Source: Candidatus Tayloriibacteriota bacterium
Lineage (GTDB): Bacteria > Patescibacteriota > Minisyncoccia > Phycocordibacterales > PALSA-1337
Length of the DNA: 64,000 nucleotides
Reading direction: 5' to 3'
NCBI GenBank assembly: GCA_037130865.1
Contig: JBAXSG010000002.1
Span: 8,066 to 72,065 of the forward strand
In this document: one piece after another, positions 1 to 64,000 of the stretch
Numbering within the stretch: the stretch's first letter is position 1
Layout of the letters: every line of letters starts with the position of its first letter
Made by a program: the position numbers and the translations under genes
The notes under the pieces: generated by a model
Seen by the model: only the letters and a program-made list of their open reading frames with translations
What the model was told of the DNA's origin: nothing
Databases searched by the model: none

Positions 1-795
1 CTAACATCTTGCCTATATTTTTCTTGTGTTTATCAAGCTCGGCGAATGCGTTGTCAATCTCAGATTTCTTCCAATTTAATTTTTGTGCACCTGGCTCTGA
101 TAATGAGTTCGATAAAATGGAATCTATAAACCTCTTCGTCTTTCCCCACCCACCTTCACCCCACGAATTCCTCTCAAATGTCTCGAGTGCCTTCATTCTC
201 TCTTTCTCATCCTTAATAGTGAGGACTTTCATGTATTCATCCTCATTTATATTCCTTTCTTTGCACATCTCCTTAACAGAATCATCCAATTTCTTGAAAT
301 CACCCTTTTTGAATTCTTGCATCTTCTCTATCTTCTTCGCTAGTTTATTGAAACGATCCGGATCAGTCATAGCCAATTCTCCTAATCGATCTTGAACAAC
401 ATCCGTTAGTTTGTCAGGATCGATATGTTCCAATAATTTCTTGAAACTAGGATCATGCTCACCAAGCTCGGCTACCATATCCGGTGTAATCTCTTCTTTT
501 ATATTCTCTACCTTTTGCATCTTCTTATCGAAAATCTCTCTGTATTTGGATAAGACATCAATATCAGCTTCGTTGGGTTCTCCTTTCTTCAGACGAGCCA
601 TAATCTTTTCACTATCTGGACCTACTTCATAATCTAACATCTTACCAAGCAAATCGCTCTTCTCTTTATCCGCTATGATCTCCGCTGTGGTAAGCGGTTC
701 ACGATCTTCCTCTGGTTCACCAGCTTCTTGACGCCTCTTCTTTTCCTCTTCAGCTTTTATTTTTTCCTGTTCTTGCTTATATACTTCGATTGCCA
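1..795 (-). CDS. hypothetical charged (K/E-rich, coiled-coil-like) protein
   Basis: Manual reverse translation from an ATG at 795 (MAIEVYKQEQEKIKAEEEKKRRQE...) runs with no stop to a TAG at 1-3. It is not in the ORF track, probably an edge effect. The plus-strand ORFs 9..395 and 411..632 are its shadow frames. Confidence 0.45.
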
Positions 796-914
796 TGGTA
801 TTTATTGCTATTTATAAGATTAGTAATAACTATGCCCAAAGTCTACCACGACGAATATGGGGTGTAAATCGCATGACTATTGTGAAAAATGGTCGGCTTG
901 ATATAATGGTCGCA

Positions 915-1589
915 ATGAAAATCCTCATCGTAGAAGATGACAAGGAAATCGTTCGCGTAGTGCGAGACGGTTTGTCGTCTGACTCGCACATTATCGAAAT
1001 TGCTGAAGATGGAAATGATGGCGCTTTCTTGGCTAGAAGCTATGAATATGATCTCATTATCCTCGACAATTCCCTGCCGAAGAAAAGTGGCTTGATACTT
1101 TGCAAGGAAATCCGCACTAGTGGAAAATCTGTACCAATAATATTCCTCTCAGTAAATAGTGATACGGAGACTAAGGTCGCAGCACTTGAGAGTGGTGCAG
1201 ATGATTATATGACGAAACCATTTTCTATGTCTGAATTGCGCGCCAGGATAAAAGCTGTGGCTCGCAGACCAAAGATGGTGTCCACGTATAACCTGTTAAA
1301 TATCGGTGACTTGGCGCTGAATGTTGATAAGCAGATTGTGACACGGTCTGACAAAGTAGTGGCACTGACGAAAAAAGAATTTAATGTCTTGGAATACATA
1401 GTAAGAAATGCTGGAACTATAGTATCTCGTAGTTCAATCATGGAACATGTATGGACTGCCGACAGTGATCCCTTCTCAAATACAGTTGAGGCACATATCC
1501 GCAATATAAGAAGAAAAATCAATATTGGCAGCAAAAAACCGGACATGATAAGAAATCTCCCAGGTAGAGGTTATATCATCGAGGCATAA
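915..1589 (+). CDS. OmpR-family two-component response regulator (REC + winged-helix); no cognate kinase adjacent
   Basis: MKILIVEDD...DLIILD...receiver motifs plus a C-terminal trans_reg_C-like domain (LTKKEFNVLEYIV...GRGY). The ORF track starts at 795; the inner MKILIVEDD start at 915 is preferred. Confidence 0.85.
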   Translation: MKILIVEDDKEIVRVVRDGLSSDSHIIEIAEDGNDGAFLARSYEYDLIILDNSLPKKSGLILCKEIRTSGKSVPIIFLSVNSDTETKVAALESGADDYMTKPFSMSELRARIKAVARRPKMVSTYNLLNIGDLALNVDKQIVTRSDKVVALTKKEFNVLEYIVRNAGTIVSRSSIMEHVWTADSDPFSNTVEAHIRNIRRKINIGSKKPDMIRNLPGRGYIIEA

Positions 1590-1858
1590 TCCCGCCTATA
1601 GCCTATAGCTTTCTGCTGGTCTTCATGGCTTTTTGAGAACTTTTTGAGCGTTTCTTCATAACTTTTTGAGTGAAATTTTACCTCGGCGACATAGACTTAT
1701 AGAGGTTACATGTCGATGTAGCCCTTATAAAATAGTTTTGATGCGTGGCATCATCTTCCCAATAAAATCAACCAGATAAACCGACATAGATCTGGACATA
1801 AAAACAGCCAATAAAATCACATAGGCGGGCTTATGAAGTATAAGCATTACTTAAGAAC

Positions 1859-1898
1859 AAAATAGCGCGTCACAGGCAAGTGCGTGCTATTTTGTCTT
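1859..1898. terminator. imperfect hairpin with flanking A/T runs at the convergent gene ends (bidirectional terminator candidate)
   Basis: aaaatagcgcg-tcacaggcaagtg-cgtgctatttt. It overlaps the stop codon of the minus-strand gene 1887..2660. Confidence 0.4.
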
Positions 1899-2660
1899 CT
1901 TATGATCGTCCTGCACATCGCGGGCTGCTTTGCGATACGCACAATAATCACAAGCCTTCGCCGGCTTGGGAGTCGTATTCGACATGAGACATTCTTTCAT
2001 ATTCACGAGCGCCTTCTCTACCCAAGAATCATCGCCAGTATACGGTATTAAGTCTATATCAAATTCCAATTTTGCGTCGAAGGCGGCGCGGTCGGTTTTG
2101 CCGTTGCAGTATACAAAATACCCAGTCTTGGAGACATTAAAACCATTTTGTCGGAAGAGCCACTGATATACTTCCATCTGGCGCTTATAACCAATCTGCC
2201 ATTCCTTATCCAAAGTTACTTTCTCCTCTTTGCTAGTCGACTTATAGTCAACGATTATGACTTCGCCTTTTTCATTGATCCAGATATCATCGATCGCACC
2301 AGTCACCAGCAGATTCGTATCTGGATGTATATATGTGATGCCTTTGAAATTACTCCTCCAGATATCCATATTTTCATGAGCATAAGGTATAACACCATTG
2401 AGACCATAAGCTTGCATCAATGGATGTGGTCGCTTCTTTGCACGATGAATATCGAACTCTTTTTTCAGCAAAGCATCGACTGCGGAGTTCAGCGCAAAAG
2501 GAAATCCTGGCGGTCTAGCTGTACCAAGTCGACAATCTAAATAGAAACAAAGCGGACAATTCATGAACAAATCTATCTTTGTGCGACTAGCACGAAAAGG
2601 TTCTTTCGATTTCGGATCAAATAACCTACTAGTTCTGCGCGGATTATAGAAGTCTGACAT
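1887..2660 (-). CDS. PD-(D/E)xK family nuclease, Cas4/RecB-like with a Cys cluster
   Basis: N-terminal CPLCFYLDC, IVDYKST (D/ExK-like core), C-terminal CDYCAY Cys pair. This is typical of DUF83/Cas4-type Fe-S nucleases. Confidence 0.6.
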   Translation of the reverse strand: MSDFYNPRRTSRLFDPKSKEPFRASRTKIDLFMNCPLCFYLDCRLGTARPPGFPFALNSAVDALLKKEFDIHRAKKRPHPLMQAYGLNGVIPYAHENMDIWRSNFKGITYIHPDTNLLVTGAIDDIWINEKGEVIIVDYKSTSKEEKVTLDKEWQIGYKRQMEVYQWLFRQNGFNVSKTGYFVYCNGKTDRAAFDAKLEFDIDLIPYTGDDSWVEKALVNMKECLMSNTTPKPAKACDYCAYRKAARDVQDDHKKTK

Positions 2661-2675
2661 GTCTAAATGATAACA

Positions 2676-3329
2676 CTAATTTGTGCTGCTTGTTGCCACA
2701 GTCACGCTTTCCATAACCATCTTTGTGAGTGGCTTATCTCCATCGTCTCGTGGAGTTGTAGCGATAGCATCGACAACATCAAGACCTGAAATCACTTTGC
2801 CAAATATTGTGTAGTTGTGAGGAAGCGCAACATCTTTGTGCATTATGAAGAATTGGCTACCGTTCGTATTTGGTCCAGAATTTGCCATAGCAACAACACC
2901 ACGGACATAGCCAGCTTTTGCTGAAGGAGTATTTGGATCGAGTTCATCTGCGAATTTATATCCAGGACCGCCCATACCTGTACCAGTAGGATCTCCACCT
3001 TGGATCATGAATCCCTCGATGACACGATGAAATATAAGACCATTATAGAAACCTTTGTTTGCAAGTGTTATGAAATTTGTCGAAGCTTGTGGTGCATCCT
3101 GATCGTAAGTCTCGAAGACTATAGTTCCCTTATTTGTTTTGATAGTGACTGTATGCATAGATTTTGGTTTTGATGTTAATGAAGCGGTCGAAGTCGACAA
3201 GTTATTAATAGAATCGGTGCTATTTACGTCTACTGGCGTCACATTGGATTTCCTGTCTGTGAAATACCACGCTGCACCGATAATGATTATCACGACGATT
3301 ATCAAGCTAATTTGTTTGTATGTACTCAT
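2676..3329 (-). CDS. ppiB: cyclophilin-type peptidyl-prolyl cis-trans isomerase, membrane-anchored
   Basis: N-terminal TM segment; FHRVIEGFMIQGGDPTGTGMGGPGY and SQFFI cyclophilin signature regions. Confidence 0.9.
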   Translation of the reverse strand: MSTYKQISLIIVVIIIIGAAWYFTDRKSNVTPVDVNSTDSINNLSTSTASLTSKPKSMHTVTIKTNKGTIVFETYDQDAPQASTNFITLANKGFYNGLIFHRVIEGFMIQGGDPTGTGMGGPGYKFADELDPNTPSAKAGYVRGVVAMANSGPNTNGSQFFIMHKDVALPHNYTIFGKVISGLDVVDAIATTPRDDGDKPLTKMVMESVTVATSSTN

Positions 3330-3355
3330 TTGTTTTTTATTTGTAGCATTTGTAT

Positions 3356-4354
3356 TCAGAGATTATACAACTCCTTAGCTTTGCTTACAATAAGTTTCTT
3401 GGCATCTTCGAGCGAAGCGGAAATCGTGGCGCCAGCTGCGGCTTTATGACCGCCACCACCCAGAGCTGTGGCCAAATCCCCTACTGAAAAATTGACTATA
3501 TCTTTTGTACGAAAACTGCATTTGACCTTTCCAGGTGTCTGTTCTACTAGAGACGCAACAATTTTCCATTCGGCGACAGTATTCATCATACTAGAAATAG
3601 ATATTGGACTTCCACCTATACCAGCTACTGTGATCTTCTTTTCGGCAAGCTTAGCATTTGAAACTCCTGATATGGCCAATTTGCCACCAAGGAAAACTTC
3701 TACTGAATCCAAAGCTACTCCACAAAAGGCCAATCCTTCCGGAGTCTCAGAATTTTGCATACCGAGTATCAATGAAGAGAATTCCGGATATATTTTCACT
3801 AAAGAAGCTACAGTTTCATATGTTTTGAGACTTGCATTGCTAAACTTAAATCCACCTGTGTCTGCATATATAGCAATAAACAAGTTAGCCGCCATGTTGG
3901 CTGTTATTTCTACGCCAATCTCATTGAAAAAATCAAATAGAACCTGACCTGTAGCCGATGCATCTGGCACTATCAAGCTCAAATCCGTGAAGCCGGAATT
4001 CGATGGATGATGATCTATGGCTATAGACTTGATTGGTAATGGAAAGACAACCTGCTTGAGTTTGGAGATCTGGTTTGTTGAAGAGACATCCAGGAGTATA
4101 AACAGATCAAAATCTTTCAGATCGACTTCACAGAAATTCTTAGCGACAATATCTTTTGCACCAGGAAAATGCATAAATCCTTGAGGAATTTCCGAATCCC
4201 CTTTTATGACGGTGACTCTTTTACCAAGACTTTCCAGAGCGAATTTCATAGCTAGATTTGAGCCGACGCTATCTGGATCAGGTGATGGGTGGCAACACAA
4301 CAAAATAGAATTAGCTTTTTTTATCTCTGACAATATAATATCTGATATTTTCAT
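3356..4354 (-). CDS. DHH-family phosphoesterase (NrnA-like oligoribonuclease/pAp phosphatase)
   Basis: MKISDIILSEIKKANSILLCCHPSPDPDSVGS, DHH motif (AIDHH), C-terminal DHHA1 GGGGHKAAAG. The ORF track begins 12 codons upstream at 4390. Confidence 0.8.
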   Translation of the reverse strand: MKISDIILSEIKKANSILLCCHPSPDPDSVGSNLAMKFALESLGKRVTVIKGDSEIPQGFMHFPGAKDIVAKNFCEVDLKDFDLFILLDVSSTNQISKLKQVVFPLPIKSIAIDHHPSNSGFTDLSLIVPDASATGQVLFDFFNEIGVEITANMAANLFIAIYADTGGFKFSNASLKTYETVASLVKIYPEFSSLILGMQNSETPEGLAFCGVALDSVEVFLGGKLAISGVSNAKLAEKKITVAGIGGSPISISSMMNTVAEWKIVASLVEQTPGKVKCSFRTKDIVNFSVGDLATALGGGGHKAAAGATISASLEDAKKLIVSKAKELYNL

Positions 4355-4410
4355 GGCTATACTATGGCACAATATGCACTGATTTTCCATATCAGATATA
4401 CATAAATGCT

Positions 4411-5034
4411 ATGATGTACTGTATGCAATCAAATACAGATGAGGAATTAGTCGATCTTGTAAAAGATGGCGATCATGAGGCCTTTGGAATTTTGACAAGA
4501 AGACATGTCGATCATATATATAACTTCATCCGCCAATACACAACTTCATCTTCCTCACAAAAGGAAGACACTGACGACATTACTCAGGAGACTTTCCTCA
4601 AGGCATGGAAACATATAGGAGGATTCAAAAAGGGTAAAAAATTCACAACCTGGCTTTTTACTATAGCCAGAAACTCTGCCCTCGATCATATAAAAAAGCG
4701 CAGAGCATTCTCTTTCTCAGATATGGACTCCTTCGGTGGAAACGATGACGAAAGTGAAGGTGGCGGTGATGGTAGATTTGCTGAGACATTGAAAGATCCC
4801 GAACCATTATCACCAGAAATATTTGAAAGAAAAGAGCTGGCGCTGGAACTGACAAAAGCCATGGATACGCTGCCTCCGGACTGGCGAGCTGTCCTTGTTA
4901 TGCATTATACGGACGATATGACCTTCGAGGAGATCGCTACTGTCATATCAAGGCCGATGAATACTGTGAAGAGTTGGCACCATCGAGCTATACAGAAGAT
5001 AAGAGAAATTCTTACTACGCACCATAATGACTGA
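4411..5034 (+). CDS. RNA polymerase sigma-70 family, ECF subfamily sigma factor
   Basis: Region 2 (ETFLKAWKHIGGF...FTTWLFTIARNSALDHIKKRR) and region 4 (LPPDWRAVLVMHYTDDMTFEEIATVI...). Confidence 0.85.
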   Translation: MMYCMQSNTDEELVDLVKDGDHEAFGILTRRHVDHIYNFIRQYTTSSSSQKEDTDDITQETFLKAWKHIGGFKKGKKFTTWLFTIARNSALDHIKKRRAFSFSDMDSFGGNDDESEGGGDGRFAETLKDPEPLSPEIFERKELALELTKAMDTLPPDWRAVLVMHYTDDMTFEEIATVISRPMNTVKSWHHRAIQKIREILTTHHND

Positions 5035-5058
5035 TTGTATCGTATAAACACTAAGCAA

Positions 5059-5481
5059 ATGCAACCAAATACACATATAGACACCAACTATAAGAGACTC
5101 CTGACAAGCGCAACATCAACAAAAGCGCCTGGTTATATCTCGGTTGGTATAGAGAAAAGTATACACAAAGCCCAAGTCCAGAGAGACATCATAAGAGGTA
5201 TTAGCTATGCTATCGCGACATGTTTAGCTGTTGCGGCATTTGTCCCAGCATTCAAGTCTCTATTAGACGCGATGATAGGATCAGGTTTTACTTCCTACGC
5301 ATCTGTATTGCTAACAGATGGAGGTAACCTCATAGGATCATGGAAAGAGATCGGAATGGTATTAGTAGAGTCATTGCCTATGTTAAGTCTAACTGCGGTG
5401 GTGGCATTGCTCGTTGGTTCGATCTATTCATTCAATAAAAGCTTCTCATACATGAAAGATCTTCGTACATTGCAGATATAG
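5059..5481 (+). CDS. membrane protein immediately downstream of the ECF sigma gene (putative anti-sigma factor)
   Basis: Overlaps or abuts the sigma gene stop. It has a cytoplasmic N-terminus followed by TM helices. The call rests on position only. Confidence 0.3.
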   Translation: MQPNTHIDTNYKRLLTSATSTKAPGYISVGIEKSIHKAQVQRDIIRGISYAIATCLAVAAFVPAFKSLLDAMIGSGFTSYASVLLTDGGNLIGSWKEIGMVLVESLPMLSLTAVVALLVGSIYSFNKSFSYMKDLRTLQI

Positions 5482-5524
5482 TATCCAAATATAATTTTAA
5501 TAATAATTTAATAAAAATAAAAAC

Positions 5525-5977
5525 ATGAAAGAAATACTAAAACATCCACATACAAAAAAAGTCATAAATATTTTCGGTGTCATCCTGGTCGCTCTAGTCA
5601 TATTTTCCGCTGGAGTAACTATCGGATTCATCAAGGGTGAATTCTCTGAGAGATGGGATAAGAACTATATGGGAATGATGGGTGGTCCACGATCGCCTTT
5701 TCAAACATTTTCTGATATAGACAACCGAGCACCTTCTCCACATGGTACAGCTGGTCAAGTGATATCCTCGGGCAATGGACAGATAGTTGTTCGAGGACCT
5801 GGTGAAATGGAATATATAGTCATCGTTAGTCCACAAACAATAATCCGTCAATTGCGTCAGCAAGGTACAACTACGGATGTTGTGGTCGGATCATGGATAA
5901 CCGCTATAGGATCACCAGATGAGACTGGTCGATTGGTAGCTTCTTTTATAAGGATCATGCCATCACCACAAAAATAA
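5525..5977 (+). CDS. hypothetical membrane-anchored protein
   Basis: N-terminal TM (IFGVILVALVIFSAGVTIGF) then a soluble domain; no recognisable motifs. Confidence 0.4.
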   Translation: MKEILKHPHTKKVINIFGVILVALVIFSAGVTIGFIKGEFSERWDKNYMGMMGGPRSPFQTFSDIDNRAPSPHGTAGQVISSGNGQIVVRGPGEMEYIVIVSPQTIIRQLRQQGTTTDVVVGSWITAIGSPDETGRLVASFIRIMPSPQK

Positions 5978-5979
5978 AT

Positions 5980-7647
5980 ATGAGTACAAAACTTCTTTCC
6001 AAGATAAGAGAATATGCTCGTGCACACAAACTGATAACGACGATCATTGTACTCGCAGTGATTGGTGGTGGATATTACTGGTACAGATCTATGTCGACCT
6101 CCAGTACTACACCACAATATGTTCTGAGTCCTGTACGCATAGGATCGATTATCCAAACAGTTTCTGGTACTGGCCAAGTATCTGCCTCAAATCAGACAGA
6201 TATACAAAGCCAGGTATCTGGCACAATAGAATCCATAAACGTATCCGTCGGACAAACAGTATCAGCTGGAGATTTGATAGCTACTATAGACTCTACCAAC
6301 GCCAAGATGAATCTAGACAATTCACTTATTTCCTTCGCCAAACTAACCGAACCAGCAAAAGCGGCAGATATATCAAATGCGCAAAATAGCGTCGCAAAAT
6401 CTTACAATGATGGTTTTAATTCTATGTCATCCATATACTTAGACTTACCAGCTATCATGACTGGAATGAAAAGTCTCTTGTATAGCCAGACTGGATTCCT
6501 ATCAGACCAGAACGCCAACAGTCTTTCACCTACAAGTCTCTCCATGCGCAATGAAGCCGGTACAGCGTATGATGCAGCGGCAACACAATATCAGAATAGT
6601 CTGAGTGAATTCCATGGTCTGACAAGAGAAAGTGCGACATCTTCCATAGATTTTGCTCTCACAAATACCTTCAAGACAATTCAAATGGTAGCAAAAGTAG
6701 TAACAGCTGCACAAAACACTATTACATTTGTGGTAAATACCCAACCGGATTATCAATCCAAGAATGCGACTGCAGCTGCGGCCAATGCTAACTCGTGGAC
6801 GAGCCAAGTGAATTCAGATCTATCAGGACTTATGTCCGCTATAAATTCTATACAGAGCTCACAAAATACTTACTCAACTCTTATAAATGGTGCTGATCAA
6901 TATGACATCCAGACTGCAAAGATAGGGCTGGAACAACAACAGAGGACATATGCGAACTATTTCATACGGGCTCCTTATGATGGAATCATTGGTCGCATAC
7001 CTGTAAATGTCTATGGTCAAGCTGGTGGAGGAACTACCATGGCTACCATAGTCGGAACAGATATGATGGCCACAATATCACTCGATGAGGTCAATGCTGC
7101 AAAAGTCAAAGTCGGCCAACCAGCTACTATTACCTTCAATGCTATAAGTGACATAACTGCGACTGGTACAGTAAGTGTAGTTGACCAAATCGGCACTGTA
7201 ACATCTGGAGTGGTGTCTTATGGAGTCAAGATAATAATAAATACCAAAGATAGTCGCATAAAGCCAGGTATGAGTCTGAATACAAATATAACTACATACG
7301 AGAAAGATGGTGTAATAGTAGTTCCATCAGGTGCTGTGAAGACACAGAGTGGTAATAACTATGTACAAGCGTTCGATCAAGCAACCGTAAAACAATACAA
7401 CAATTCCAACACTCAAGGTAGAACCGTGACTATATCCACAAATACTCAACCACTGCAGGTCACTGTAGTAACTGGCGATTCCGACGATACAAATATTGAG
7501 ATTGTCAGTGGTCTAACCAGAGGACAATTTGTAGTGACCAAGACCATAACTTCTGGAAGTGCCGTCTCAAATACAGCAGCTCCAAGTATTCTATCTAGTC
7601 TCACTGGTAATCGCGGTGGAGGTGGTGCAAGGCCTGGCGGAAATTGA
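5980..7647 (+). CDS. efflux periplasmic adaptor (HlyD/MacA-like membrane fusion protein)
   Basis: N-terminal TM, biotinyl/lipoyl-like hairpin segments (VSGTIESINVSVGQTVSAGDLIATID). It is followed directly by MacB-type ATPase and permease genes. Confidence 0.8.
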   Translation: MSTKLLSKIREYARAHKLITTIIVLAVIGGGYYWYRSMSTSSTTPQYVLSPVRIGSIIQTVSGTGQVSASNQTDIQSQVSGTIESINVSVGQTVSAGDLIATIDSTNAKMNLDNSLISFAKLTEPAKAADISNAQNSVAKSYNDGFNSMSSIYLDLPAIMTGMKSLLYSQTGFLSDQNANSLSPTSLSMRNEAGTAYDAAATQYQNSLSEFHGLTRESATSSIDFALTNTFKTIQMVAKVVTAAQNTITFVVNTQPDYQSKNATAAAANANSWTSQVNSDLSGLMSAINSIQSSQNTYSTLINGADQYDIQTAKIGLEQQQRTYANYFIRAPYDGIIGRIPVNVYGQAGGGTTMATIVGTDMMATISLDEVNAAKVKVGQPATITFNAISDITATGTVSVVDQIGTVTSGVVSYGVKIIINTKDSRIKPGMSLNTNITTYEKDGVIVVPSGAVKTQSGNNYVQAFDQATVKQYNNSNTQGRTVTISTNTQPLQVTVVTGDSDDTNIEIVSGLTRGQFVVTKTITSGSAVSNTAAPSILSSLTGNRGGGGARPGGN

Positions 7648-7656
7648 AAAAACTAA

Positions 7657-8373
7657 ATGATTGAAGTAAAAAATATCACAAAGACATATAAAAATGGTGA
7701 TAATGAGACCCATGCTCTTTGCGGCGTCTCGTTCACGATCGACGATGGAGAGTTTGTGGCCATCATGGGTCCTTCAGGATCTGGAAAATCTACACTCATG
7801 CATATTCTTGGGGCTCTAGATACACCAACATCTGGTACATATCACTTGGATAAGCACGATGTTTCAAAACTCTCAGATGACGAACTGGCAGACATACGCC
7901 GCAATCGTATCGGTTTTGTATTCCAGTCATTTAACTTGCTCCCGCGAGCCACGGCTCTACGTAATGTCATGCTTCCTCTTATATATTCCGAAATACCAGA
8001 GAAAGAAAGACTAAAACAGGCTCGAGCTTCCCTTTCTAGTGCTGGATTAGATGAAGATCGATACAACCATAAGTCAAATCAACTCTCTGGTGGACAGATA
8101 CAACGTGTGGCTATTGCACGCGCTCTCGTAAATAATCCGTCACTTATCCTGGCAGACGAACCTACTGGAAACTTAGACTCGCATACAGGAGATATTGTGC
8201 TTGGGACATTTCAACATCTAAACAAAGAGCTCAAGAGAACTATAGTGCTTATAACTCATGAGCGGGAAGTTGCTGAACATGCCGATAGAATTATTTACAT
8301 AAAAGATGGACTTATTGTTGAAGACGGTAGTGGTCATGATAAGAGAATAATAAATCAAGGAAAAAGAAAATAA
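7657..8373 (+). CDS. ABC transporter ATP-binding protein (MacB/LolD-type)
   Basis: Walker [10 protein letters not shown], signature [15 protein letters not shown], Walker [14 protein letters not shown]-loop ITHE. Confidence 0.9.
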
Positions 8374-9599
8374 TGACTACAAAAGATATATTACATGAAA
8401 CATTTTCAGCACTAACTGCCAACAAAGTGCGCACCTCTCTTACTATGCTTGGAATAATCATAGGTATCAGTTCTGTCATAATAATGGTGGCTATTGGTCA
8501 AGGCGCACAAGGATCTATTCAGGCCAATATTCAATCCCTGGGCTCAAATCTGATAGTCATAATGCCTGGAGCACAAAGATCTCTCGGATATGGAGCATCT
8601 GGAGGACGCGGAAATTCTCAGACTCTCACTCCAGCGGATGCTACAGCAATATCCAGCCAAATAGCCAATATCGCAGAAGTATCTCCGGAAGTTTCTGGAC
8701 GATATCAAGTCACCGCAAAAGGTACTAACACAAATACTACTGTAAATGGGGTCACAGCTGCTTATGCTGGTGTTCACAATATACAAGTCAATGATGGTAA
8801 TTTCATCACCGATGCAGATGGCAAAAATCTCTCCAGAGTCGCTGTCATCGGTCCAACCACTGCCAACGATCTCTTCGCTACTGGTACAGAGCCTGTCGGT
8901 CAGACAATAGCGATAAAGGGAATGCCCTTCACAGTTATCGGTGTGACTGTTTCAAAAGGTTCAAGTGGATTTAGTAATCAAGACGATGCCATTTATATAC
9001 CCCTACAAGATGCGCAGTTATTCTTGCTCGGAAAAACAACTTATCTGAACACATTGAGCATATCAGCGACTTCACCGGATGTTATGACTCAATTACAAAA
9101 TGACATAACTACCCTACTCTTGGAAAGACATGGAATCAGTGATCCTACAGCCGCTGACTTCAATGTTATGAACCAAGCCTCCATAGTCTCCGCAGCATCC
9201 AGCGTCACTAGTACATTTACCATGTTGCTCGCGGCCGTCGCCGGAATATCGCTAGTCGTCGGCGGTATCGGCATCATGAATATGATGCTCACCACAGTCA
9301 CCGAACGCACTCGTGAGATCGGCTTACGCAAAGCTATCGGTGCCAAGCGTCATGATATAAATATACAATTCCTAACAGAAGCTGTGATACTTACCGTCAT
9401 TGGCGGTGCCATAGGAGTTCTACTCGGTTGGAGTGCCGCTTACGCTGTCACCGCGCTCGGCATATTGCAAGCGTCTATTTCCCTCTCCTCGGTATTGCTC
9501 GCCTTCGGAGTTTCGGCAGCCATAGGTATAGTCTTCGGTTATTATCCTGCTCGTCGTGCATCCAGATTGAATCCGATAGAAGCGCTGAGGTATGAGTAA
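8373..9599 (+). CDS. ABC transporter permease, FtsX/MacB-like
   Basis: MacB periplasmic domain plus C-terminal FtsX-like 4-TM region (GIMNMMLTTVTERTREIGLRKAIGA). Confidence 0.9.
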   Translation: MTTKDILHETFSALTANKVRTSLTMLGIIIGISSVIIMVAIGQGAQGSIQANIQSLGSNLIVIMPGAQRSLGYGASGGRGNSQTLTPADATAISSQIANIAEVSPEVSGRYQVTAKGTNTNTTVNGVTAAYAGVHNIQVNDGNFITDADGKNLSRVAVIGPTTANDLFATGTEPVGQTIAIKGMPFTVIGVTVSKGSSGFSNQDDAIYIPLQDAQLFLLGKTTYLNTLSISATSPDVMTQLQNDITTLLLERHGISDPTAADFNVMNQASIVSAASSVTSTFTMLLAAVAGISLVVGGIGIMNMMLTTVTERTREIGLRKAIGAKRHDINIQFLTEAVILTVIGGAIGVLLGWSAAYAVTALGILQASISLSSVLLAFGVSAAIGIVFGYYPARRASRLNPIEALRYE

Positions 9600-9727
9600 A
9601 AACATGCGGCAATTGACTACAACCTCCAAGAGTAGTATGGTAAATCCCAGATAGCGAGCTTCCCCTTCACCTATCTGGATCGACGAAAGTTTGTAGAGGC
9701 TGAAACTTCTGCGAATGCCTGAAGCCG

Positions 9728-10426
9728 TTGGTTCTGAACCGGGGATGGAAGAAAGTAGGAAGAAAGATGAACATTGTAAAACTAGTTAGAATGAGTCGGG
9801 AGGAAAACCCAAATCCGCGGCTTACAAAAATGTCTGTGGACTGGGGAGGTTACTTTAATCCTGTCAGAGGGACTTTGACGCTCTGGCGGATATACAAATT
9901 CACCGCGGTCATTATCGCGCTACTGATTGGTCATTGTATCGTCACCTATGCGTTAAACATGCCATGGGTTATAAGCAAAACCGATGTGAGTTTGTGGGGC
10001 TTTGTTGGGATAACTCTATCAGTAACTCTTTGCGGGCTGATCATTGATATCCTCAAGTCACCAAACTTCCGAGACGGCAGACTATTCATCGATGCTATAT
10101 CAATCCTTGAGAAGGTGGTGGGAAAACCATCGAATCAATTAGGTGAGGCCGACCACTTGGAGGAGAAGGCTCGTGCCTATCTGGCAAATCTGGCTTCTGC
10201 TGTCGACAGTTATGAGGCACTCGAGAAAGATAAGCGGGGATTAAAACCCTGGGAGACCCCGGAAGTGGCAAGAACGGTCATACGCAGACGTAAAGAGTTC
10301 AACTTACACTTCTCCATTCTGACGAGAGCACTGCCGGAAATACCGCAAAGTAAGGGTGAGTATTATCCTGATAAGGCGACCATCAAAAATACCGAAGAAG
10401 TGGTTCGCGCTATGCTCGAAGACTAA
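9728..10426 (+). CDS. hypothetical membrane protein (in a GC-elevated block)
   Basis: Two to three predicted TM helices; no recognisable motifs. Local GC is visibly higher than the neighbours. Confidence 0.4.
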   Translation: MVLNRGWKKVGRKMNIVKLVRMSREENPNPRLTKMSVDWGGYFNPVRGTLTLWRIYKFTAVIIALLIGHCIVTYALNMPWVISKTDVSLWGFVGITLSVTLCGLIIDILKSPNFRDGRLFIDAISILEKVVGKPSNQLGEADHLEEKARAYLANLASAVDSYEALEKDKRGLKPWETPEVARTVIRRRKEFNLHFSILTRALPEIPQSKGEYYPDKATIKNTEEVVRAMLED

Positions 10427-10432
10427 ACCCAA

Positions 10433-10477
10433 CCCCGTAAGAGAATCCCGAAAGGACCTCTTACGGGGTTCTCTTTT
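10433..10477 (+). terminator. rho-independent terminator
   Basis: ccccgtaagag-loop-ctcttacgggg hairpin followed by ttctcttttt. Confidence 0.6.
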
Positions 10478-10494
10478 TATGTTAAAATAATGCT

Positions 10495-11190
10495 ATGAAA
10501 ACAGTTCTCATCACTGGAGTTGGGCGCGGCATCGGCTGTGCACTCGCGGAAAAGTTCCTTGCCGATGGTTTCGCTGTGATCGGCACATCCATGACTGGAA
10601 AGGTAGATTTCAAACATAAGAATCTGACTGTACACCAACTCGATCTGACATTACCAGAGACAATCGATCGTTGTTGTTCAGATATAACCAGAGCTTGCCA
10701 AGCGTCTGGTCGTGGCATCGACATTCTTATAAATAATTCCGGAGTTATGTTCGACGAAGACGAAACAGAGGTGGTCATCGACAAGCTTCGCAAGACATTG
10801 GAAGTGAACTTGATAGGCGCCATAGACTTTACCGAACACATTCTTCCTGTGATGAACAAGCTCGGACATATAGTCAATGTCTCTTCTTCAGCCGGATCAT
10901 TGTATGACACAGAGTCTATAAAGAGATCACGATTCCCCTATCATTATCCGGCTTACAAGATATCCAAATGTGCATTGAATATGTATACGCGTTCATTGGC
11001 TCTACGCCTCACACATGAGGATACTGGCATAATAGTCTCTGCGGTCAATCCAGGCTGGGTCAAGACAGCTATAGGTGGCGACGAGGCCGACCTGACACCA
11101 GAACAAGCCGCGGAAAACATCTATAAGCTCGCAATTTCGGTTCCAGAAACAGGACAATTTTGGTTCAATGGAGAGAAGTATCCGTGGTAA
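10495..11190 (+). CDS. SDR-family short-chain dehydrogenase/reductase
   Basis: TGVGRGIG dinucleotide motif, NNSG, catalytic YKISK (YxxxK). Confidence 0.9.
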   Translation: MKTVLITGVGRGIGCALAEKFLADGFAVIGTSMTGKVDFKHKNLTVHQLDLTLPETIDRCCSDITRACQASGRGIDILINNSGVMFDEDETEVVIDKLRKTLEVNLIGAIDFTEHILPVMNKLGHIVNVSSSAGSLYDTESIKRSRFPYHYPAYKISKCALNMYTRSLALRLTHEDTGIIVSAVNPGWVKTAIGGDEADLTPEQAAENIYKLAISVPETGQFWFNGEKYPW

Positions 11191-11195
11191 AGAAA

Positions 11196-11222
11196 AACCG
11201 GTCGTCGAGCGACCGGTTTCGA
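11196..11222. terminator. hairpin terminator between convergent genes (stronger for the minus-strand gene)
   Basis: aaccggtcg-tcgag-cgaccggtt; the minus-strand reading has a T run after the stem. Confidence 0.5.
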
Positions 11223-11226
11223 CCTT

Positions 11227-11844
11227 TCATTTTGGCCAGAGTTCATCTGGGTCACGATAGAACACTTGCTTGCCATTAATGTTCACAGCATGAATCCATG
11301 TCTTCACAAAAAAGACACTAACAAGATCACCGACATGGGCCACTCTTCTCGGTAGAAGACGGCGCGAAAACTCCTGACGGCTTCTATCATCTCTTTTCCT
11401 GTTGTTCCAAAAAACAGAAAAATGTAACTGACTAACCTCGGTTATCAATCCGTCACGCCGCTTGATTGGCCCATGAAAACCCTTGGGTCGCACTGGAAAC
11501 GGACCGTATTTGTTCTTCTTCAGATCGCGAACTCGTCGATTGAGCCTTTTATGAATATCCCAGTTGACGTGACCAAACCAACTCATACTGTCTTTGTCTC
11601 CAGAAACAGCGACGACAAGTGGGAACAATCCGAGGATATCACTCTTACTACAACGACCAGATCTTCTCTCACAATGCAACGCACGCAAGAGAGTGCTCGC
11701 GAAGTGTTGCGCCTCTATTTCAGATACTACCTGGGTACTTTCCTTTCTTTTAGGGAACATTTCATCAAGGAGATTTTCAACTTGTGTGGAATAAGCGTCG
11801 TCGGCTAGCATTTGAAGCAATTCCCATATTTTTTGCTGGTTCAT
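11227..11844 (-). CDS. hypothetical basic (R/K-rich) protein
   Basis: The ORF track gives 11227..11907 with a TTG-type start. An internal MNQQKIWELL ATG at about 11844 is the more plausible start. No recognisable catalytic motifs. Confidence 0.4.
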   Translation of the reverse strand: MNQQKIWELLQMLADDAYSTQVENLLDEMFPKRKESTQVVSEIEAQHFASTLLRALHCERRSGRCSKSDILGLFPLVVAVSGDKDSMSWFGHVNWDIHKRLNRRVRDLKKNKYGPFPVRPKGFHGPIKRRDGLITEVSQLHFSVFWNNRKRDDRSRQEFSRRLLPRRVAHVGDLVSVFFVKTWIHAVNINGKQVFYRDPDELWPK

Positions 11845-11954
11845 ATTACCCTTTCTTGTTTTATTAAAGTTCAAACTATTTCTATTCCAAGAATATCCCA
11901 CAGCCAAAAATAATCTAGTGAGGACGTCCTAGATACCAAACAGACAAAGCTAGC

Positions 11955-12662
11955 TTATTTTTCTACTTGTTTAGACTCGTGGAAGAATAGAGGCATTTTA
12001 TCGATCGTGCCGTCTTTTATAGATTTCAAGATTTTAGACACGGACTCTATGGAATCGACCCTCGGTTCATCATTTTTCAATGCCTCATCCAAAGTAACCC
12101 ACTCATTGGTACCAAATTCGGTATGGGTCTTCAAATCTCCAATGACTTCATCTGCATAGCAAAGACAATAAATAATATCCGAAAAAAGTTCCTCACCAAC
12201 ATTCAAAATCCTTCTCTCAAAACCAAGGACTCTAAAATCCGCGCTCAGTCCAGTTTCTTCTTGAAGTTTTCGTTTGGCGCCATCGAGTACTTCTTCGCCT
12301 TTGCGGACACTGCCGCCCATGACTCCCTTCTTACCAAATGACGGATGTCTCTCGCGCACCTGATTCAATATCTGTATGCTATTTTTAGAGTTTTGGCTGA
12401 CTATTGTGATCACGTTCATCTTGAATAGGTTTGCCACCTCACCTTTGGGATTTAGAGGATATTCGTCTGCAACATGCTTTATACCAGCCGTAGATAGCGA
12501 GTACCCGTCATCCTCCTTCAAAACCAGACCTTTCTTGACCAAAAACTGCAGATGATAATTGAAAAGATCGCTGGTAATATCGCCCGGCTTCATATCGCTA
12601 TATCGAAGCTTTTGTGAGCTTAGAAGACGCGTCAGTATTTGATTTTGGATGTTTGAGGCCAT
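11955..12662 (-). CDS. N-terminal winged-helix DNA-binding domain fused to a C-terminal NUDIX hydrolase domain
   Basis: The Nudix box GGSVRKGEEVLDGAKRKLQEETGL (GX5EX7REUXEEXGU) is in the C-terminal half. The N-terminal about 70 aa is wHTH-like (ILTRLLSSQKLRYSDM...LVKKGLV). Confidence 0.7.
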   Translation of the reverse strand: MASNIQNQILTRLLSSQKLRYSDMKPGDITSDLFNYHLQFLVKKGLVLKEDDGYSLSTAGIKHVADEYPLNPKGEVANLFKMNVITIVSQNSKNSIQILNQVRERHPSFGKKGVMGGSVRKGEEVLDGAKRKLQEETGLSADFRVLGFERRILNVGEELFSDIIYCLCYADEVIGDLKTHTEFGTNEWVTLDEALKNDEPRVDSIESVSKILKSIKDGTIDKMPLFFHESKQVEK

Positions 12663-12668
12663 TGTGGT

Positions 12669-13265
12669 CTATAATTTCTTGAGAATAAAATTGAGATAAT
12701 TTCGTGATCCTGGCTTGAATTCTTCGAAATAAACTTTGGCAAATCCGGCATCGTGTAAGATCTTTTCTATCTCATTTTTCTGATAATAAGCGAAAAGTCT
12801 CGGTTTATCAACTCCAGAGCTTATATTATATTTTTCCTCATTACCTTCTATAAGTCCAAGACCAAATACTCCATCCGTCTTTAATATTCTGTGAATTTCA
12901 GCAAGAGCTGCGGACATTGAAGCTTTCGGAATATGAAGAAGCGATGTATAAGCCCAGGCACCATCGAAACTTTTATCAGTAAAAGGGATTATCATGAAAT
13001 CTCCGACTACAGCTTCCAAACCTCTCTGTTTACACATTTCAATCATAGACAGAGATGCGTCCAGACATACGACGGAACAGCCGGCATCTTTCAAGATAAC
13101 ACCATCTCGTCCTGGTCCACTACCGACATCGAGGACTTTGCCGTGGCCAACATTTTCTGTGAATTTCGAAATTATAGTCGCTGGAAATCTCTTCCAGAAA
13201 TCAGTGGTTTCCAGATCATATTCCTTAGCGAGCTTATTGTAAGTATCTATAGTTTTGTGGTCCAT
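12669..13265 (-). CDS. class I SAM-dependent methyltransferase
   Basis: Motif I VLDVGSGPGRDG, post-I acidic residue (LDAS), motif II/III-like segments. Confidence 0.8.
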   Translation of the reverse strand: MDHKTIDTYNKLAKEYDLETTDFWKRFPATIISKFTENVGHGKVLDVGSGPGRDGVILKDAGCSVVCLDASLSMIEMCKQRGLEAVVGDFMIIPFTDKSFDGAWAYTSLLHIPKASMSAALAEIHRILKTDGVFGLGLIEGNEEKYNISSGVDKPRLFAYYQKNEIEKILHDAGFAKVYFEEFKPGSRNYLNFILKKL

Positions 13266-13276
13266 ATAAATATATA

Positions 13277-14941
13277 TTATCTATTCGTGATGTGATCAAA
13301 AGCATATCTTAGCGTCCCTCCGACTTTTTTGCCAGGGTTAAATATACCCTTCGGATCCCATATCTTTTTTACTTGTTCAAACAAACTGTAGACTTCTTCG
13401 CCGTATTGCATTTTGACGAAAGGTGTACGGATGATACCGTCATTGTGCTCACCTGTTATGGAGCCGCCGAACTTATGAACTAGCTTATAGACGCGAACGG
13501 ATAGCTCTTCGATTATCTTATGAGATTTTGGATTATGTAGATCCATAAGTGGAATGATGTGGAAATTACCATCGCCAACATGTCCAGCTATAGTATAAGT
13601 CAATCTGTATTGATCCAAAATATCATAAAGTTGTGGCAAAAATTCCGTAAGATGTTCTGGTTTGACTACAAAATCATCTATGAAAGGCGCTGTGCGTAGT
13701 TTACTTGCATGTTTGCGTAACATATTGAAGCTCTCACGACGAATCACCCAGTATTTATTGGTAGCAGCGGCAGATCTAGTCACTTCAGTGCTCATACCCA
13801 TAGCCCTGATAGCTTTCTCGGCCTGCTCAGCAGCATATACGGCTCCTTGCGGTGTATCAGAGGTGAACTCCGCCATAAGGACCATTTTCGGCACACCGCC
13901 GCGTATAACTGCCCACAGCTCAGGTAGAAAACTGATAGCCAGACGAAATATATTGCCCTTTAGTTGTCCAATTAGAGAAGGTAGAAATTTCACCGCCACT
14001 CGAAATGTGTGGTCGTCATAGGACTCGAAACTCTCTGGTCTGAACTTCATTATCTCTGCAGCTACGTGGCCTAGACTCTTCATATCCTTCAAGAAAACAA
14101 CTAGAAGTCTAGAATGTGGCTTCGGCTTTATAAGAGCAAACTCTATCTCTGTCACTAAACCCAATGTCCCCTGTGAGCCGACAATCATCTTTGTTAGATC
14201 AAAAATCTTTTCAGTACCGCTTCCTCCTAGTGCTGGTCGATCATACATGACATTCCAGAGATAATACCCGCACGAATTCTTCGAAACAGTCGGACGAGCT
14301 TTTTGTATAATATCGTAATTCGTATCTATAAGTTCATGCATCTTGCGATATATCTCGCTCTGTATATTCGGAAATTTCTTCTGTTGTTCCAATTCTTGAA
14401 GTGTTAGTGGTCTGAATTCATATTCTTTACCATCTGCCAAAACTACTTTCAGTCGACGAATATACTTCTCAGTCTTACCGTAAGTGAGCGTCTTTTCTCC
14501 ACCGGAATTATTGGCAACCATACCACCAACCGTGCAAATCTCACGCGAAGCTGGATAACTTGGAAGTATTTGACCACCGTGAGCAACGGTCGCTTTATCG
14601 AAATCTCGATAGTACACTCCGGGTTCGACGATAGCATAACCATCTCCAACTTCTTTTATATGATTGAAATATTTATTAAAATCTACTATGACCGATTGGC
14701 CAAGTGGTCCACCACTCATATCTGTACCAGCTGAGCGAGCAGTAATATTCATCGAACCTGCCAGAGAATGATCACTGACATACTGCACAAGTTTACTGAG
14801 AATATTAACATCTTTAGGCTGAGCCAATGCTTCTGGTTTCACTTCAAATATGCTCGCATCATGCGATACATTGAAAAGTGTCTGTGGAAATATATCAATC
14901 TCACATCCAGTGAGCTCTCTTATCTCTTTAGCATTGATCAC
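13277..14941 (-). CDS. FAD-linked oxidase (GlcD/D-lactate dehydrogenase-like; FAD_binding_4 + C-terminal oxidase domain)
   Basis: N-terminal PCMH-type FAD-binding region (SAGTDMSGG...), about 550 aa, typical of D-2-hydroxyacid dehydrogenases / alkyl-DHAP synthase-like proteins. Confidence 0.75.
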   Translation of the reverse strand: MINAKEIRELTGCEIDIFPQTLFNVSHDASIFEVKPEALAQPKDVNILSKLVQYVSDHSLAGSMNITARSAGTDMSGGPLGQSVIVDFNKYFNHIKEVGDGYAIVEPGVYYRDFDKATVAHGGQILPSYPASREICTVGGMVANNSGGEKTLTYGKTEKYIRRLKVVLADGKEYEFRPLTLQELEQQKKFPNIQSEIYRKMHELIDTNYDIIQKARPTVSKNSCGYYLWNVMYDRPALGGSGTEKIFDLTKMIVGSQGTLGLVTEIEFALIKPKPHSRLLVVFLKDMKSLGHVAAEIMKFRPESFESYDDHTFRVAVKFLPSLIGQLKGNIFRLAISFLPELWAVIRGGVPKMVLMAEFTSDTPQGAVYAAEQAEKAIRAMGMSTEVTRSAAATNKYWVIRRESFNMLRKHASKLRTAPFIDDFVVKPEHLTEFLPQLYDILDQYRLTYTIAGHVGDGNFHIIPLMDLHNPKSHKIIEELSVRVYKLVHKFGGSITGEHNDGIIRTPFVKMQYGEEVYSLFEQVKKIWDPKGIFNPGKKVGGTLRYAFDHITNR

Positions 14942-14956
14942 GTTTGTATTATAGAC

Positions 14957-16852
14957 TTACTTACGACCAGCGCGCAATGCATTGATTATAGGTATGAAGT
15001 CTGTCAAGAAATTGTAAGTAGCAGCACCGGCTGGACCAAGCAGTCCTAGTCCTGGTATGCCGACAGTCACCCAGACCAACCCGAAAGCATTTGTAATACC
15101 CCATATCCAGAAACTGGCAACCATAACACGGCGGACTTTCTGTGCCATAGATATTATCTCCGGGACCCGATCTATATGATCCTTCATGATTGTGACATCG
15201 GATGCTTCTATCGCCGCATCAGCACCTATACCACCCATGGCGATGGAGACATCGGCTAGAGCTAAACTAGCAGCATCATTTACACCGTCTCCAATATACG
15301 CGACTGTACTCTTGGTAGAACTGTGTTCTTTCTCAAATTTGCGAATAAAGTCAACCTTACCTTCTGGTGTTAGATCTGAATGATAATGTCTAAGATTCAA
15401 TTCACGGGCTATAAGTGAGGCTGCCTGGCTATTGTCTCCGGTCAGCATATGCCATTCTAGTACACCAACTTTTTTAGTGTCGGTAATTATAGTTGTAGCC
15501 TGTGGACGAAGTTCATCAACATATGAAAGCAGTCCGACAACTTCCCCATTTATTGAGAGGCAAACTATACCACGGCCAGAATCTTTCTCTGTCTGAATAT
15601 CTTTCTTGACTACTGCAGAAATACGCGAACCACGCGCCTCCATGAAAGATGCGCGACCCATCAACATAGCTTCACCGTCATGACTAAAAGATATTCCTTG
15701 TCCTGGTATCTCTTCTAACTCATCCGGCAGATGCGGCTTGATACTATAAGCAACGGCATATTCCATGATTGCGCGCGAGACGGCATGTCTAGACTCGGCG
15801 GCACCACCGACAAACCTCTTGGCTATCTCTTCGCGAGTCCAGAGACCGTACATCTTCACATCCACCACCTTTGGCTTACCGCGAGTAAGTGTCCCCGTCT
15901 TGTCCGTGAGTATATACTTAACCTTAGAAAGCTGTTCGAAAGCGCTGGACCCTTTCACTATAACTCCACGCCTAGCCGCATAAGCAATAGCTGCTGTATA
16001 AGCTAGTGGTACTGCCACCGCAATATCATCGGCACAGACGACCAATAAAATAGAGAGAATTATCTTCGGGTGTATGCCATATATATACATGCCTATAGAC
16101 AAAACTAAGGATATGACTATATACCACTGCGTAAATCTATCAGCAGCCAGTTCAGATTGATTCTTATCTCGACTTGCCTCTTCGACCAAAGAAACCATTC
16201 GTGCAAGAGTAGTATCTGCACCAACTCTTTCTGTCTTTACAATAAGCGATCCGGATTCATTCATTGTCGAAGTGAAGACCTTGTCACCATTCTTCTTCGG
16301 CACAAGTTCGCTCTCACCAGTCAGAGTTGATTCATCTACTTCGGCTATACCAGACATCACAATTCCATCCACCGGGATACGATCGCCAGATTCTACCAAG
16401 ACAAGGTCACCTGTTCTGACTTGGCTTATATGTACTTCTTTTACGGTGTCACCGATACGGATTCGTACTGATTCCACATGATATTTCATAAGACTCTGGA
16501 TCGTCTTCTTGGCTCTAGCTTGAGTGATTTGATCGAATACACGAGCAAAGGCCAGCATCAGAGTGATAAATGCCGCGGAAGACCATTCATGAGATATAAG
16601 AGAAAAAGCTAGAGCTATAGTAGCTAGCATGTCTACAGATATTTTCTTTTTTACAAGAGTCTTCAGAGCACTTATAGCTACAGGTATTATTCCGAAAAAT
16701 GCCAGCGCTGCCATAACCTGATGAAGCCATGGTGTTGTAGAGAAAATTTCTGATATAAGAAGAGATCCTGTTGATACGATCAGAATAATATCAAAAGTCA
16801 TAAAGAACTTTTCTTCAAATTGAGCTAGGGTTGGAAAGTGTTTCGATGACAT
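14957..16852 (-). CDS. P-type ATPase, P1B-like (heavy-metal pump architecture: 4 TM before the actuator domain, no N-terminal metal-binding domain)
   Basis: DKTGTLT phosphorylation motif, GDGVNDA, TGES actuator motif. The TM metal-site position reads CAD(D) instead of CPC/CPx. Confidence 0.8.
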   Translation of the reverse strand: MSSKHFPTLAQFEEKFFMTFDIILIVSTGSLLISEIFSTTPWLHQVMAALAFFGIIPVAISALKTLVKKKISVDMLATIALAFSLISHEWSSAAFITLMLAFARVFDQITQARAKKTIQSLMKYHVESVRIRIGDTVKEVHISQVRTGDLVLVESGDRIPVDGIVMSGIAEVDESTLTGESELVPKKNGDKVFTSTMNESGSLIVKTERVGADTTLARMVSLVEEASRDKNQSELAADRFTQWYIVISLVLSIGMYIYGIHPKIILSILLVVCADDIAVAVPLAYTAAIAYAARRGVIVKGSSAFEQLSKVKYILTDKTGTLTRGKPKVVDVKMYGLWTREEIAKRFVGGAAESRHAVSRAIMEYAVAYSIKPHLPDELEEIPGQGISFSHDGEAMLMGRASFMEARGSRISAVVKKDIQTEKDSGRGIVCLSINGEVVGLLSYVDELRPQATTIITDTKKVGVLEWHMLTGDNSQAASLIARELNLRHYHSDLTPEGKVDFIRKFEKEHSSTKSTVAYIGDGVNDAASLALADVSIAMGGIGADAAIEASDVTIMKDHIDRVPEIISMAQKVRRVMVASFWIWGITNAFGLVWVTVGIPGLGLLGPAGAATYNFLTDFIPIINALRAGRK

Positions 16853-18124
16853 TTAATTTAGCTTTGTTATATCCCTTGGAAAAAATAATTGGAGCGTCCA
16901 CTCGAACATTATGCGCAAGCGTTTTTTCAATGAAGCAAACTTCGATAGATATGTAGTGCGCCATATCCACCATGCAAAACGACCTTTTATGATGCGATTG
17001 AATACTTCACCAACAGCAAACCATTTACCGACAGAGACCAAACTACCATGCGACTTATACGAAAAGGTCTTGAGTGTTTTTTGATTTATAGATGCCATAA
17101 TATTGTCCGATACAATATCAGCTTGTTGAACAGCCACTTGTGCTAACATCGGTTGAACACCAGCCGTATCACCAAGAGCAAAGACGCGCTCGTCATTGTT
17201 TACACGAAGAAAACTATCTGTATCCAGTCTGCCGTTTGTGGACATAGTCGATCCAGCATTGGCCAGACCATCACTACCAATAAAATCCAGTGTTATGGAT
17301 TTTACTCCAGCAGCCCAAATCACAGTAGAGGTAGGTATAGTGTCAGCAACAGAACCGGTGGTCAATGAAAGTGTGTGTGAGGTGACATTGATTACTCTGG
17401 CATCGAGACGGACATCAACACCTTTCGCTTTTATATGATCGAGTACAGACTTACGCAGGACTGGACTAAATTGTTGTACAAGTTCCGCGCCAGCATGTAT
17501 GAGAGTGATCTTGACTTCATTTCTATCAAAAAGGTTACTGTCAAAATAATAACGATCTACAATACCATGCACAAATTCTGTGAGTTCAGCGACAGTTTCT
17601 ACTCCAGTCGGACCACCTCCAACCACAACAAAAGATAGGAGCTGGGCACGTTCGATCGGATCATCACACATCACAGACTCTTCAAAACAATCTATGATAT
17701 GTGTGCGAATATTTACAGCATCACTTAGACTTTTCAGTGGTAAACAATATTTCTCTGCTCCTGGTATACCGTAATAATTCGTCTCGGCCCCAGTTGCGAT
17801 CACTAGATAATCATAAGGTAATGTATGTTGTGAACCAATACTAGACATATGGACTCTATGCTCTCCAAGGTCTACTGATTTGACGATCCCCTGACAAAGA
17901 GCTATGCCAGTACCAGCGAAAACTTCACGAAGCGGTTCAGCAACACTTGTAGGACTGAGCGAACCAGTGGCCACTTCATGCAAAAGTGGTGTAAACAAAA
18001 AATAATTGGTCTTATTTACGATAGTGACATCTATAAGTCCTGCTTTGACATGCTTAGCAAGCTTCTTGGCAACATAAGTACCACCAAATCCAGCGCCAAG
18101 TATAACTACATGAGGTTTAAGCAT
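16853..18124 (-). CDS. ndh: type II NADH dehydrogenase-like FAD/NAD(P)-binding oxidoreductase (NDH-2 family)
   Basis: Two Rossmann GxGxxG motifs (VVILGAGFGGTYVAKKL; VVVGGGPTGVETVAEL) and C-terminal amphipathic/membrane-associating region; about 420 aa. Confidence 0.8.
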   Translation of the reverse strand: MLKPHVVILGAGFGGTYVAKKLAKHVKAGLIDVTIVNKTNYFLFTPLLHEVATGSLSPTSVAEPLREVFAGTGIALCQGIVKSVDLGEHRVHMSSIGSQHTLPYDYLVIATGAETNYYGIPGAEKYCLPLKSLSDAVNIRTHIIDCFEESVMCDDPIERAQLLSFVVVGGGPTGVETVAELTEFVHGIVDRYYFDSNLFDRNEVKITLIHAGAELVQQFSPVLRKSVLDHIKAKGVDVRLDARVINVTSHTLSLTTGSVADTIPTSTVIWAAGVKSITLDFIGSDGLANAGSTMSTNGRLDTDSFLRVNNDERVFALGDTAGVQPMLAQVAVQQADIVSDNIMASINQKTLKTFSYKSHGSLVSVGKWFAVGEVFNRIIKGRFAWWIWRTTYLSKFASLKKRLRIMFEWTLQLFFPRDITKLN

Positions 18125-18151
18125 GTATTCATTTTAACATACTCACGAATC

Positions 18152-18907
18152 TTATAATCCCGCCAAACGGATTGCTCCAAACAAAACTGCTACACCTACC
18201 AATGTCATAAGAGTGGTTAGAAATTTCGGATGAGCATGTTGACTCTCTGGTATAAGATCGCTAGCTCCAATGTATAGGAAAAATCCAGCAAACAAAGCAA
18301 GGATGATACTGAGTCCTTGTTCTGGAACCCTGAAGAAGAGTGTCGCCACAACACCCAAAACTGGCGCGATAGCATCTGCTATAAGCCAACGAAAAGCGTG
18401 CTTGGAACCATTCCTCAAAATCATATTCACTGTGTTTATACCATCAGAGAAGTCATGTACCAAGACGGCCACTGCGACAATAGAACCGATAGCTGTCGAG
18501 ACTTGAAAAGCTAGACCAATAGCCACACCATCCAAGAAACTGTGTAGACATAAACTACCAGCACCTAGTATTCCACGCGAATGTTTATTCTCAACATGAT
18601 TAATCTCCACATGACCACTGTCATGTTCGCTTGAATGATCATGAAAATGCAAAAAGATGAGTCGATCGAGTAAGAGATATATTATAAAACCCAGCGCTGT
18701 TATCTCCAGTATTGTATTGTTTGAGAAATATTTGCTACCAAGATCTAGTGATTCCGGAATCAGATCGAAGAATGCTACAGCAATTACCGCACCAGCTGAA
18801 AAACCTAGAATAAGGTGCAGCTTGTCTTTCAATTTGAGAGCAAAAAGTCCACCAAGGAGCGTGGCAAAAAATGTAGCTATTGAGATTAAGATAATTGTAC
18901 TATTCAT
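18152..18907 (-). CDS. ZIP family metal (Zn/Fe) transporter
   Basis: Eight TM segments, His-rich loop (HDHSSEHDSGHVEINHVENKH), conserved HSFLDGVAIG motif. Confidence 0.85.
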   Translation of the reverse strand: MNSTIILISIATFFATLLGGLFALKLKDKLHLILGFSAGAVIAVAFFDLIPESLDLGSKYFSNNTILEITALGFIIYLLLDRLIFLHFHDHSSEHDSGHVEINHVENKHSRGILGAGSLCLHSFLDGVAIGLAFQVSTAIGSIVAVAVLVHDFSDGINTVNMILRNGSKHAFRWLIADAIAPVLGVVATLFFRVPEQGLSIILALFAGFFLYIGASDLIPESQHAHPKFLTTLMTLVGVAVLFGAIRLAGL

Positions 18908-20144
18908 ATCGTAATGCCTCTATCGGACTCTTCTTCGAAGCCTTACTAGCCGGATAACCACCAAATATCAATCCGATCAAAGCTGAGACTCCAAAGCCGA
19001 GTCCAGCACCTCCCCATGGAAATATGAACTGCCAGTTAACACCCAAGCCCTTCGACAAAATCAAAGCAATTATGAATGCCAGCGATGAACCTAGAATAAT
19101 GCCTATGATACCACCGAGAATTGTCAGCATAACCGCTTCTATCAAGAACTGCCACAATATATCTCCATCTGTAGCACCAAGCGCCTTGCGTAGTCCGATC
19201 TCGCGGGTTCTCTCTGTTACCGCGACGAGCATTATATTCATGATGCCGACACCACCAACAAATAGCGCAATAGAAGCCACAGCAACAAGAAACCAAGTCA
19301 AAGCTCCGGTTATAGTCGATAGACGATTGGCTAGATCCTGTTGTGTTTGTACCGTAAAGTCCTCTTTCGTCGAATCGGTTATTCCGTGCGAGTCACGCAA
19401 TGTCATACGTATATCATCTGCCGTCACGGTAACTGCCGCATCGGAAACTGCCTGGACAATGATACGTTGAAAATACTTTATACCTAGCAGATAATTCTGC
19501 GCTGTTGTATATGGGACGATAGCCATGCTGTCGAAGTTGAAGAGAGATCCCCCACCAGAAGGCGGTAATGCTGCAACAATCTTGAAGTTACGTCCTTTGA
19601 TCTTTATTTTCTGACCAACAGGATCCGCGTCAGCGTTGTCGAAGAGATGCTCAACAACTTTCGAACCAATGACCACAACATCATTGCTTGAGACTACATC
19701 ATCTTGTGTGAAGAAGGATCCATATTTAGGATTCAAGTCAAATATACTGGCCATGAGATCCGTAGCTCCAAATATACTAACCTGGTATGTATTGGCTTCA
19801 AATGAAGCTATATCAGCACCCAAGACTGTCGGCATTATGGACTTTAGGCCTGGGACATTGGCCTTATTCTGCAATGCCACAAGATCCTTCGGCTTCAAGG
19901 AATCACCATATAGTTGTGCAGAGTCGGATGGTCCAGTCGGTTCGCGACCAGGTATGATGGCTATTGTATTTGTGCCGAGACCTTGAACCTGTCCCAAAAT
20001 AAGATCTTGCGCACCAGCACCAAGCGACACCACCAACATGATAGCTGTGATACCTATCACAATACCTAGAACAGTCAGAAAAGATCGTGAACGATTTGTA
20101 GTAAGTCCCGTCAATGCTGTTTTCATTCTGTGGCGTAATGTCAT
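18900..20144 (-). CDS. ABC transporter permease, FtsX/MacB-like (second copy)
   Basis: Paralogue of 8373..9599 with the same C-terminal GIMNIMLVAVTERTREIGLRKALGA region. Confidence 0.9.
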   Translation of the reverse strand: MTLRHRMKTALTGLTTNRSRSFLTVLGIVIGITAIMLVVSLGAGAQDLILGQVQGLGTNTIAIIPGREPTGPSDSAQLYGDSLKPKDLVALQNKANVPGLKSIMPTVLGADIASFEANTYQVSIFGATDLMASIFDLNPKYGSFFTQDDVVSSNDVVVIGSKVVEHLFDNADADPVGQKIKIKGRNFKIVAALPPSGGGSLFNFDSMAIVPYTTAQNYLLGIKYFQRIIVQAVSDAAVTVTADDIRMTLRDSHGITDSTKEDFTVQTQQDLANRLSTITGALTWFLVAVASIALFVGGVGIMNIMLVAVTERTREIGLRKALGATDGDILWQFLIEAVMLTILGGIIGIILGSSLAFIIALILSKGLGVNWQFIFPWGGAGLGFGVSALIGLIFGGYPASKASKKSPIEALRYE

Positions 20145-20165
20145 ATTCTTTGATAATTATCTGCT

Positions 20166-20885
20166 TTATTTAACATATTCAGCATTTATAGACATGCGAT
20201 TCTTCACCAACTGATCACTTTCTATAATACCGTCCATGAGTCGTATTATACGCTCAGCATGTTCGGCGGTGGATGTCTCGTGAGTTATGAGCACAATGGT
20301 TCTACCTTCTTCTTCATTTAGTTTTTGGAGGATAGACATGACATTTTTACCAGACTTAGAATCAAGGTTTCCTGTCGGCTCATCTGCAAATATAATGTCT
20401 GGGTTATTTATAAGTGACCGCGCTATGGCTAGACGCTGTTTTTCTCCACCAGAAAGCTCTGAGGGTTGATGATTCATACGGTGTCCAAGACCGACTGCTT
20501 CCACTACTTTCTTGGCTCGTTCATCCCATTCATTTTCTGGAACATCTGAATATACGAGTGGAAGTTTAGCGTTCTCCAGAACAGATGTGCGAGGCAAGAG
20601 ATTGAAAGCTTGAAATACGAAGCCAACTTTCCTGTTGCGTAGAGCAGCAAGTTCGTCACGAGAATAAGAACCAATATCTTTTCCGTCGAAAATAAATTTT
20701 CCACTGGTTGGATCATCGAGCATACCCAATACATGTAGAAGTGTAGATTTTCCAGATCCGGAAGGACCCATTATTGCCAAGAACTCGCCACGACGCACAG
20801 AAAAACTCACCCCATCCAAGGCTTTTGTATCAGTCTCACCATCATGATAAGACTTCTTCAGATTTTTTACTTCTATAATGTTCAT
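20166..20885 (-). CDS. ABC transporter ATP-binding protein (second MacB-type ATPase)
   Basis: [40 protein letters not shown]. Confidence 0.9.
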   Translation of the reverse strand: MNIIEVKNLKKSYHDGETDTKALDGVSFSVRRGEFLAIMGPSGSGKSTLLHVLGMLDDPTSGKFIFDGKDIGSYSRDELAALRNRKVGFVFQAFNLLPRTSVLENAKLPLVYSDVPENEWDERAKKVVEAVGLGHRMNHQPSELSGGEKQRLAIARSLINNPDIIFADEPTGNLDSKSGKNVMSILQKLNEEEGRTIVLITHETSTAEHAERIIRLMDGIIESDQLVKNRMSINAEYVK

Positions 20886-20909
20886 AATAAACCAGTAAAT
20901 TGTCTCGAC

Positions 20910-22424
20910 CTACTTTATGTAAGTCACAACCTTATCACCGGCTACAATACCAGATACGATTTCTGTTGTTCCATTTGAACCCTTCAAGCCCAAGACGACA
21001 TTTACTGCCTTATAGGTTTTTCCATCTTTGTTCATGACGCGTACAGACCTAGTTCCATCGCTATTTATGATAATAGCTCTGGTCGGAACATACAGAACGC
21101 CGTTATGTCTATGAGTCAATATATCAGTATTGGCCGTCATGCCAGAACGAATACGGTCATCTGCTTTAGTAAATTGCAAAGTTACTTTGTAGGTTGGCAC
21201 ACCTTCAAGCATGGTTTCAGCTGGATCTATAAATGTAACCTTAGCGCCAAATATTGTATCTGAACCATAAGCATCCAATGTCACCTCGGCAGTATCACCG
21301 ACTGTGGTCTTAGCTATATCTGCTTCTGGAACATATGCTTCTATCTTATATAAACCTTCACTCTGAACTGCAAAGCCAGCCATTCCAGGAGTAGTATATT
21401 CACCTTCATGAGGATCTGCGCGAGTGACAATACCGTCTATAGGAGAATAAATACGGCCTTTTGAAACAACTGCACTCAAAGAATCAACTGTCGCTTGTTG
21501 TGCGCGGATAGATTCAGAAGACACGCCAGAATTCTTCAGGACGAAACTGTTGTAAACCTCATCATAGCCAGTCTGTGCTTGGTCCAATCCTGCCTTGGCA
21601 GTAGAAACAGATGAGACTGCTTGATTCAATGTACTAAGACCAGTATTCATAATAGCTATATAAGAATCGATGGTCGTCTGAGATAGACTGGAATTGCCTG
21701 GATTCAGATCATTTACAATAACAGACAAATTATCCATAAATATTTTAATACTAGACATAGACTTATCAGCATCACTTAATGCCGATAATGCACTACCTGT
21801 GCTCGAAGAAATCTCTAGACCCGTCTTCCATGTCCTGAAATAATCACTAACCAAAAGACGATTGGAATCTATAGCTTGTTTGTCTGTATCGGATTGTGTA
21901 CGAATGTTTATTGTTGGGTTGGCTGATTGAGGATTCTTAAAAAAATTATCAGCGTAATTTACAACCGCACTTTGTGCTAAGACATAACCACTACTTACAG
22001 CATTTACGGCATTTACTTTTGCATTATTGAGAGCTGCACTGGCGGAATCAACTCTAGCTTTTTCCAACTGGAGTTCTTCTGGGCGTAGAGAACGAGTAAT
22101 ATCGTCCAGTTTCGCTTGAGCAGATGCCAAAGAAGCAACCGCATCGGCATTATCCAAAGAAGCTAGCAGATCCCCCTTTTTTACTTTGTCTCCGACTTTT
22201 ACAAAAATGTGTGCTATGGAACCACTGGAACCAAAAGATAGGTCGGCCTTGTCAACTGGAGATATTTTTCCGGTCACACCAACTTTCTCTATCACATCAC
22301 CAATAGTAGCGACTGAAGATTCAATAGTCGTGGCCGAACCACCTCGTAATAACAAGTAAGCTATAAAAATAACCAAAACAGAAGTCACAGCTATCACATA
22401 TTTATTTTTGAAAAAGTGTTTCAT
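20910..22424 (-). CDS. efflux periplasmic adaptor (HlyD-like, second copy)
   Basis: N-terminal TM plus lipoyl-like hairpin (KVGDKVKKGDLLASLD). It sits upstream of the ATPase and permease in the same orientation. Confidence 0.8.
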   Translation of the reverse strand: MKHFFKNKYVIAVTSVLVIFIAYLLLRGGSATTIESSVATIGDVIEKVGVTGKISPVDKADLSFGSSGSIAHIFVKVGDKVKKGDLLASLDNADAVASLASAQAKLDDITRSLRPEELQLEKARVDSASAALNNAKVNAVNAVSSGYVLAQSAVVNYADNFFKNPQSANPTINIRTQSDTDKQAIDSNRLLVSDYFRTWKTGLEISSSTGSALSALSDADKSMSSIKIFMDNLSVIVNDLNPGNSSLSQTTIDSYIAIMNTGLSTLNQAVSSVSTAKAGLDQAQTGYDEVYNSFVLKNSGVSSESIRAQQATVDSLSAVVSKGRIYSPIDGIVTRADPHEGEYTTPGMAGFAVQSEGLYKIEAYVPEADIAKTTVGDTAEVTLDAYGSDTIFGAKVTFIDPAETMLEGVPTYKVTLQFTKADDRIRSGMTANTDILTHRHNGVLYVPTRAIIINSDGTRSVRVMNKDGKTYKAVNVVLGLKGSNGTTEIVSGIVAGDKVVTYIK

Positions 22425-22436
22425 ATTTTATAAAAA

Positions 22437-23090
22437 TTATTTAGATTCCGTCGCGATGATAGAATCTTTTGCCATATCCGTCGCGTTCTTAGCACCACCC
22501 TCTACCACTTGAACACCTATTCGTTTTTGCAACATGACCCTGACCTCTTCAGCCAAATCTGTATCTATAGGATCAAATATTGTATCTGTGCCATCTTTAC
22601 TACTACTGTTGCTATGACCAGCAGTTGCAAGTACTAGACGGCTCACACCGAAAAACTGATATATGAGTGGCTTGGTAATATCGACATTTTGAATCTGACG
22701 ATAAGGTATAGACACTTCTTTTATATCGAATATTCCTCGTCTTAATTTAAGGTCGAATTCTTCCATAGTAAATGTATAGTTGCGGTGCTCTATGCGAGCG
22801 ATTATATAGCCAATGATGAACCAAAGAACACCTATCGCCAAAGTGATAACTGCCAGAAGAGAAACAACGGATGAGACAATATGATCCGAAGATATATTGC
22901 CATTAGAAAGAAATGTAAAATATCCTGACAGACCTTGACCTATAAAATCTTTCGCCGAGCCTAAGATAACAGCAAGGAGCATCAGAACTGCGGCTGTCGT
23001 CGTCTTCTTGGACAAAAGCAGTAACCAGGTCCTACGGCCTAGATTTTGCTCTACATTTGGAATAATCATGCAAACATTATAACACTTCAA
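22437..23090 (-). CDS. membrane protein with bacterial PH (bPH_2/YdbS-like) domain
   Basis: Two TM helices followed by an RRGIFDIKEVSIPYRQIQNVDI segment typical of the membrane-flanked bPH_2 domain. Confidence 0.55.
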   Translation of the reverse strand: MKCYNVCMIIPNVEQNLGRRTWLLLLSKKTTTAAVLMLLAVILGSAKDFIGQGLSGYFTFLSNGNISSDHIVSSVVSLLAVITLAIGVLWFIIGYIIARIEHRNYTFTMEEFDLKLRRGIFDIKEVSIPYRQIQNVDITKPLIYQFFGVSRLVLATAGHSNSSSKDGTDTIFDPIDTDLAEEVRVMLQKRIGVQVVEGGAKNATDMAKDSIIATESK

Positions 23091-23956
23091 GATACAAAAA
23101 TCTCATCAGAAAAATACTCCGATTTCTCAAGCGACATATCATCACGGATAATCATATATTCAAATTCATAAACACCCTTAAATAGATCTGCTGGCACAAA
23201 AAACAAACAAGTGGCAAGTGCGTCAGCCAAAAGTGCTGTCTTGGCTGAAACCCAAACCGCTTTGATGTCTTTCGGTGAAGTCAGTGTCTTCGGGTTTATG
23301 ATATGTGTAAAGTCTCCCCATTTACGACGATTCCCAGCTGAACCACAAATAGCACCATTGCCAAGTAAATAGACCCCAACTACCTGATCTTTGTTGTCTG
23401 GATGTTCAAGACCTATGCGGATAGAATCGCTACCCCTACGAAGAATATCTCCGCCAGCATCTATGCAGTAGCCAAAGATGTCATTATCTTGCAGGACATG
23501 GCCAATCAAATCGATGATATATCCCTTCCCTGCCGCTCCGAAATCCAACATGACCGGCTCCTTCACTAAAAGTTTAGGATGTTTATAATCAAGCACATCA
23601 TCCCATGCTGGTGGTGCTTTCAGTTCTCCGGTCTGTTGCAAAGAATATTTCGCATCATAACCAGCATCCGATAGAAGTCGTCCTGCGAGTGGTGTAAAAA
23701 ATCCACCAGTTCGGATATATAAATCATGGTACAAAGAAAGCATAGTCTCCGCATCTCGAGGCAATAAGAAAGTTCCAGCTTCTTTTGAAATCTTGGTGAC
23801 CAGAGAATCATCACGAAAACGCGAATATACTTTTTCGAAATCCTCTATGCGTAGTTTTATCTTCGACAAGAGATCTGCTTCTTCGGCTTTATCTAGGTCT
23901 CTATATATATCTATATGCCATGTCGTACCTACTGCTTTGAAGTCAAATTGCACCAT
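23087..23956 (-). CDS. apbE: FAD:protein FMN transferase (ApbE family)
   Basis: ApbE-like length and motifs (FDFKAVGTTWHI..., DFGAAGKGY, AGGD). No obvious signal peptide or lipobox. Confidence 0.7.
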   Translation of the reverse strand: MVQFDFKAVGTTWHIDIYRDLDKAEEADLLSKIKLRIEDFEKVYSRFRDDSLVTKISKEAGTFLLPRDAETMLSLYHDLYIRTGGFFTPLAGRLLSDAGYDAKYSLQQTGELKAPPAWDDVLDYKHPKLLVKEPVMLDFGAAGKGYIIDLIGHVLQDNDIFGYCIDAGGDILRRGSDSIRIGLEHPDNKDQVVGVYLLGNGAICGSAGNRRKWGDFTHIINPKTLTSPKDIKAVWVSAKTALLADALATCLFFVPADLFKGVYEFEYMIIRDDMSLEKSEYFSDEIFVS

Positions 23957-23977
23957 ATAAAATAATGCTTGTGCGTA

Positions 23978-24541
23978 TTAAGCTTTTGCTTGTGCTTTTA
24001 TTTGAGAGAGGGCGTTATTGAAACCAATCGGAGTCAATGAGGAACCAGAAATTCTTGTCAGGTTTAAAGTCGAGATGTCTTGACCGACAACATATGACTG
24101 ATAACCAGAGAGGAATCTGCTTATGTATTTCTGTGAAGTACGATCTGCTGATTGTACAGTAACAGATGCAGAAGTGACGATATCGTTAGCAATAGTCAAT
24201 GTAACCAATAATTGGTCCTGTCCACCTGGAGACATGTATGATCCATTGGCAGAATAGGTGCCGTTTTTATAAGCATAAACAGATTTCTTCGTAATAGCAG
24301 GTGGTGGTGTCGTAGAGACGACTGGTTTATTGACAACTGCAGGTGTGTTCACTACCCCTCCATCCTCATCACTCTCTTCAGAATCTCCATAAGAAACCTG
24401 TAAAGGGGTTGTTGGTGCTGAGACTGGTGGTGTAACAGATTTTGAATGATTTCCAAATAATATCGTCGACCCTATCACTCCTACAATGACTACAACGCTA
24501 ATAGCTATACCTATATTTTTTTGAGAAATTCCTTGTTCCAT
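23978..24541 (-). CDS. FMN-binding domain protein with N-terminal membrane anchor and Pro/Thr-rich stalk (predicted flavinylation substrate)
   Basis: FMN_bind-like C-terminal domain (YKNGTYSANGSY...LTRISGSSLTPIGFNNALSQ) with an [ST]G[AS][ST] flavinylation-type motif. Signal-anchor TM then a PTTP/TTPPP linker. Confidence 0.7.
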   Translation of the reverse strand: MEQGISQKNIGIAISVVVIVGVIGSTILFGNHSKSVTPPVSAPTTPLQVSYGDSEESDEDGGVVNTPAVVNKPVVSTTPPPAITKKSVYAYKNGTYSANGSYMSPGGQDQLLVTLTIANDIVTSASVTVQSADRTSQKYISRFLSGYQSYVVGQDISTLNLTRISGSSLTPIGFNNALSQIKAQAKA

Positions 24542-24951
24542 TATCTTAAATAATTAATCTGATTCTGTTTTCTTTGTATGCAAAGCAGATCAGGTCCATT
24601 CATAAATACCACAAAAGTTGCTACTGCCAAGCCGAGATCACGAACGCCAATCTCTCCATATCCAACGACCCACATGATATCAAAGAGATGTAGGGATAAC
24701 AAAAGAGCTGCTAGTCTTGTCTGCCAACCAAAGAGAAGCATCAGACCGAAGACTAACTCAAACAATGCATTGAAATAAACCAGGACAGTAGCGTCCATAT
24801 GTGATATAGATACAATCGAATCTGGAACAAATGCTGTCCATGCACTAGCATTTATGAGTTGCTGAAGACTAAACCACAAGATTACAGCTACCATACCGTA
24901 ACGAAGCACACTCGGACTGTATAGTTCAATGAATGAAATGAATTTTTGCAT
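24541..24951 (-). CDS. DoxX-family membrane protein
   Basis: About 135 aa, 4 TM, DoxX-like hydrophobic pattern. First gene of the minus-strand array. Confidence 0.55.
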   Translation of the reverse strand: MQKFISFIELYSPSVLRYGMVAVILWFSLQQLINASAWTAFVPDSIVSISHMDATVLVYFNALFELVFGLMLLFGWQTRLAALLLSLHLFDIMWVVGYGEIGVRDLGLAVATFVVFMNGPDLLCIQRKQNQINYLR

Positions 24952-25063
24952 ATATTTATTGTACCATATATGTACGAGTGTATCGGAAAATTTGGTGCGC
25001 CACTACCTTGTATTGTGGGGTTTTTTGCGATATTCTGCATGATGTTAGTCAGTAGTCTGTAAA

Positions 25064-25183
25064 TTGCGGGATCATGTACGGTTCTCTTAAAATACAACAT
25101 TGCGGGATCATGTACGGTTCTCTTAAAATACAACATTGCGGGATCATGTACGGTTCTCTTAAAATACAACATTGCGGGATCAT
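25064..25183 (+). repeat. perfect tandem direct repeat, 3 x 36 bp plus a 12-bp partial 4th copy that is the 5' end of tRNA-Gln
   Basis: Unit ttgcgggatcatgtacggttctcttaaaatacaaca at 25064, 25100 and 25136. Each unit contains TTGCGG-18 nt-TAAAAT (promoter-like -35/-10) and the first 12 nt of the tRNA. Confidence 0.9.
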
Positions 25184-25243
25184 CTAATGGTAGGATGCGA
25201 CTCTCTGAAAGTCGTCATCTTGGTTCGAATCCAAGTCCCGCAG
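25173..25243 (+). tRNA. tRNA-Gln (anticodon CTG)
   Basis: Manual fold: acceptor tgcggga/tcccgca (U1:A72) with G73 discriminator (bacterial Gln identity), 3-bp D stem, anticodon stem cgact/agtcg, loop ctCTGaa, T arm cttgg-ttcgaat-ccaag. CCA not encoded. Confidence 0.85.
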
Positions 25244-26630
25244 CTATTTCGTTCGGAACAAACTCAAAATTTCCCGACGACAACGTTCGCTCGCCCAGCC
25301 CCGCTTGTGGCGGGGCTGGGCTCGCATTTGCGGCGGCTTCGCCGCCGTTCTGGGGCAAAATGAAGCGGAATTTAATCGTTTCGGGCGAGTAAAAAATGTT
25401 TGAAAGAAATTTTTTAGCAAAAAGATTTCTTTCAATTCCTTTTGTTTTTTTGATTCCGTCAACGAAAAATTTTAGAGTGCGTGTGAGGTTTTCGGCGGAA
25501 AATTTAGAGCATTCGTCTGTTAGTTCGTGTCCTTCTCGGTGTCCAGCATTTGTGTCGTTGTTTAATCGGAAAACAAGATTTTCGATATAGTTTTTATCCA
25601 CCAAAATTCGTTCTAAATTTTCCAAACAAAAATTTTCCAATCGTTCGGCGGACACTTGTTTTACGGGACAAGTTTGCCAATCAAATTTAGTCGTAGAAGT
25701 GCAACGATAATAATAATATCGGCGGTTAAATTTTCCGTTTGTGTGTTTGTTGCTAAAACTCGCGCTCATACTTGAGCCACAACTTTCACATTTTATCAGT
25801 CCGCCGAAAAGAAAATTTTTGTAAACTCTAAAATTTTTCAGTTTTTCCTTATGGATTTTTTGAGCAAGAGCAAAAATTTCTTCTGAAATTATTGGCTCGT
25901 GTATTCCTTGATAAATTTCGCTATTATGTTTAACTTTTCCGATATAAACTGGATTTCGTAAAAGGTAAGCAATAATCGTTTTTGAGAAATTTTTGCCATA
26001 CTTACTTTTTATGCCTTGCTTCTTTAAATTTTTGTAGGTTTCTGCCAACGAGCCAGTTTCAACATAAGTTTCAAAAATTGATTTTATTTCCTTTGCTTCT
26101 TTCGGATTGACGACAATTTTTTTGTTTTCTCGCGAATATCCATAAGGAGTAAAACCGCCATTGCACAAACCTTTTTTAGCTCGCTCTAACATTTTATCTC
26201 TGGTTCTTTCACTTGTCAGCTCTCGCTCAAACTGCGAAAAAGTAAGCATTATATTTCGCAAAAGCCGACCTGCTGGTGTAGAAGTGTCGAATCTTTCCGT
26301 AATGGAAATAAAATCAATTTTTGCTTGCTCAAAAAGTTCAATCAGTTGGTAAAAATCTTTCGGCGAACGAGTGAGCCGATCAATTTTATAAACCAAAACC
26401 ACATCAATTTTTTCTTTTTTCAAATCCGAAAGCAACTCCTGAATTTTAGGTCGTTGCAGGGTTGCCCCTGAAAATCCAGCGTCATTGTAAATTTTGAAAA
26501 CTTGCCAATTATTTTGGCTGGCGATAAACGAGCGAATTTTTTGCTCTTGGGCTTCGCAAGACGAAAATTCTTTTTCCGCTTGCATATCAGTTGAAACACG
26601 AGTATAAACTGCGCAATTTTTTGTTTGCAT
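25215..26630 (-). CDS. large serine recombinase (resolvase/invertase catalytic domain + recombinase domain + zinc ribbon/coiled-coil)
   Basis: N-terminal AVYTRVSTDMQ (catalytic Ser), ...DRLTRS..., recombinase domain, zinc ribbon CESCGS...YYRCTS...C. As encoded, the C-terminal about 58 codons lie in the left inverted repeat and the last 8 in tRNA-Gln, so the true C-terminus is uncertain. Confidence 0.85.
   Translation of the reverse strand: MQTKNCAVYTRVSTDMQAEKEFSSCEAQEQKIRSFIASQNNWQVFKIYNDAGFSGATLQRPKIQELLSDLKKEKIDVVLVYKIDRLTRSPKDFYQLIELFEQAKIDFISITERFDTSTPAGRLLRNIMLTFSQFERELTSERTRDKMLERAKKGLCNGGFTPYGYSRENKKIVVNPKEAKEIKSIFETYVETGSLAETYKNLKKQGIKSKYGKNFSKTIIAYLLRNPVYIGKVKHNSEIYQGIHEPIISEEIFALAQKIHKEKLKNFRVYKNFLFGGLIKCESCGSSMSASFSNKHTNGKFNRRYYYYRCTSTTKFDWQTCPVKQVSAERLENFCLENLERILVDKNYIENLVFRLNNDTNAGHREGHELTDECSKFSAENLTRTLKFFVDGIKKTKGIERNLFAKKFLSNIFYSPETIKFRFILPQNGGEAAANASPAPPQAGLGERTLSSGNFEFVPNEIAAGLGFEPR
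25240..25392. repeat. 153-bp terminal inverted repeat (left copy), GC-rich, overlapping the last 4 nt of tRNA-Gln
   Basis: Perfect reverse-complement match to 26792..26944. It contains an internal palindrome gcccagccccgc-ttgt-ggcggggctgggc. Confidence 0.9.
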
Positions 26631-26791
26631 ATTTTTTTAACCAAAAGGGCAACCCTGTCGCACCAACCGTGAAGCACACGATTGAACAGAAGTTGCCCGT
26701 CTGGTGATACAATTTTATTTATTATATCAAAACGGTGCTTCAATTTGGTTGGTGCAATTTCATTATACCAAAGATTTGAAAAAAGAAAAAA

Positions 26792-26944
26792 TTACTCGCC
26801 CGAAACGATTAAATTCCGCTTCATTTTGCCCCAGAACGGCGGCGAAGCCGCCGCAAATGCGAGCCCAGCCCCGCCACAAGCGGGGCTGGGCGAGCGAACG
26901 TTGTCGTCGGGAAATTTTGAGTTTGTTCCGAACGAAATAGCTGC
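26792..26944. repeat. 153-bp terminal inverted repeat (right copy)
   Basis: Reverse complement of 25240..25392, identical over its full length. The ORF 26682..26951 is its mirror-frame artefact. Confidence 0.9.
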
Positions 26945-26966
26945 CGAATAATTTTGTTATAAACAA

Positions 26967-27476
26967 ATGAAACAAATTGCATTAATTAACAAGGAAAATG
27001 TTTCGCCTGAAGAGGCTGAAAAGTTTTCTGTTAGAGAGGCATCGCGTGCAATAGTTTTTGATGATAACAAGATGGTTGCCTTACTTCATGCTACAAATTA
27101 TGGCTATCATAAGCTGCCGGGTGGAGGTATTGAGAAAGGTGAAGATCCAGAAACTGCCATGAAGCGTGAGTGTGTCGAGGAAATTGGCTGCACAGTTAAG
27201 GTTATAAGTGAATTGGGTAAGATTCTTGAATATAGGAAGAAATATAATTTACGTCAGACATCCTATTGTTACATAGCGGAGGTTGTTGGTAAAAAGGGAG
27301 CACCAAATCTAATGGAAGATGAGATGGAAGAAGGCTTTCAAACTATTTGGATGCCACTCAAAGAAGCATATGAGATGGTTCGTAATAGTGATACTAATGG
27401 AATATATGAGGCTCAATATATGGTTGCAAGGGATACAGCTTTCCTTCAGGCAGCCGTAGACTCAATGCTACTGTGA
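26967..27476 (+). CDS. NUDIX hydrolase
   Basis: Nudix box GGGIEKGEDPETAMKRECVEEIG. Confidence 0.85.
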   Translation: MKQIALINKENVSPEEAEKFSVREASRAIVFDDNKMVALLHATNYGYHKLPGGGIEKGEDPETAMKRECVEEIGCTVKVISELGKILEYRKKYNLRQTSYCYIAEVVGKKGAPNLMEDEMEEGFQTIWMPLKEAYEMVRNSDTNGIYEAQYMVARDTAFLQAAVDSMLL

Positions 27477-27539
27477 CAGATGCTCGTATTCTAAACAGTA
27501 TTTTGCTGACCTAGGTGCGTCAGAAATTGCACAAGGAAA

Positions 27540-27827
27540 ATGATACAATATGCTTACATGGTCTTGCTCTGGATGAATATAAAAATGAAAAATAATAAAA
27601 TCTGGTTTGTTAATAAGACTTATGGATATGGATGGACTCCATCTACCTGGGAAGGATGGCTCGTCTTATTTTTGTGGCTTATTATTTTTATACCATTAAC
27701 CTTGTTTGTAAAATATAATTTGGTCTTGAGTATGATAGGGATATTCTTCATCACTGGCCTTTTGCTATTTATCTGCTATAAGAAAGGCGAAAAGCCTCGT
27801 TGGCAGTGGGGAAAAAGAAAAGAATAA
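27540..27827 (+). CDS. hypothetical small membrane protein
   Basis: Two TM helices and a Trp-rich segment (YGYGWTPSTWEGW). The start may be at an internal Met. Confidence 0.35.
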   Translation: MIQYAYMVLLWMNIKMKNNKIWFVNKTYGYGWTPSTWEGWLVLFLWLIIFIPLTLFVKYNLVLSMIGIFFITGLLLFICYKKGEKPRWQWGKRKE

Positions 27828-27842
27828 GATATAATAATACAT

Positions 27843-28238
27843 ATGAAAGCTTATGACTGGTATAAATCTCTTTTGAAACCGAGCTGGGCGCCACCATCTT
27901 GGCTTTTTGGACCTGTGTGGTCAGTCTTATATATACTCATTGCAGCATCCTATGGATATGTGGTCTATCTGTATTTCACGAAAAAAATTTCATTCATTAT
28001 CTTGTTGCCATTCATTCTGAATATAATCTTCAACCTAATTTTTACCTCAATACAATTCGGCTTAAAAAATAATTTTCTAGCTGGAGTAGACATCCTTTTG
28101 GTACTTGGTACCCTAATCTGGGCACTCATTGCCATCTATCCTTATGCAAAATGGGTTACTTTTATCAATACTCCATACCTACTCTGGGTCTGCTTTGCAA
28201 CTTTTCTCCAACTCACAATCACTTTCCTAAATATGTAA
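27843..28238 (+). CDS. tspO: TspO/MBR family tryptophan-rich sensory protein
   Basis: WYKSLLKPSWAPPSWLFGPVWSVLY signature, 5 TM, about 130 aa. Confidence 0.85.
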   Translation: MKAYDWYKSLLKPSWAPPSWLFGPVWSVLYILIAASYGYVVYLYFTKKISFIILLPFILNIIFNLIFTSIQFGLKNNFLAGVDILLVLGTLIWALIAIYPYAKWVTFINTPYLLWVCFATFLQLTITFLNM

Positions 28239-28270
28239 AAAGGCCGCTATTGGTATATAATATGTAGTAT

Positions 28271-28969
28271 ATGAAAATAACTACATCACAACTGTTCCCT
28301 AATATATTAAGAATTATCATCCTTGGGGTTATTGCTCTTATCTTGAGTCTCTATTCCATCTCCCCTGTTCCAGATAAAAACCTACCACAAGGTATGTCCA
28401 AACAAGATCAGATAAATCTGAAAAATTCCGTATTATCGTCATTACAGTCACAAAGAGCATCTAGCACCGAATCCTTGTTGGACCAATACATATCTACACT
28501 TTGTGGTATCGACAATTTCAAAATTGTAACTGTGACAGGTACAAAAGCCGGCACAGTCCTCCCTTCCAGCACTGTCTCGGCCGCTGGTATAAGACAGCTT
28601 GCTCCAACGGTGTGTATGAATACATTTGTCGGAAACTATAAGAAAATGTTCGTCGCCCAAGGTGCTGGTACAAATGGATCATGGTTCAACACATCTTCTC
28701 CAGATGGCAATATCTCCATATATGCAAATACAAAAGAGATATCAGACCTTGGTCAGGATGTCCTCATCCTCGAAGAAAGAGATGTTATGAAGATAAAAGG
28801 TGAAGTATCTATAAGCCAATTCAAGATATTCAAGGATTCCATGCTCAAGAAAAGTTCCGTGACTATGACTTTGACTGAAACAAAACCTCTCTTGGATAAA
28901 AGCCTCGAAGACCTCCAAAAACAATACCCTAAGAGCTGGAATAGTGCAGAGTTTCAATATCAGATGTAA
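28271..28969 (+). CDS. hypothetical exported/membrane-anchored protein
   Basis: N-terminal signal-anchor then a soluble domain with two Cys; no recognisable motifs. Confidence 0.4.
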   Translation: MKITTSQLFPNILRIIILGVIALILSLYSISPVPDKNLPQGMSKQDQINLKNSVLSSLQSQRASSTESLLDQYISTLCGIDNFKIVTVTGTKAGTVLPSSTVSAAGIRQLAPTVCMNTFVGNYKKMFVAQGAGTNGSWFNTSSPDGNISIYANTKEISDLGQDVLILEERDVMKIKGEVSISQFKIFKDSMLKKSSVTMTLTETKPLLDKSLEDLQKQYPKSWNSAEFQYQM

Positions 28970-28990
28970 ATATGCTAGGATAACTCCATT

Positions 28991-29539
28991 ATGAGATATT
29001 TCATCGGAAGCCTGCTTCGTGGAGAAGTGGCTGAATATTACAAGACTACTTGCATCGACTTATCTAACCGTTTTGGTATAGCAAACGTGTCTGACATTGT
29101 GCCACCACATATTACCGTCAAAACCTCCTTTGAGAAGCCAAATGCCGAAATTATCGATGAATGTCTCTCTCTCAACACTGAAGTAGTGCCATTCCCTATT
29201 TCTCTATCAAATTGGAATCATTTTGGTACAAGGACAATCTTCATGGAAGGTAATAAGCCGAGCATCGAACTCAAAGCTTATACCGATAGTATCGTGACGA
29301 AACTACGCGCTGCCGGCATACCATCTACTATAGAAGAAAAAGAACTACAGATCCGTATGTCCATAGCTCGTTTCTTGAAACCTCAAGAATATCAAAATGT
29401 CTGGAATTATCTGCAAACCGTACCGGCTCCGAAGTTCGATATGACATTCGATAACCTAACTATATTCTACAAAGAAAATAATGACGATAAGGCTTGGAAA
29501 GTACTCAAGACTTTCCCTTTGACCGGGCGGCCTTCATAA
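28991..29539 (+). CDS. putative 2H phosphoesterase superfamily protein (LigT-like), weak
   Basis: One clear HxTx motif (PPHITVKT); the second motif is degenerate. The size and predicted fold are consistent with this family. Confidence 0.3.
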   Translation: MRYFIGSLLRGEVAEYYKTTCIDLSNRFGIANVSDIVPPHITVKTSFEKPNAEIIDECLSLNTEVVPFPISLSNWNHFGTRTIFMEGNKPSIELKAYTDSIVTKLRAAGIPSTIEEKELQIRMSIARFLKPQEYQNVWNYLQTVPAPKFDMTFDNLTIFYKENNDDKAWKVLKTFPLTGRPS

Positions 29540-31193
29540 AAGCTGTAAATAGAGGGTGTGGTGACAGAGGTCTAGCCAAGAACTCTGGATGAAACTGCGT
29601 GCCAAGGAAAAATGGATGCTGACCTTCACCATTTCCATGAGGCAATTCTGCTATTTCCATAAGTGAACCATCTGGAGATTTTCCAGAAAATACTAGTCCA
29701 CCTTTCTCCAACCTCTCAATATATTTTGGATTTACTTCATAACGGTGACGATGACGCTCTTTTATACTACTACCAGCCTCCAGTTTGCCAGCTAATTCAT
29801 ATGCCTCATAAGCGACTGTACCTTTTGCCAATTTAGAAGTATATAGACCAAGTCTCATAGTGCCACCATATTTACCTTCAGCGATCTTCTTCTTCTGATC
29901 TGGCATAAAGTCGATGATAAGATGTGGCGCCTTCGGATCTATCTCAGCAGTCTGTGCTCCAACAAGGCCGAGGACATTGCGGGCGTATTCTATTGTCATA
30001 AGTTGCATACCATAGCAGAGACCGAAATAAGGTATCTTCTTCTCACGAGCGTAGCGAATCACATTGAGCTTACCTTCTATACCAGTCTCACCAAATCCGC
30101 CAGGAACAATAATACCTGCGAATTGATCGAGTGATGAATAGTCAGGATTCTTGGACTCGAAATCACGCGAATTTACAGTGTGAATAACAGCTTTAACTCC
30201 GACGGCATATGCTGAGAATTTAATAGCTTCCAGAACTGATAGATAAGCATCTGACAATATAAAATCACCAGTATTGAAATATTTACCAACAACGCCTATG
30301 TGAATCTCTTTGTGAACATGGTTCTTGATACCTTTTGCCATCTTTATCCATGCCTTAAATGAACTGTTCGTTTTGGTCTTAGGAAGATTCAAAACATCTA
30401 GCACTTGTTCTGCCAAATAATCCTTTTCAAAATTTACGGGCACATCATAAATACTCTTTATATCTGGCGCAGATATGACTCTCTCAACCGGTATACTACA
30501 AGCCGAAGCAATCTTCTCTTTACGCTTCTTATCTATAGGACTAGACGCTCTAGCGATAATAAAGTCGGCGTTGATACCATAAGATGCTAGTTGGCGAGCG
30601 GCATTTTGTGTAGGTTTTGATTTCATCTCACCAAGATTTCCTGGTGTAGGCAGATAGCTCACCATCATAAAGGCGACATCTGCTGGATGATACATCTTGA
30701 ATACTCTGGCCGCTTCCATAAACATCACATTTTGGTAGTCACCAATAGTACCGCCGATCTCTATTATAGAAATATCTGACTTATTCACTTTAGCGGCATG
30801 CTCCAGTCGGTGGACGATCTCGTCACGGATTTGTTCGGCGTCAACACATTTACCAGCATAACCAAGCGAGCGTTCCTTCTCTATGACGTGCTTATAGACC
30901 ATTCCGCTTGTCATATAATCATCTGAGGCTAGATCGTGTCCCAAGAACCTCTCATAATTACCCATATCTTGATCTGTCTCTAGACCAGAATTGAGGACAA
31001 AAACTTCCCCGTGTTCTGTAGGATGCATTGTACCAGCGTCGACATTTAAATAAGGATCAACCTTTACTAGATTGACCTTATATCCTTTCGCCGTGAGTAG
31101 TGTACCGATGGACGACACCGCAATACCCTTACCTACTCCAGACATCACACCTCCAATGACGAAGATGTATTTATGCTTAGCTTTATTCTTCAT
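29505..31193 (-). CDS. pyrG: CTP synthase
   Basis: N-terminal synthetase domain (YIFVIGGVMSGVGKG) and C-terminal glutamine amidotransferase (GLCYGMQ, H..E). Confidence 0.95.
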   Translation of the reverse strand: MKNKAKHKYIFVIGGVMSGVGKGIAVSSIGTLLTAKGYKVNLVKVDPYLNVDAGTMHPTEHGEVFVLNSGLETDQDMGNYERFLGHDLASDDYMTSGMVYKHVIEKERSLGYAGKCVDAEQIRDEIVHRLEHAAKVNKSDISIIEIGGTIGDYQNVMFMEAARVFKMYHPADVAFMMVSYLPTPGNLGEMKSKPTQNAARQLASYGINADFIIARASSPIDKKRKEKIASACSIPVERVISAPDIKSIYDVPVNFEKDYLAEQVLDVLNLPKTKTNSSFKAWIKMAKGIKNHVHKEIHIGVVGKYFNTGDFILSDAYLSVLEAIKFSAYAVGVKAVIHTVNSRDFESKNPDYSSLDQFAGIIVPGGFGETGIEGKLNVIRYAREKKIPYFGLCYGMQLMTIEYARNVLGLVGAQTAEIDPKAPHLIIDFMPDQKKKIAEGKYGGTMRLGLYTSKLAKGTVAYEAYELAGKLEAGSSIKERHRHRYEVNPKYIERLEKGGLVFSGKSPDGSLMEIAELPHGNGEGQHPFFLGTQFHPEFLARPLSPHPLFTAFMKAARSKGKS

Positions 31194-31203
31194 GTTGGGA
31201 TGA

Positions 31204-32196
31204 TTATACCTTTAAATACCTCCTGGCCGCCACATAGCTAGATAAGCCTCCAAGGATGATGCCTGCAGACATAATGATACAGAATATCTGACCAAAGTTT
31301 CTAATGAAATAGTTCGAGAAGACATTTACCATCAGTTGAAAATTCGCTGCTACATCTACTCCAGCCAATCTCAAGATGATAGAGTCTCCCCAATAAGAAA
31401 CAGCAGCCAATATGATGAGTGTGATGACTCCGGATATAACACCGTACATAATCCCTGATACTACAAATGGTCCTCTCACATAAGTGTTGCTAGCTCCAAC
31501 AAGCTTCATAACCGAGATTTCATCTCTCGCGGCGTATATGATCAAACGGATAGTATTGAAGACAACAATTATCGCTACTATAACAAATATCATAGCTACA
31601 ACTGAACCGGCTTTTTCTACAGTCGGTATGATGGAACTTAGACGATCTATGATCAATTTATTTTCTTGATAGTTGATCTTCTCTATGATCGGAGTACCGC
31701 TAGTATCTGTAGGATTCTTATTCTGCAAAAATGTGGCAATACTACCGTACTGTCCAGGATCTTTGGCTCTTATATTTAGAGAAGCTGGAAATGGATTTGT
31801 GCCAATCTCATCCAACCCTTGCATTATGAGAGTGTTGTCTTGCCAACGCGTCTTGAACGAGGTTAGTGCTTGTTCACTAGAAATATAAGAAGTACTTGCC
31901 ACTTGTGGCAATATGTTTATATCCTTCTGCAAAGCCAAAATATCTGACTCTCTCGTATTTAGTGTGAAATAGACATTTACATCAACTTTATTTTTTACTT
32001 CAATCAAAAGAGATCTGGCAAAAGCTGTAGACAATATCAATCCTCCAAAAGCACAAAGGGACAGCGTAATAACCACTATAGCCGCGAATGACAAGAACCC
32101 ATTGCGCCAAAAGTTTACGAAACCTGTGCGAGCTATGCGTTTAAAAGCTGTGAAAATCATGTGTTTATTATAAAATATATTTACCTGTCTTATCAT
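31204..32196 (-). CDS. ftsX: cell division permease FtsX
   Basis: FtsX topology, downstream of ftsE with overlapping ends. Confidence 0.85.
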   Translation of the reverse strand: MIRQVNIFYNKHMIFTAFKRIARTGFVNFWRNGFLSFAAIVVITLSLCAFGGLILSTAFARSLLIEVKNKVDVNVYFTLNTRESDILALQKDINILPQVASTSYISSEQALTSFKTRWQDNTLIMQGLDEIGTNPFPASLNIRAKDPGQYGSIATFLQNKNPTDTSGTPIIEKINYQENKLIIDRLSSIIPTVEKAGSVVAMIFVIVAIIVVFNTIRLIIYAARDEISVMKLVGASNTYVRGPFVVSGIMYGVISGVITLIILAAVSYWGDSIILRLAGVDVAANFQLMVNVFSNYFIRNFGQIFCIIMSAGIILGGLSSYVAARRYLKV

Positions 32197-32887
32197 CTCT
32201 GATAATCTTGCCCTTCTCCATCGTTATGACTCTACCACCAACAGCGTCTACGACGCCCTTATTGTGAGTAGTAAGCAAAATTGTCGTACCAAGCTCATTT
32301 ATCTTCTTCAAGATGCGGATAACCTCAAAAGTATTCGTAGGATCGAGATTCCCTGTTGGCTCATCTGCAATGATGATATCCGGCTGATTTACTATAGCAC
32401 GCGCTATAGCCACCCTCTGACTCTCTCCACCAGAAAGCTGATGTGGAAAATTCCATATCTTATGACCTAGATCTACAAGATCGAGTACGTGTGGAACATC
32501 GGCAGCTATCTGACTGTCACTGCGACCGGACGCTTCCATAGCGAAGGCTATATTTTCATAGACAGTTTTGTTTGGTATCAAACGATAATCCTGGAAAACC
32601 ATGCCAACACGACGGCGTAGTTTATTCATCTGCTTCTTATTCAACTTGTTCACATTTAAAGATTCAAAAGAAATAGTTCCACTGGTCGGACGATCCTCGG
32701 CTATAAGAAGCTTCATCAGAGTAGTCTTACCTGCACCGGAATGACCCACTATGGTCACAAACTCTCTTGGCTCAACGCCAAAGTTTATATTATCGAGTGC
32801 AACAGACTTATCTGAATACACTTTTGAGACTTTGTCGTAATAAATCATGTGTAAATTATAACACCTTTTCCGCCTCAATAAATTCAT
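32168..32887 (-). CDS. ftsE: cell division ATP-binding protein FtsE
   Basis: [36 protein letters not shown]. Confidence 0.9.
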
Positions 32888-33773
32888 CTATATCGCCGTC
32901 CAAAACCTTATCAACTTGAGCCGTCTCGACTCCAGTACGATGATCTTTCACCATTTTGTATGGATGAAGGACATATGAGCGGATCTGATTCCCCCATTCT
33001 ATCGAGGTCGTTGAAGAGAGCTGCATGCCGCGCTCTTTTGCAATACGCTCTTCTTCCATACGTTTCCATATCTTGCCGCGCAATATCTCAAATGCTTTCT
33101 CGCGATTCTGCGCCTGTGATCGTTCAGAGGTTACATGTATGGAAATGCCTGTAGGCTTATGCACCAGGCGTACGGCTGTCTCGCGCTTATTCACATTTTG
33201 GCCGCCAGGACCTCCAGATTTGGCTATAGTGATCTCCACATCATTGTCGGAGATAACCACGTCATCTGAAGATGCCGCCTTTTCTAGCTTTGGTATAATC
33301 TCGACCAAAGAGAAAGATGTATGACGCTTGTCATTGGCATTGAAAGGAGAAATGCGGACAAGCCTATGCACACCAGATTCGTTTTTCAATGTGCCATAGA
33401 CGCCCATTCCACCAGAACCGACTGCGCCAGATTTGCTAGAGATCTCCACGGTTACATTGCGATATCCACCATGATCGTTTGAGTTCGAATGCACAACAGA
33501 CCAGCCCCAACCTTTTTCAGTGGCATATTTGCTGTACATACGCAGTAATATTCCAGAAAAATCCTCAGCGTCATCGCCGCCGGCTCCAGAGAGAATAGTG
33601 AGAATAGCGTCACCTTTGTCGTATTTTCCTACTCCAGCCAATTGGTCTTTCAGGGTCTGTAGTTCCTTTATAGTCGCCTGTGCACGAGATTTGTCAGACC
33701 AAAAACCATCTGCATTCATCGACGCTTCCAGTTCAGTGATTTTCTGTTGGATTTTTTCTTTTTGATTATTCAT
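32856..33773 (-). CDS. prfB: peptide chain release factor 2 (short N-terminus, no frameshift site)
   Basis: SPF tripeptide ([15 protein letters not shown]), GGQ ([11 protein letters not shown]). The ATG at 33771-33773 (MNNQKEK) lies 2 nt from the CCA end of tRNA-Thr. The ORF-track N-terminal extension reads through the tRNA and was rejected. Confidence 0.9.
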
Positions 33774-33775
33774 CT

Positions 33776-33851
33776 TGGAGCCAAAGCCCGGGATCGAACC
33801 GGGGACCCTCGCTTTACGAAAGCGATGCTCTACCAACTGAGCTACTTTGGC
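33776..33851 (-). tRNA. tRNA-Thr (anticodon CGT), CCA encoded
   Basis: Manual fold: gccaaag acceptor, anticodon stem tcgct/agcga, loop ttCGTaa, T arm ggtcc-ccggttcgatcccgg. Confidence 0.85.
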
Positions 33852-33895
33852 TGATTTTCAATGCATTATACCAAGACAGCTACTTTGGCAACATC

Positions 33896-33971
33896 TGGAG
33901 CCGTTGGCCAGAATTGAACTGGCGACCTACTCCTTACCATGGAGTTGCTCTACCATCTGAGCTACAACGGC
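33896..33971 (-). tRNA. tRNA-Thr (anticodon GGT), CCA encoded
   Basis: Manual fold: gccgttg acceptor, anticodon stem actcc/ggagt, loop atGGTaa, T arm with ttcaattc. Confidence 0.85.
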
Positions 33972-33988
33972 GGTTCCCGGCTATAGTA

Positions 33989-34315
33989 CTATGCTTTGCG
34001 CAGTTTCTCAACCATAAGCCCGACGAATGCTCCGATGACGAAGTAATAAGCGAGAACTGAGACAACATATACAAACTGATAGTTAAGCATTGAATTTGCT
34101 AAAGGTGACGACCAGAGAGGCATCAGTGAATTTGTGAATATATCCTCTATAAATCTGGCAAATGGTGCCACACAAGATACTTCGCCACATATTTTGAAGA
34201 AAAAACTCGGCACAAATATCAGCTGAAATATGATAAATAGAAAAGCTATACCAGCTCCAATCGAGCCACCCTTAGCCCAATGTGGCCAACCTTTCCAATG
34301 ATTATGGTCGTGCAT
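33989..34315 (-). CDS. hypothetical membrane protein
   Basis: Two to three TM helices; His/Trp-rich N-terminus. Confidence 0.35.
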   Translation of the reverse strand: MHDHNHWKGWPHWAKGGSIGAGIAFLFIIFQLIFVPSFFFKICGEVSCVAPFARFIEDIFTNSLMPLWSSPLANSMLNYQFVYVVSVLAYYFVIGAFVGLMVEKLRKA

Positions 34316-34335
34316 GTTTGATATAGCAATAAAAA

Positions 34336-34869
34336 TTATAAAGACCTTGGTATGATTTCCGTCAATTGACCATTTTTAATAGAAAAATTCTTCGTTGCAC
34401 AAACCGATGGTGGAACAGTAAATGGTTCATTCAACTTGCGATCATAATAATTGAATGATGCGACATTGTTCGAAATACTAATAGTTTGTGGAGCAATACG
34501 GTCTCCGAGAAAGATAGGGTTGGTATTTACATACACATCACCTTCTTTCACGAAAGCGATAGCATAGAAAAATGTTCCACTACCACCGTGGTCTTGGGTT
34601 ACAAAAGCTGCAACTGTTCCAGTTCCAACGCCGATGTCGCCAGATACTGCATTACCAAATATTTTAGTAATAACTGTTGAAGAAGCGCCTACAGGAGGTG
34701 GATTTTCTGTATTTTTATTACTGGAACTTTTGAAGATCTCCGTGAGGCCGAAGACATACATTCCAGTCAAAATCACTGTGAAAGCGAGCAGGACTAAATA
34801 ATAATGTGACCTTTTGTATCCGTGGTGGATTACCATGGTGTATATATTAACACAAAAACTATGGCACAC
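34336..34869 (-). CDS. hypothetical membrane-anchored exported protein
   Basis: Signal-anchor then a beta-rich soluble region; no motifs. Confidence 0.35.
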   Translation of the reverse strand: MCHSFCVNIYTMVIHHGYKRSHYYLVLLAFTVILTGMYVFGLTEIFKSSSNKNTENPPPVGASSTVITKIFGNAVSGDIGVGTGTVAAFVTQDHGGSGTFFYAIAFVKEGDVYVNTNPIFLGDRIAPQTISISNNVASFNYYDRKLNEPFTVPPSVCATKNFSIKNGQLTEIIPRSL

Positions 34870-35264
34870 TAAGCCTTGGTTGTAGGTGTCCTGCTTGTTG
34901 GTGTATTACCATCGATGATGTCCTTATCTCCGTTGTCTGGATTTTCAGATGCAGCATCTATCGCACCTTGTCTGGACACAGACAACTCCGGCATCTCACT
35001 TACCAATCTTATGACATTTGTCCTCAATTTGAATTTATCCGTTATAGGAGTGAATACGCTCACAACATCAGCAATTCTAGGATTTTCTTCTTTTTCCAAA
35101 TCTTTAATATAGTTTAACATCTTGTCCGGACAAAAATTTGGATCGATTTTCTTGATCGTTTCAATAATCTCATACAACTTATCGAAGCTTTTGGTATCTG
35201 TGAATTCTTGGACAAAAAATGCTTCTCTGCTTATTCCACCCTCTTGCGTGAATGATTCAGTCAT
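34869..35264 (-). CDS. hypothetical acidic cytoplasmic protein
   Basis: No motifs recognised. Confidence 0.35.
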   Translation of the reverse strand: MTESFTQEGGISREAFFVQEFTDTKSFDKLYEIIETIKKIDPNFCPDKMLNYIKDLEKEENPRIADVVSVFTPITDKFKLRTNVIRLVSEMPELSVSRQGAIDAASENPDNGDKDIIDGNTPTSRTPTTKA

Positions 35265-35311
35265 ATGTTTAATGTTATCGACTTATTAATACTATTGTAA
35301 CACTCTCAAAT

Positions 35312-35385
35312 GCGCGCCCGATGGGACTCGAACCCACGGTCTATCCCGTGACAGGGGATTGTTTTAGCCAGCTAAACTACGGGCG
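35312..35385 (-). tRNA. tRNA-Asp (anticodon GTC)
   Basis: Manual fold: gcgcccg acceptor, anticodon stem atccc/gggat, loop ctGTCac, T arm gtggg-ttcgagt-cccat. Confidence 0.85.
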
Positions 35386-36039
35386 CATTTTCTTGAACTT
35401 CTCAAATATAAGCTTCTTTCTAGCTAGATAAAGCTTATGGGGCATATTATACATGATTTCATACAATTTCAAAGAATCCAATGTGCTGTATTGCAATCTT
35501 CCATATGTCTTATCTTTATTCGAGAATAATGAGCCACCGACTAAATCCAATTCTTTCAGAATCGATTTGAGAGATTTGAGAAAACCAAATGAACCACTTG
35601 TGAATATAGACATTATGCCGTAAGCATTTTTGGTGCGGTTTTTGTGGGTACGACCCAGCCAGACGCACCCATCACCATCAAAGTAACCTCTAACAAAGTC
35701 TCCTACAAACTCTTTTGGTATAAGTGGCAATTCCATGCGTTTTACTTTATTTTCTTCCAACTTTAAAGCCGCTAGATCATTGAACCATTCCCTGCTCCCT
35801 ATCTGTAAGCGATAAACTTTGCCAGATCTCGGAGATCTTCTGGAAATCTTGTGTTCGGATTTAAATGATTCACGTATTCTATATAAAAGTTCGCGGTCAG
35901 CTGAATACAAAACTATAAAATGTGTGCCACGCTTGGTCACCGATACGCCACCATCCGCAAACATAAACCCCAAAATATAGGCCATATCAGATGACCAGTG
36001 TTTGAAAAAACTCCTGTCGTAATTACGAATAATAGGCAT
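35377..36039 (-). CDS. LAGLIDADG-family homing endonuclease (two-motif, single-chain type), free-standing
   Basis: LGFMFADGGV and VRGYFDGDGCV LAGLIDADG motifs. The stop codon overlaps the 5' end of tRNA-Asp by about 9 nt. Confidence 0.8.
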   Translation of the reverse strand: MPIIRNYDRSFFKHWSSDMAYILGFMFADGGVSVTKRGTHFIVLYSADRELLYRIRESFKSEHKISRRSPRSGKVYRLQIGSREWFNDLAALKLEENKVKRMELPLIPKEFVGDFVRGYFDGDGCVWLGRTHKNRTKNAYGIMSIFTSGSFGFLKSLKSILKELDLVGGSLFSNKDKTYGRLQYSTLDSLKLYEIMYNMPHKLYLARKKLIFEKFKKMRP

Positions 36040-36067
36040 AATAGATAAATTATTATCTCAGACAAAT

Positions 36068-36142
36068 GTGTCGGCGGAAGGAATTGCACCTTCGACCTTG
36101 GGCTTATGAGTCCCACGCTCTAACTAACTGAGCTACGCCGAC
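36068..36142 (-). tRNA. tRNA with CAT anticodon (elongator Met or Ile2/lysidine type), noncanonical T loop
   Basis: Manual fold: acceptor gtcggcg/cgccgac, D arm gctc-agttagtta-gagc, anticodon loop ctCATaa with an A31-G39 mismatch, T loop tgcaatt (G at position 55). Confidence 0.55.
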
Positions 36143-36270
36143 ATCTAGCTGGCGCCAAGACTAATATGGCGCTCTTAGAGAATAGCAAATCACAGCCCCT
36201 TGCACAATAAGCAGCATTGTGGCAAAATGGTCTATCATAGGCTGTATAGCAAGTTCGAAGTAAGCCATAC

Positions 36271-36343
36271 CGCGGGGTAGAGCAGCGGTAGCTCGTCAGG
36301 CTCATAACCTGAAGATCGCCGGTTCGATTCCGGCCCCCGCAAC
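36271..36343 (+). tRNA. initiator tRNA-fMet (anticodon CAT)
   Basis: Acceptor cgcgggg...ccccgca gives a C1-A72 mismatch with an A73 discriminator (bacterial initiator hallmark). Anticodon stem tcagg/cctga, loop ctCATaa, T arm gccgg-ttcgatt-ccggc. Confidence 0.75.
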
Positions 36344-36349
36344 AACGAT

Positions 36350-36378
36350 TTGACATTTATAAGTGTTTCTGATATAAT
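36350..36378 (+). promoter_or_regulatory. consensus sigma70-type promoter (TTGACA-17 nt-TATAAT) upstream of the ABC exporter gene
   Basis: ttgaca at 36350-36355, a 17-nt spacer, tataat at 36373-36378. An RBS aaggaagg lies 7 nt before the ATG at 36462. Confidence 0.5.
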
Positions 36379-36461
36379 ACTAAAGAATCAGCTTTCGAGT
36401 ACACTGGATGTGTATTTCATTGACAAAGCAATAACTTCACAAAAAACAAGGAAGGTTAGAC

Positions 36462-38306
36462 ATGAATAAACTGAAAGAAACGCTGTCAGCAGTGTGGAAG
36501 GCGGCGCGATATTCATTCGCGTTCTGCCTCAGGAACAACAAAAGGGACACAATCATTGTATGGGCTCTTCTATTCGTACAAACATTGCTCGGATATGGAA
36601 TGATCTTACTCATGGGGAAACTCATCAGTGTGGTCCAATTCCACCTCTCGGAAGCAAATCATGGGGTAATGAGCGTCAGTAACTTTTTGAAAGGTGGCGC
36701 ATGCTTCCCTATCATTCTGTTCATTGTTGCATTGTTTTTGGAGATCATCATACAGAAATATAAATCATTCATTGCGAGTCGTCAGCGACACGTCCTTCGT
36801 GTAGCAAATACACAGGAGATGAACAAACTGCGAGCATCCTTGGATATTGCTCGCAAGAGAAGCAAGTTGTATGACGACATTGAGAAAAAAGTCGACGAGC
36901 TCCCCGATGGTTGGTATACCCGAATAGCTTTCGCGGGAGAAACAATGGAGTTTGGTGGGGCCTTTCTAGGTTTCACCATCTTCGGAATATCTCTTCTTAC
37001 CAAACATCCAGGATATGTGTTAATACTTATGGCCTCATCTATACCGATGGTGTTTGCAGAGTTCGTGGCCGTCAGTAGGTCTTGGAAGTGGGCAATGGAA
37101 TTGATTCCGCACCATAAGCGTCGTGGCGTATTGCAACAAGCATTCTCTGGGACGACATCGTTCTTGCAGGGTGTCATGTTCAATCAGCTGCCGACACTCT
37201 CCGTGCAAATCAAGGAGAACCATGACTATGTCATCGGGACCATGGATAAGTTGCGATGGAGCAACTTGAAGATCACTCTTGGAGCATACGTGATTGCTAT
37301 GGCAGGCCTCAGTCTCGTACTCATGCACTCTGTCTACAATACCATCTCAATCGGAGGTGACATTGGTGTGTTGACGATCATTGTTGCATCGGCTCGGCGA
37401 TTTCAATCGTCAATCCGTGATATCGTCTTGCAAATAGCAAACCAATGGCAAAGTGTCAAAGGTATGATCATCATCGAAGAAGAATACTTCGGTATGAAAC
37501 CAATGCTTGAGACGAGTAATCCGATAGCTCCAACATTCAAGAGCGCGCCGATGATCAGGTTTGAAAATGTGAGCTTCTCATATCCAGACTGCGACTCGAA
37601 AGTGCTTAAGAACGTGTCGTTCACAGTAGAACCAGGTAGCAAGTTAGTTATTATCGGCAAGAATGGTAGTGGCAAATCGTCGCTTATCGGGCTGATGCTA
37701 AGACATTATGATCCGACAGAAGGAGACATTATGGTTGGAGACCTAAACCTACGGAGTATCGCGCCAGCAAATTGGAGCGAGTACGCCAGTGCCCTTCTGC
37801 AAAACTTCGCCATCTTCGACCGCCAGATCGGGACGGAGATCGCATCGTCTAGACTGGATCGTCCAGTCGATATGGATGGTGTGGTAAAGGCGGCCACATT
37901 CGCTGGATTCAATACGGTCGTGGGCGAGGATCCGAAAGGATACAACTCACAGATCGGTACAGAATTCGGTGGACGGGAGTTCTCGGGTGGTGAAGAGCAG
38001 CGGTTGGCACTTGCCAGAACTCGATATCGGAACACTCCGATTTTGATTCTGGATGAGCCTGATGCGAAGCTCGATCCTGAGGCAGCGAAAAATCTGATAG
38101 ACAACGTGTTTGCATTGAAAGGAGTCACGGTCATCATCGTGACTCAGCACGTTTCTAGGGCCGCTCACGGTGACAAGATTGTGGTATTGGATCATGGTGA
38201 AGTTGTTGGAACTGGGACACATTCGGAACTAATGTCTTCGAACGCACGGTACGCGGCAATGTTCACCAAGGATCAAGAGCGTCTCGGTAATATCGGTAAT
38301 AGCTGA
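36462..38306 (+). CDS. ABC transporter fused permease/ATP-binding protein (exporter half-transporter, MsbA-like)
   Basis: N-terminal 6-TM domain; NBD with GKNGSGKSS, signature FSGGEEQRLALAR, Walker B ILILDEPDAKLD, H-loop VTQH. Confidence 0.85.
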   Translation: MNKLKETLSAVWKAARYSFAFCLRNNKRDTIIVWALLFVQTLLGYGMILLMGKLISVVQFHLSEANHGVMSVSNFLKGGACFPIILFIVALFLEIIIQKYKSFIASRQRHVLRVANTQEMNKLRASLDIARKRSKLYDDIEKKVDELPDGWYTRIAFAGETMEFGGAFLGFTIFGISLLTKHPGYVLILMASSIPMVFAEFVAVSRSWKWAMELIPHHKRRGVLQQAFSGTTSFLQGVMFNQLPTLSVQIKENHDYVIGTMDKLRWSNLKITLGAYVIAMAGLSLVLMHSVYNTISIGGDIGVLTIIVASARRFQSSIRDIVLQIANQWQSVKGMIIIEEEYFGMKPMLETSNPIAPTFKSAPMIRFENVSFSYPDCDSKVLKNVSFTVEPGSKLVIIGKNGSGKSSLIGLMLRHYDPTEGDIMVGDLNLRSIAPANWSEYASALLQNFAIFDRQIGTEIASSRLDRPVDMDGVVKAATFAGFNTVVGEDPKGYNSQIGTEFGGREFSGGEEQRLALARTRYRNTPILILDEPDAKLDPEAAKNLIDNVFALKGVTVIIVTQHVSRAAHGDKIVVLDHGEVVGTGTHSELMSSNARYAAMFTKDQERLGNIGNS

Positions 38307-38315
38307 CGTGAAACT

Positions 38316-38350
38316 ATAAGGTCGGGGAGTTCAACTCTCCCCGGCCTTTT
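38316..38350. terminator. bidirectional hairpin terminator between convergent genes
   Basis: ggtcggggag-ttcaa-ctctccccggcc followed by ttttatctt. Confidence 0.5.
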
Positions 38351-38353
38351 ATC

Positions 38354-38905
38354 TTATATATAGTAAAACTCCTCAAAAACTTTCTTGTAGAGGTTGATAA
38401 CCCTCTTGGCTTCATACTGATTCAATGACGTGGTAGAACCTTCGTGAGCGATCTGGTTGCGAATCTTATGAGCTTCCCAAGCCTCATCTAGTGTATTGAA
38501 ATCGGACTTCTCTACCCTTTTGAGTTTCTCACCGACACTTTCTCCGTGATACTCCATTTTGTTAAGAAGATCGTCCAATATAATATCCGCATCCATAATA
38601 GCTTGGCGCCAATCATTTGGATTCGTGGATTCTATATGACTTTTTACACTATCCCATCTCTTCGCCAAGGTAACATCTCCAGCAACAGCTGTATCATAAC
38701 CTTCATCAGCTTTCACATCATACATATCATGCTCCTTGTTACGGATTATTTTCAATCTTTCGACGCAATATATTATGCCAAACAAAAGAAGTATCGACAT
38801 TATAATGGAAAGGCCGAGGATAAATCCGAAAATCTTTTGTGCCAAGACTATTAACAGAGGATATATATTCGTCGCAGCCGCAGATATGGTGTTAATAAAT
38901 TCCAT
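38354..38905 (-). CDS. membrane-anchored protein with a C-terminal HEPN-like motif (Rx4H)
   Basis: N-terminal TM (ILGLSIIMSILLLFGIIY), C-terminal WEAHKIRNQIAHEG containing R-x4-H. The assignment is tentative. Confidence 0.4.
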   Translation of the reverse strand: MEFINTISAAATNIYPLLIVLAQKIFGFILGLSIIMSILLLFGIIYCVERLKIIRNKEHDMYDVKADEGYDTAVAGDVTLAKRWDSVKSHIESTNPNDWRQAIMDADIILDDLLNKMEYHGESVGEKLKRVEKSDFNTLDEAWEAHKIRNQIAHEGSTTSLNQYEAKRVINLYKKVFEEFYYI

Positions 38906-38912
38906 AGTTATA

Positions 38913-40346
38913 TTATAGCTCTCCCAAGAGATCTTTACCTACCCTGAACAAGGTGGCCTCATCTGCATGTCGTGCTGTCATCTGGAAACCTACTGGAAGA
39001 TCTGTCTTTTTTCCACATGGAACAGAAATAGCTGGCATGCCAGTCAAGTTCGCGGTAACAGTGAATATATCCTCCAAATACATAGCTATAGGATCATTTG
39101 TTTTCTCCCCTATTTTGAAAGCTGTCGATGGAGCTGTTGGAGTAGCAATAATATCTACAGACTCAAAAGCTTTGTCGAAGTCTTCAGTGATCATACGACG
39201 CACTGCATTTGCACGATTGTAATAAGCGTCATAATAACCAGACGAAAGAACATATGTACCAAGCAAAATACGACGGATAACTTCACGGCCGAGCCCATCG
39301 CGACGAGATTCGAAGTAATCTTCGATGCCATTTTTGCCATCTTTATGCAAACCAAATCTGACACCATCGAAACGCGCCATGTTTGCAGAAACTTCAGCCG
39401 GCATAACTATGTAATACACCATCAAGGAATATGATATGTTTGGCAATTCTACATCTCGAATCTCATAACCCTTCTTTTTAAGTGTCTCCAGGCTGGCGTT
39501 GAATGCATCGAGAGTAACTGAATCTATACCATCTCCACCTAGAAAATGTCGTGGCACACCAATAATCGGTTTTGCACCTCCATTTTCCCCTTTGCTTGCA
39601 CCTTCTTCTATCGTCGTACCATCTTTTTTATCTTTTCCACGTATCGCATTGAAAACGATCTCACAATCTGTGACAGTCCTTCCGATAGGACCTATCTGAT
39701 CTAGAGAAGAACCCATAGCTATAGCTCCGTAGCGAGATACTGCACCATAAGTTGGCTTCAATCCAACCACTCCGCAGAAGCTGGCCGGCTGACGGATTGA
39801 TCCACCAGTGTCTGAACCAAGAGCGAAAAGTGCGCCATTCATAGCTACAGCTGCGGCAGAACCACCCGATGAACCGCCAGCTACTCTCGAAATATCGTGA
39901 GGATTCTTTGTCACACCATAAGCGGAATTCTCCGTGGAACCACCCATGGCAAATTCATCCATATTTGTACGGCCAAGGATAACTACTCCTTCGGCTTTGA
40001 GTTTGGAAATGACAGTAGCATCATAAGTAGCATGATAATTCTCCAACATCTTCGAGGAAGCACTGGCGATGTGGCCTTTTATGAGGATGTTATCTTTTAT
40101 CGCACAAGGAATACCAATCAAAAGAGGAACTTCTTCGCCACGAGATTTTAGATCAGCAATCCTTTCGTCTGCGAAACGCGCCGACTCTAGAGCATCATCG
40201 AATACCTCAAGATAAGCATTGATCTCACTGTTAACACGTTTTATTTCTCCTATATATTCCGTCGCCAATTGTACAGCTGAAAAATCACCATTCACAAGTG
40301 CTTTGTGGGCTTTGTCTATGGTCAGATTTTTTATATCGATTTTCAT
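38913..40346 (-). CDS. gatA: Asp-tRNA(Asn)/Glu-tRNA(Gln) amidotransferase subunit A
   Basis: Amidase signature GGSSGGSAAAVA; about 477 aa. Confidence 0.95.
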   Translation of the reverse strand: MKIDIKNLTIDKAHKALVNGDFSAVQLATEYIGEIKRVNSEINAYLEVFDDALESARFADERIADLKSRGEEVPLLIGIPCAIKDNILIKGHIASASSKMLENYHATYDATVISKLKAEGVVILGRTNMDEFAMGGSTENSAYGVTKNPHDISRVAGGSSGGSAAAVAMNGALFALGSDTGGSIRQPASFCGVVGLKPTYGAVSRYGAIAMGSSLDQIGPIGRTVTDCEIVFNAIRGKDKKDGTTIEEGASKGENGGAKPIIGVPRHFLGGDGIDSVTLDAFNASLETLKKKGYEIRDVELPNISYSLMVYYIVMPAEVSANMARFDGVRFGLHKDGKNGIEDYFESRRDGLGREVIRRILLGTYVLSSGYYDAYYNRANAVRRMITEDFDKAFESVDIIATPTAPSTAFKIGEKTNDPIAMYLEDIFTVTANLTGMPAISVPCGKKTDLPVGFQMTARHADEATLFRVGKDLLGEL

Positions 40347-40359
40347 GTTTTTAAGCGCC

Positions 40360-42791
<2,432 letters not shown>

Positions 42792-42806
42792 TTACAGTAT
42801 ACAAGA

Positions 42807-43364
42807 TTATGAACGAACAACCCACTCTAGGGCGCGCTCCACTGTTCTAGAACTAGACTGAGGCTTGAAATCGGATGATTGACTGTTTGGATCTACTTTG
42901 TCACAGAGGTTATATCCTTTTGATTTTATGGTTGTCTGCTTCAAGTTGCCAGTGTTTGGATCATAGAGTTGATCAATACTCACAATAACACAGCCCCAAA
43001 TAGGACCATTGAAAGGAGTGCCATTCTCCGAAAATCCGAAAGTGATAGCTGATGACGAGATATTACTACTCGACAGGTCTGAGAAAACGATATGTCTGGT
43101 CTGACCAGCACAGTTAATATCAAAAGGAGTATTGTTGAAGAAAAGAGAGTTCTCGCCAGAGTCTTTTGCGATGCATTCTATACCAGAATCAGCTGCATAA
43201 AATGAATAGAGAGAATCTCTGGCTGTAGAAGAAAGTATATACTGCTTACGAGCTATACCAAGTATAAATGTCGCCACTCCGAGTACCAATGTAGCGATAA
43301 GTACAGCAAAAAGCAGTGTATATCCTGATTCTTTTCTATCTGTTTTTTGGGTGATTATATTCAT
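42807..43364 (-). CDS. pilin-like protein (prepilin-type N-terminus lacking Glu5)
   Basis: GYTLLFAVLIATLV hydrophobic N-terminus, beta-rich C-terminus with Cys pairs. Confidence 0.5.
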   Translation of the reverse strand: MNIITQKTDRKESGYTLLFAVLIATLVLGVATFILGIARKQYILSSTARDSLYSFYAADSGIECIAKDSGENSLFFNNTPFDINCAGQTRHIVFSDLSSSNISSSAITFGFSENGTPFNGPIWGCVIVSIDQLYDPNTGNLKQTTIKSKGYNLCDKVDPNSQSSDFKPQSSSRTVERALEWVVRS

Positions 43365-43369
43365 GATGA

Positions 43370-43912
43370 TTAACGCGTAGCATTTACCAATTCACTATGT
43401 AGACTGATCTGATTCGGGGTTGTTCCCTCTTTCCAATCAACGAAGACAGTGACTTGATAGTCGGATGAATCTGCTCCAATCGGCGTCAACACGAAGTGTC
43501 TGGAAAATAGGGTCGGCGTGCCATCATTATCGTGATTGTAACCATTTATATCACTGAGATATATAAGACAGCCATTTACCTGATCTGAACAAGATACTTC
43601 TGGATCTGGTCCGTCTTTGTTTGTACCAGCGTCGCATCTACCAGAATTCAAACATCCGGTCAGTCCAGCCAAGAAATCGTTGCCGACGACGATATTGTTA
43701 TCTCTCACATTTTTTATAATCTCCATAGATTCTTGTGCGAGATTTGAAGCGATAGACTGGTCTCTGGAATAAAGTGCCGATGTCAGCGCCTTATTGGCGA
43801 TCGTAAGCGGTCCAGCAATAGCAATCATAAGCACGGCGATAGCCACCAAAGTCTCGATGAGGGTAAATCCGTCTTTTATTTTTATTGAAATTTTTTCTGA
43901 ATAATGTTTCAT
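43370..43912 (-). CDS. prepilin-type N-terminal cleavage/methylation domain protein (minor pilin/pseudopilin)
   Basis: KDGFTLIETLVAIAVLMIAI class III signal. Confidence 0.7.
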   Translation of the reverse strand: MKHYSEKISIKIKDGFTLIETLVAIAVLMIAIAGPLTIANKALTSALYSRDQSIASNLAQESMEIIKNVRDNNIVVGNDFLAGLTGCLNSGRCDAGTNKDGPDPEVSCSDQVNGCLIYLSDINGYNHDNDGTPTLFSRHFVLTPIGADSSDYQVTVFVDWKEGTTPNQISLHSELVNATR

Positions 43913-43929
43913 CTTATTGTTTGTATGGC

Positions 43930-44640
43930 TTATGGATTGCCTATTGCGGATGACGAATATATAGATGTGCGAGTAGAAGCGGCTGTCTGCACAGTGAAAT
44001 AAGTTCTATCTTTCTCCAATACTCCTGTATAACCAGATATGCGAATTGAAGCCAATGGATATTGCCTGCCAGAAACTTTTATATTGTATCCGGTTATAGT
44101 CACATTTGTTGGTGAGATTATAGGTGAAAAATCTCCGTCGTCACTCAGGACTGGCGTCGATATTGCAGATGGATGTGCACATAGACCGGCTGTGGATTTC
44201 GGCTGTTTTGCTTTTTCTAGACTATAAGTCTGAACTGGGCTTGTATTCAATGGTTTGAATATGTATTCATAAGCAAGATTGTATTGAGAAGAACAAGAAG
44301 AATCCAAAGCTGGTTCAGACGACAAGAATGCTATATAACTACCATTTTGAGAGTTATTACCTTCAAAACATGGACTGGAAGACAAGGTCAGACCATCAGC
44401 AGAGACAGCTCCAGATCCGCACTGATACTCTGTACCAGCACGCATCTCGCGTGACAATGATTCCAGAGCAAAGTTCAAGTTGGTCATAGCAGTCTGAATG
44501 CTTTGAGCTTTCTTGTTCGCACTTATAATCCTTATCAATGCTCCAGAGGCAACCATAGCTACGACAGCAAATATAGCCATCGAGACCATCATCTCCACTA
44601 GAGTAAAACCTTTATTTCTTTTTTTAATAATTGAATACAT
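43930..44640 (-). CDS. prepilin-type N-terminal cleavage/methylation domain protein (minor pilin)
   Basis: NKGFTLVEMMVSMAIFAVV class III signal. Confidence 0.7.
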   Translation of the reverse strand: MYSIIKKRNKGFTLVEMMVSMAIFAVVAMVASGALIRIISANKKAQSIQTAMTNLNFALESLSREMRAGTEYQCGSGAVSADGLTLSSSPCFEGNNSQNGSYIAFLSSEPALDSSCSSQYNLAYEYIFKPLNTSPVQTYSLEKAKQPKSTAGLCAHPSAISTPVLSDDGDFSPIISPTNVTITGYNIKVSGRQYPLASIRISGYTGVLEKDRTYFTVQTAASTRTSIYSSSAIGNP

Positions 44641-44668
44641 AAGATTATAAAAGTTGGGCGTTTATTTT

Positions 44669-45262
44669 TTATTGGATTATTGAAACCTGACCATTACCAT
44701 GTACTTCCAAGGAACGAGTACTCTTATCTGTACCAGTAATAGTTATTCTGGCGTATTGTTGATTTAAAAACCCACTAGCAGATATTATGGCTTCTGGGTT
44801 AGGTCTCTTAAATGAAACATCCAGCTGTGTAACTTCGGAACAATTGGTGTCACTAGCTCCAATACATAGACTGGTGACTTTTGTATTACGGGTAATATTG
44901 TACGTATTTACTTGTGTATCACGGCTTGGTCCGGATCCTTCATAAATACCAGTATCGACACCAGAATCAGCAAACATGATCACTCGAGTGTTACCCGGTA
45001 CAGTATTATCGATACCAGTAGTAGCGGCTGTGGAAAAATCAACACCGTATGCGAATTGAAAATCAGATTGCATTCCAGGAGAGCTGGCCACGCTTAAACC
45101 ATATGTCTGAGCTGTACGCATCACCAAGGCGACATCATAGATAAGATTTGTGATAAGTATACTCTGGTCGAAATTACCAAACTTCACAATCATAAGAACC
45201 GTCATCGCTACGAATATACTCACCGATATCAAAAGTTCTATGATAGTAAAGCCCTTCTTCAT
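44669..45262 (-). CDS. prepilin-type N-terminal cleavage/methylation domain protein (minor pilin)
   Basis: MKKGFTIIELLISVSIFVAM class III signal. Confidence 0.7.
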   Translation of the reverse strand: MKKGFTIIELLISVSIFVAMTVLMIVKFGNFDQSILITNLIYDVALVMRTAQTYGLSVASSPGMQSDFQFAYGVDFSTAATTGIDNTVPGNTRVIMFADSGVDTGIYEGSGPSRDTQVNTYNITRNTKVTSLCIGASDTNCSEVTQLDVSFKRPNPEAIISASGFLNQQYARITITGTDKSTRSLEVHGNGQVSIIQ

Positions 45263-45269
45263 GGCTATA

Positions 45270-46127
45270 TTATACTATATATGCAGCAATAATATCTTTT
45301 ATGATGTGCAGATCTATAACTGTAATCTTGAATAACAACACCAGATAAAGACCCAAAACGAGATATGGACCAAATGGAATCTCAGTACGAGGTTTGAACT
45401 TCTTATGTGTATAAAGAAGCCAGACAACACTTACAACAGCACCTATCCAGAATGCCAAAACAACAGCATTCACTCCCCCATTTATTCCCAACAACCAACC
45501 AATGCCCAACATCAATTTACCATCTCCAAGACCCATCCAATTTCCACGAGAGACCAACCAAAGCAATACAAAAGGCAAAGCGATAATAGGACCAGCTAAG
45601 AGCTGCCAGTAAGTAGGGATATGCCATAGAGAAGCGCCTCCTATAAACAAACTCGCCAAGGCAAATGCACTAAAAGTATAACTGAGCTGATCTGGAATGA
45701 TCTTGTGTTTAATATCATAGATAACAATAACCAAGAGTAGACAGCCAATGATTATCTGAATGATAGTAGCTATAGATGCAAAATATGATATTGGTGGAAA
45801 CACAAAAAATATCATCACAAATATAGCTCCAGCGATAAATTCTACCAATGGATACTGCCAAGAAATCTTACTCTTACAACCACGACATTTTCCACGCAAA
45901 GCCAAGAAACTCAATATCGGAAATAATTCCAACCAAGACAACGTCTTGCCACAAGACATACATTTCGATCTACCACCCAAACCGACGCCGGTGTTGAAGC
46001 GTAGTGATACTACATTTAGAAAACTACCTACGATAGCTCCGAACAAGAAAGCGACGATGGTTGAGAATAAGTCCATTATTATTTTGGCCCTACACAATAA
46101 TCTTGAGAGTTTGCTAGGTTTGAACAA
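45270..46127 (-). CDS. pilD: prepilin peptidase (A24 family)
   Basis: N-terminal zinc-binding CxxC...CxxC (CMSCGK...CRGCK), multi-TM peptidase A24 body. Confidence 0.85.
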   Translation of the reverse strand: MFKPSKLSRLLCRAKIIMDLFSTIVAFLFGAIVGSFLNVVSLRFNTGVGLGGRSKCMSCGKTLSWLELFPILSFLALRGKCRGCKSKISWQYPLVEFIAGAIFVMIFFVFPPISYFASIATIIQIIIGCLLLVIVIYDIKHKIIPDQLSYTFSAFALASLFIGGASLWHIPTYWQLLAGPIIALPFVLLWLVSRGNWMGLGDGKLMLGIGWLLGINGGVNAVVLAFWIGAVVSVVWLLYTHKKFKPRTEIPFGPYLVLGLYLVLLFKITVIDLHIIKDIIAAYIV

Positions 46128-46561
46128 GTCTGGCTATATATAGTCCCACTTAAACCGTTTGCGGTTGCAGATGGATTGGCATTTTCAAGACTGGTATGCA
46201 AAACATAGTCTGTATTTTCGCCATTTAGTCCATATCCATAAGTCTCACCACTGGATGGTGGAGATGGAATCTTACTTATATAAGAACCGAGAGTTATACC
46301 AGCTGTACAAACCCCACCAGAACTATTTCCATTATTTTCCGCGATCGCTAGGCTGCTAGGAAACTGATTACATCTATCGAAATAGAGACCAAGTGCCACC
46401 TGTATCTGTGATATATCGGAAATACGCTGTGTATCACGAGATTTCGACTTCGACTGCATCAGATTGGTCATGATTATACCAGTCAATAAAGCGATAATAG
46501 CAACCACGACCATAAGTTCGATCAAAGTGAATGCCCTGTCGAAGAATGGCCTGATTTTCAT
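46079..46561 (-). CDS. type IV pilin
   Basis: RAFTLIELMVVVAIIALLTGI class III signal with Glu5. Confidence 0.75.
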   Translation of the reverse strand: MKIRPFFDRAFTLIELMVVVAIIALLTGIIMTNLMQSKSKSRDTQRISDISQIQVALGLYFDRCNQFPSSLAIAENNGNSSGGVCTAGITLGSYISKIPSPPSSGETYGYGLNGENTDYVLHTSLENANPSATANGLSGTIYSQTCSNLANSQDYCVGPK

Positions 46562-46589
46562 GATTTGTGTGAAAAGACTAAATTAAGAG

Positions 46590-47135
46590 TTAGTTACAGA
46601 CAACTGCACCAGCGATTGTGTGAGCAGCCGTAGCAGAACCAACTAAGCCAGTATATGCTGTATTACCACCGATCTGTGTAGTCCTAGATGCACCTGAACT
46701 GTCTGAACAAGCTGCAGATCCATTACTAAGTGTTGCGGCAGCAGACCATGAAGATCCAGATGCGCCGGCATCAAATGCTATATTGCTTGTAGAATCTCCA
46801 ACATCCAACTTTGTACCAGAAACAAGACTGTTCATACCTGAGACAGTATCGGTAAACAATGAAGAAGCTGTACATGCGAGACCGTCTTTACAATCACCAG
46901 CACCATATGAATTGCCATTACTTCCATAATATACCTCGGCAGCAGAACGCATCTGTGCTATTTGGCCTATAATCTTACTATCTTTTGCTTTGCTTCTAGC
47001 TGAATTCAAACTTACAAGGATGACAGAAGACAAAATACCGATAATAGCAATAACGACGAGCAATTCGATGAGGGTGAAACCGGCCAAAGAACCATTAAAA
47101 CCACGGATTTTTCTGGTGCCTGAGAATTTGTTCAT
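46590..47135 (-). CDS. type IV pilin (candidate major pilin; own upstream region)
   Basis: AGFTLIELLVVIAIIGILSSV class III signal, Gly/Ser/Ala-rich C-terminal region with a Cys pair. Confidence 0.75.
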   Translation of the reverse strand: MNKFSGTRKIRGFNGSLAGFTLIELLVVIAIIGILSSVILVSLNSARSKAKDSKIIGQIAQMRSAAEVYYGSNGNSYGAGDCKDGLACTASSLFTDTVSGMNSLVSGTKLDVGDSTSNIAFDAGASGSSWSAAATLSNGSAACSDSSGASRTTQIGGNTAYTGLVGSATAAHTIAGAVVCN

Positions 47136-47213
47136 AAAAATCTAATTAGATTAAATAATAATATTAATAAATTGGACCTAAAAACATAGGTTGTGACTAT
47201 ATTGTAACACTAA

Positions 47214-48428
47214 CTATTGAGAGTTAGCAATGCTATAAATAGGTATAAGTACTGAGGCCAGCAATACGGCCACTCCTCCTCCTAAGAAGACAATCATCGC
47301 TGGTTCTATGACAGATACCAAGCTTTCCACTGCCGTCTCCACTTCACGGACATAGAATTTGGCAACTGTCTTCAATATAAATCCAACTTCTCCACTCTCT
47401 TCACCGACCTTGACCATCTGTACGATTATGCCAGGCATTTCTCGTGGGTCATTGGATATAGATTCTGACAACGTCTTGCCCCCTCTTACTCCTTCTGCTG
47501 CATGCATGATTATATCTTGATATATACGGTTATCTATAACCGTAGAAGTCAACTCCAAAGCTCGTACTATAGGGATACCAGCCACGAGCATCGTATTCAT
47601 ATTGTCTGAGAAACGTGATAGGTAAAGTTTCTTGTAGAGACCGCTCACATAAGGGATGTTCAGCTTGAAATTGTCGAAAGCCGCTTTACCGGTCGATGTG
47701 CGAACAAATCTGACTAGGAAGAATCCGGCTACAAGCAATATTCCAAGTAATACGAAACCGTAGTTGACTAGGAAATTACTAATACCCAATATAATCTGCG
47801 TATATATCGGTATAGATCCACCAGAATCCAAGATAATACCGCTAATCTTCGGTATGACCATTGTGAACATCAGTATCATGACTACAATGAAAGTGACAAA
47901 GACGAAAGCTGGATATACCAACGCTCCCCTGACTTTGGAGACGAGTTCATATGTTCGATCCAAATAATCAGCCAAGTATTCGAAGACTTCGTTGAGTTTT
48001 CCTGACTCTTCACCGGCCTTGACCATGCTGACATAAAATGGAGAAAATACTTTGGAGTGTTTCGAAAGTGCTGAAGATATAGAATTTCCGCTTTGTATAT
48101 CATCGGAAACTGTACGCAATATACTGGCAAGCTTACGGTTCTCCGTCTCAGTAGATAAAAGTCTAAATATTCTAAGTGCAGAAACTTGTGCATCGAAAAG
48201 TGTTGAAAGCTGTCTTGAAAGTATAACTATGTCTTTAGTGGAGACGCGGTCGAACCAAGTTATCTCTTTACCAAAAAGAGACTGTGATTCTTCCGCCTCC
48301 TTGATAGATACTAGAACCAAGTTACGGCGCTGAAGTGAAGATATTGCTATATCTACATTTACAGCATCTATAGAGCCATTTCTCTTGGTTCCGGATGCTG
48401 ATTCTATGGCTTCATAGTTGAATAACAT
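47214..48428 (-). CDS. pilC: type IV pilus assembly platform protein PilC (GspF family)
   Basis: Two T2SS-F domains, about 404 aa, 3-4 TM. Confidence 0.9.
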   Translation of the reverse strand: MLFNYEAIESASGTKRNGSIDAVNVDIAISSLQRRNLVLVSIKEAEESQSLFGKEITWFDRVSTKDIVILSRQLSTLFDAQVSALRIFRLLSTETENRKLASILRTVSDDIQSGNSISSALSKHSKVFSPFYVSMVKAGEESGKLNEVFEYLADYLDRTYELVSKVRGALVYPAFVFVTFIVVMILMFTMVIPKISGIILDSGGSIPIYTQIILGISNFLVNYGFVLLGILLVAGFFLVRFVRTSTGKAAFDNFKLNIPYVSGLYKKLYLSRFSDNMNTMLVAGIPIVRALELTSTVIDNRIYQDIIMHAAEGVRGGKTLSESISNDPREMPGIIVQMVKVGEESGEVGFILKTVAKFYVREVETAVESLVSVIEPAMIVFLGGGVAVLLASVLIPIYSIANSQ

Positions 48429-48451
48429 ATAAGTGGATTAGGAAATGTATA

Positions 48452-49510
48452 TTATAAGAGTCGTTCTAGAGATTTAGGACTCATTGAATAGGCGTATGCG
48501 GTTTCTGGTGTAATCTCCCCTGCGCGGACAAGCTCTGCTAGAGAATGATTCATGTCTATCATACCCGATTGTGAACCGGTTTCAATGACAGTATTGATTT
48601 CGTGGGTGCGGCGTTCACGGATAAGATTTGAGACTGCGGCGTTATTTATGAGAAGCTCATAAGCCGGGATGAGACCACCGGATATACGAGGGACGAGTCT
48701 TTGTGAGAAGATACCAGATAAAGATCCTGCTAACTGCATACGAATCTGATCTTGTTGTGAGGCTGGAAATGAATCTATGATGCGATCTATAGTCTGAGCC
48801 GCATTGTTGGTGTGCAATGTAGAGAATACCAAATGACCTGTCTCAGCAGCGGTAACTGCAGCTGACATAGTAAGAATATCTCGCATCTCACCTACCATAC
48901 AGACGTCTATATCCTCGCGGAACATAGCAGTAAGAGCATTGGCGAAATCTGGAGTATCGGTTCTGACTTCTCGCTGATCGACAACAGATTTTTTGGATTC
49001 AAAAATGTATTCGATAGGGTCTTCGATAGTTAAGATATGTTCTGTACGAGTCTGATTTATCATCTCTATCATAGACGCAATGGTGGTGGTCTTACCTTGA
49101 CCTATTGGGCCTACGACCAAAAAGAATCCCTGTGATTTTCGTGTGAAAGATTCTAGTATTGCTGGCAAGCCAAGCTCTACCAATGTACGGATCGATCTTG
49201 GAATAAGTCGAAGAGCAATAGCGGGGTTTCCTTGACTGTAATATATATGACCTCGAAAACGAGCATGAGTAAGATTGTAAGAAAAATCCACATCTTTTTC
49301 CTTTTCCAATAATACCCTACTCTCTTTCGTCAAAAAAACATCCACATAACCCTTCATGTCCACCTCAGTTATAACAGGCCTCTTCATGAGAGGTATCAAA
49401 GATCCTGACACACGGATTATCGGCGTGCGTCCAGCAGATAAGTGTAAATCTGAGGCATCTTCCTTCAGAATCAAATCTACAAGTTCATCTATTTCTTTGC
49501 GATAGTCCAT
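48452..49510 (-). CDS. pilT: type IV pilus retraction ATPase PilT
   Basis: About 350 aa, Walker A GPIGQGKTTT, Asp/His boxes, PilT-length (no N-terminal GSPII_E_N extension). Confidence 0.9.
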   Translation of the reverse strand: MDYRKEIDELVDLILKEDASDLHLSAGRTPIIRVSGSLIPLMKRPVITEVDMKGYVDVFLTKESRVLLEKEKDVDFSYNLTHARFRGHIYYSQGNPAIALRLIPRSIRTLVELGLPAILESFTRKSQGFFLVVGPIGQGKTTTIASMIEMINQTRTEHILTIEDPIEYIFESKKSVVDQREVRTDTPDFANALTAMFREDIDVCMVGEMRDILTMSAAVTAAETGHLVFSTLHTNNAAQTIDRIIDSFPASQQDQIRMQLAGSLSGIFSQRLVPRISGGLIPAYELLINNAAVSNLIRERRTHEINTVIETGSQSGMIDMNHSLAELVRAGEITPETAYAYSMSPKSLERLL

Positions 49511-49535
49511 ATTTTATGTTGGATTAGTCTTTATT

Positions 49536-49940
49536 TTATATAGGCTTCTTCGTAATCAAAACATTTTCGACTTCCCTCAAGACTTCAGAAGGAACTGTGG
49601 TAGCCTTCACAATATATCCATCTACATTGAGTTTCCTTGCTCTACCTATATCATCCGAGGAGCCCTGATTCGTAAGCATGATAATGGTGGCATCTGGTAC
49701 TATTTTATTTTCTTTTATAAAAGAAATCATCTCTAGACCATCCATACCAGGCATGACCACATCCGCCAATATGATATCCGGTTTGTAGCCGTCTTTTATG
49801 AGTTGCAGTGCTAGATTTGTAGCATCAGCAGTCTTCACTTCATAACCAGATTTGGAGAACTTTATGGCATACATATCCAAAAGGAACCTATCGTCATCTA
49901 CTAGGAGTATTTTCTTGGGTGTATTTGGTGTATTGGTCAT
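49536..49940 (-). CDS. single-domain CheY-like response regulator embedded between pilB and pilT
   Basis: KILLVDDD...DIILADVVMPGMDG receiver motifs; 134 aa. Confidence 0.85.
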   Translation of the reverse strand: MTNTPNTPKKILLVDDDRFLLDMYAIKFSKSGYEVKTADATNLALQLIKDGYKPDIILADVVMPGMDGLEMISFIKENKIVPDATIIMLTNQGSSDDIGRARKLNVDGYIVKATTVPSEVLREVENVLITKKPI

Positions 49941-50000
49941 ATTATTGATATATATTTGCTGTTATATATTGTAACATAATTAAATATAGTAAAAATTGGA

Positions 50001-51713
50001 TTAGAGTCTAATCACCTCTTCAAATGGTATAACTTTATTGAAAGCCTTAACCATAGCATCCTCCTTGAGGGTCAACATACCCTTTGCACGAACTGTCTTA
50101 TAGACTTCATTCTCGACTGGATTATGTAGGATGACCTTCTCTATATCTTTATCCATCTCAAACATCTCGAAGACTGCCATACGACCACGAGTACCTTTTG
50201 GAGATTCTGCTGTAGGTTTGATCTTGTATACTTGATCGGAAAATGGAACATCTTTCTTGTATTGTGCTGGTAAATCTGCAAATGATTGATCTACCAAAGA
50301 TTTGATACTTCCATCTACAGGTACGAGCTCACCAGATCCTGGAGACAGCACTCCGACCAGTCTTTGTGCCACTGCCAATATCAATGTTGGTGCAATCAAA
50401 TAAGGGTCTACTCCCATATCTATAAGACGTGGTATGACACCGGCAGCATTGTTTGTGTGTAGAGTAGAAAGCACTAAGTGACCAGTAAGAGCCGCCTGCA
50501 CAGCCAACTGTGCTGTTTCCTTGTCACGGATTTCACCGACCATGATTATATCTGGGTCCTGACGAAGTGTAGTTCGCAGACCAGTATCAAATGAATAACC
50601 GATTTCTGGTCTAACCTGTGACTGACTAACACCGTCAATTGTATACTCGACTGGATCTTCCAAAGACAAGACGTTGTAACTCTCACGATCTACCTCACTC
50701 AAAAGTGAATAAAGTGTTGTCGACTTACCGGAACCAGTAGGACCAGTGATGAGTATAAGACCATATGGCTTATTTATAGCGTCTTTCAACATTTTCAGAT
50801 TTCTCGGAGACATATTCAGATCCTTCAGACTACGCATACCCTTCGCTTGATCGAGAATACGCATCTCGACTTTTTCTCCATAATATGATGGGAATGTAGA
50901 TACACGGAAATCAACACGGCGGTCATCTATGCGTGCAGAAAAACGGCCGTCTTGAGGTTTGCGCTTCTCATCTAGACGCATATTTGAGAGAACTTTTATA
51001 CGTGCCACGACCGCTGAATGCACAGAAGGTGGCAATACTAGACTAGTATTCAAAATACCGTCGACACGAAAACGAACACGGACCTTATCGCGAACATGTT
51101 CTATGTGTACATCTGAAGCATCCCCTTCAACGGCATATCTGACTATAGTAGCGACGATCTTAACAACTGGAGCATCCTCTATAATCATGGTCTCCTTCGA
51201 AGTAGAAGTTTCTGGTCTCTTAAATGTCTCCGTGGAGCTATCCACAGTAAGCTCTGTTTCTAGTTCTGATAGAGCCTTATTCACTTCTCCGGTAATGCCT
51301 TTGTATGTATCCAGTATTTTATTGAAATCCTCTTGTGTTATAAGGAATATCTTATATGGTATATTTTTTCTCGCAGCCAAGAAATTCAAAGCGTCTCTTG
51401 CCTCCATATTATCAGGATCAACTAGACCAACTTCCAGGACACCATCTACTAAACCAAGTGGAGCAAAATGATAATGCACCGCCGATTCCTCTGGAATATA
51501 ATCTAAAACTTCAAAAGGTACTGAGTTATCAGCAACAGTTCTAACTGGTACATTCAGGAATTCACTGCGTGCAGCGACCACATCTTCAGGCTTCACACCA
51601 TGAGAGATGAGTGCGTCATCTAGCGTAGCACCATCAGAGACTTGTTTTCGTATTTCTCGGACATCGTCTTTGCTGATGATTTTCTTTTGAAAAAGTATAT
51701 CTATAACACTCAT
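50001..51713 (-). CDS. pilB: type IV pilus assembly ATPase PilB (GspE family)
   Basis: N-terminal GSPII_E_N domain, Walker A GPTGSGKST, 570 aa. Confidence 0.9.
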   Translation of the reverse strand: MSVIDILFQKKIISKDDVREIRKQVSDGATLDDALISHGVKPEDVVAARSEFLNVPVRTVADNSVPFEVLDYIPEESAVHYHFAPLGLVDGVLEVGLVDPDNMEARDALNFLAARKNIPYKIFLITQEDFNKILDTYKGITGEVNKALSELETELTVDSSTETFKRPETSTSKETMIIEDAPVVKIVATIVRYAVEGDASDVHIEHVRDKVRVRFRVDGILNTSLVLPPSVHSAVVARIKVLSNMRLDEKRKPQDGRFSARIDDRRVDFRVSTFPSYYGEKVEMRILDQAKGMRSLKDLNMSPRNLKMLKDAINKPYGLILITGPTGSGKSTTLYSLLSEVDRESYNVLSLEDPVEYTIDGVSQSQVRPEIGYSFDTGLRTTLRQDPDIIMVGEIRDKETAQLAVQAALTGHLVLSTLHTNNAAGVIPRLIDMGVDPYLIAPTLILAVAQRLVGVLSPGSGELVPVDGSIKSLVDQSFADLPAQYKKDVPFSDQVYKIKPTAESPKGTRGRMAVFEMFEMDKDIEKVILHNPVENEVYKTVRAKGMLTLKEDAMVKAFNKVIPFEEVIRL

Positions 51714-51772
51714 GTTTTTATATTAAGAAATGAAGGGCTGTCAAACTCTAGCCAAGAACCGCACTCCTACTT

Positions 51773-52201
51773 TTACTTTATCGGACTGACTGGCCTAGTG
51801 ACTGTCTGGGTCTGCGATTGGGGGAAAGGACTTGGAACACCTGAAACTGGTGCAAATGGATCTGCGCGACTACTACCGACTCCTCCGCTTCCGCCAAAAC
51901 CTCCGCCGCCGACATTGACTGCTCGGACTTGCTGAACTCTGTCTATGAGAGATGTGAATATGCTGCTACTGAAAAAACTAGGGTTTATCTTTATGGAACT
52001 GACTTGATTTAGAAGAGCAAGCTCGTTTATACCAACAGAAGCACTCGCTGCGCCAGCAGCAGATTGAGAAGATAGAGGACTAGAGCTAGTGGATGGATTA
52101 TTCCCCATCGTCCAGAAATAAAATCCGCCAGCTATGATGACGATGACTACTATAACAATTGTGGTAATGGTTGATTTATTCATGTTTATTGTTGTAACCA
52201 A
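51773..52201 (-). CDS. PilP-like pilus assembly protein (tentative)
   Basis: N-terminal TM, Ser/Gly-rich linker, RADPFAP motif similar to the PilP conserved RDPF. Confidence 0.45.
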   Translation of the reverse strand: MVTTINMNKSTITTIVIVVIVIIAGGFYFWTMGNNPSTSSSPLSSQSAAGAASASVGINELALLNQVSSIKINPSFFSSSIFTSLIDRVQQVRAVNVGGGGFGGSGGVGSSRADPFAPVSGVPSPFPQSQTQTVTRPVSPIK

Positions 52202-52770
52202 TAGGCATTTGCCTCAACATTGAAGTCATATGCTCCAGTATCTGAAGCTTTGACGACAATCTTCGTGACATCTATTATGCGAAGGTCTCTTTCTATATCT
52301 TGCAAGAAACTCACAAACCTACCATATCCAGATGTAATCGTGAAAGAAAGTTTTATATTACCAAGTAACATATTTGGCAAAAGAGCCGATGTTGTTGCAC
52401 TGTTTGCAGTGGCGTTATTTTGTTGACTGGCAGCCTTGCCTGTATCTACAATATCCGCTTTTATGTTCTTTATTGTGACTCCGTCACGGTTTGCTAGAGC
52501 AGACAAATCCACAATGAGATGAATATTGTCTACTGAACTAGGTATCATCTTATCTAGTCGTGCAAGATCATTTGTTGAGATCTTGTTGTTGGCGGCTTGA
52601 ACAGAACCACGAACGGTCTCAAGGGACTGGGCATTACTTATTGCTTTGACATACTGGTCATTGGTAGATAATAAGACAAGATCGGTATCATAAATCTGGC
52701 TCTGGGTATATGTGAAATATATACCGATGCCGAGGACTATGAGTATGAGTGCTGTAATGTTTTTATTCAT
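52186..52770 (-). CDS. PilO-like pilus assembly protein (tentative)
   Basis: Single N-terminal TM plus coiled-coil and periplasmic domain; called by position between pilN-like and pilP-like. Confidence 0.5.
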   Translation of the reverse strand: MNKNITALILIVLGIGIYFTYTQSQIYDTDLVLLSTNDQYVKAISNAQSLETVRGSVQAANNKISTNDLARLDKMIPSSVDNIHLIVDLSALANRDGVTIKNIKADIVDTGKAASQQNNATANSATTSALLPNMLLGNIKLSFTITSGYGRFVSFLQDIERDLRIIDVTKIVVKASDTGAYDFNVEANAYWLQQ

Positions 52771-53387
52771 ATATTTGTCAATGTCTTGCTATACAACATA
52801 CTGTCTGGAGAAATATCAGCTGTTAAGACAAAAGATACCGTCGAATCTTGGTTCTGTACAGGATTGGAGATCATTGGGTTTGATATGATATTTTTCACAC
52901 CGAGTGATTCAAGATGATTCAGCTGATCAGACTGGAAAGCCAATGCGTCATAACTTGGTGCATAACCATTTGCCTTCAGACTTATACTTCTGGTCTTACC
53001 TACAGTCATATCAATGTTCAAGCTAGTGAAGCGAATATTCTCTGCAGTGATCGATGATAGTGCACTGAACACTTGAGATAGAGCGATGTGATTCTTGAGA
53101 AGTGCCGATGCGAGATCTATCTTCGTGGCTGTAGTCTTGAGAGCGACTATGCTGTTTGTATTGAAATTCTTCTCCAGAGTCTTCAGACTGACACCATATT
53201 CAGCTTGTTTTGTTTCCAGATATTTCTGCCAACCATAGGAACCGGCGGCAGCCAATATGGAAATAACGAATACAAATACTCCTATCAACAATAAAATGCT
53301 GGTATTTTGTTGTTTTGCCGGCGCAACCGTGCTTGCCGGTGTTAACGACTTCCTAGGTATAAAAGAGGTTTGAAACTTTGTGTCCAT
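52767..53387 (-). CDS. PilN-like pilus assembly protein (tentative)
   Basis: Short cytoplasmic N-terminus, one TM, periplasmic domain; immediately downstream of pilM. Confidence 0.5.
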   Translation of the reverse strand: MDTKFQTSFIPRKSLTPASTVAPAKQQNTSILLLIGVFVFVISILAAAGSYGWQKYLETKQAEYGVSLKTLEKNFNTNSIVALKTTATKIDLASALLKNHIALSQVFSALSSITAENIRFTSLNIDMTVGKTRSISLKANGYAPSYDALAFQSDQLNHLESLGVKNIISNPMISNPVQNQDSTVSFVLTADISPDSMLYSKTLTNI

Positions 53388-53449
53388 ATATTCATTGATA
53401 TTATAGCAAATATAAGAGGACTTTGGGACTGAGAACTATGTGAATAAGT

Positions 53450-54583
53450 CTAATCAGACTCCGCCAGCTTCCTCAAAGCAGCGCCGATAGCCACGGCGAA
53501 CTCTGGTCCAGCCTTGGCGAATTCATCTGACAAGAAAGCTGGTGTCTCCAACCGGCTAAAAGGATCTGCGTAAACTACATCCGTCTGAAAACTGACCTTA
53601 GCTAGATCTACAAAACCTTTCAACAAGACTCCCCCACCAGTCAATATTACCTTGTTAACATTTTTCGATGACTTCTTCTGATAATTCAGAAGTGCAGAAT
53701 TTGATTCATAAAGAATATAATCCAAGTTTACTGTGATAATCTCCGCCAACTCTCTGTATTCTGGACCACCTTTGAGTCCGTAGACTCGTTTCATGTTTTC
53801 TGCTTCAGTCACAGGTATCGATAGAGACTTCGACAAAGCTAGAGTGATATCTTGACTGCCTTTATTTATGATATGCGAAGCACGCAGAACACCACGCTCA
53901 ACTATGTATATCTTTGTGGTTCGAGCACCGATATCGATAATCATGTCCGTATGAACGCCCTGATCGATAACTGCACGGATAGAACTGAAAATTTCTATCT
54001 CATAGAAACTAGGTTGTAATCCGGCGCCGGATGTCATCTGTTGATAACTCGTGAGATATTCTTTGTGAATAGCGACGACCAAAAAATCAGATCCTTGTCT
54101 TTCAGTGCTAGTGGCTTCATCGTCGGAAACATAAGACTCTTCCCTTGGTATAGGAGACCAGTCCAACATAACTTCATCTAGTGGTACTGGAATGTATTTG
54201 CGTGCTTCCAAAGATACAACTTCAGAAAGTTGTTTGTCTGGGACAGTAGGGACGGTTATAAATGTTATAAGACTGGAAGATAATGGCAAAGCAACACCAC
54301 AAAGAGTTGTTGTGGTTTTCGATTCGCGTAAAACATCCTTGATCGCTTCAACAAGTTTATCCACAGGGAGACTCGTTGCACGACCAACTTCCGTGCTGGC
54401 ATAAGGACCGAGTGCCAATTCACCGTATGTCTCCAAAACTGCACGGCCTCTTTTCTTCTTAATCTGCACCACCTTTATGGCGGAAGAGCCGATATCAATG
54501 CCAAGCACGCTCGTTTGTTTATTGAAAAACGATCCGAAAAATGAGCTAAGTGAAGCCATGGTACTATTATATAGCATATGCAA
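53450..54583 (-). CDS. pilM: type IV pilus assembly protein PilM (actin-like ATPase fold)
   Basis: VLGIDIGSSAIKVVQI sugar-kinase/actin-like phosphate-1 motif; 377 aa. Confidence 0.8.
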   Translation of the reverse strand: MHMLYNSTMASLSSFFGSFFNKQTSVLGIDIGSSAIKVVQIKKKRGRAVLETYGELALGPYASTEVGRATSLPVDKLVEAIKDVLRESKTTTTLCGVALPLSSSLITFITVPTVPDKQLSEVVSLEARKYIPVPLDEVMLDWSPIPREESYVSDDEATSTERQGSDFLVVAIHKEYLTSYQQMTSGAGLQPSFYEIEIFSSIRAVIDQGVHTDMIIDIGARTTKIYIVERGVLRASHIINKGSQDITLALSKSLSIPVTEAENMKRVYGLKGGPEYRELAEIITVNLDYILYESNSALLNYQKKSSKNVNKVILTGGGVLLKGFVDLAKVSFQTDVVYADPFSRLETPAFLSDEFAKAGPEFAVAIGAALRKLAESD

Positions 54584-55297
54584 TTTTTTCGCTTGCTATA
54601 TTCCACATTTCAGGATGCCCTGTTCCCTCTTAGTGAAGCTGAGAGAGGATTATTTTCTTATTCTCCAGAAAAAGCTTTCGAGGTACTACCGAAAGCAAGT
54701 CTCACTCCGAAGATGATCGACCCTACCGGATCTGAAACATATCATCAAACTTTAGGGATTTTCGCTTACAAAGATGAGCGTGTCAGTCGGTTGGTTTGGA
54801 ATATCAAGTACAAAAAGTCCAAACCCGCGACGAAGATAGCTGGATACGCATTGAGAAAAGTGATCAGTGCTCTGTTATGTCCAGACGGTATCATAGACAC
54901 ACTAAAGACTATCGTCATCGTACCAATGCCTATAACGCAAAGACGCCGACGCGAACGTGGTTACAATCAATGCGAATTGATCACCGAGGAAATGGCACAC
55001 TACGTAAATAAAGATATCCAAATAATATTTGAAAATAAGTTGTTACTACGCATCCAACATACATCTCACCAAAAGCATAAAGATCGAGAAGCTCGCCTAG
55101 AATTGGAAGGTGGTATATTCAAAGTAGATGAGAAGATTTTGAATGAAATCAAAGGAAAAATAGTGGGCGTACTAGAAGGCACGCAATTCATAATCGTCGA
55201 TGATGTTATAACTACCGGCACTACAATCCGCGGTGCCATTGAGACAATGAAAAAAGCTGGTCTAACAAATGTGCGTGGGGTGGCTTTGGCGCATTAG
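54578..55297 (+). CDS. comFC: ComF family protein / phosphoribosyltransferase domain protein
   Basis: C-terminal PRTase motif IIVDDVITTGTT; no N-terminal Cys zinc finger, so the start is uncertain. Confidence 0.7.
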   Translation: MQFFRLLYSTFQDALFPLSEAERGLFSYSPEKAFEVLPKASLTPKMIDPTGSETYHQTLGIFAYKDERVSRLVWNIKYKKSKPATKIAGYALRKVISALLCPDGIIDTLKTIVIVPMPITQRRRRERGYNQCELITEEMAHYVNKDIQIIFENKLLLRIQHTSHQKHKDREARLELEGGIFKVDEKILNEIKGKIVGVLEGTQFIIVDDVITTGTTIRGAIETMKKAGLTNVRGVALAH

Positions 55298-55310
55298 ACT
55301 ATCTCGGATA

Positions 55311-56528
55311 TTACACCACCACCTTCACAAATCTACGCTTACCTATTTTGAGGACTGTAGTTTTTGTCGGCTTCCACAGAGGATCAGAAATCTTCTCATC
55401 TTTTCCACCCGCAACAGCGGCATCTGCAGCAACAACCGTGACTGCGCCAGCATCTATCAACCTGCGCCATTCTGCCTTCGAAGGAACTATGCCAGCTTTG
55501 ATGAGAGAGTCAACCAATGAATTTGTATTGACCGATCCAGCCGCGCTACCGATCTTCACCTCTACAACATCTTCTGGCACGCCACCTTTGGCAAAAGTTT
55601 TATTGAATGAATCCTCGGCGGAGCGAGCCATGACTTCCCCGTGGAAACGACGGACTATATCAAATGCGATTCGCGCCTTGGCTTCGCGTGGTCCTTGCGC
55701 CATCAAAGCATCTTTTTCAGCCATGGGTATGCGTGTACAATTTAAGAAAAGCGGATCAATCATCGGATCAGGCAAAGCCATGATGGATCCGAACAAATCA
55801 TTTGGAGTGGAATCGATGAAAACTCCTGTGCCGTTACTCTTAGACATCAGCTCTCCAGTTTTAGGATTCGCCACCAAGTTCAGAACAATAACAAACTTCT
55901 CTTTATTTTTCAGACGCTTCATAAGGGTGCGACCGGCGAGAGCATTGAATATCTGATCAGTACCACAGAGTTCCGCGTCGACATCCATGACAACACTGTC
56001 ATAACCCTGCATCATTGGATACAAAAATTCATGGAGATGTATAGGCGTGCCTTCCTTCATGCGTTTGGCAAACATATCTCGCTCAAGCATTTGCTGTACG
56101 GTGAAGTTGGCTGCAAGATCGACAACATCGCTCAGGGTCAGCTTAGAAAGCCAGGCAGAATTGTACATAACTTTGGCTGGATTCTTCTTATCGGTAAAGT
56201 CGACAACTGAAGAGACCTGCTTCAACCAACCGGAAACATTGACCTTCACTTCCTCGGCAGTCAACTGTTTGCGTGTCGCGGATTTGTCTGGATCACCGAT
56301 ACGCGCAGTGAAATCTCCAAACAATACTATGACTTCATGGCCAAGCTGGCGCAATTCTTCCAAAAAGATCAAGTTCTTCGCGTGGCCGATATGCAGAGCT
56401 GTTCCAGTTGGATCGGCTCCGAAATATATCTTTAATTTCTTACCATCTTTTAGCGCTTGCAACAAAATCTCCTTTGAAGGAAATACTTCTACCACTGTTC
56501 CGCGTTCAAAGAGTTTTTCTATTTCCAT
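55311..56528 (-). CDS. tyrS: tyrosine--tRNA ligase
   Basis: GADPTGTALHIGH (HIGH), KMSKS-like LMSKS, C-terminal S4-like region. The ORF-track start at 56615 was rejected in favour of MEIEKLFERG. Confidence 0.85.
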   Translation of the reverse strand: MEIEKLFERGTVVEVFPSKEILLQALKDGKKLKIYFGADPTGTALHIGHAKNLIFLEELRQLGHEVIVLFGDFTARIGDPDKSATRKQLTAEEVKVNVSGWLKQVSSVVDFTDKKNPAKVMYNSAWLSKLTLSDVVDLAANFTVQQMLERDMFAKRMKEGTPIHLHEFLYPMMQGYDSVVMDVDAELCGTDQIFNALAGRTLMKRLKNKEKFVIVLNLVANPKTGELMSKSNGTGVFIDSTPNDLFGSIMALPDPMIDPLFLNCTRIPMAEKDALMAQGPREAKARIAFDIVRRFHGEVMARSAEDSFNKTFAKGGVPEDVVEVKIGSAAGSVNTNSLVDSLIKAGIVPSKAEWRRLIDAGAVTVVAADAAVAGGKDEKISDPLWKPTKTTVLKIGKRRFVKVVV

Positions 56529-56535
56529 GTTTTGA

Positions 56536-56841
56536 TTAATTTGTCGGTGCAGCTGGAGTATTTGGGGTGCTTGGGATATTCGGCGTGTTTGATTTCTTTG
56601 GAAAGATCTGATCAAACCTCATCTTGACGAAGAATATGAGGTATACCAATTCCAAAATACCGGCGGTGTTTATAACCAACATAGCGATAAACCACCACTT
56701 CTCTCCTCTCTTGGCGGAATGCCATAGAGCCAATCCTTTTAGGGCGATGACGATTACTAGAAGTATGAGGCCAAGTATACCGAAACCAAATATCCCCATC
56801 GGAGATATAGCGAGATTGCGTGAGTAAGTTGAGAACATCAT
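56536..56841 (-). CDS. hypothetical small membrane protein
   Basis: Two to three TM helices; Pro/Thr-rich C-terminus. Confidence 0.35.
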   Translation of the reverse strand: MMFSTYSRNLAISPMGIFGFGILGLILLVIVIALKGLALWHSAKRGEKWWFIAMLVINTAGILELVYLIFFVKMRFDQIFPKKSNTPNIPSTPNTPAAPTN

Positions 56842-56861
56842 TTTATTGATTTATGATTTTA

Positions 56862-57449
56862 TTAATACCACTGACCGTTTATATTTACGACTCTCTTTGT
56901 GGTTGTACCTGTGCCCGGATCGGCATACTCTATAGTGACCGCGCTTCCATCTTTCGTCCAAACAGAACTAGATGTTAAAAATAGATCTGGTGTCGGCATA
57001 ATCATGGTACTAGCTAGACGAGTCGAGAGTGACACAAGGTCAGCATCTGTCATCTTTGTAACTAGATTCTTTTCCGCTGGAGTAGAGGCCTTAGCAGTCA
57101 TATATGTTCTGATAGTGGAGGCATTCTTCGAGGTCATTGTCTTGTAACCATTTAGAAGGGCTTGATATATAGCTTTCTTGTCGTTGGCGCTCAAATCCTT
57201 CGAGGATGTAGGGTTAACTGGAGCAGCAAAATCCACTTGATTCAGGTTTGTATCAAAAGCGGCTTGAGAAGATCGTGAAGTCCCTGATGTGGATGATGTA
57301 TCTACTGGTGCTGGATTTGTTGTCTTACCACCAGATCTTACAAGTATGATAATAACAGCGATAACAATGACTACTGCTGCTATGATTGCTATCTTCTTAT
57401 TTTTAGGTGACATATTTGAGACTGTGCCTGATATTGGGTTTGGTTCCAT
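56862..57449 (-). CDS. hypothetical membrane-anchored exported protein
   Basis: N-terminal TM, Ser/Thr-rich linker, soluble domain. Confidence 0.35.
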   Translation of the reverse strand: MEPNPISGTVSNMSPKNKKIAIIAAVVIVIAVIIILVRSGGKTTNPAPVDTSSTSGTSRSSQAAFDTNLNQVDFAAPVNPTSSKDLSANDKKAIYQALLNGYKTMTSKNASTIRTYMTAKASTPAEKNLVTKMTDADLVSLSTRLASTMIMPTPDLFLTSSSVWTKDGSAVTIEYADPGTGTTTKRVVNINGQWY

Positions 57450-57571
57450 ATTTTGTACGATTACTGATTAATGATTTATAAAAGTTATGGTTAGCTGTAA
57501 TATTGTAGCAAAAATAACCCCCAGCAGCTAGGCGACACTCCATATGACTTCATACCCTTTCATCAACACTC

Positions 57572-57826
57572 TTATGAGAGGTGTGCAGAGACCAACTTGG
57601 TCATCTCGAACATGTTTACTACAGCCTTACCACCAAAAACTTTCTTGAGGTTTTCATCGGCGACGATATTGCGCTTGTTATTTGGATCCTGGAGATTAGC
57701 CTTCTTTATATAGACCCAGAGAGCCTTGACGACTTCGGAACGAGGCATAGGACCCTTACCTACTACAGCGGCCAAGTCGGCACTGATGTTCATAGGTTTC
57801 ATAAAAGCTGAATTTGGTTTTGCCAT
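57572..57826 (-). CDS. SWIB/MDM2 domain protein
   Basis: ADLAAVVGKGPMPRSEVVKALWVYIKKANLQDPNNKRNIVADENLKKVFG...MFEMTKLVSAHL matches the SWIB domain consensus. Confidence 0.8.
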   Translation of the reverse strand: MAKPNSAFMKPMNISADLAAVVGKGPMPRSEVVKALWVYIKKANLQDPNNKRNIVADENLKKVFGGKAVVNMFEMTKLVSAHLS

Positions 57827-57936
57827 ATATTTAAATATGTTATTTTTATTAATTGATAATTATTAAATCGCACAATCGACACAAGATCATACTGGGAGAT
57901 AGTTTAGCACTATTCTGTCAATAATAAAATGTCAAT

Positions 57937-58025
57937 GCGGAGACGATGGGATTCGAACCCATGAAGCCGGTTAGGGCTTACCTCGTTAGCAGTGAGGCGC
58001 TTTCGACCACTCAGCCACGTCTCCA
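57937..58025 (-). tRNA. tRNA-Ser (anticodon GCT), class II with long variable arm
   Basis: Manual fold: ggagacg acceptor, anticodon loop ctGCTaa (A31-C39 mismatch), long variable arm, T arm atggg-ttcgaat-cccat. Confidence 0.8.
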
Positions 58026-58101
58026 TGTCGTTATAAAACTACTGACTGTGTCATTCTTGCACAATTCGCGTATATTTTCAAAGATTTGCTACAATGAACT
58101 C

Positions 58102-60342
58102 ATGAACATCTCCGCTTCTGACAAGCTAGTAGAACATTTTCGGCTGATGCCGATCCAGAAAATTGCACTCAAGAAACTCGGCTTGGAGACCGTGAGTGAC
58201 CTGCTCCATCATTTTCCTGTGCGATATGGAGACACAGCCAAGGCTGAGAATATCGGGACATTGGCCAAAGGCGAGACTGTAGTCATATTTGGTAAGATCA
58301 CTAACCTGAAAGCTAGCAAGGGCTTCCGTACGAAGATTCCTATGGCTTCTGGTACGCTTACAGATGATACTGGGACGATTCATTGTGTCTGGTTCAATCA
58401 GCCCTACCTCGCCAAGATGACTCCCGATGGCGCCTCGGTACGTGTGGAAGGAAAAGTGTCAGCACGCAGAAAAACTGGCGAACTATACCTCTCAAATCCG
58501 AAGATAGAAGTAGTAGACCGATTGCCGACAGGTGTTGGTGATTCATTGTTCAATAAAAACAGTGACAGCGAATCCAGTACAGGACATACGCTCTACCCTG
58601 TTTATTCAGAGTCTCGCGGCATTACTTCTCTTTGGATATATCACGCTATTTTGAAAATCTTCAAGAGTGGCATACTGGATAAAGTCGTTGATTCACTACC
58701 GACGGATATTATAGAAAAATACAATCTGCCAGTATTGAAGACGGCGCTTATTTGGATACACACCCCGATGAAAAATGAGGACGCTCTCTCAGCACGCAAG
58801 AGATTCTCTTTCGAAGAAATATTCCTGATCCAACTTGGGCGACAACGGGCTCGTGCGGCGTATGAGAAAAATCCTACATTTACCATAGAGCCAAATGAGA
58901 AACATGTGCAAGAATTTGTGAAGCGATTCCCCTTCAAGGCCACTGACGCACAAACCCGTGCTATCTCGGCTATCCTCGAAGATATGAGGGGTGACCATCC
59001 AATGTCGCGCCTCCTCGAAGGTGATGTCGGATCTGGGAAAACCGCCGTGGCCGCAACGACTGCTTATGCCGTCATCACTTCAAGGCCACAAATAGTCGGC
59101 GAGGCCGGTCTTGTCAAACAAAATTTCGGACACCTCCAAGTCGCTTACATGTGTCCGACAGAGATCTTGGCTACACAACATTTCGAATCTTTCATACAAT
59201 ATTTTTCATATATGCCGATTCGTATCGCTCTCATAACTGGTTCTGGTTGCAAGATATTCCCTTCTAAGGTCAATCCAAAAGGTTGGACCGATATTTCGCG
59301 TACACAGCTTTTGAAATGGATCGCCGAAGGCACGGTCGCAGTCGTGGTTGGAACACATTCACTCATCCAGAAGTCAGTGAAGTTCAAACATCTCGCTTAC
59401 GCCATAATCGACGAACAACACCGCTTCGGTATGAAGCAACGCGCCGAGTTGGTAAGGAAGAATGAAGAAGGCGCAAAAGGTAAGGCGCAAGGCGCACCAG
59501 CGGCAGCACCACACCTTCTCTCAATGACCGCCACACCTATTCCACGCACGCTCACACTCACTATGTATGGAGACTTGGATCTTACTTTACTCGATGAATT
59601 ACCTGCTGGACGAAAACCTATAATCACAGAAAGTGTTGAGCCAGCCGGTCGCGAGGAGACTTACGAGAAGATTCGCGGAGAACTACGTGCTGGCAGACAG
59701 GCGTTCGTGATATGTCCGCGCATAGATGAGCCAGATCCAGAAAAAGAGTCAGCACTCAATGCCAAATCCGTGAAAGAAGAGGCCAAGAGACTGAAGCGCG
59801 CGGTATTCCCTGAATATGAGATAGGAATCATGCATAGCAAGATGTCGTCAGCGGAAAAAGACAGGGTTATGGACGATTTCAAGCGTGGAAAGATTCACAT
59901 ACTCTGTTCGACTTCAGTTGTTGAAGTCGGTGTCAATGTTCCAAATGCCACAATCATCATCATAGAAGGTGCAGAGAGATTTGGGTTGGCGCAGTTACAT
60001 CAGTTGCGTGGTAGAGTCATGCGCAGTTCACATCAAGCGTATTGCTATGTATTCATCGGTGGCAATTCCGGCAACGGCTCTAGCGGCTCGCAAAAGTCGC
60101 GTGATCGTCTGCGTGCCCTCATAACCGCCAAAAATGGCTTTGAGCTCGCAGAGCTCGACCTAGTCCAGCGTGGTGCTGGCGAACTTTCCGGCGTGCGCCA
60201 ATGGGGTATTTCTGATGTCGCTATGGAAGCATTGAAAAATATGAAAATGGTCGAGGCCGCGCGCACCGAGGCAGTCAGGATTATTGCAAAAGATCCAGAC
60301 TTGAGTGGATTCCCTGGATTGAAGGTGGCGCATTTTGAGTGA
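58102..60342 (+). CDS. recG: ATP-dependent DNA helicase RecG
   Basis: Wedge/OB N-terminal domain, helicase motif I GDVGSGKTAVA, DEQH box (IDEQHRFG), motif VI QLHQLRGRVMR. The ORF-track N-terminal extension overlaps tRNA-Ser and was rejected, so the start is MNISASDK. Confidence 0.9.
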   Translation: MNISASDKLVEHFRLMPIQKIALKKLGLETVSDLLHHFPVRYGDTAKAENIGTLAKGETVVIFGKITNLKASKGFRTKIPMASGTLTDDTGTIHCVWFNQPYLAKMTPDGASVRVEGKVSARRKTGELYLSNPKIEVVDRLPTGVGDSLFNKNSDSESSTGHTLYPVYSESRGITSLWIYHAILKIFKSGILDKVVDSLPTDIIEKYNLPVLKTALIWIHTPMKNEDALSARKRFSFEEIFLIQLGRQRARAAYEKNPTFTIEPNEKHVQEFVKRFPFKATDAQTRAISAILEDMRGDHPMSRLLEGDVGSGKTAVAATTAYAVITSRPQIVGEAGLVKQNFGHLQVAYMCPTEILATQHFESFIQYFSYMPIRIALITGSGCKIFPSKVNPKGWTDISRTQLLKWIAEGTVAVVVGTHSLIQKSVKFKHLAYAIIDEQHRFGMKQRAELVRKNEEGAKGKAQGAPAAAPHLLSMTATPIPRTLTLTMYGDLDLTLLDELPAGRKPIITESVEPAGREETYEKIRGELRAGRQAFVICPRIDEPDPEKESALNAKSVKEEAKRLKRAVFPEYEIGIMHSKMSSAEKDRVMDDFKRGKIHILCSTSVVEVGVNVPNATIIIIEGAERFGLAQLHQLRGRVMRSSHQAYCYVFIGGNSGNGSSGSQKSRDRLRALITAKNGFELAELDLVQRGAGELSGVRQWGISDVAMEALKNMKMVEAARTEAVRIIAKDPDLSGFPGLKVAHFE

Positions 60343-60360
60343 TTTTAAGCATGGACTGAA

Positions 60361-60630
60361 TCATAGGCCTTGAAGTAGGCGCTGGATTTCTGTGAAGTAG
60401 TGGCGACCTTGATCTGTCACATAATAGTATTTGCGCGGAGGACCTACATCTGACTCTTCATATGAATGTGACATAAGATTTTCGCGACGGAGTTTACTCA
60501 AAAGCGGATAAATAGTTCCCTCTTTTGAAGATAGTCCTAGAGCTTTCAGTTTTTGTAGGATTTCTTTGCCATACATTGAGTGGCTGGAAAATATAATCAT
60601 TTTGATGATGAAATAATCCAAGAGTACCAT
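60361..60630 (-). CDS. PadR-family transcriptional regulator
   Basis: SMYGKEILQKL...GTIYPLLSKLRRENLM...RKYYYVTDQG PadR wHTH pattern. The ORF track extends to 60768, so the start is uncertain. Confidence 0.75.
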   Translation of the reverse strand: MVLLDYFIIKMIIFSSHSMYGKEILQKLKALGLSSKEGTIYPLLSKLRRENLMSHSYEESDVGPPRKYYYVTDQGRHYFTEIQRLLQGL

Positions 60631-61061
60631 TCTCAGATCGGCGATTTTCTTGTCCACTAGGTTTGTGTTTAGCGTGGGTGTGGAATCAGATGTGACCAAT
60701 TTCAAATAGGATAGTTTCGCACTATTTTTTGTTTTCAATGGGTATTTTAGAGGAGGCAAAGTTGGCATATATAATTTTAAGAAGTACCTTAGCTTACATT
60801 ATCTTTTGATACTTTGGCAACGAGGGGGGCATGCGCTTTAAAAGGGGTTTTTGAAATAATTTATCCACGAGGTACCTCAGCATAAGCTACACATAATCAA
60901 CCTGCTGACAGTGACTATTCTGTGCCAAAAAACTCAGTAATATATAGGCGGTACCTCGGCTATAAATTATTTCTAAAAGGCTGTTTTGGAGGTGTGTGTC
61001 CCCTCTCGTAGCTGAAATACGGCCAAGAAAAGAGGCCCCGAGCACCCCCCAACAGGCATCA

Positions 61062-64000
61062 CTAATTCGACGACACCCTGATCGTCGCAGTGAATGAGAA
61101 AGTCTTAGCATAAGCAGTCCTCTGCGCATTCTTAGGATCGACTTCATTTATATTGAGCGTAATCTTCACAACTTGAGTGTTACTAGAAGGAGCAGACTTC
61201 ACGAAAGAGAAACCTGTGGCGGTAACAGTGGTAGGTGTGAGACGCACAGCAGTTCCGGCACCTTGACGCATCCACAAAGCACTATTCTGAACATAGAATA
61301 TAGTTGGATTCGTAGCTGTGTCAGTAGTATTTATCGACAAGACATTTCCTAGTCCAAGACTATTTCCGTCGATAGTCGTAGCGCGGTTTGCTCCTTGAAT
61401 ATCGATAATACTGGAAGGTGTGGCATTTCCTGAATCCAGGAGCAAATCAGTTAGAGGATTACTGATAACAAGGTCGATAGATTGACCGACCAGAGCTATA
61501 GACTGTGAACCGGTAAGGTCATATCGCAAGTAAAGACAAGTCGTCGTACCATAACTGACTGGTATGCTGGTAGCGGTTATTTCTCCAGTAGATGTAGCAA
61601 AACTATATTTTCCTGTGGCGGTATAAGTAGCTGGACCAAAACCACCTGACATGACAGCACCATCATAGACAAGGCCACTATTGCATGAACCGGCGGCAGC
61701 TTGGTTGTAGTAGAGCATGACATTACTCAAATAACTATTCGACAATGAACCATTTTGTTTAAATGTAATGCCAGTTATATGCAGATCCGATCCAGAAGAA
61801 GTTCGTGTTGCAGTAAATGCGCCACCCAACATCACCCCACTCGTCGGTATTGTCGTTGTGGCCACTTGTGTACCAGACCAGCTAATCGTCGTGCCAGGAA
61901 TACTGAACAACCAGTTCAAGTTGTTGCCATTGTCGATACTACTACCACTTGCAGTTAACTGACTGTTAGTGCCAGTAGCGATATTGTTGGAGTCTTGGAC
62001 ATTCAAAATATTGAGAGTATTTGCCGGTGAAGCTGAAATATTCGGCAAGAACTTCCACTGTGTACCAGTCTGACTCGAACGCAAGTTAAGATATTGACCA
62101 GAGGCACCAGACAAGTTCGTCGTGCCAAGAACTTGAAAGATTTTTCCAGCAGAGAATGTCAGTGTAGCAGTAGAGCTTATCGTCTTTGTAAGATTATTAA
62201 ATGTCGTAGTTCCCTGACTAGTAACCGACTGACTGCCGCCAGTAAGATTCACTGTGCCACTATTTGCTAAGAATGCACCACCAGCAGCAAATGTTCCGCT
62301 ATTGCGACCTTGATACAGCGCAGCAACTTCCGCTGCTGATATGGCGCGGTTGTATACACGGACATCGTCGATGGAGCCATCAAATTGTTGTCCTGTTCTA
62401 AATCCTATATAAACATTACCTGAATCAGAAAATCCCCAAGTTCCATCACTCTGGCTTATTCCCCTACTAATACCATTCACATACAAAAGCATTGTCGTAC
62501 CATCAAAAGTCATCACTACATGATTCCATGCTCCAGAAGCCACATCATTACTAATAGTCGTATTACCATAAGTTACTCCGCCATTTGGTGAACCTCCTAT
62601 TCGACCATTCGTAGACATTGCAAACATCCACTGGTTACCGACTATGTCGTGATTAAATATTCTACCAAATTTCGAAGTATAGCTTGCACCAGGGGTTGGC
62701 TTGACCCAAGCAGATACTGTCTTAGCTGATGCATTGGATAGTAACGAGACAGTACTAACTCTAATACTGTTAGTACCATTCAATATAATGCCATACGGAT
62801 CACTGAAAGTTATCGGTGGTACTGGTGTAGGAGAAATAGCGGATGGACTACCAACCCATGTGCCATTATTTCCATTTCCAGACGCATCAACAGATGGTGA
62901 TGAGGTTTCGTCGAGCGGCCAATACCCTACCATTCCAGAGGCAAGAGTGGTGGTACCACTTGTTGTATTATCTATAAATGAACCGGCGACATTCAAAGTT
63001 GTAGAGGCGCTAAATATACCATTTGAGACTGTAAATGTTCCGGAATCTGTCATTGTAGTTGGTGCATTGAAGACACCACCACCAAGAGTGAAGCTGTTAG
63101 TGGTGAAGGCCGAACCATTACCATTGAATATACCGCCATTTTGCACAAAACCTTGCGAGTTTAGCGTGAGTGTACGCGCTTGAGTGATGGTTCCTGTATA
63201 AGCTGGATCGATATAAATACCAGCGTAAGTACCACCTGCACTTGCATCGAAGACAGCACTAGTGGTAGCAGTACTATCGAAGAAGAGTTGATACGCCGCA
63301 CTGATCGATGCTGATCCAGCTGCGCCACCAGAAGTAGAAGACCAGTAGTTACCACTCACATTTCCACCGGCTGGACCTTTCCAGTAAGCCTTGAGACCGC
63401 TACCGAAGTTCCAGTTGATGTTGAAACCGCGATCACAAAATGCAACCGCCGTCTGACAGCTAGCGTGAGGCGCAACTACACTTGTAGAAGATGCTGAGTT
63501 CAAAGCACTGATCGCTATCGGTGCGATATTGTTCGAATACCAAGGCGCTACATTGTTGAAATTACGCGTACCAGTAGGGTTAATATTCCACGAGGTTCCA
63601 TTCAAAGATGGATTCAAATAAAGTTTATTCGTCTGACTATTCCCCAACAAGGTCGCTATACCAGACATTGTATATGTATAGCCAGAGTTGAAGGTCAATG
63701 TATCGTAAGCAGCAGCAGTCACCGACTTGGTAAAACTGTAGAATGAAATATCTCGATTGGTGACTATCTGCTTATTACTACCAGTCATAGCAAATATACC
63801 GTTGTTGTGATTGAACACTCCACTAGTCAATGTGAAGTTACCACCAACAGTCGTCGTGGCTGGAGAAGCATTGAGAGTGCCACCATTTACTGTAAGGTCA
63901 CCATTTACTGTGAGATTATAAGGCGTAGTCGTTGCGGTTGAAGATGCGGTGCTGCCAGTTGCAAGGGCTGTAATTTCTGGTGCGGTCAGGACACGATTGT
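61062..64000 (-). CDS. very large secreted Thr/Gly/Asn-rich surface protein with a concanavalin A-like lectin/LamG domain (5'-partial; the frame is open to the window edge)
   Basis: LamG-like segment (KTVSAWVKP...FDGSIDDVRVYNRAISAAEVAALYQG). Manual check shows no in-frame stop between 63830 and 64000 on the minus strand. The track start at 63830 is a TTG, not the true start. Confidence 0.7.
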   Translation of the reverse strand, partial: NRVLTAPEITALATGSTASSTATTTPYNLTVNGDLTVNGGTLNASPATTTVGGNFTLTSGVFNHNNGIFAMTGSNKQIVTNRDISFYSFTKSVTAAAYDTLTFNSGYTYTMSGIATLLGNSQTNKLYLNPSLNGTSWNINPTGTRNFNNVAPWYSNNIAPIAISALNSASSTSVVAPHASCQTAVAFCDRGFNINWNFGSGLKAYWKGPAGGNVSGNYWSSTSGGAAGSASISAAYQLFFDSTATTSAVFDASAGGTYAGIYIDPAYTGTITQARTLTLNSQGFVQNGGIFNGNGSAFTTNSFTLGGGVFNAPTTMTDSGTFTVSNGIFSASTTLNVAGSFIDNTTSGTTTLASGMVGYWPLDETSSPSVDASGNGNNGTWVGSPSAISPTPVPPITFSDPYGIILNGTNSIRVSTVSLLSNASAKTVSAWVKPTPGASYTSKFGRIFNHDIVGNQWMFAMSTNGRIGGSPNGGVTYGNTTISNDVASGAWNHVVMTFDGTTMLLYVNGISRGISQSDGTWGFSDSGNVYIGFRTGQQFDGSIDDVRVYNRAISAAEVAALYQGRNSGTFAAGGAFLANSGTVNLTGGSQSVTSQGTTTFNNLTKTISSTATLTFSAGKIFQVLGTTNLSGASGQYLNLRSSQTGTQWKFLPNISASPANTLNILNVQDSNNIATGTNSQLTASGSSIDNGNNLNWLFSIPGTTISWSGTQVATTTIPTSGVMLGGAFTATRTSSGSDLHITGITFKQNGSLSNSYLSNVMLYYNQAAAGSCNSGLVYDGAVMSGGFGPATYTATGKYSFATSTGEITATSIPVSYGTTTCLYLRYDLTGSQSIALVGQSIDLVISNPLTDLLLDSGNATPSSIIDIQGANRATTIDGNSLGLGNVLSINTTDTATNPTIFYVQNSALWMRQGAGTAVRLTPTTVTATGFSFVKSAPSSNTQVVKITLNINEVDPKNAQRTAYAKTFSFTATIRVSSN

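Follow-up and report, generated by a model that had tools for sequence, protein, structure and literature searches.

A conserved linkage of a divergent FMN-binding protein, a leaderless ApbE and often DoxX in CPR bacteria: a candidate extracytosolic flavin-based electron transfer module

The window analyzed here, 64 kb of DNA from the genome of a Candidatus Taylorbacteria (CPR) bacterium, contains a group of genes that raises the question of whether a genome-reduced organism of this kind possesses a minimal system for moving electrons through a flavoprotein outside the cytosol and, if so, which genes belong to it. Four closely packed ORFs on the minus strand encode a DoxX-family membrane protein (136 aa, approximately four TM helices; 24541..24951, PF07681), a divergent, membrane-anchored FMN_bind protein of 187 aa, hereafter FMNb (23978..24541), an ApbE-family FAD:protein FMN transferase of 289 aa without a signal peptide (23087..23956, PF02424) and a bPH_2 membrane protein (22437..23090; PF03703, E = 1e-11). 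All four ORFs named in the original prediction are real, each at the coordinates claimed for it, and the ApbE, DoxX and bPH_2 proteins score above the respective Pfam thresholds. The DoxX stop codon overlaps the start codon of the FMNb gene (TAATG), a 21 nt spacer separates the latter from the ApbE gene, and the ApbE and bPH_2 genes overlap by 4 nt. In scans for promoters and terminators, the cassette did not differ from shuffled controls.

Comparison of related loci (83 fetched, with ±6 kb around each where the contig allows; partners scored in 81 related loci) reveals a conserved unit that consists of the FMN_bind protein, ApbE and one membrane partner. ApbE directly adjoins FMNb in 78 of the 81 loci, and two of the exceptions (L008 and L078) stop right after FMNb. 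The overwhelming share of the related genome loci examined carries a CPR label and the FMNb family comprises 2,574 clusters (counted at 50% identity, E ≤ 1e-10), so the module is not an oddity of one reduced genome.

The membrane partner varies. DoxX adjoins the FMNb-ApbE pair in 49 of the 81 loci (about 30 times upstream and 19 times downstream). In DoxX-less loci, what comes after the pair is a protein that joins an NqrB/RnfD-like TM domain to FAD_binding_6 and NAD_binding_1 domains (RnfD-FNR; 23 loci, with L043 contributing a further, fused ORF), and in one locus (L035) the partner is a NOX-like reductase with the Ferric_reduct, FAD_binding_8 and NAD_binding_1 domains. DoxX and RnfD-FNR are found together in none of the 81 loci. 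Neither was scored in nine loci, among which L013 is truncated upstream, L035 carries the NOX-like reductase and L043 the fused RnfD-like ORF; six loci have no recognizable adjacent membrane partner. The combination of an NqrB/RnfD-like domain with an NAD(P)H reductase corresponds to the published "NQR/RNF-like" class of electron conduits, and the reductase of the L035 type resembles the published MsrQ-like class (PMC8238504, PMC11334425). The NQR/RNF-like two-subunit systems, which like the module in the window occur in CPR, also combine an ApbE gene with a membrane-anchored NqrC/RnfG-like FMN_bind subunit (Meheust et al. 2021, PMC8238504; Huang et al. 2024, PMC11334425), and the pair in the NQR/RNF-like clusters of sister CPR loci is orthologous to FMNb and ApbE of the window. 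In contrast to these systems, the module in the window has DoxX where they have the NqrB/RnfD-like membrane domain and the cytosolic NAD(P)H/FAD reductase attached to it. Given that it encodes no cytosolic electron-input domain, its electron donor must differ, quinol being the presumed candidate.

DoxX and FMNb also occur as natural fusions in two divergent lineages (P0375 and P0377, 45% identical). These fusions have 4+1 TM helices, an arrangement that would place the flavin domain on the side of the membrane opposite to the DoxX termini. In an AF2 model of such a fusion, both domains are predicted confidently, the stalk is disordered and no confident docking of the two domains is seen (pTM 0.52).

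The ApbE protein matches PF02424 with E = 6.1e-38 and 131 bits (cut-off 25.6), and phmmer retrieves the solved ApbE structures 1vrm, 4xgw and 2o18. The FAD/Mg2+-binding and catalytic signature (GKG..D, AGGD, His, AD...T) is present, with D138, G143-K144-G145, D149, A167/G169/D170, S206, R210, R211, H218, A244-D245 and T249 conserved in at least 95% of 79 sequences.

FMNb consists of a TM helix (residues ~10–28), a stalk rich in Thr, Pro and Ser (~29–88) and an FMN_bind-like domain (~89–187). The window protein does not match the Pfam FMN_bind profile even at E ≤ 10, direct profile searches against Pfam and NCBIfam returned nothing, and no precomputed Pfam domain is recorded for any of the 120 FMNb homologs listed, so that family-wide scanning and fold comparison were needed. 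Independent matches to PF04205 were obtained for 17 of 33 family members (best E = 2e-5). The AF2 model of residues ~90–187 has block-mean pLDDT values of 74–97, mostly ~90 or above, and the best Foldseek matches of this domain are FMN-binding domains, albeit with weak E-values (7e-3 or worse): 8p2a (prob 1.00, TMt 0.65), 3o6u (prob 1.00) and, also among the top matches, RnfG (8rb8_G) and NqrC (3lwx). The family-level HMM matches, the model and the fold matches taken together show that the 187-aa protein has a divergent FMN_bind domain. Strictly speaking, the original assignment fails the direct HMM search, an outcome that had been named beforehand as grounds for rejecting it, whereas the domain identity stands on the homolog matches, the AF2 model, the Foldseek results and the conserved site described below. 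Searching PDB sequences with the FMNb family profile produced nothing but spurious matches of the TM helix to the amyloid precursor.

The predicted flavinylation site of FMNb is S165-G-S-S168-L-T170 (24032..24049, minus strand), with Ser168 as the putative FMN acceptor. The ISGSSLT sequence noticed originally holds up as a conserved motif: S165, S168, L169 and T170 are invariant in an alignment of 33 sequences, and the family form V-S-G-S-S-L-T-P is almost invariant. Among 279 instances of the motif, the first position is S in 99% and the second G in 100%; the third is S in 85% and A in 15%; these are followed by the acceptor S (99%), L (98%) and T (100%). Compared with the reference flavinylation motif D-x-x-[S/T]-G-A-[S/T], the core [S/T]-G-x-[S/T] is invariant as S-G-S/A-S, the canonical Asp at −6 is kept in only 11% of the instances and the canonical Ala in 15%. 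The counterpart of this site is the [S/T]-G-A-[S/T] portion of the canonical ApbE motif, in which the D-to-A mutation has only minor effects and Ser acceptors are functional (PMC12052999).

FMNb does have the N-terminal TM helix and the stalk that were postulated from the sequence. The stalk contains 47% T+P+S and has a median length of 56 aa over the family. The charge bias around the TM helix (N flank +0.8, C flank −0.3) favors the N-in/C-out orientation in 76 FMNb sequences versus 23, and lipobox or lipoprotein signals are found in the homologs L071, P0232, P0246 and P0254. On the strength of these features, the FMNb domain is predicted to be extracytosolic; for the lipoprotein homologs, this position is essentially certain.

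DoxX, the membrane partner in the window, matches PF07681 with 36.3 bits (cut-off 23.6). Among 50 cluster-linked DoxX proteins, ten polar residues are invariant or nearly so (R17, Q31, N61, E65, R79, H88, D91, R104, D105 and D121), and the intrahelical charged or polar residues E65, H88, D91, R104 and D105 suggest a ligand or cofactor site. Neither an NAD(P)H-binding domain nor a recognizable cofactor motif is present. The DoxX/DoxD family includes DoxDA of the Acidianus thiosulfate:quinone oxidoreductase (TQO), DoxX of the mycobacterial DoxX-SseA-SodA complex and vertebrate NACHO/TMEM35A. The protein in the window shares with them Pfam DoxX membership and a four-helix fold that matches NACHO, and differs from them in its own invariant intramembrane polar set and in the occurrence of fusions to FMN_bind. 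We found no report in the literature of DoxX paired with ApbE, with an FMN_bind protein or with flavinylation, and no DoxX protein is known to pass electrons to a flavoprotein, a point against the redox role proposed below. In the proteome of Haloferax during Fe(III) reduction, a DoxX protein is 12.6-fold up, a circumstantial parallel (PMC13104607).

The adjacency of FMNb and ApbE, the presence of DoxX in more than half of the loci, the fusions and the mutual exclusivity of the partners support the original proposal of an extracytosolic flavin-based electron transfer module. We propose, and consider about evenly poised between right and wrong, that DoxX, FMNb and ApbE form a functional unit that provides a route from quinol, or from NADH, to an extracellular acceptor. 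Under this scheme, ApbE would covalently attach FMN to Ser168 within V-S-G-S-S-L-T-P; the single N-terminal helix would anchor FMNb, with its flavin domain held on the outer side of the membrane by the flexible Thr/Pro/Ser stalk; and DoxX, as the membrane partner, would exchange electrons with the flavin. Because it has no NAD(P)H-binding domain, DoxX would most likely draw on a membrane carrier, for example, scavenged quinol, with NDH-2, whose gene lies elsewhere in the genome, as a possible reductase of that quinone. The three-gene system would then regenerate NAD+ in a fermentative, genome-reduced cell. Quinone-dependent enzymes in the absence of quinone biosynthesis have been described in some CPR genomes (PMC8407418). 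Neither quinone-biosynthesis genes nor terminal acceptor enzymes were found in the window or in the clusters, which we count against the proposed function along with the lack of confident DoxX-FMNb docking, the fold match of DoxX to NACHO only, the leaderless ApbE, the non-canonical site, the unlinked NDH-2 and the six partner-less loci.

The strongest competing possibility concerns DoxX, which, rather than being a redox protein, might help the FMN_bind protein to insert or assemble, or serve it as a membrane scaffold, akin to NACHO/TMEM35A; the electrons would then come from another source, or FMNb would have a role other than electron transfer, for instance, in binding or sensing flavin. Among solved DoxX-fold structures, the four-helix fold of the DoxX half indeed matches only NACHO/TMEM35A (9h9e_B, prob 0.99, TMt 0.63), a non-redox assembly chaperone. 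The lack of a cofactor motif and the loci without a recognizable adjacent partner point the same way, and the tight coupling and fusion with FMNb would equally suit a dedicated chaperone. However, DoxX swaps in the same gene slot with the electron conduits RnfD-FNR and NOX-FNR, and this exclusivity argues for an equivalent function in electron supply. Furthermore, invariant charged residues buried in the helices are rather what would be expected of a ligand-binding or catalytic site, and DoxD/DoxX relatives, namely, thiosulfate:quinone oxidoreductase and the mycobacterial DoxX complex, are tied to quinone-linked redox functions. On balance, we consider a non-redox role of DoxX to be rather unlikely.

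For the three-gene electron transfer module that we favor, the location of ApbE is a puzzle. The absence of a signal peptide, originally raised as a caveat, holds for the window, where the frame ahead of the ATG stays open for only 7 codons, and no signal peptide or lipobox was detected in any of the 78 loci that have ApbE. The open stretch upstream of the ApbE domain spans 0–48 non-hydrophobic residues in every locus, which leaves room for a signal peptide in none. A secretion or lipoprotein signal is typical of characterized extracytosolic ApbEs although not strictly defining. Like the canonical ApbE/Ftp lipoproteins of V. cholerae, E. coli and T. pallidum and FmnB of Listeria, the window ApbE belongs to PF02424, has the catalytic signature and is encoded beside its substrate; unlike these, it has neither a signal peptide nor a lipobox in spite of the predicted extracytosolic position of its substrate, and the motif in that substrate reads S-G-S-S and lacks the leading Asp. 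A leaderless enzyme with a substrate predicted to lie outside is a puzzle in all these loci. In the window and in ~30% of the loci (judged by eye from the coordinates), the FMNb and ApbE genes share a reading frame; stop-codon read-through yielding an FMNb-ApbE fusion that would carry ApbE outside was considered and dropped since this rate is the chance expectation.

A speculative solution, which we regard as distinctly doubtful, is that cytoplasmic ApbE flavinylates FMNb at the short S-G-S-S site before export, and that DoxX acts as a cofactor-less quinol:flavin oxidoreductase which uses host-scavenged quinone to reduce the exported flavin. Under such a scheme, FAD export would be unnecessary and the route would be unprecedented; together with NDH-2, it would amount to a minimal electron-disposal chain of two or three proteins in "non-respiring" organisms.

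The alternative solution, that the entire module is cytoplasmic, with the FMN_bind domain at the inner face, DoxX linking it to the membrane pool from inside and no extracytosolic transfer, appears improbable. It would account for the leaderless ApbE in all 78 loci, and cytoplasmic ApbEs that act on cytoplasmic substrates are known, Klebsiella fumarate reductase being an example (PMC12052999). However, the lipoprotein signals in several FMNb homologs, the charge bias and the T/P/S-rich stalk point to the C-out orientation, and the alternative partners, with NOX-type heme or RnfD-like domains, serve transmembrane electron movement. A single ORF in L043 would favor the inner location as well, given that it joins ApbE to the N-terminal end of an RnfD-like-FNR protein, of which the FNR domain has to lie in the cytosol, but no second case of this fusion was seen among 682 homologs, and the NCBI annotation of that contig has a 441-aa product there. 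We therefore rejected it as a topology marker; it is possibly an assembly artefact. A TM count meant to place the N-terminus of the RnfD-like-FNR proteins did not assign it to a side, as the hydropathy segments ran together.

The original prediction placed the module in a larger co-oriented array, which can be read as one co-transcribed locus comparable to that of Listeria monocytogenes, whose flavin-based extracellular electron transfer (EET) system comprises Ndh2, DMK, EetA/EetB, PplA and FmnB. Here, the locus would include NDH-2 (16853..18124, minus strand; Pyr_redox_2 and NDH2_C), a FAD-linked oxidase (13277..14941, minus strand; FAD_binding_4 and FAD-oxidase_C), DoxX, FMN_bind, ApbE and bPH. 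The two systems share an ApbE-type transferase, a surface-exposed FMN_bind protein with covalent flavin (predicted in our case) and small membrane proteins as a link to the quinone pool (proposed in our case), and NDH-2 is also encoded in this genome. All these genes are co-oriented within 12 kb, their order is kept in the nearest relative and the NDH-2 is genuine, with two GxGxxG motifs and the sequence AQVAVQ, which conforms to the AQxAxQ quinone-site motif. The presence of such an NDH-2 in the same window was counted in favor of the quinol route of the module. Nevertheless, NDH-2 and the FAD-linked oxidase were detected in none of the 83 fetched loci (±6 kb). In the window, NDH-2 lies ~5 kb from ApbE, beyond bPH, an efflux operon and a ZIP transporter, with a P-type ATPase also intervening in the array, and it is kept only in the closest relative, ~8 kb downstream, a case of clade-level synteny. 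The shared strand of NDH-2 and FAD-oxidase is accordingly best read, from gene order, as local synteny rather than an operon, although NDH-2 could supply quinol to DoxX in trans.

The bPH gene, claimed as the fourth member of the cassette, fares no better: outside the closest relatives, it is not seen beside the pair (1 of the 83 fetched loci has it). Two genes unrelated to the module, one for a zinc-finger protein and one for a DEAD-box helicase, sit between ApbE and bPH in the nearest relative, where bPH stays directly upstream of the HlyD/YknX-ABC-FtsX genes; judging by this arrangement, it belongs to the downstream efflux module and not to the flavinylation module. No EetA-, EetB- or DmkA/B-like genes were found among the proteins scanned in the 64-kb window or among the recurrent neighbors, and a minimal Listeria-type EET locus is not what the window contains. 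Moreover, the single FMN_bind domain of FMNb is tethered by a TM helix, as opposed to the two-domain lipoprotein of Listeria, ApbE lacks the lipoprotein signal, and the bridging protein is DoxX. Synteny thus already largely refutes the co-transcribed Listeria-type locus, which we consider very unlikely.

Finally, a fragment of a conventional NQR/RNF complex (NqrC/RnfG plus ApbE, with the other subunits encoded elsewhere) might be imagined from the NqrC/RnfG-like fold of FMNb and the NqrB/RnfD-like subunit in sister loci, but is barely credible given that the conventional six-subunit complex (NqrA-F or RnfA-E,G) was found neither in the window nor in unbiased neighborhood clustering of the 81 loci, with no NqrA, D, E, F or RnfA, B, C, E in any locus, that the RnfD-like partner is of the two-subunit "NQR/RNF-like" type and that DoxX replaces it in the window.

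The published membrane partners of flavinylation are NapH-, MsrQ-, PepSY-, DsbD- and NQR/RNF-like proteins and DUF4405. DoxX would be a further partner class, from a family that is very widespread and almost without assigned biochemistry. A published survey, which required a Pfam FMN_bind or ApbE match together with a signal peptide, found extracytosolic flavinylation to be "strikingly underrepresented" in CPR; a family of about 2,600 clusters (50% identity) that fails both filters qualifies this statement. The proposed module would represent a testable surface electron-disposal route for genome-reduced, supposedly fermentative CPR bacteria, with a bearing on their interaction with hosts, oxygen or metals, and the leaderless ApbE with an outward-facing substrate is an experimentally tractable paradox in the making of extracytosolic flavoproteins.

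Among the other neighbors, a P-type ATPase recurs in 12 loci and was considered as a functional partner, but the recurrence appears to be clade synteny. This recurrent ATPase (~811 aa) seems, from inspection of the N-terminus by eye, to be of another kind than the one encoded in the window.

All four minus-strand ORFs of the original prediction are present in the window, and Pfam profile matches bear out the identities assigned to DoxX (24541-24951; 36.3 bits, cut-off 23.6), ApbE (23087-23956; E=6e-38) and bPH_2 (22437-23090; E=1e-11), as well as to the co-oriented NDH-2 (16853-18124; Pyr_redox_2 and NDH2_C) and GlcD/YdiJ-like FAD-oxidase (13277-14941), all on the minus strand. The window belongs to a CPR (Patescibacteria) genome. 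The remaining ORF, FMNb (23978-24541, minus strand), encodes a 187-aa protein matching a hypothetical protein from a Candidatus Taylorbacteria MAG at 100% identity. The stop codon of DoxX overlaps the start of FMNb (TAATG), FMNb and ApbE are spaced by 21 nt, and ApbE overlaps bPH by 4 nt. The cassette is separated from NDH-2 by an HlyD/YknX-ABC-FtsX efflux set and a ZIP transporter gene, and NDH-2 from the FAD-oxidase by a P-type ATPase gene. The encoded ATPase (14957-16852, 631 aa) is devoid of an N-terminal metal-binding domain and, by eye, has 'CAD' at the position of the P1B-ATPase CPC transmembrane metal-binding motif.

The conserved unit is smaller than this array. Out of 370 confirmed matches, 80 labelled genome loci, nearly all Patescibacteria/CPR, were fetched and scanned with the window proteins. 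ApbE adjoins FMNb in 78 of the 81 non-duplicate loci used for partner counts, and DoxX lies directly next to the pair in 49 (~30 upstream, ~19 downstream). Unbiased clustering of all neighbouring ORFs detected no further family that is recurrent beyond clade synteny, and nothing linked to the cluster that could act as a terminal component, such as a reductase or an iron-uptake gene. Neither NDH-2 nor the FAD-oxidase was detected in any of the 83 loci retrieved, which extend 6 kb to either side unless the contig ends sooner; the same-strand array with NDH-2 that was originally noted reflects gene order in this region and is not an operon. In the closest relative (L085/L086), the NDH-2 position is retained as clade-level synteny only. 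Among the retrieved loci, this relative is also the only one with bPH near FMNb-ApbE, and there genes for a zinc-finger protein and a DEAD-box helicase split ApbE from bPH, which is still directly joined to the HlyD/YknX-ABC-FtsX genes; therefore, bPH belongs to the efflux module and not, as had been proposed, to the cassette. The window encompasses two separate modules of this MacB type (5980-9599, plus strand, and 18900-22424, minus strand), the second preceded by the bPH_2 gene, an arrangement kept in L085/L086. Several TPA metagenome bins labelled 'uncultured Gammaproteobacteria' (L058, L067, L069, L070, L079, L080) also carry the FMNb-ApbE cluster, with or without the reductase partner discussed below; these labels are probably wrong, the cluster being otherwise CPR-specific. 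A gene for a longer P-type ATPase (~811 aa), by eye of another kind than that in the window, is present in 12 loci (e.g., L022, L027, L042, L066, L072), mostly with DoxX downstream of the pair, which is probably due to clade synteny and not to a functional tie.

The FMN-binding domain assignment is upheld by other evidence, although direct HMM search with the 187-aa protein yielded no Pfam or NCBIfam match, even at E<=10, which is literally the outcome that the original prediction had named as refuting it. The family is large, with 280 homologs in a 90%-clustered database and 2,574 clusters at 50% identity in a full HMM scan (E<=1e-10), and 17 of 33 sampled members individually match PF04205 (best E=2e-5); some carry the JGI label "FMN-binding domain". 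The AF2 model is confident over residues ~90-187 (block-mean pLDDT 74-97, for the most part ~90 or higher) and comprises helices and a three-stranded sheet. The Foldseek matches that rank first by probability are FMN-binding domains, namely, SaFMN3 domain 2 (8p2a, prob 1.00, TMt 0.65), CPE2226 (3o6u), RnfG and NqrC, albeit with weak E-values. The predicted attachment motif holds up as near-invariant across 279 instances: V-S(99%)-G(100%)-S(85%)/A(15%)-S(99%, the acceptor)-L-T-P. It differs from the canonical ApbE motif, D-x-x-[S/T]-G-A-[S/T] (PMC12052999), in that the leading Asp is present in just 11% and Ala is mostly replaced by Ser; mutagenesis has shown that the effects of D-to-A substitution are minor and that Ser acceptors are used (PMC12052999). 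Taken together, the PF04205 matches within the family, the model, the fold matches and the variant site suggest that FMNb is a divergent FMN_bind subfamily, which is invisible to Pfam-based surveys. Two homologs contain FMN_bind-like repeats: P0127 (L084 3250-7125; 1,005 aa), with seven, appears to be a multi-flavinylated-type protein and is directly followed by a leaderless 284-aa ApbE, with an HI0933-like flavoprotein gene adjoining, and P0151 (440 aa) has three.

In 23 DoxX-less loci, ApbE is followed by a gene for a ~500-aa protein that consists of an NqrB/RnfD-like membrane domain, FAD_binding_6 and NAD_binding_1 (hereafter RnfD-FNR); L043 adds a further case, in which this protein is part of a fused ORF (see below). 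These proteins match the "NQR/RNF-like" class described mainly in Actinobacteria and CPR (Meheust et al., PMC8238504), for which the proposed electron path leads from cytosolic NAD(P)H to the extracytosolic FMN_bind subunit (PMC8238504; PMC11334425). In one CPR locus (L035 7187-8548), the neighbour of FMNb-ApbE combines Ferric_reduct (NOX/Fre-type heme) with FAD_binding_8 and NAD_binding_1; this protein resembles the published MsrQ-like cytochrome class and is a putative third membrane partner, its domain content implying that the same path may operate. None of the 81 loci has both DoxX and RnfD-FNR, and ApbE proteins that resemble each other tend to go with the same type of partner (56 of 71 nearest neighbours). 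Furthermore, DoxX and FMNb are naturally fused in single polypeptides from two CPR lineages, P0375 (295 aa; L031 5407-6291) and P0377 (281 aa), which are 45% identical and combine the four TM helices of DoxX with the anchor helix, stalk and FMN_bind domain of FMNb. Given this replacement by RnfD-FNR or the NOX-type protein, the lack of co-occurrence, the tracking of ApbE and the fusions, DoxX appears to take the place of the electron-transfer partner in the membrane.

Several lines of evidence place the predicted FMN domain outside the cell, in agreement with the membrane anchor and projecting Pro/Thr-rich stalk of the original prediction: the charge bias of the anchor helix (N flank +0.8, C flank -0.3; 76 sequences favour N-in/C-out and 23 the opposite), the stalk composition (Thr+Pro+Ser, 47%), the 4+1 TM helices of the fusions with their Lys/Arg-rich DoxX N-terminus, clear lipoboxes in some homologs (L071, P0232, P0246, P0254), and the nature of the alternative partners, which are outward transmembrane electron conduits. 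The window ApbE aligns to solved ApbE structures, and across 79 sequences the residues of the FAD/Mg2+-binding and catalytic signature show 95% conservation or more; ApbE is therefore predicted to be maintained as an active transferase. As had been noted for the window, ApbE has no obvious signal peptide, and this is the case in every locus: the open frame 5' of the domain spans 0-48 residues and is never hydrophobic, so the missing signal peptide is a property of the family and not an annotation error. Thus, the paradox of a leaderless ApbE beside a predicted extracytosolic substrate remains. It could be explained by cytoplasmic flavinylation before export, by non-classical export of ApbE or, least likely, by an inward-facing domain. 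A single 755-aa ORF (L043 6346-8610) comprising ApbE, the RnfD-like TM domain and the FAD/NAD-binding reductase would, if real, be a rare fusion and favour a cytosolic location of ApbE. It has no counterpart among 682 homologs, the NCBI product on that contig is 441 aa long, and a frameshift or assembly artefact is possible.

We propose a mechanism in which ApbE would attach FMN to Ser168 of FMNb, the stalk-tethered flavin domain would sit on the outer membrane face, and DoxX would couple the flavin with a carrier in the membrane. The most plausible carrier is scavenged quinone, which NDH-2 (with its AQVAVQ motif) could reduce in trans; we give this scheme about an even chance of being correct. 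DoxX contains no NAD(P)H-binding module but has invariant intramembrane polar residues (E65, H88, D91, R104, D105). Quinone-dependent enzymes without quinone biosynthesis are found in some CPR genomes (PMC8407418; PMC5220378), and in Haloferax the abundance of a DoxX protein is 12.6-fold higher when Fe(III) is being reduced (PMC13104607), a circumstantial argument for the scheme. The main rival explanation, in which DoxX serves as a scaffold or chaperone and has no redox role, draws on the sole solved-structure match of the DoxX half, the assembly factor NACHO/TMEM35A. The AF2 model of the DoxX-FMNb fusion has no confident interface (pTM 0.52).

On the electron-transfer reading of DoxX, the window module would be of the same working kind as the flavinylation-based extracytosolic electron-transfer systems, in line with the flavin-based module originally envisaged. 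FMNb and ApbE are orthologous to those of the NQR/RNF-like class, but the NqrB/RnfD-FNR subunit that defines this class is absent; unlike in the Listeria EET locus, EetA/B and DmkA were not found in the scan of window proteins, and NDH-2 is not linked. DoxX is not mentioned in two surveys of flavinylation partners or in a 2025 ApbE review, the literature searched yielded no paper that names DoxX alongside ApbE or "FMN-binding domain", and the FMNb family would pass neither filter of the published flavinylation survey (a Pfam match to FMN_bind or ApbE, and a signal peptide), in which CPR are "strikingly underrepresented". We therefore rate the DoxX-partnered FMNb-ApbE module as a new form of flavinylation-based system.

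Immediately upstream of the DoxX operon, the segment 25063-26944 resembles an invertible or integrated element. A minus-strand gene in it (25215-26630) encodes a large serine recombinase with Resolvase, Recombinase and Zn_ribbon_recom domains. This gene is flanked by inverted repeats of 153 nt without mismatches, at 25240-25392 (left arm) and 26792-26944; the left arm starts within the 3' end of tRNA-Gln(CTG) (25173-25244), and three 36-nt tandem repeats (25063-25186) overlap the 5' end of the same tRNA gene. A TspO/MBR family gene (porphyrin or tetrapyrrole binding; 27843-28238) is located a few kb from the DoxX cluster, as it is in the nearest relative (L085 7803-8207).
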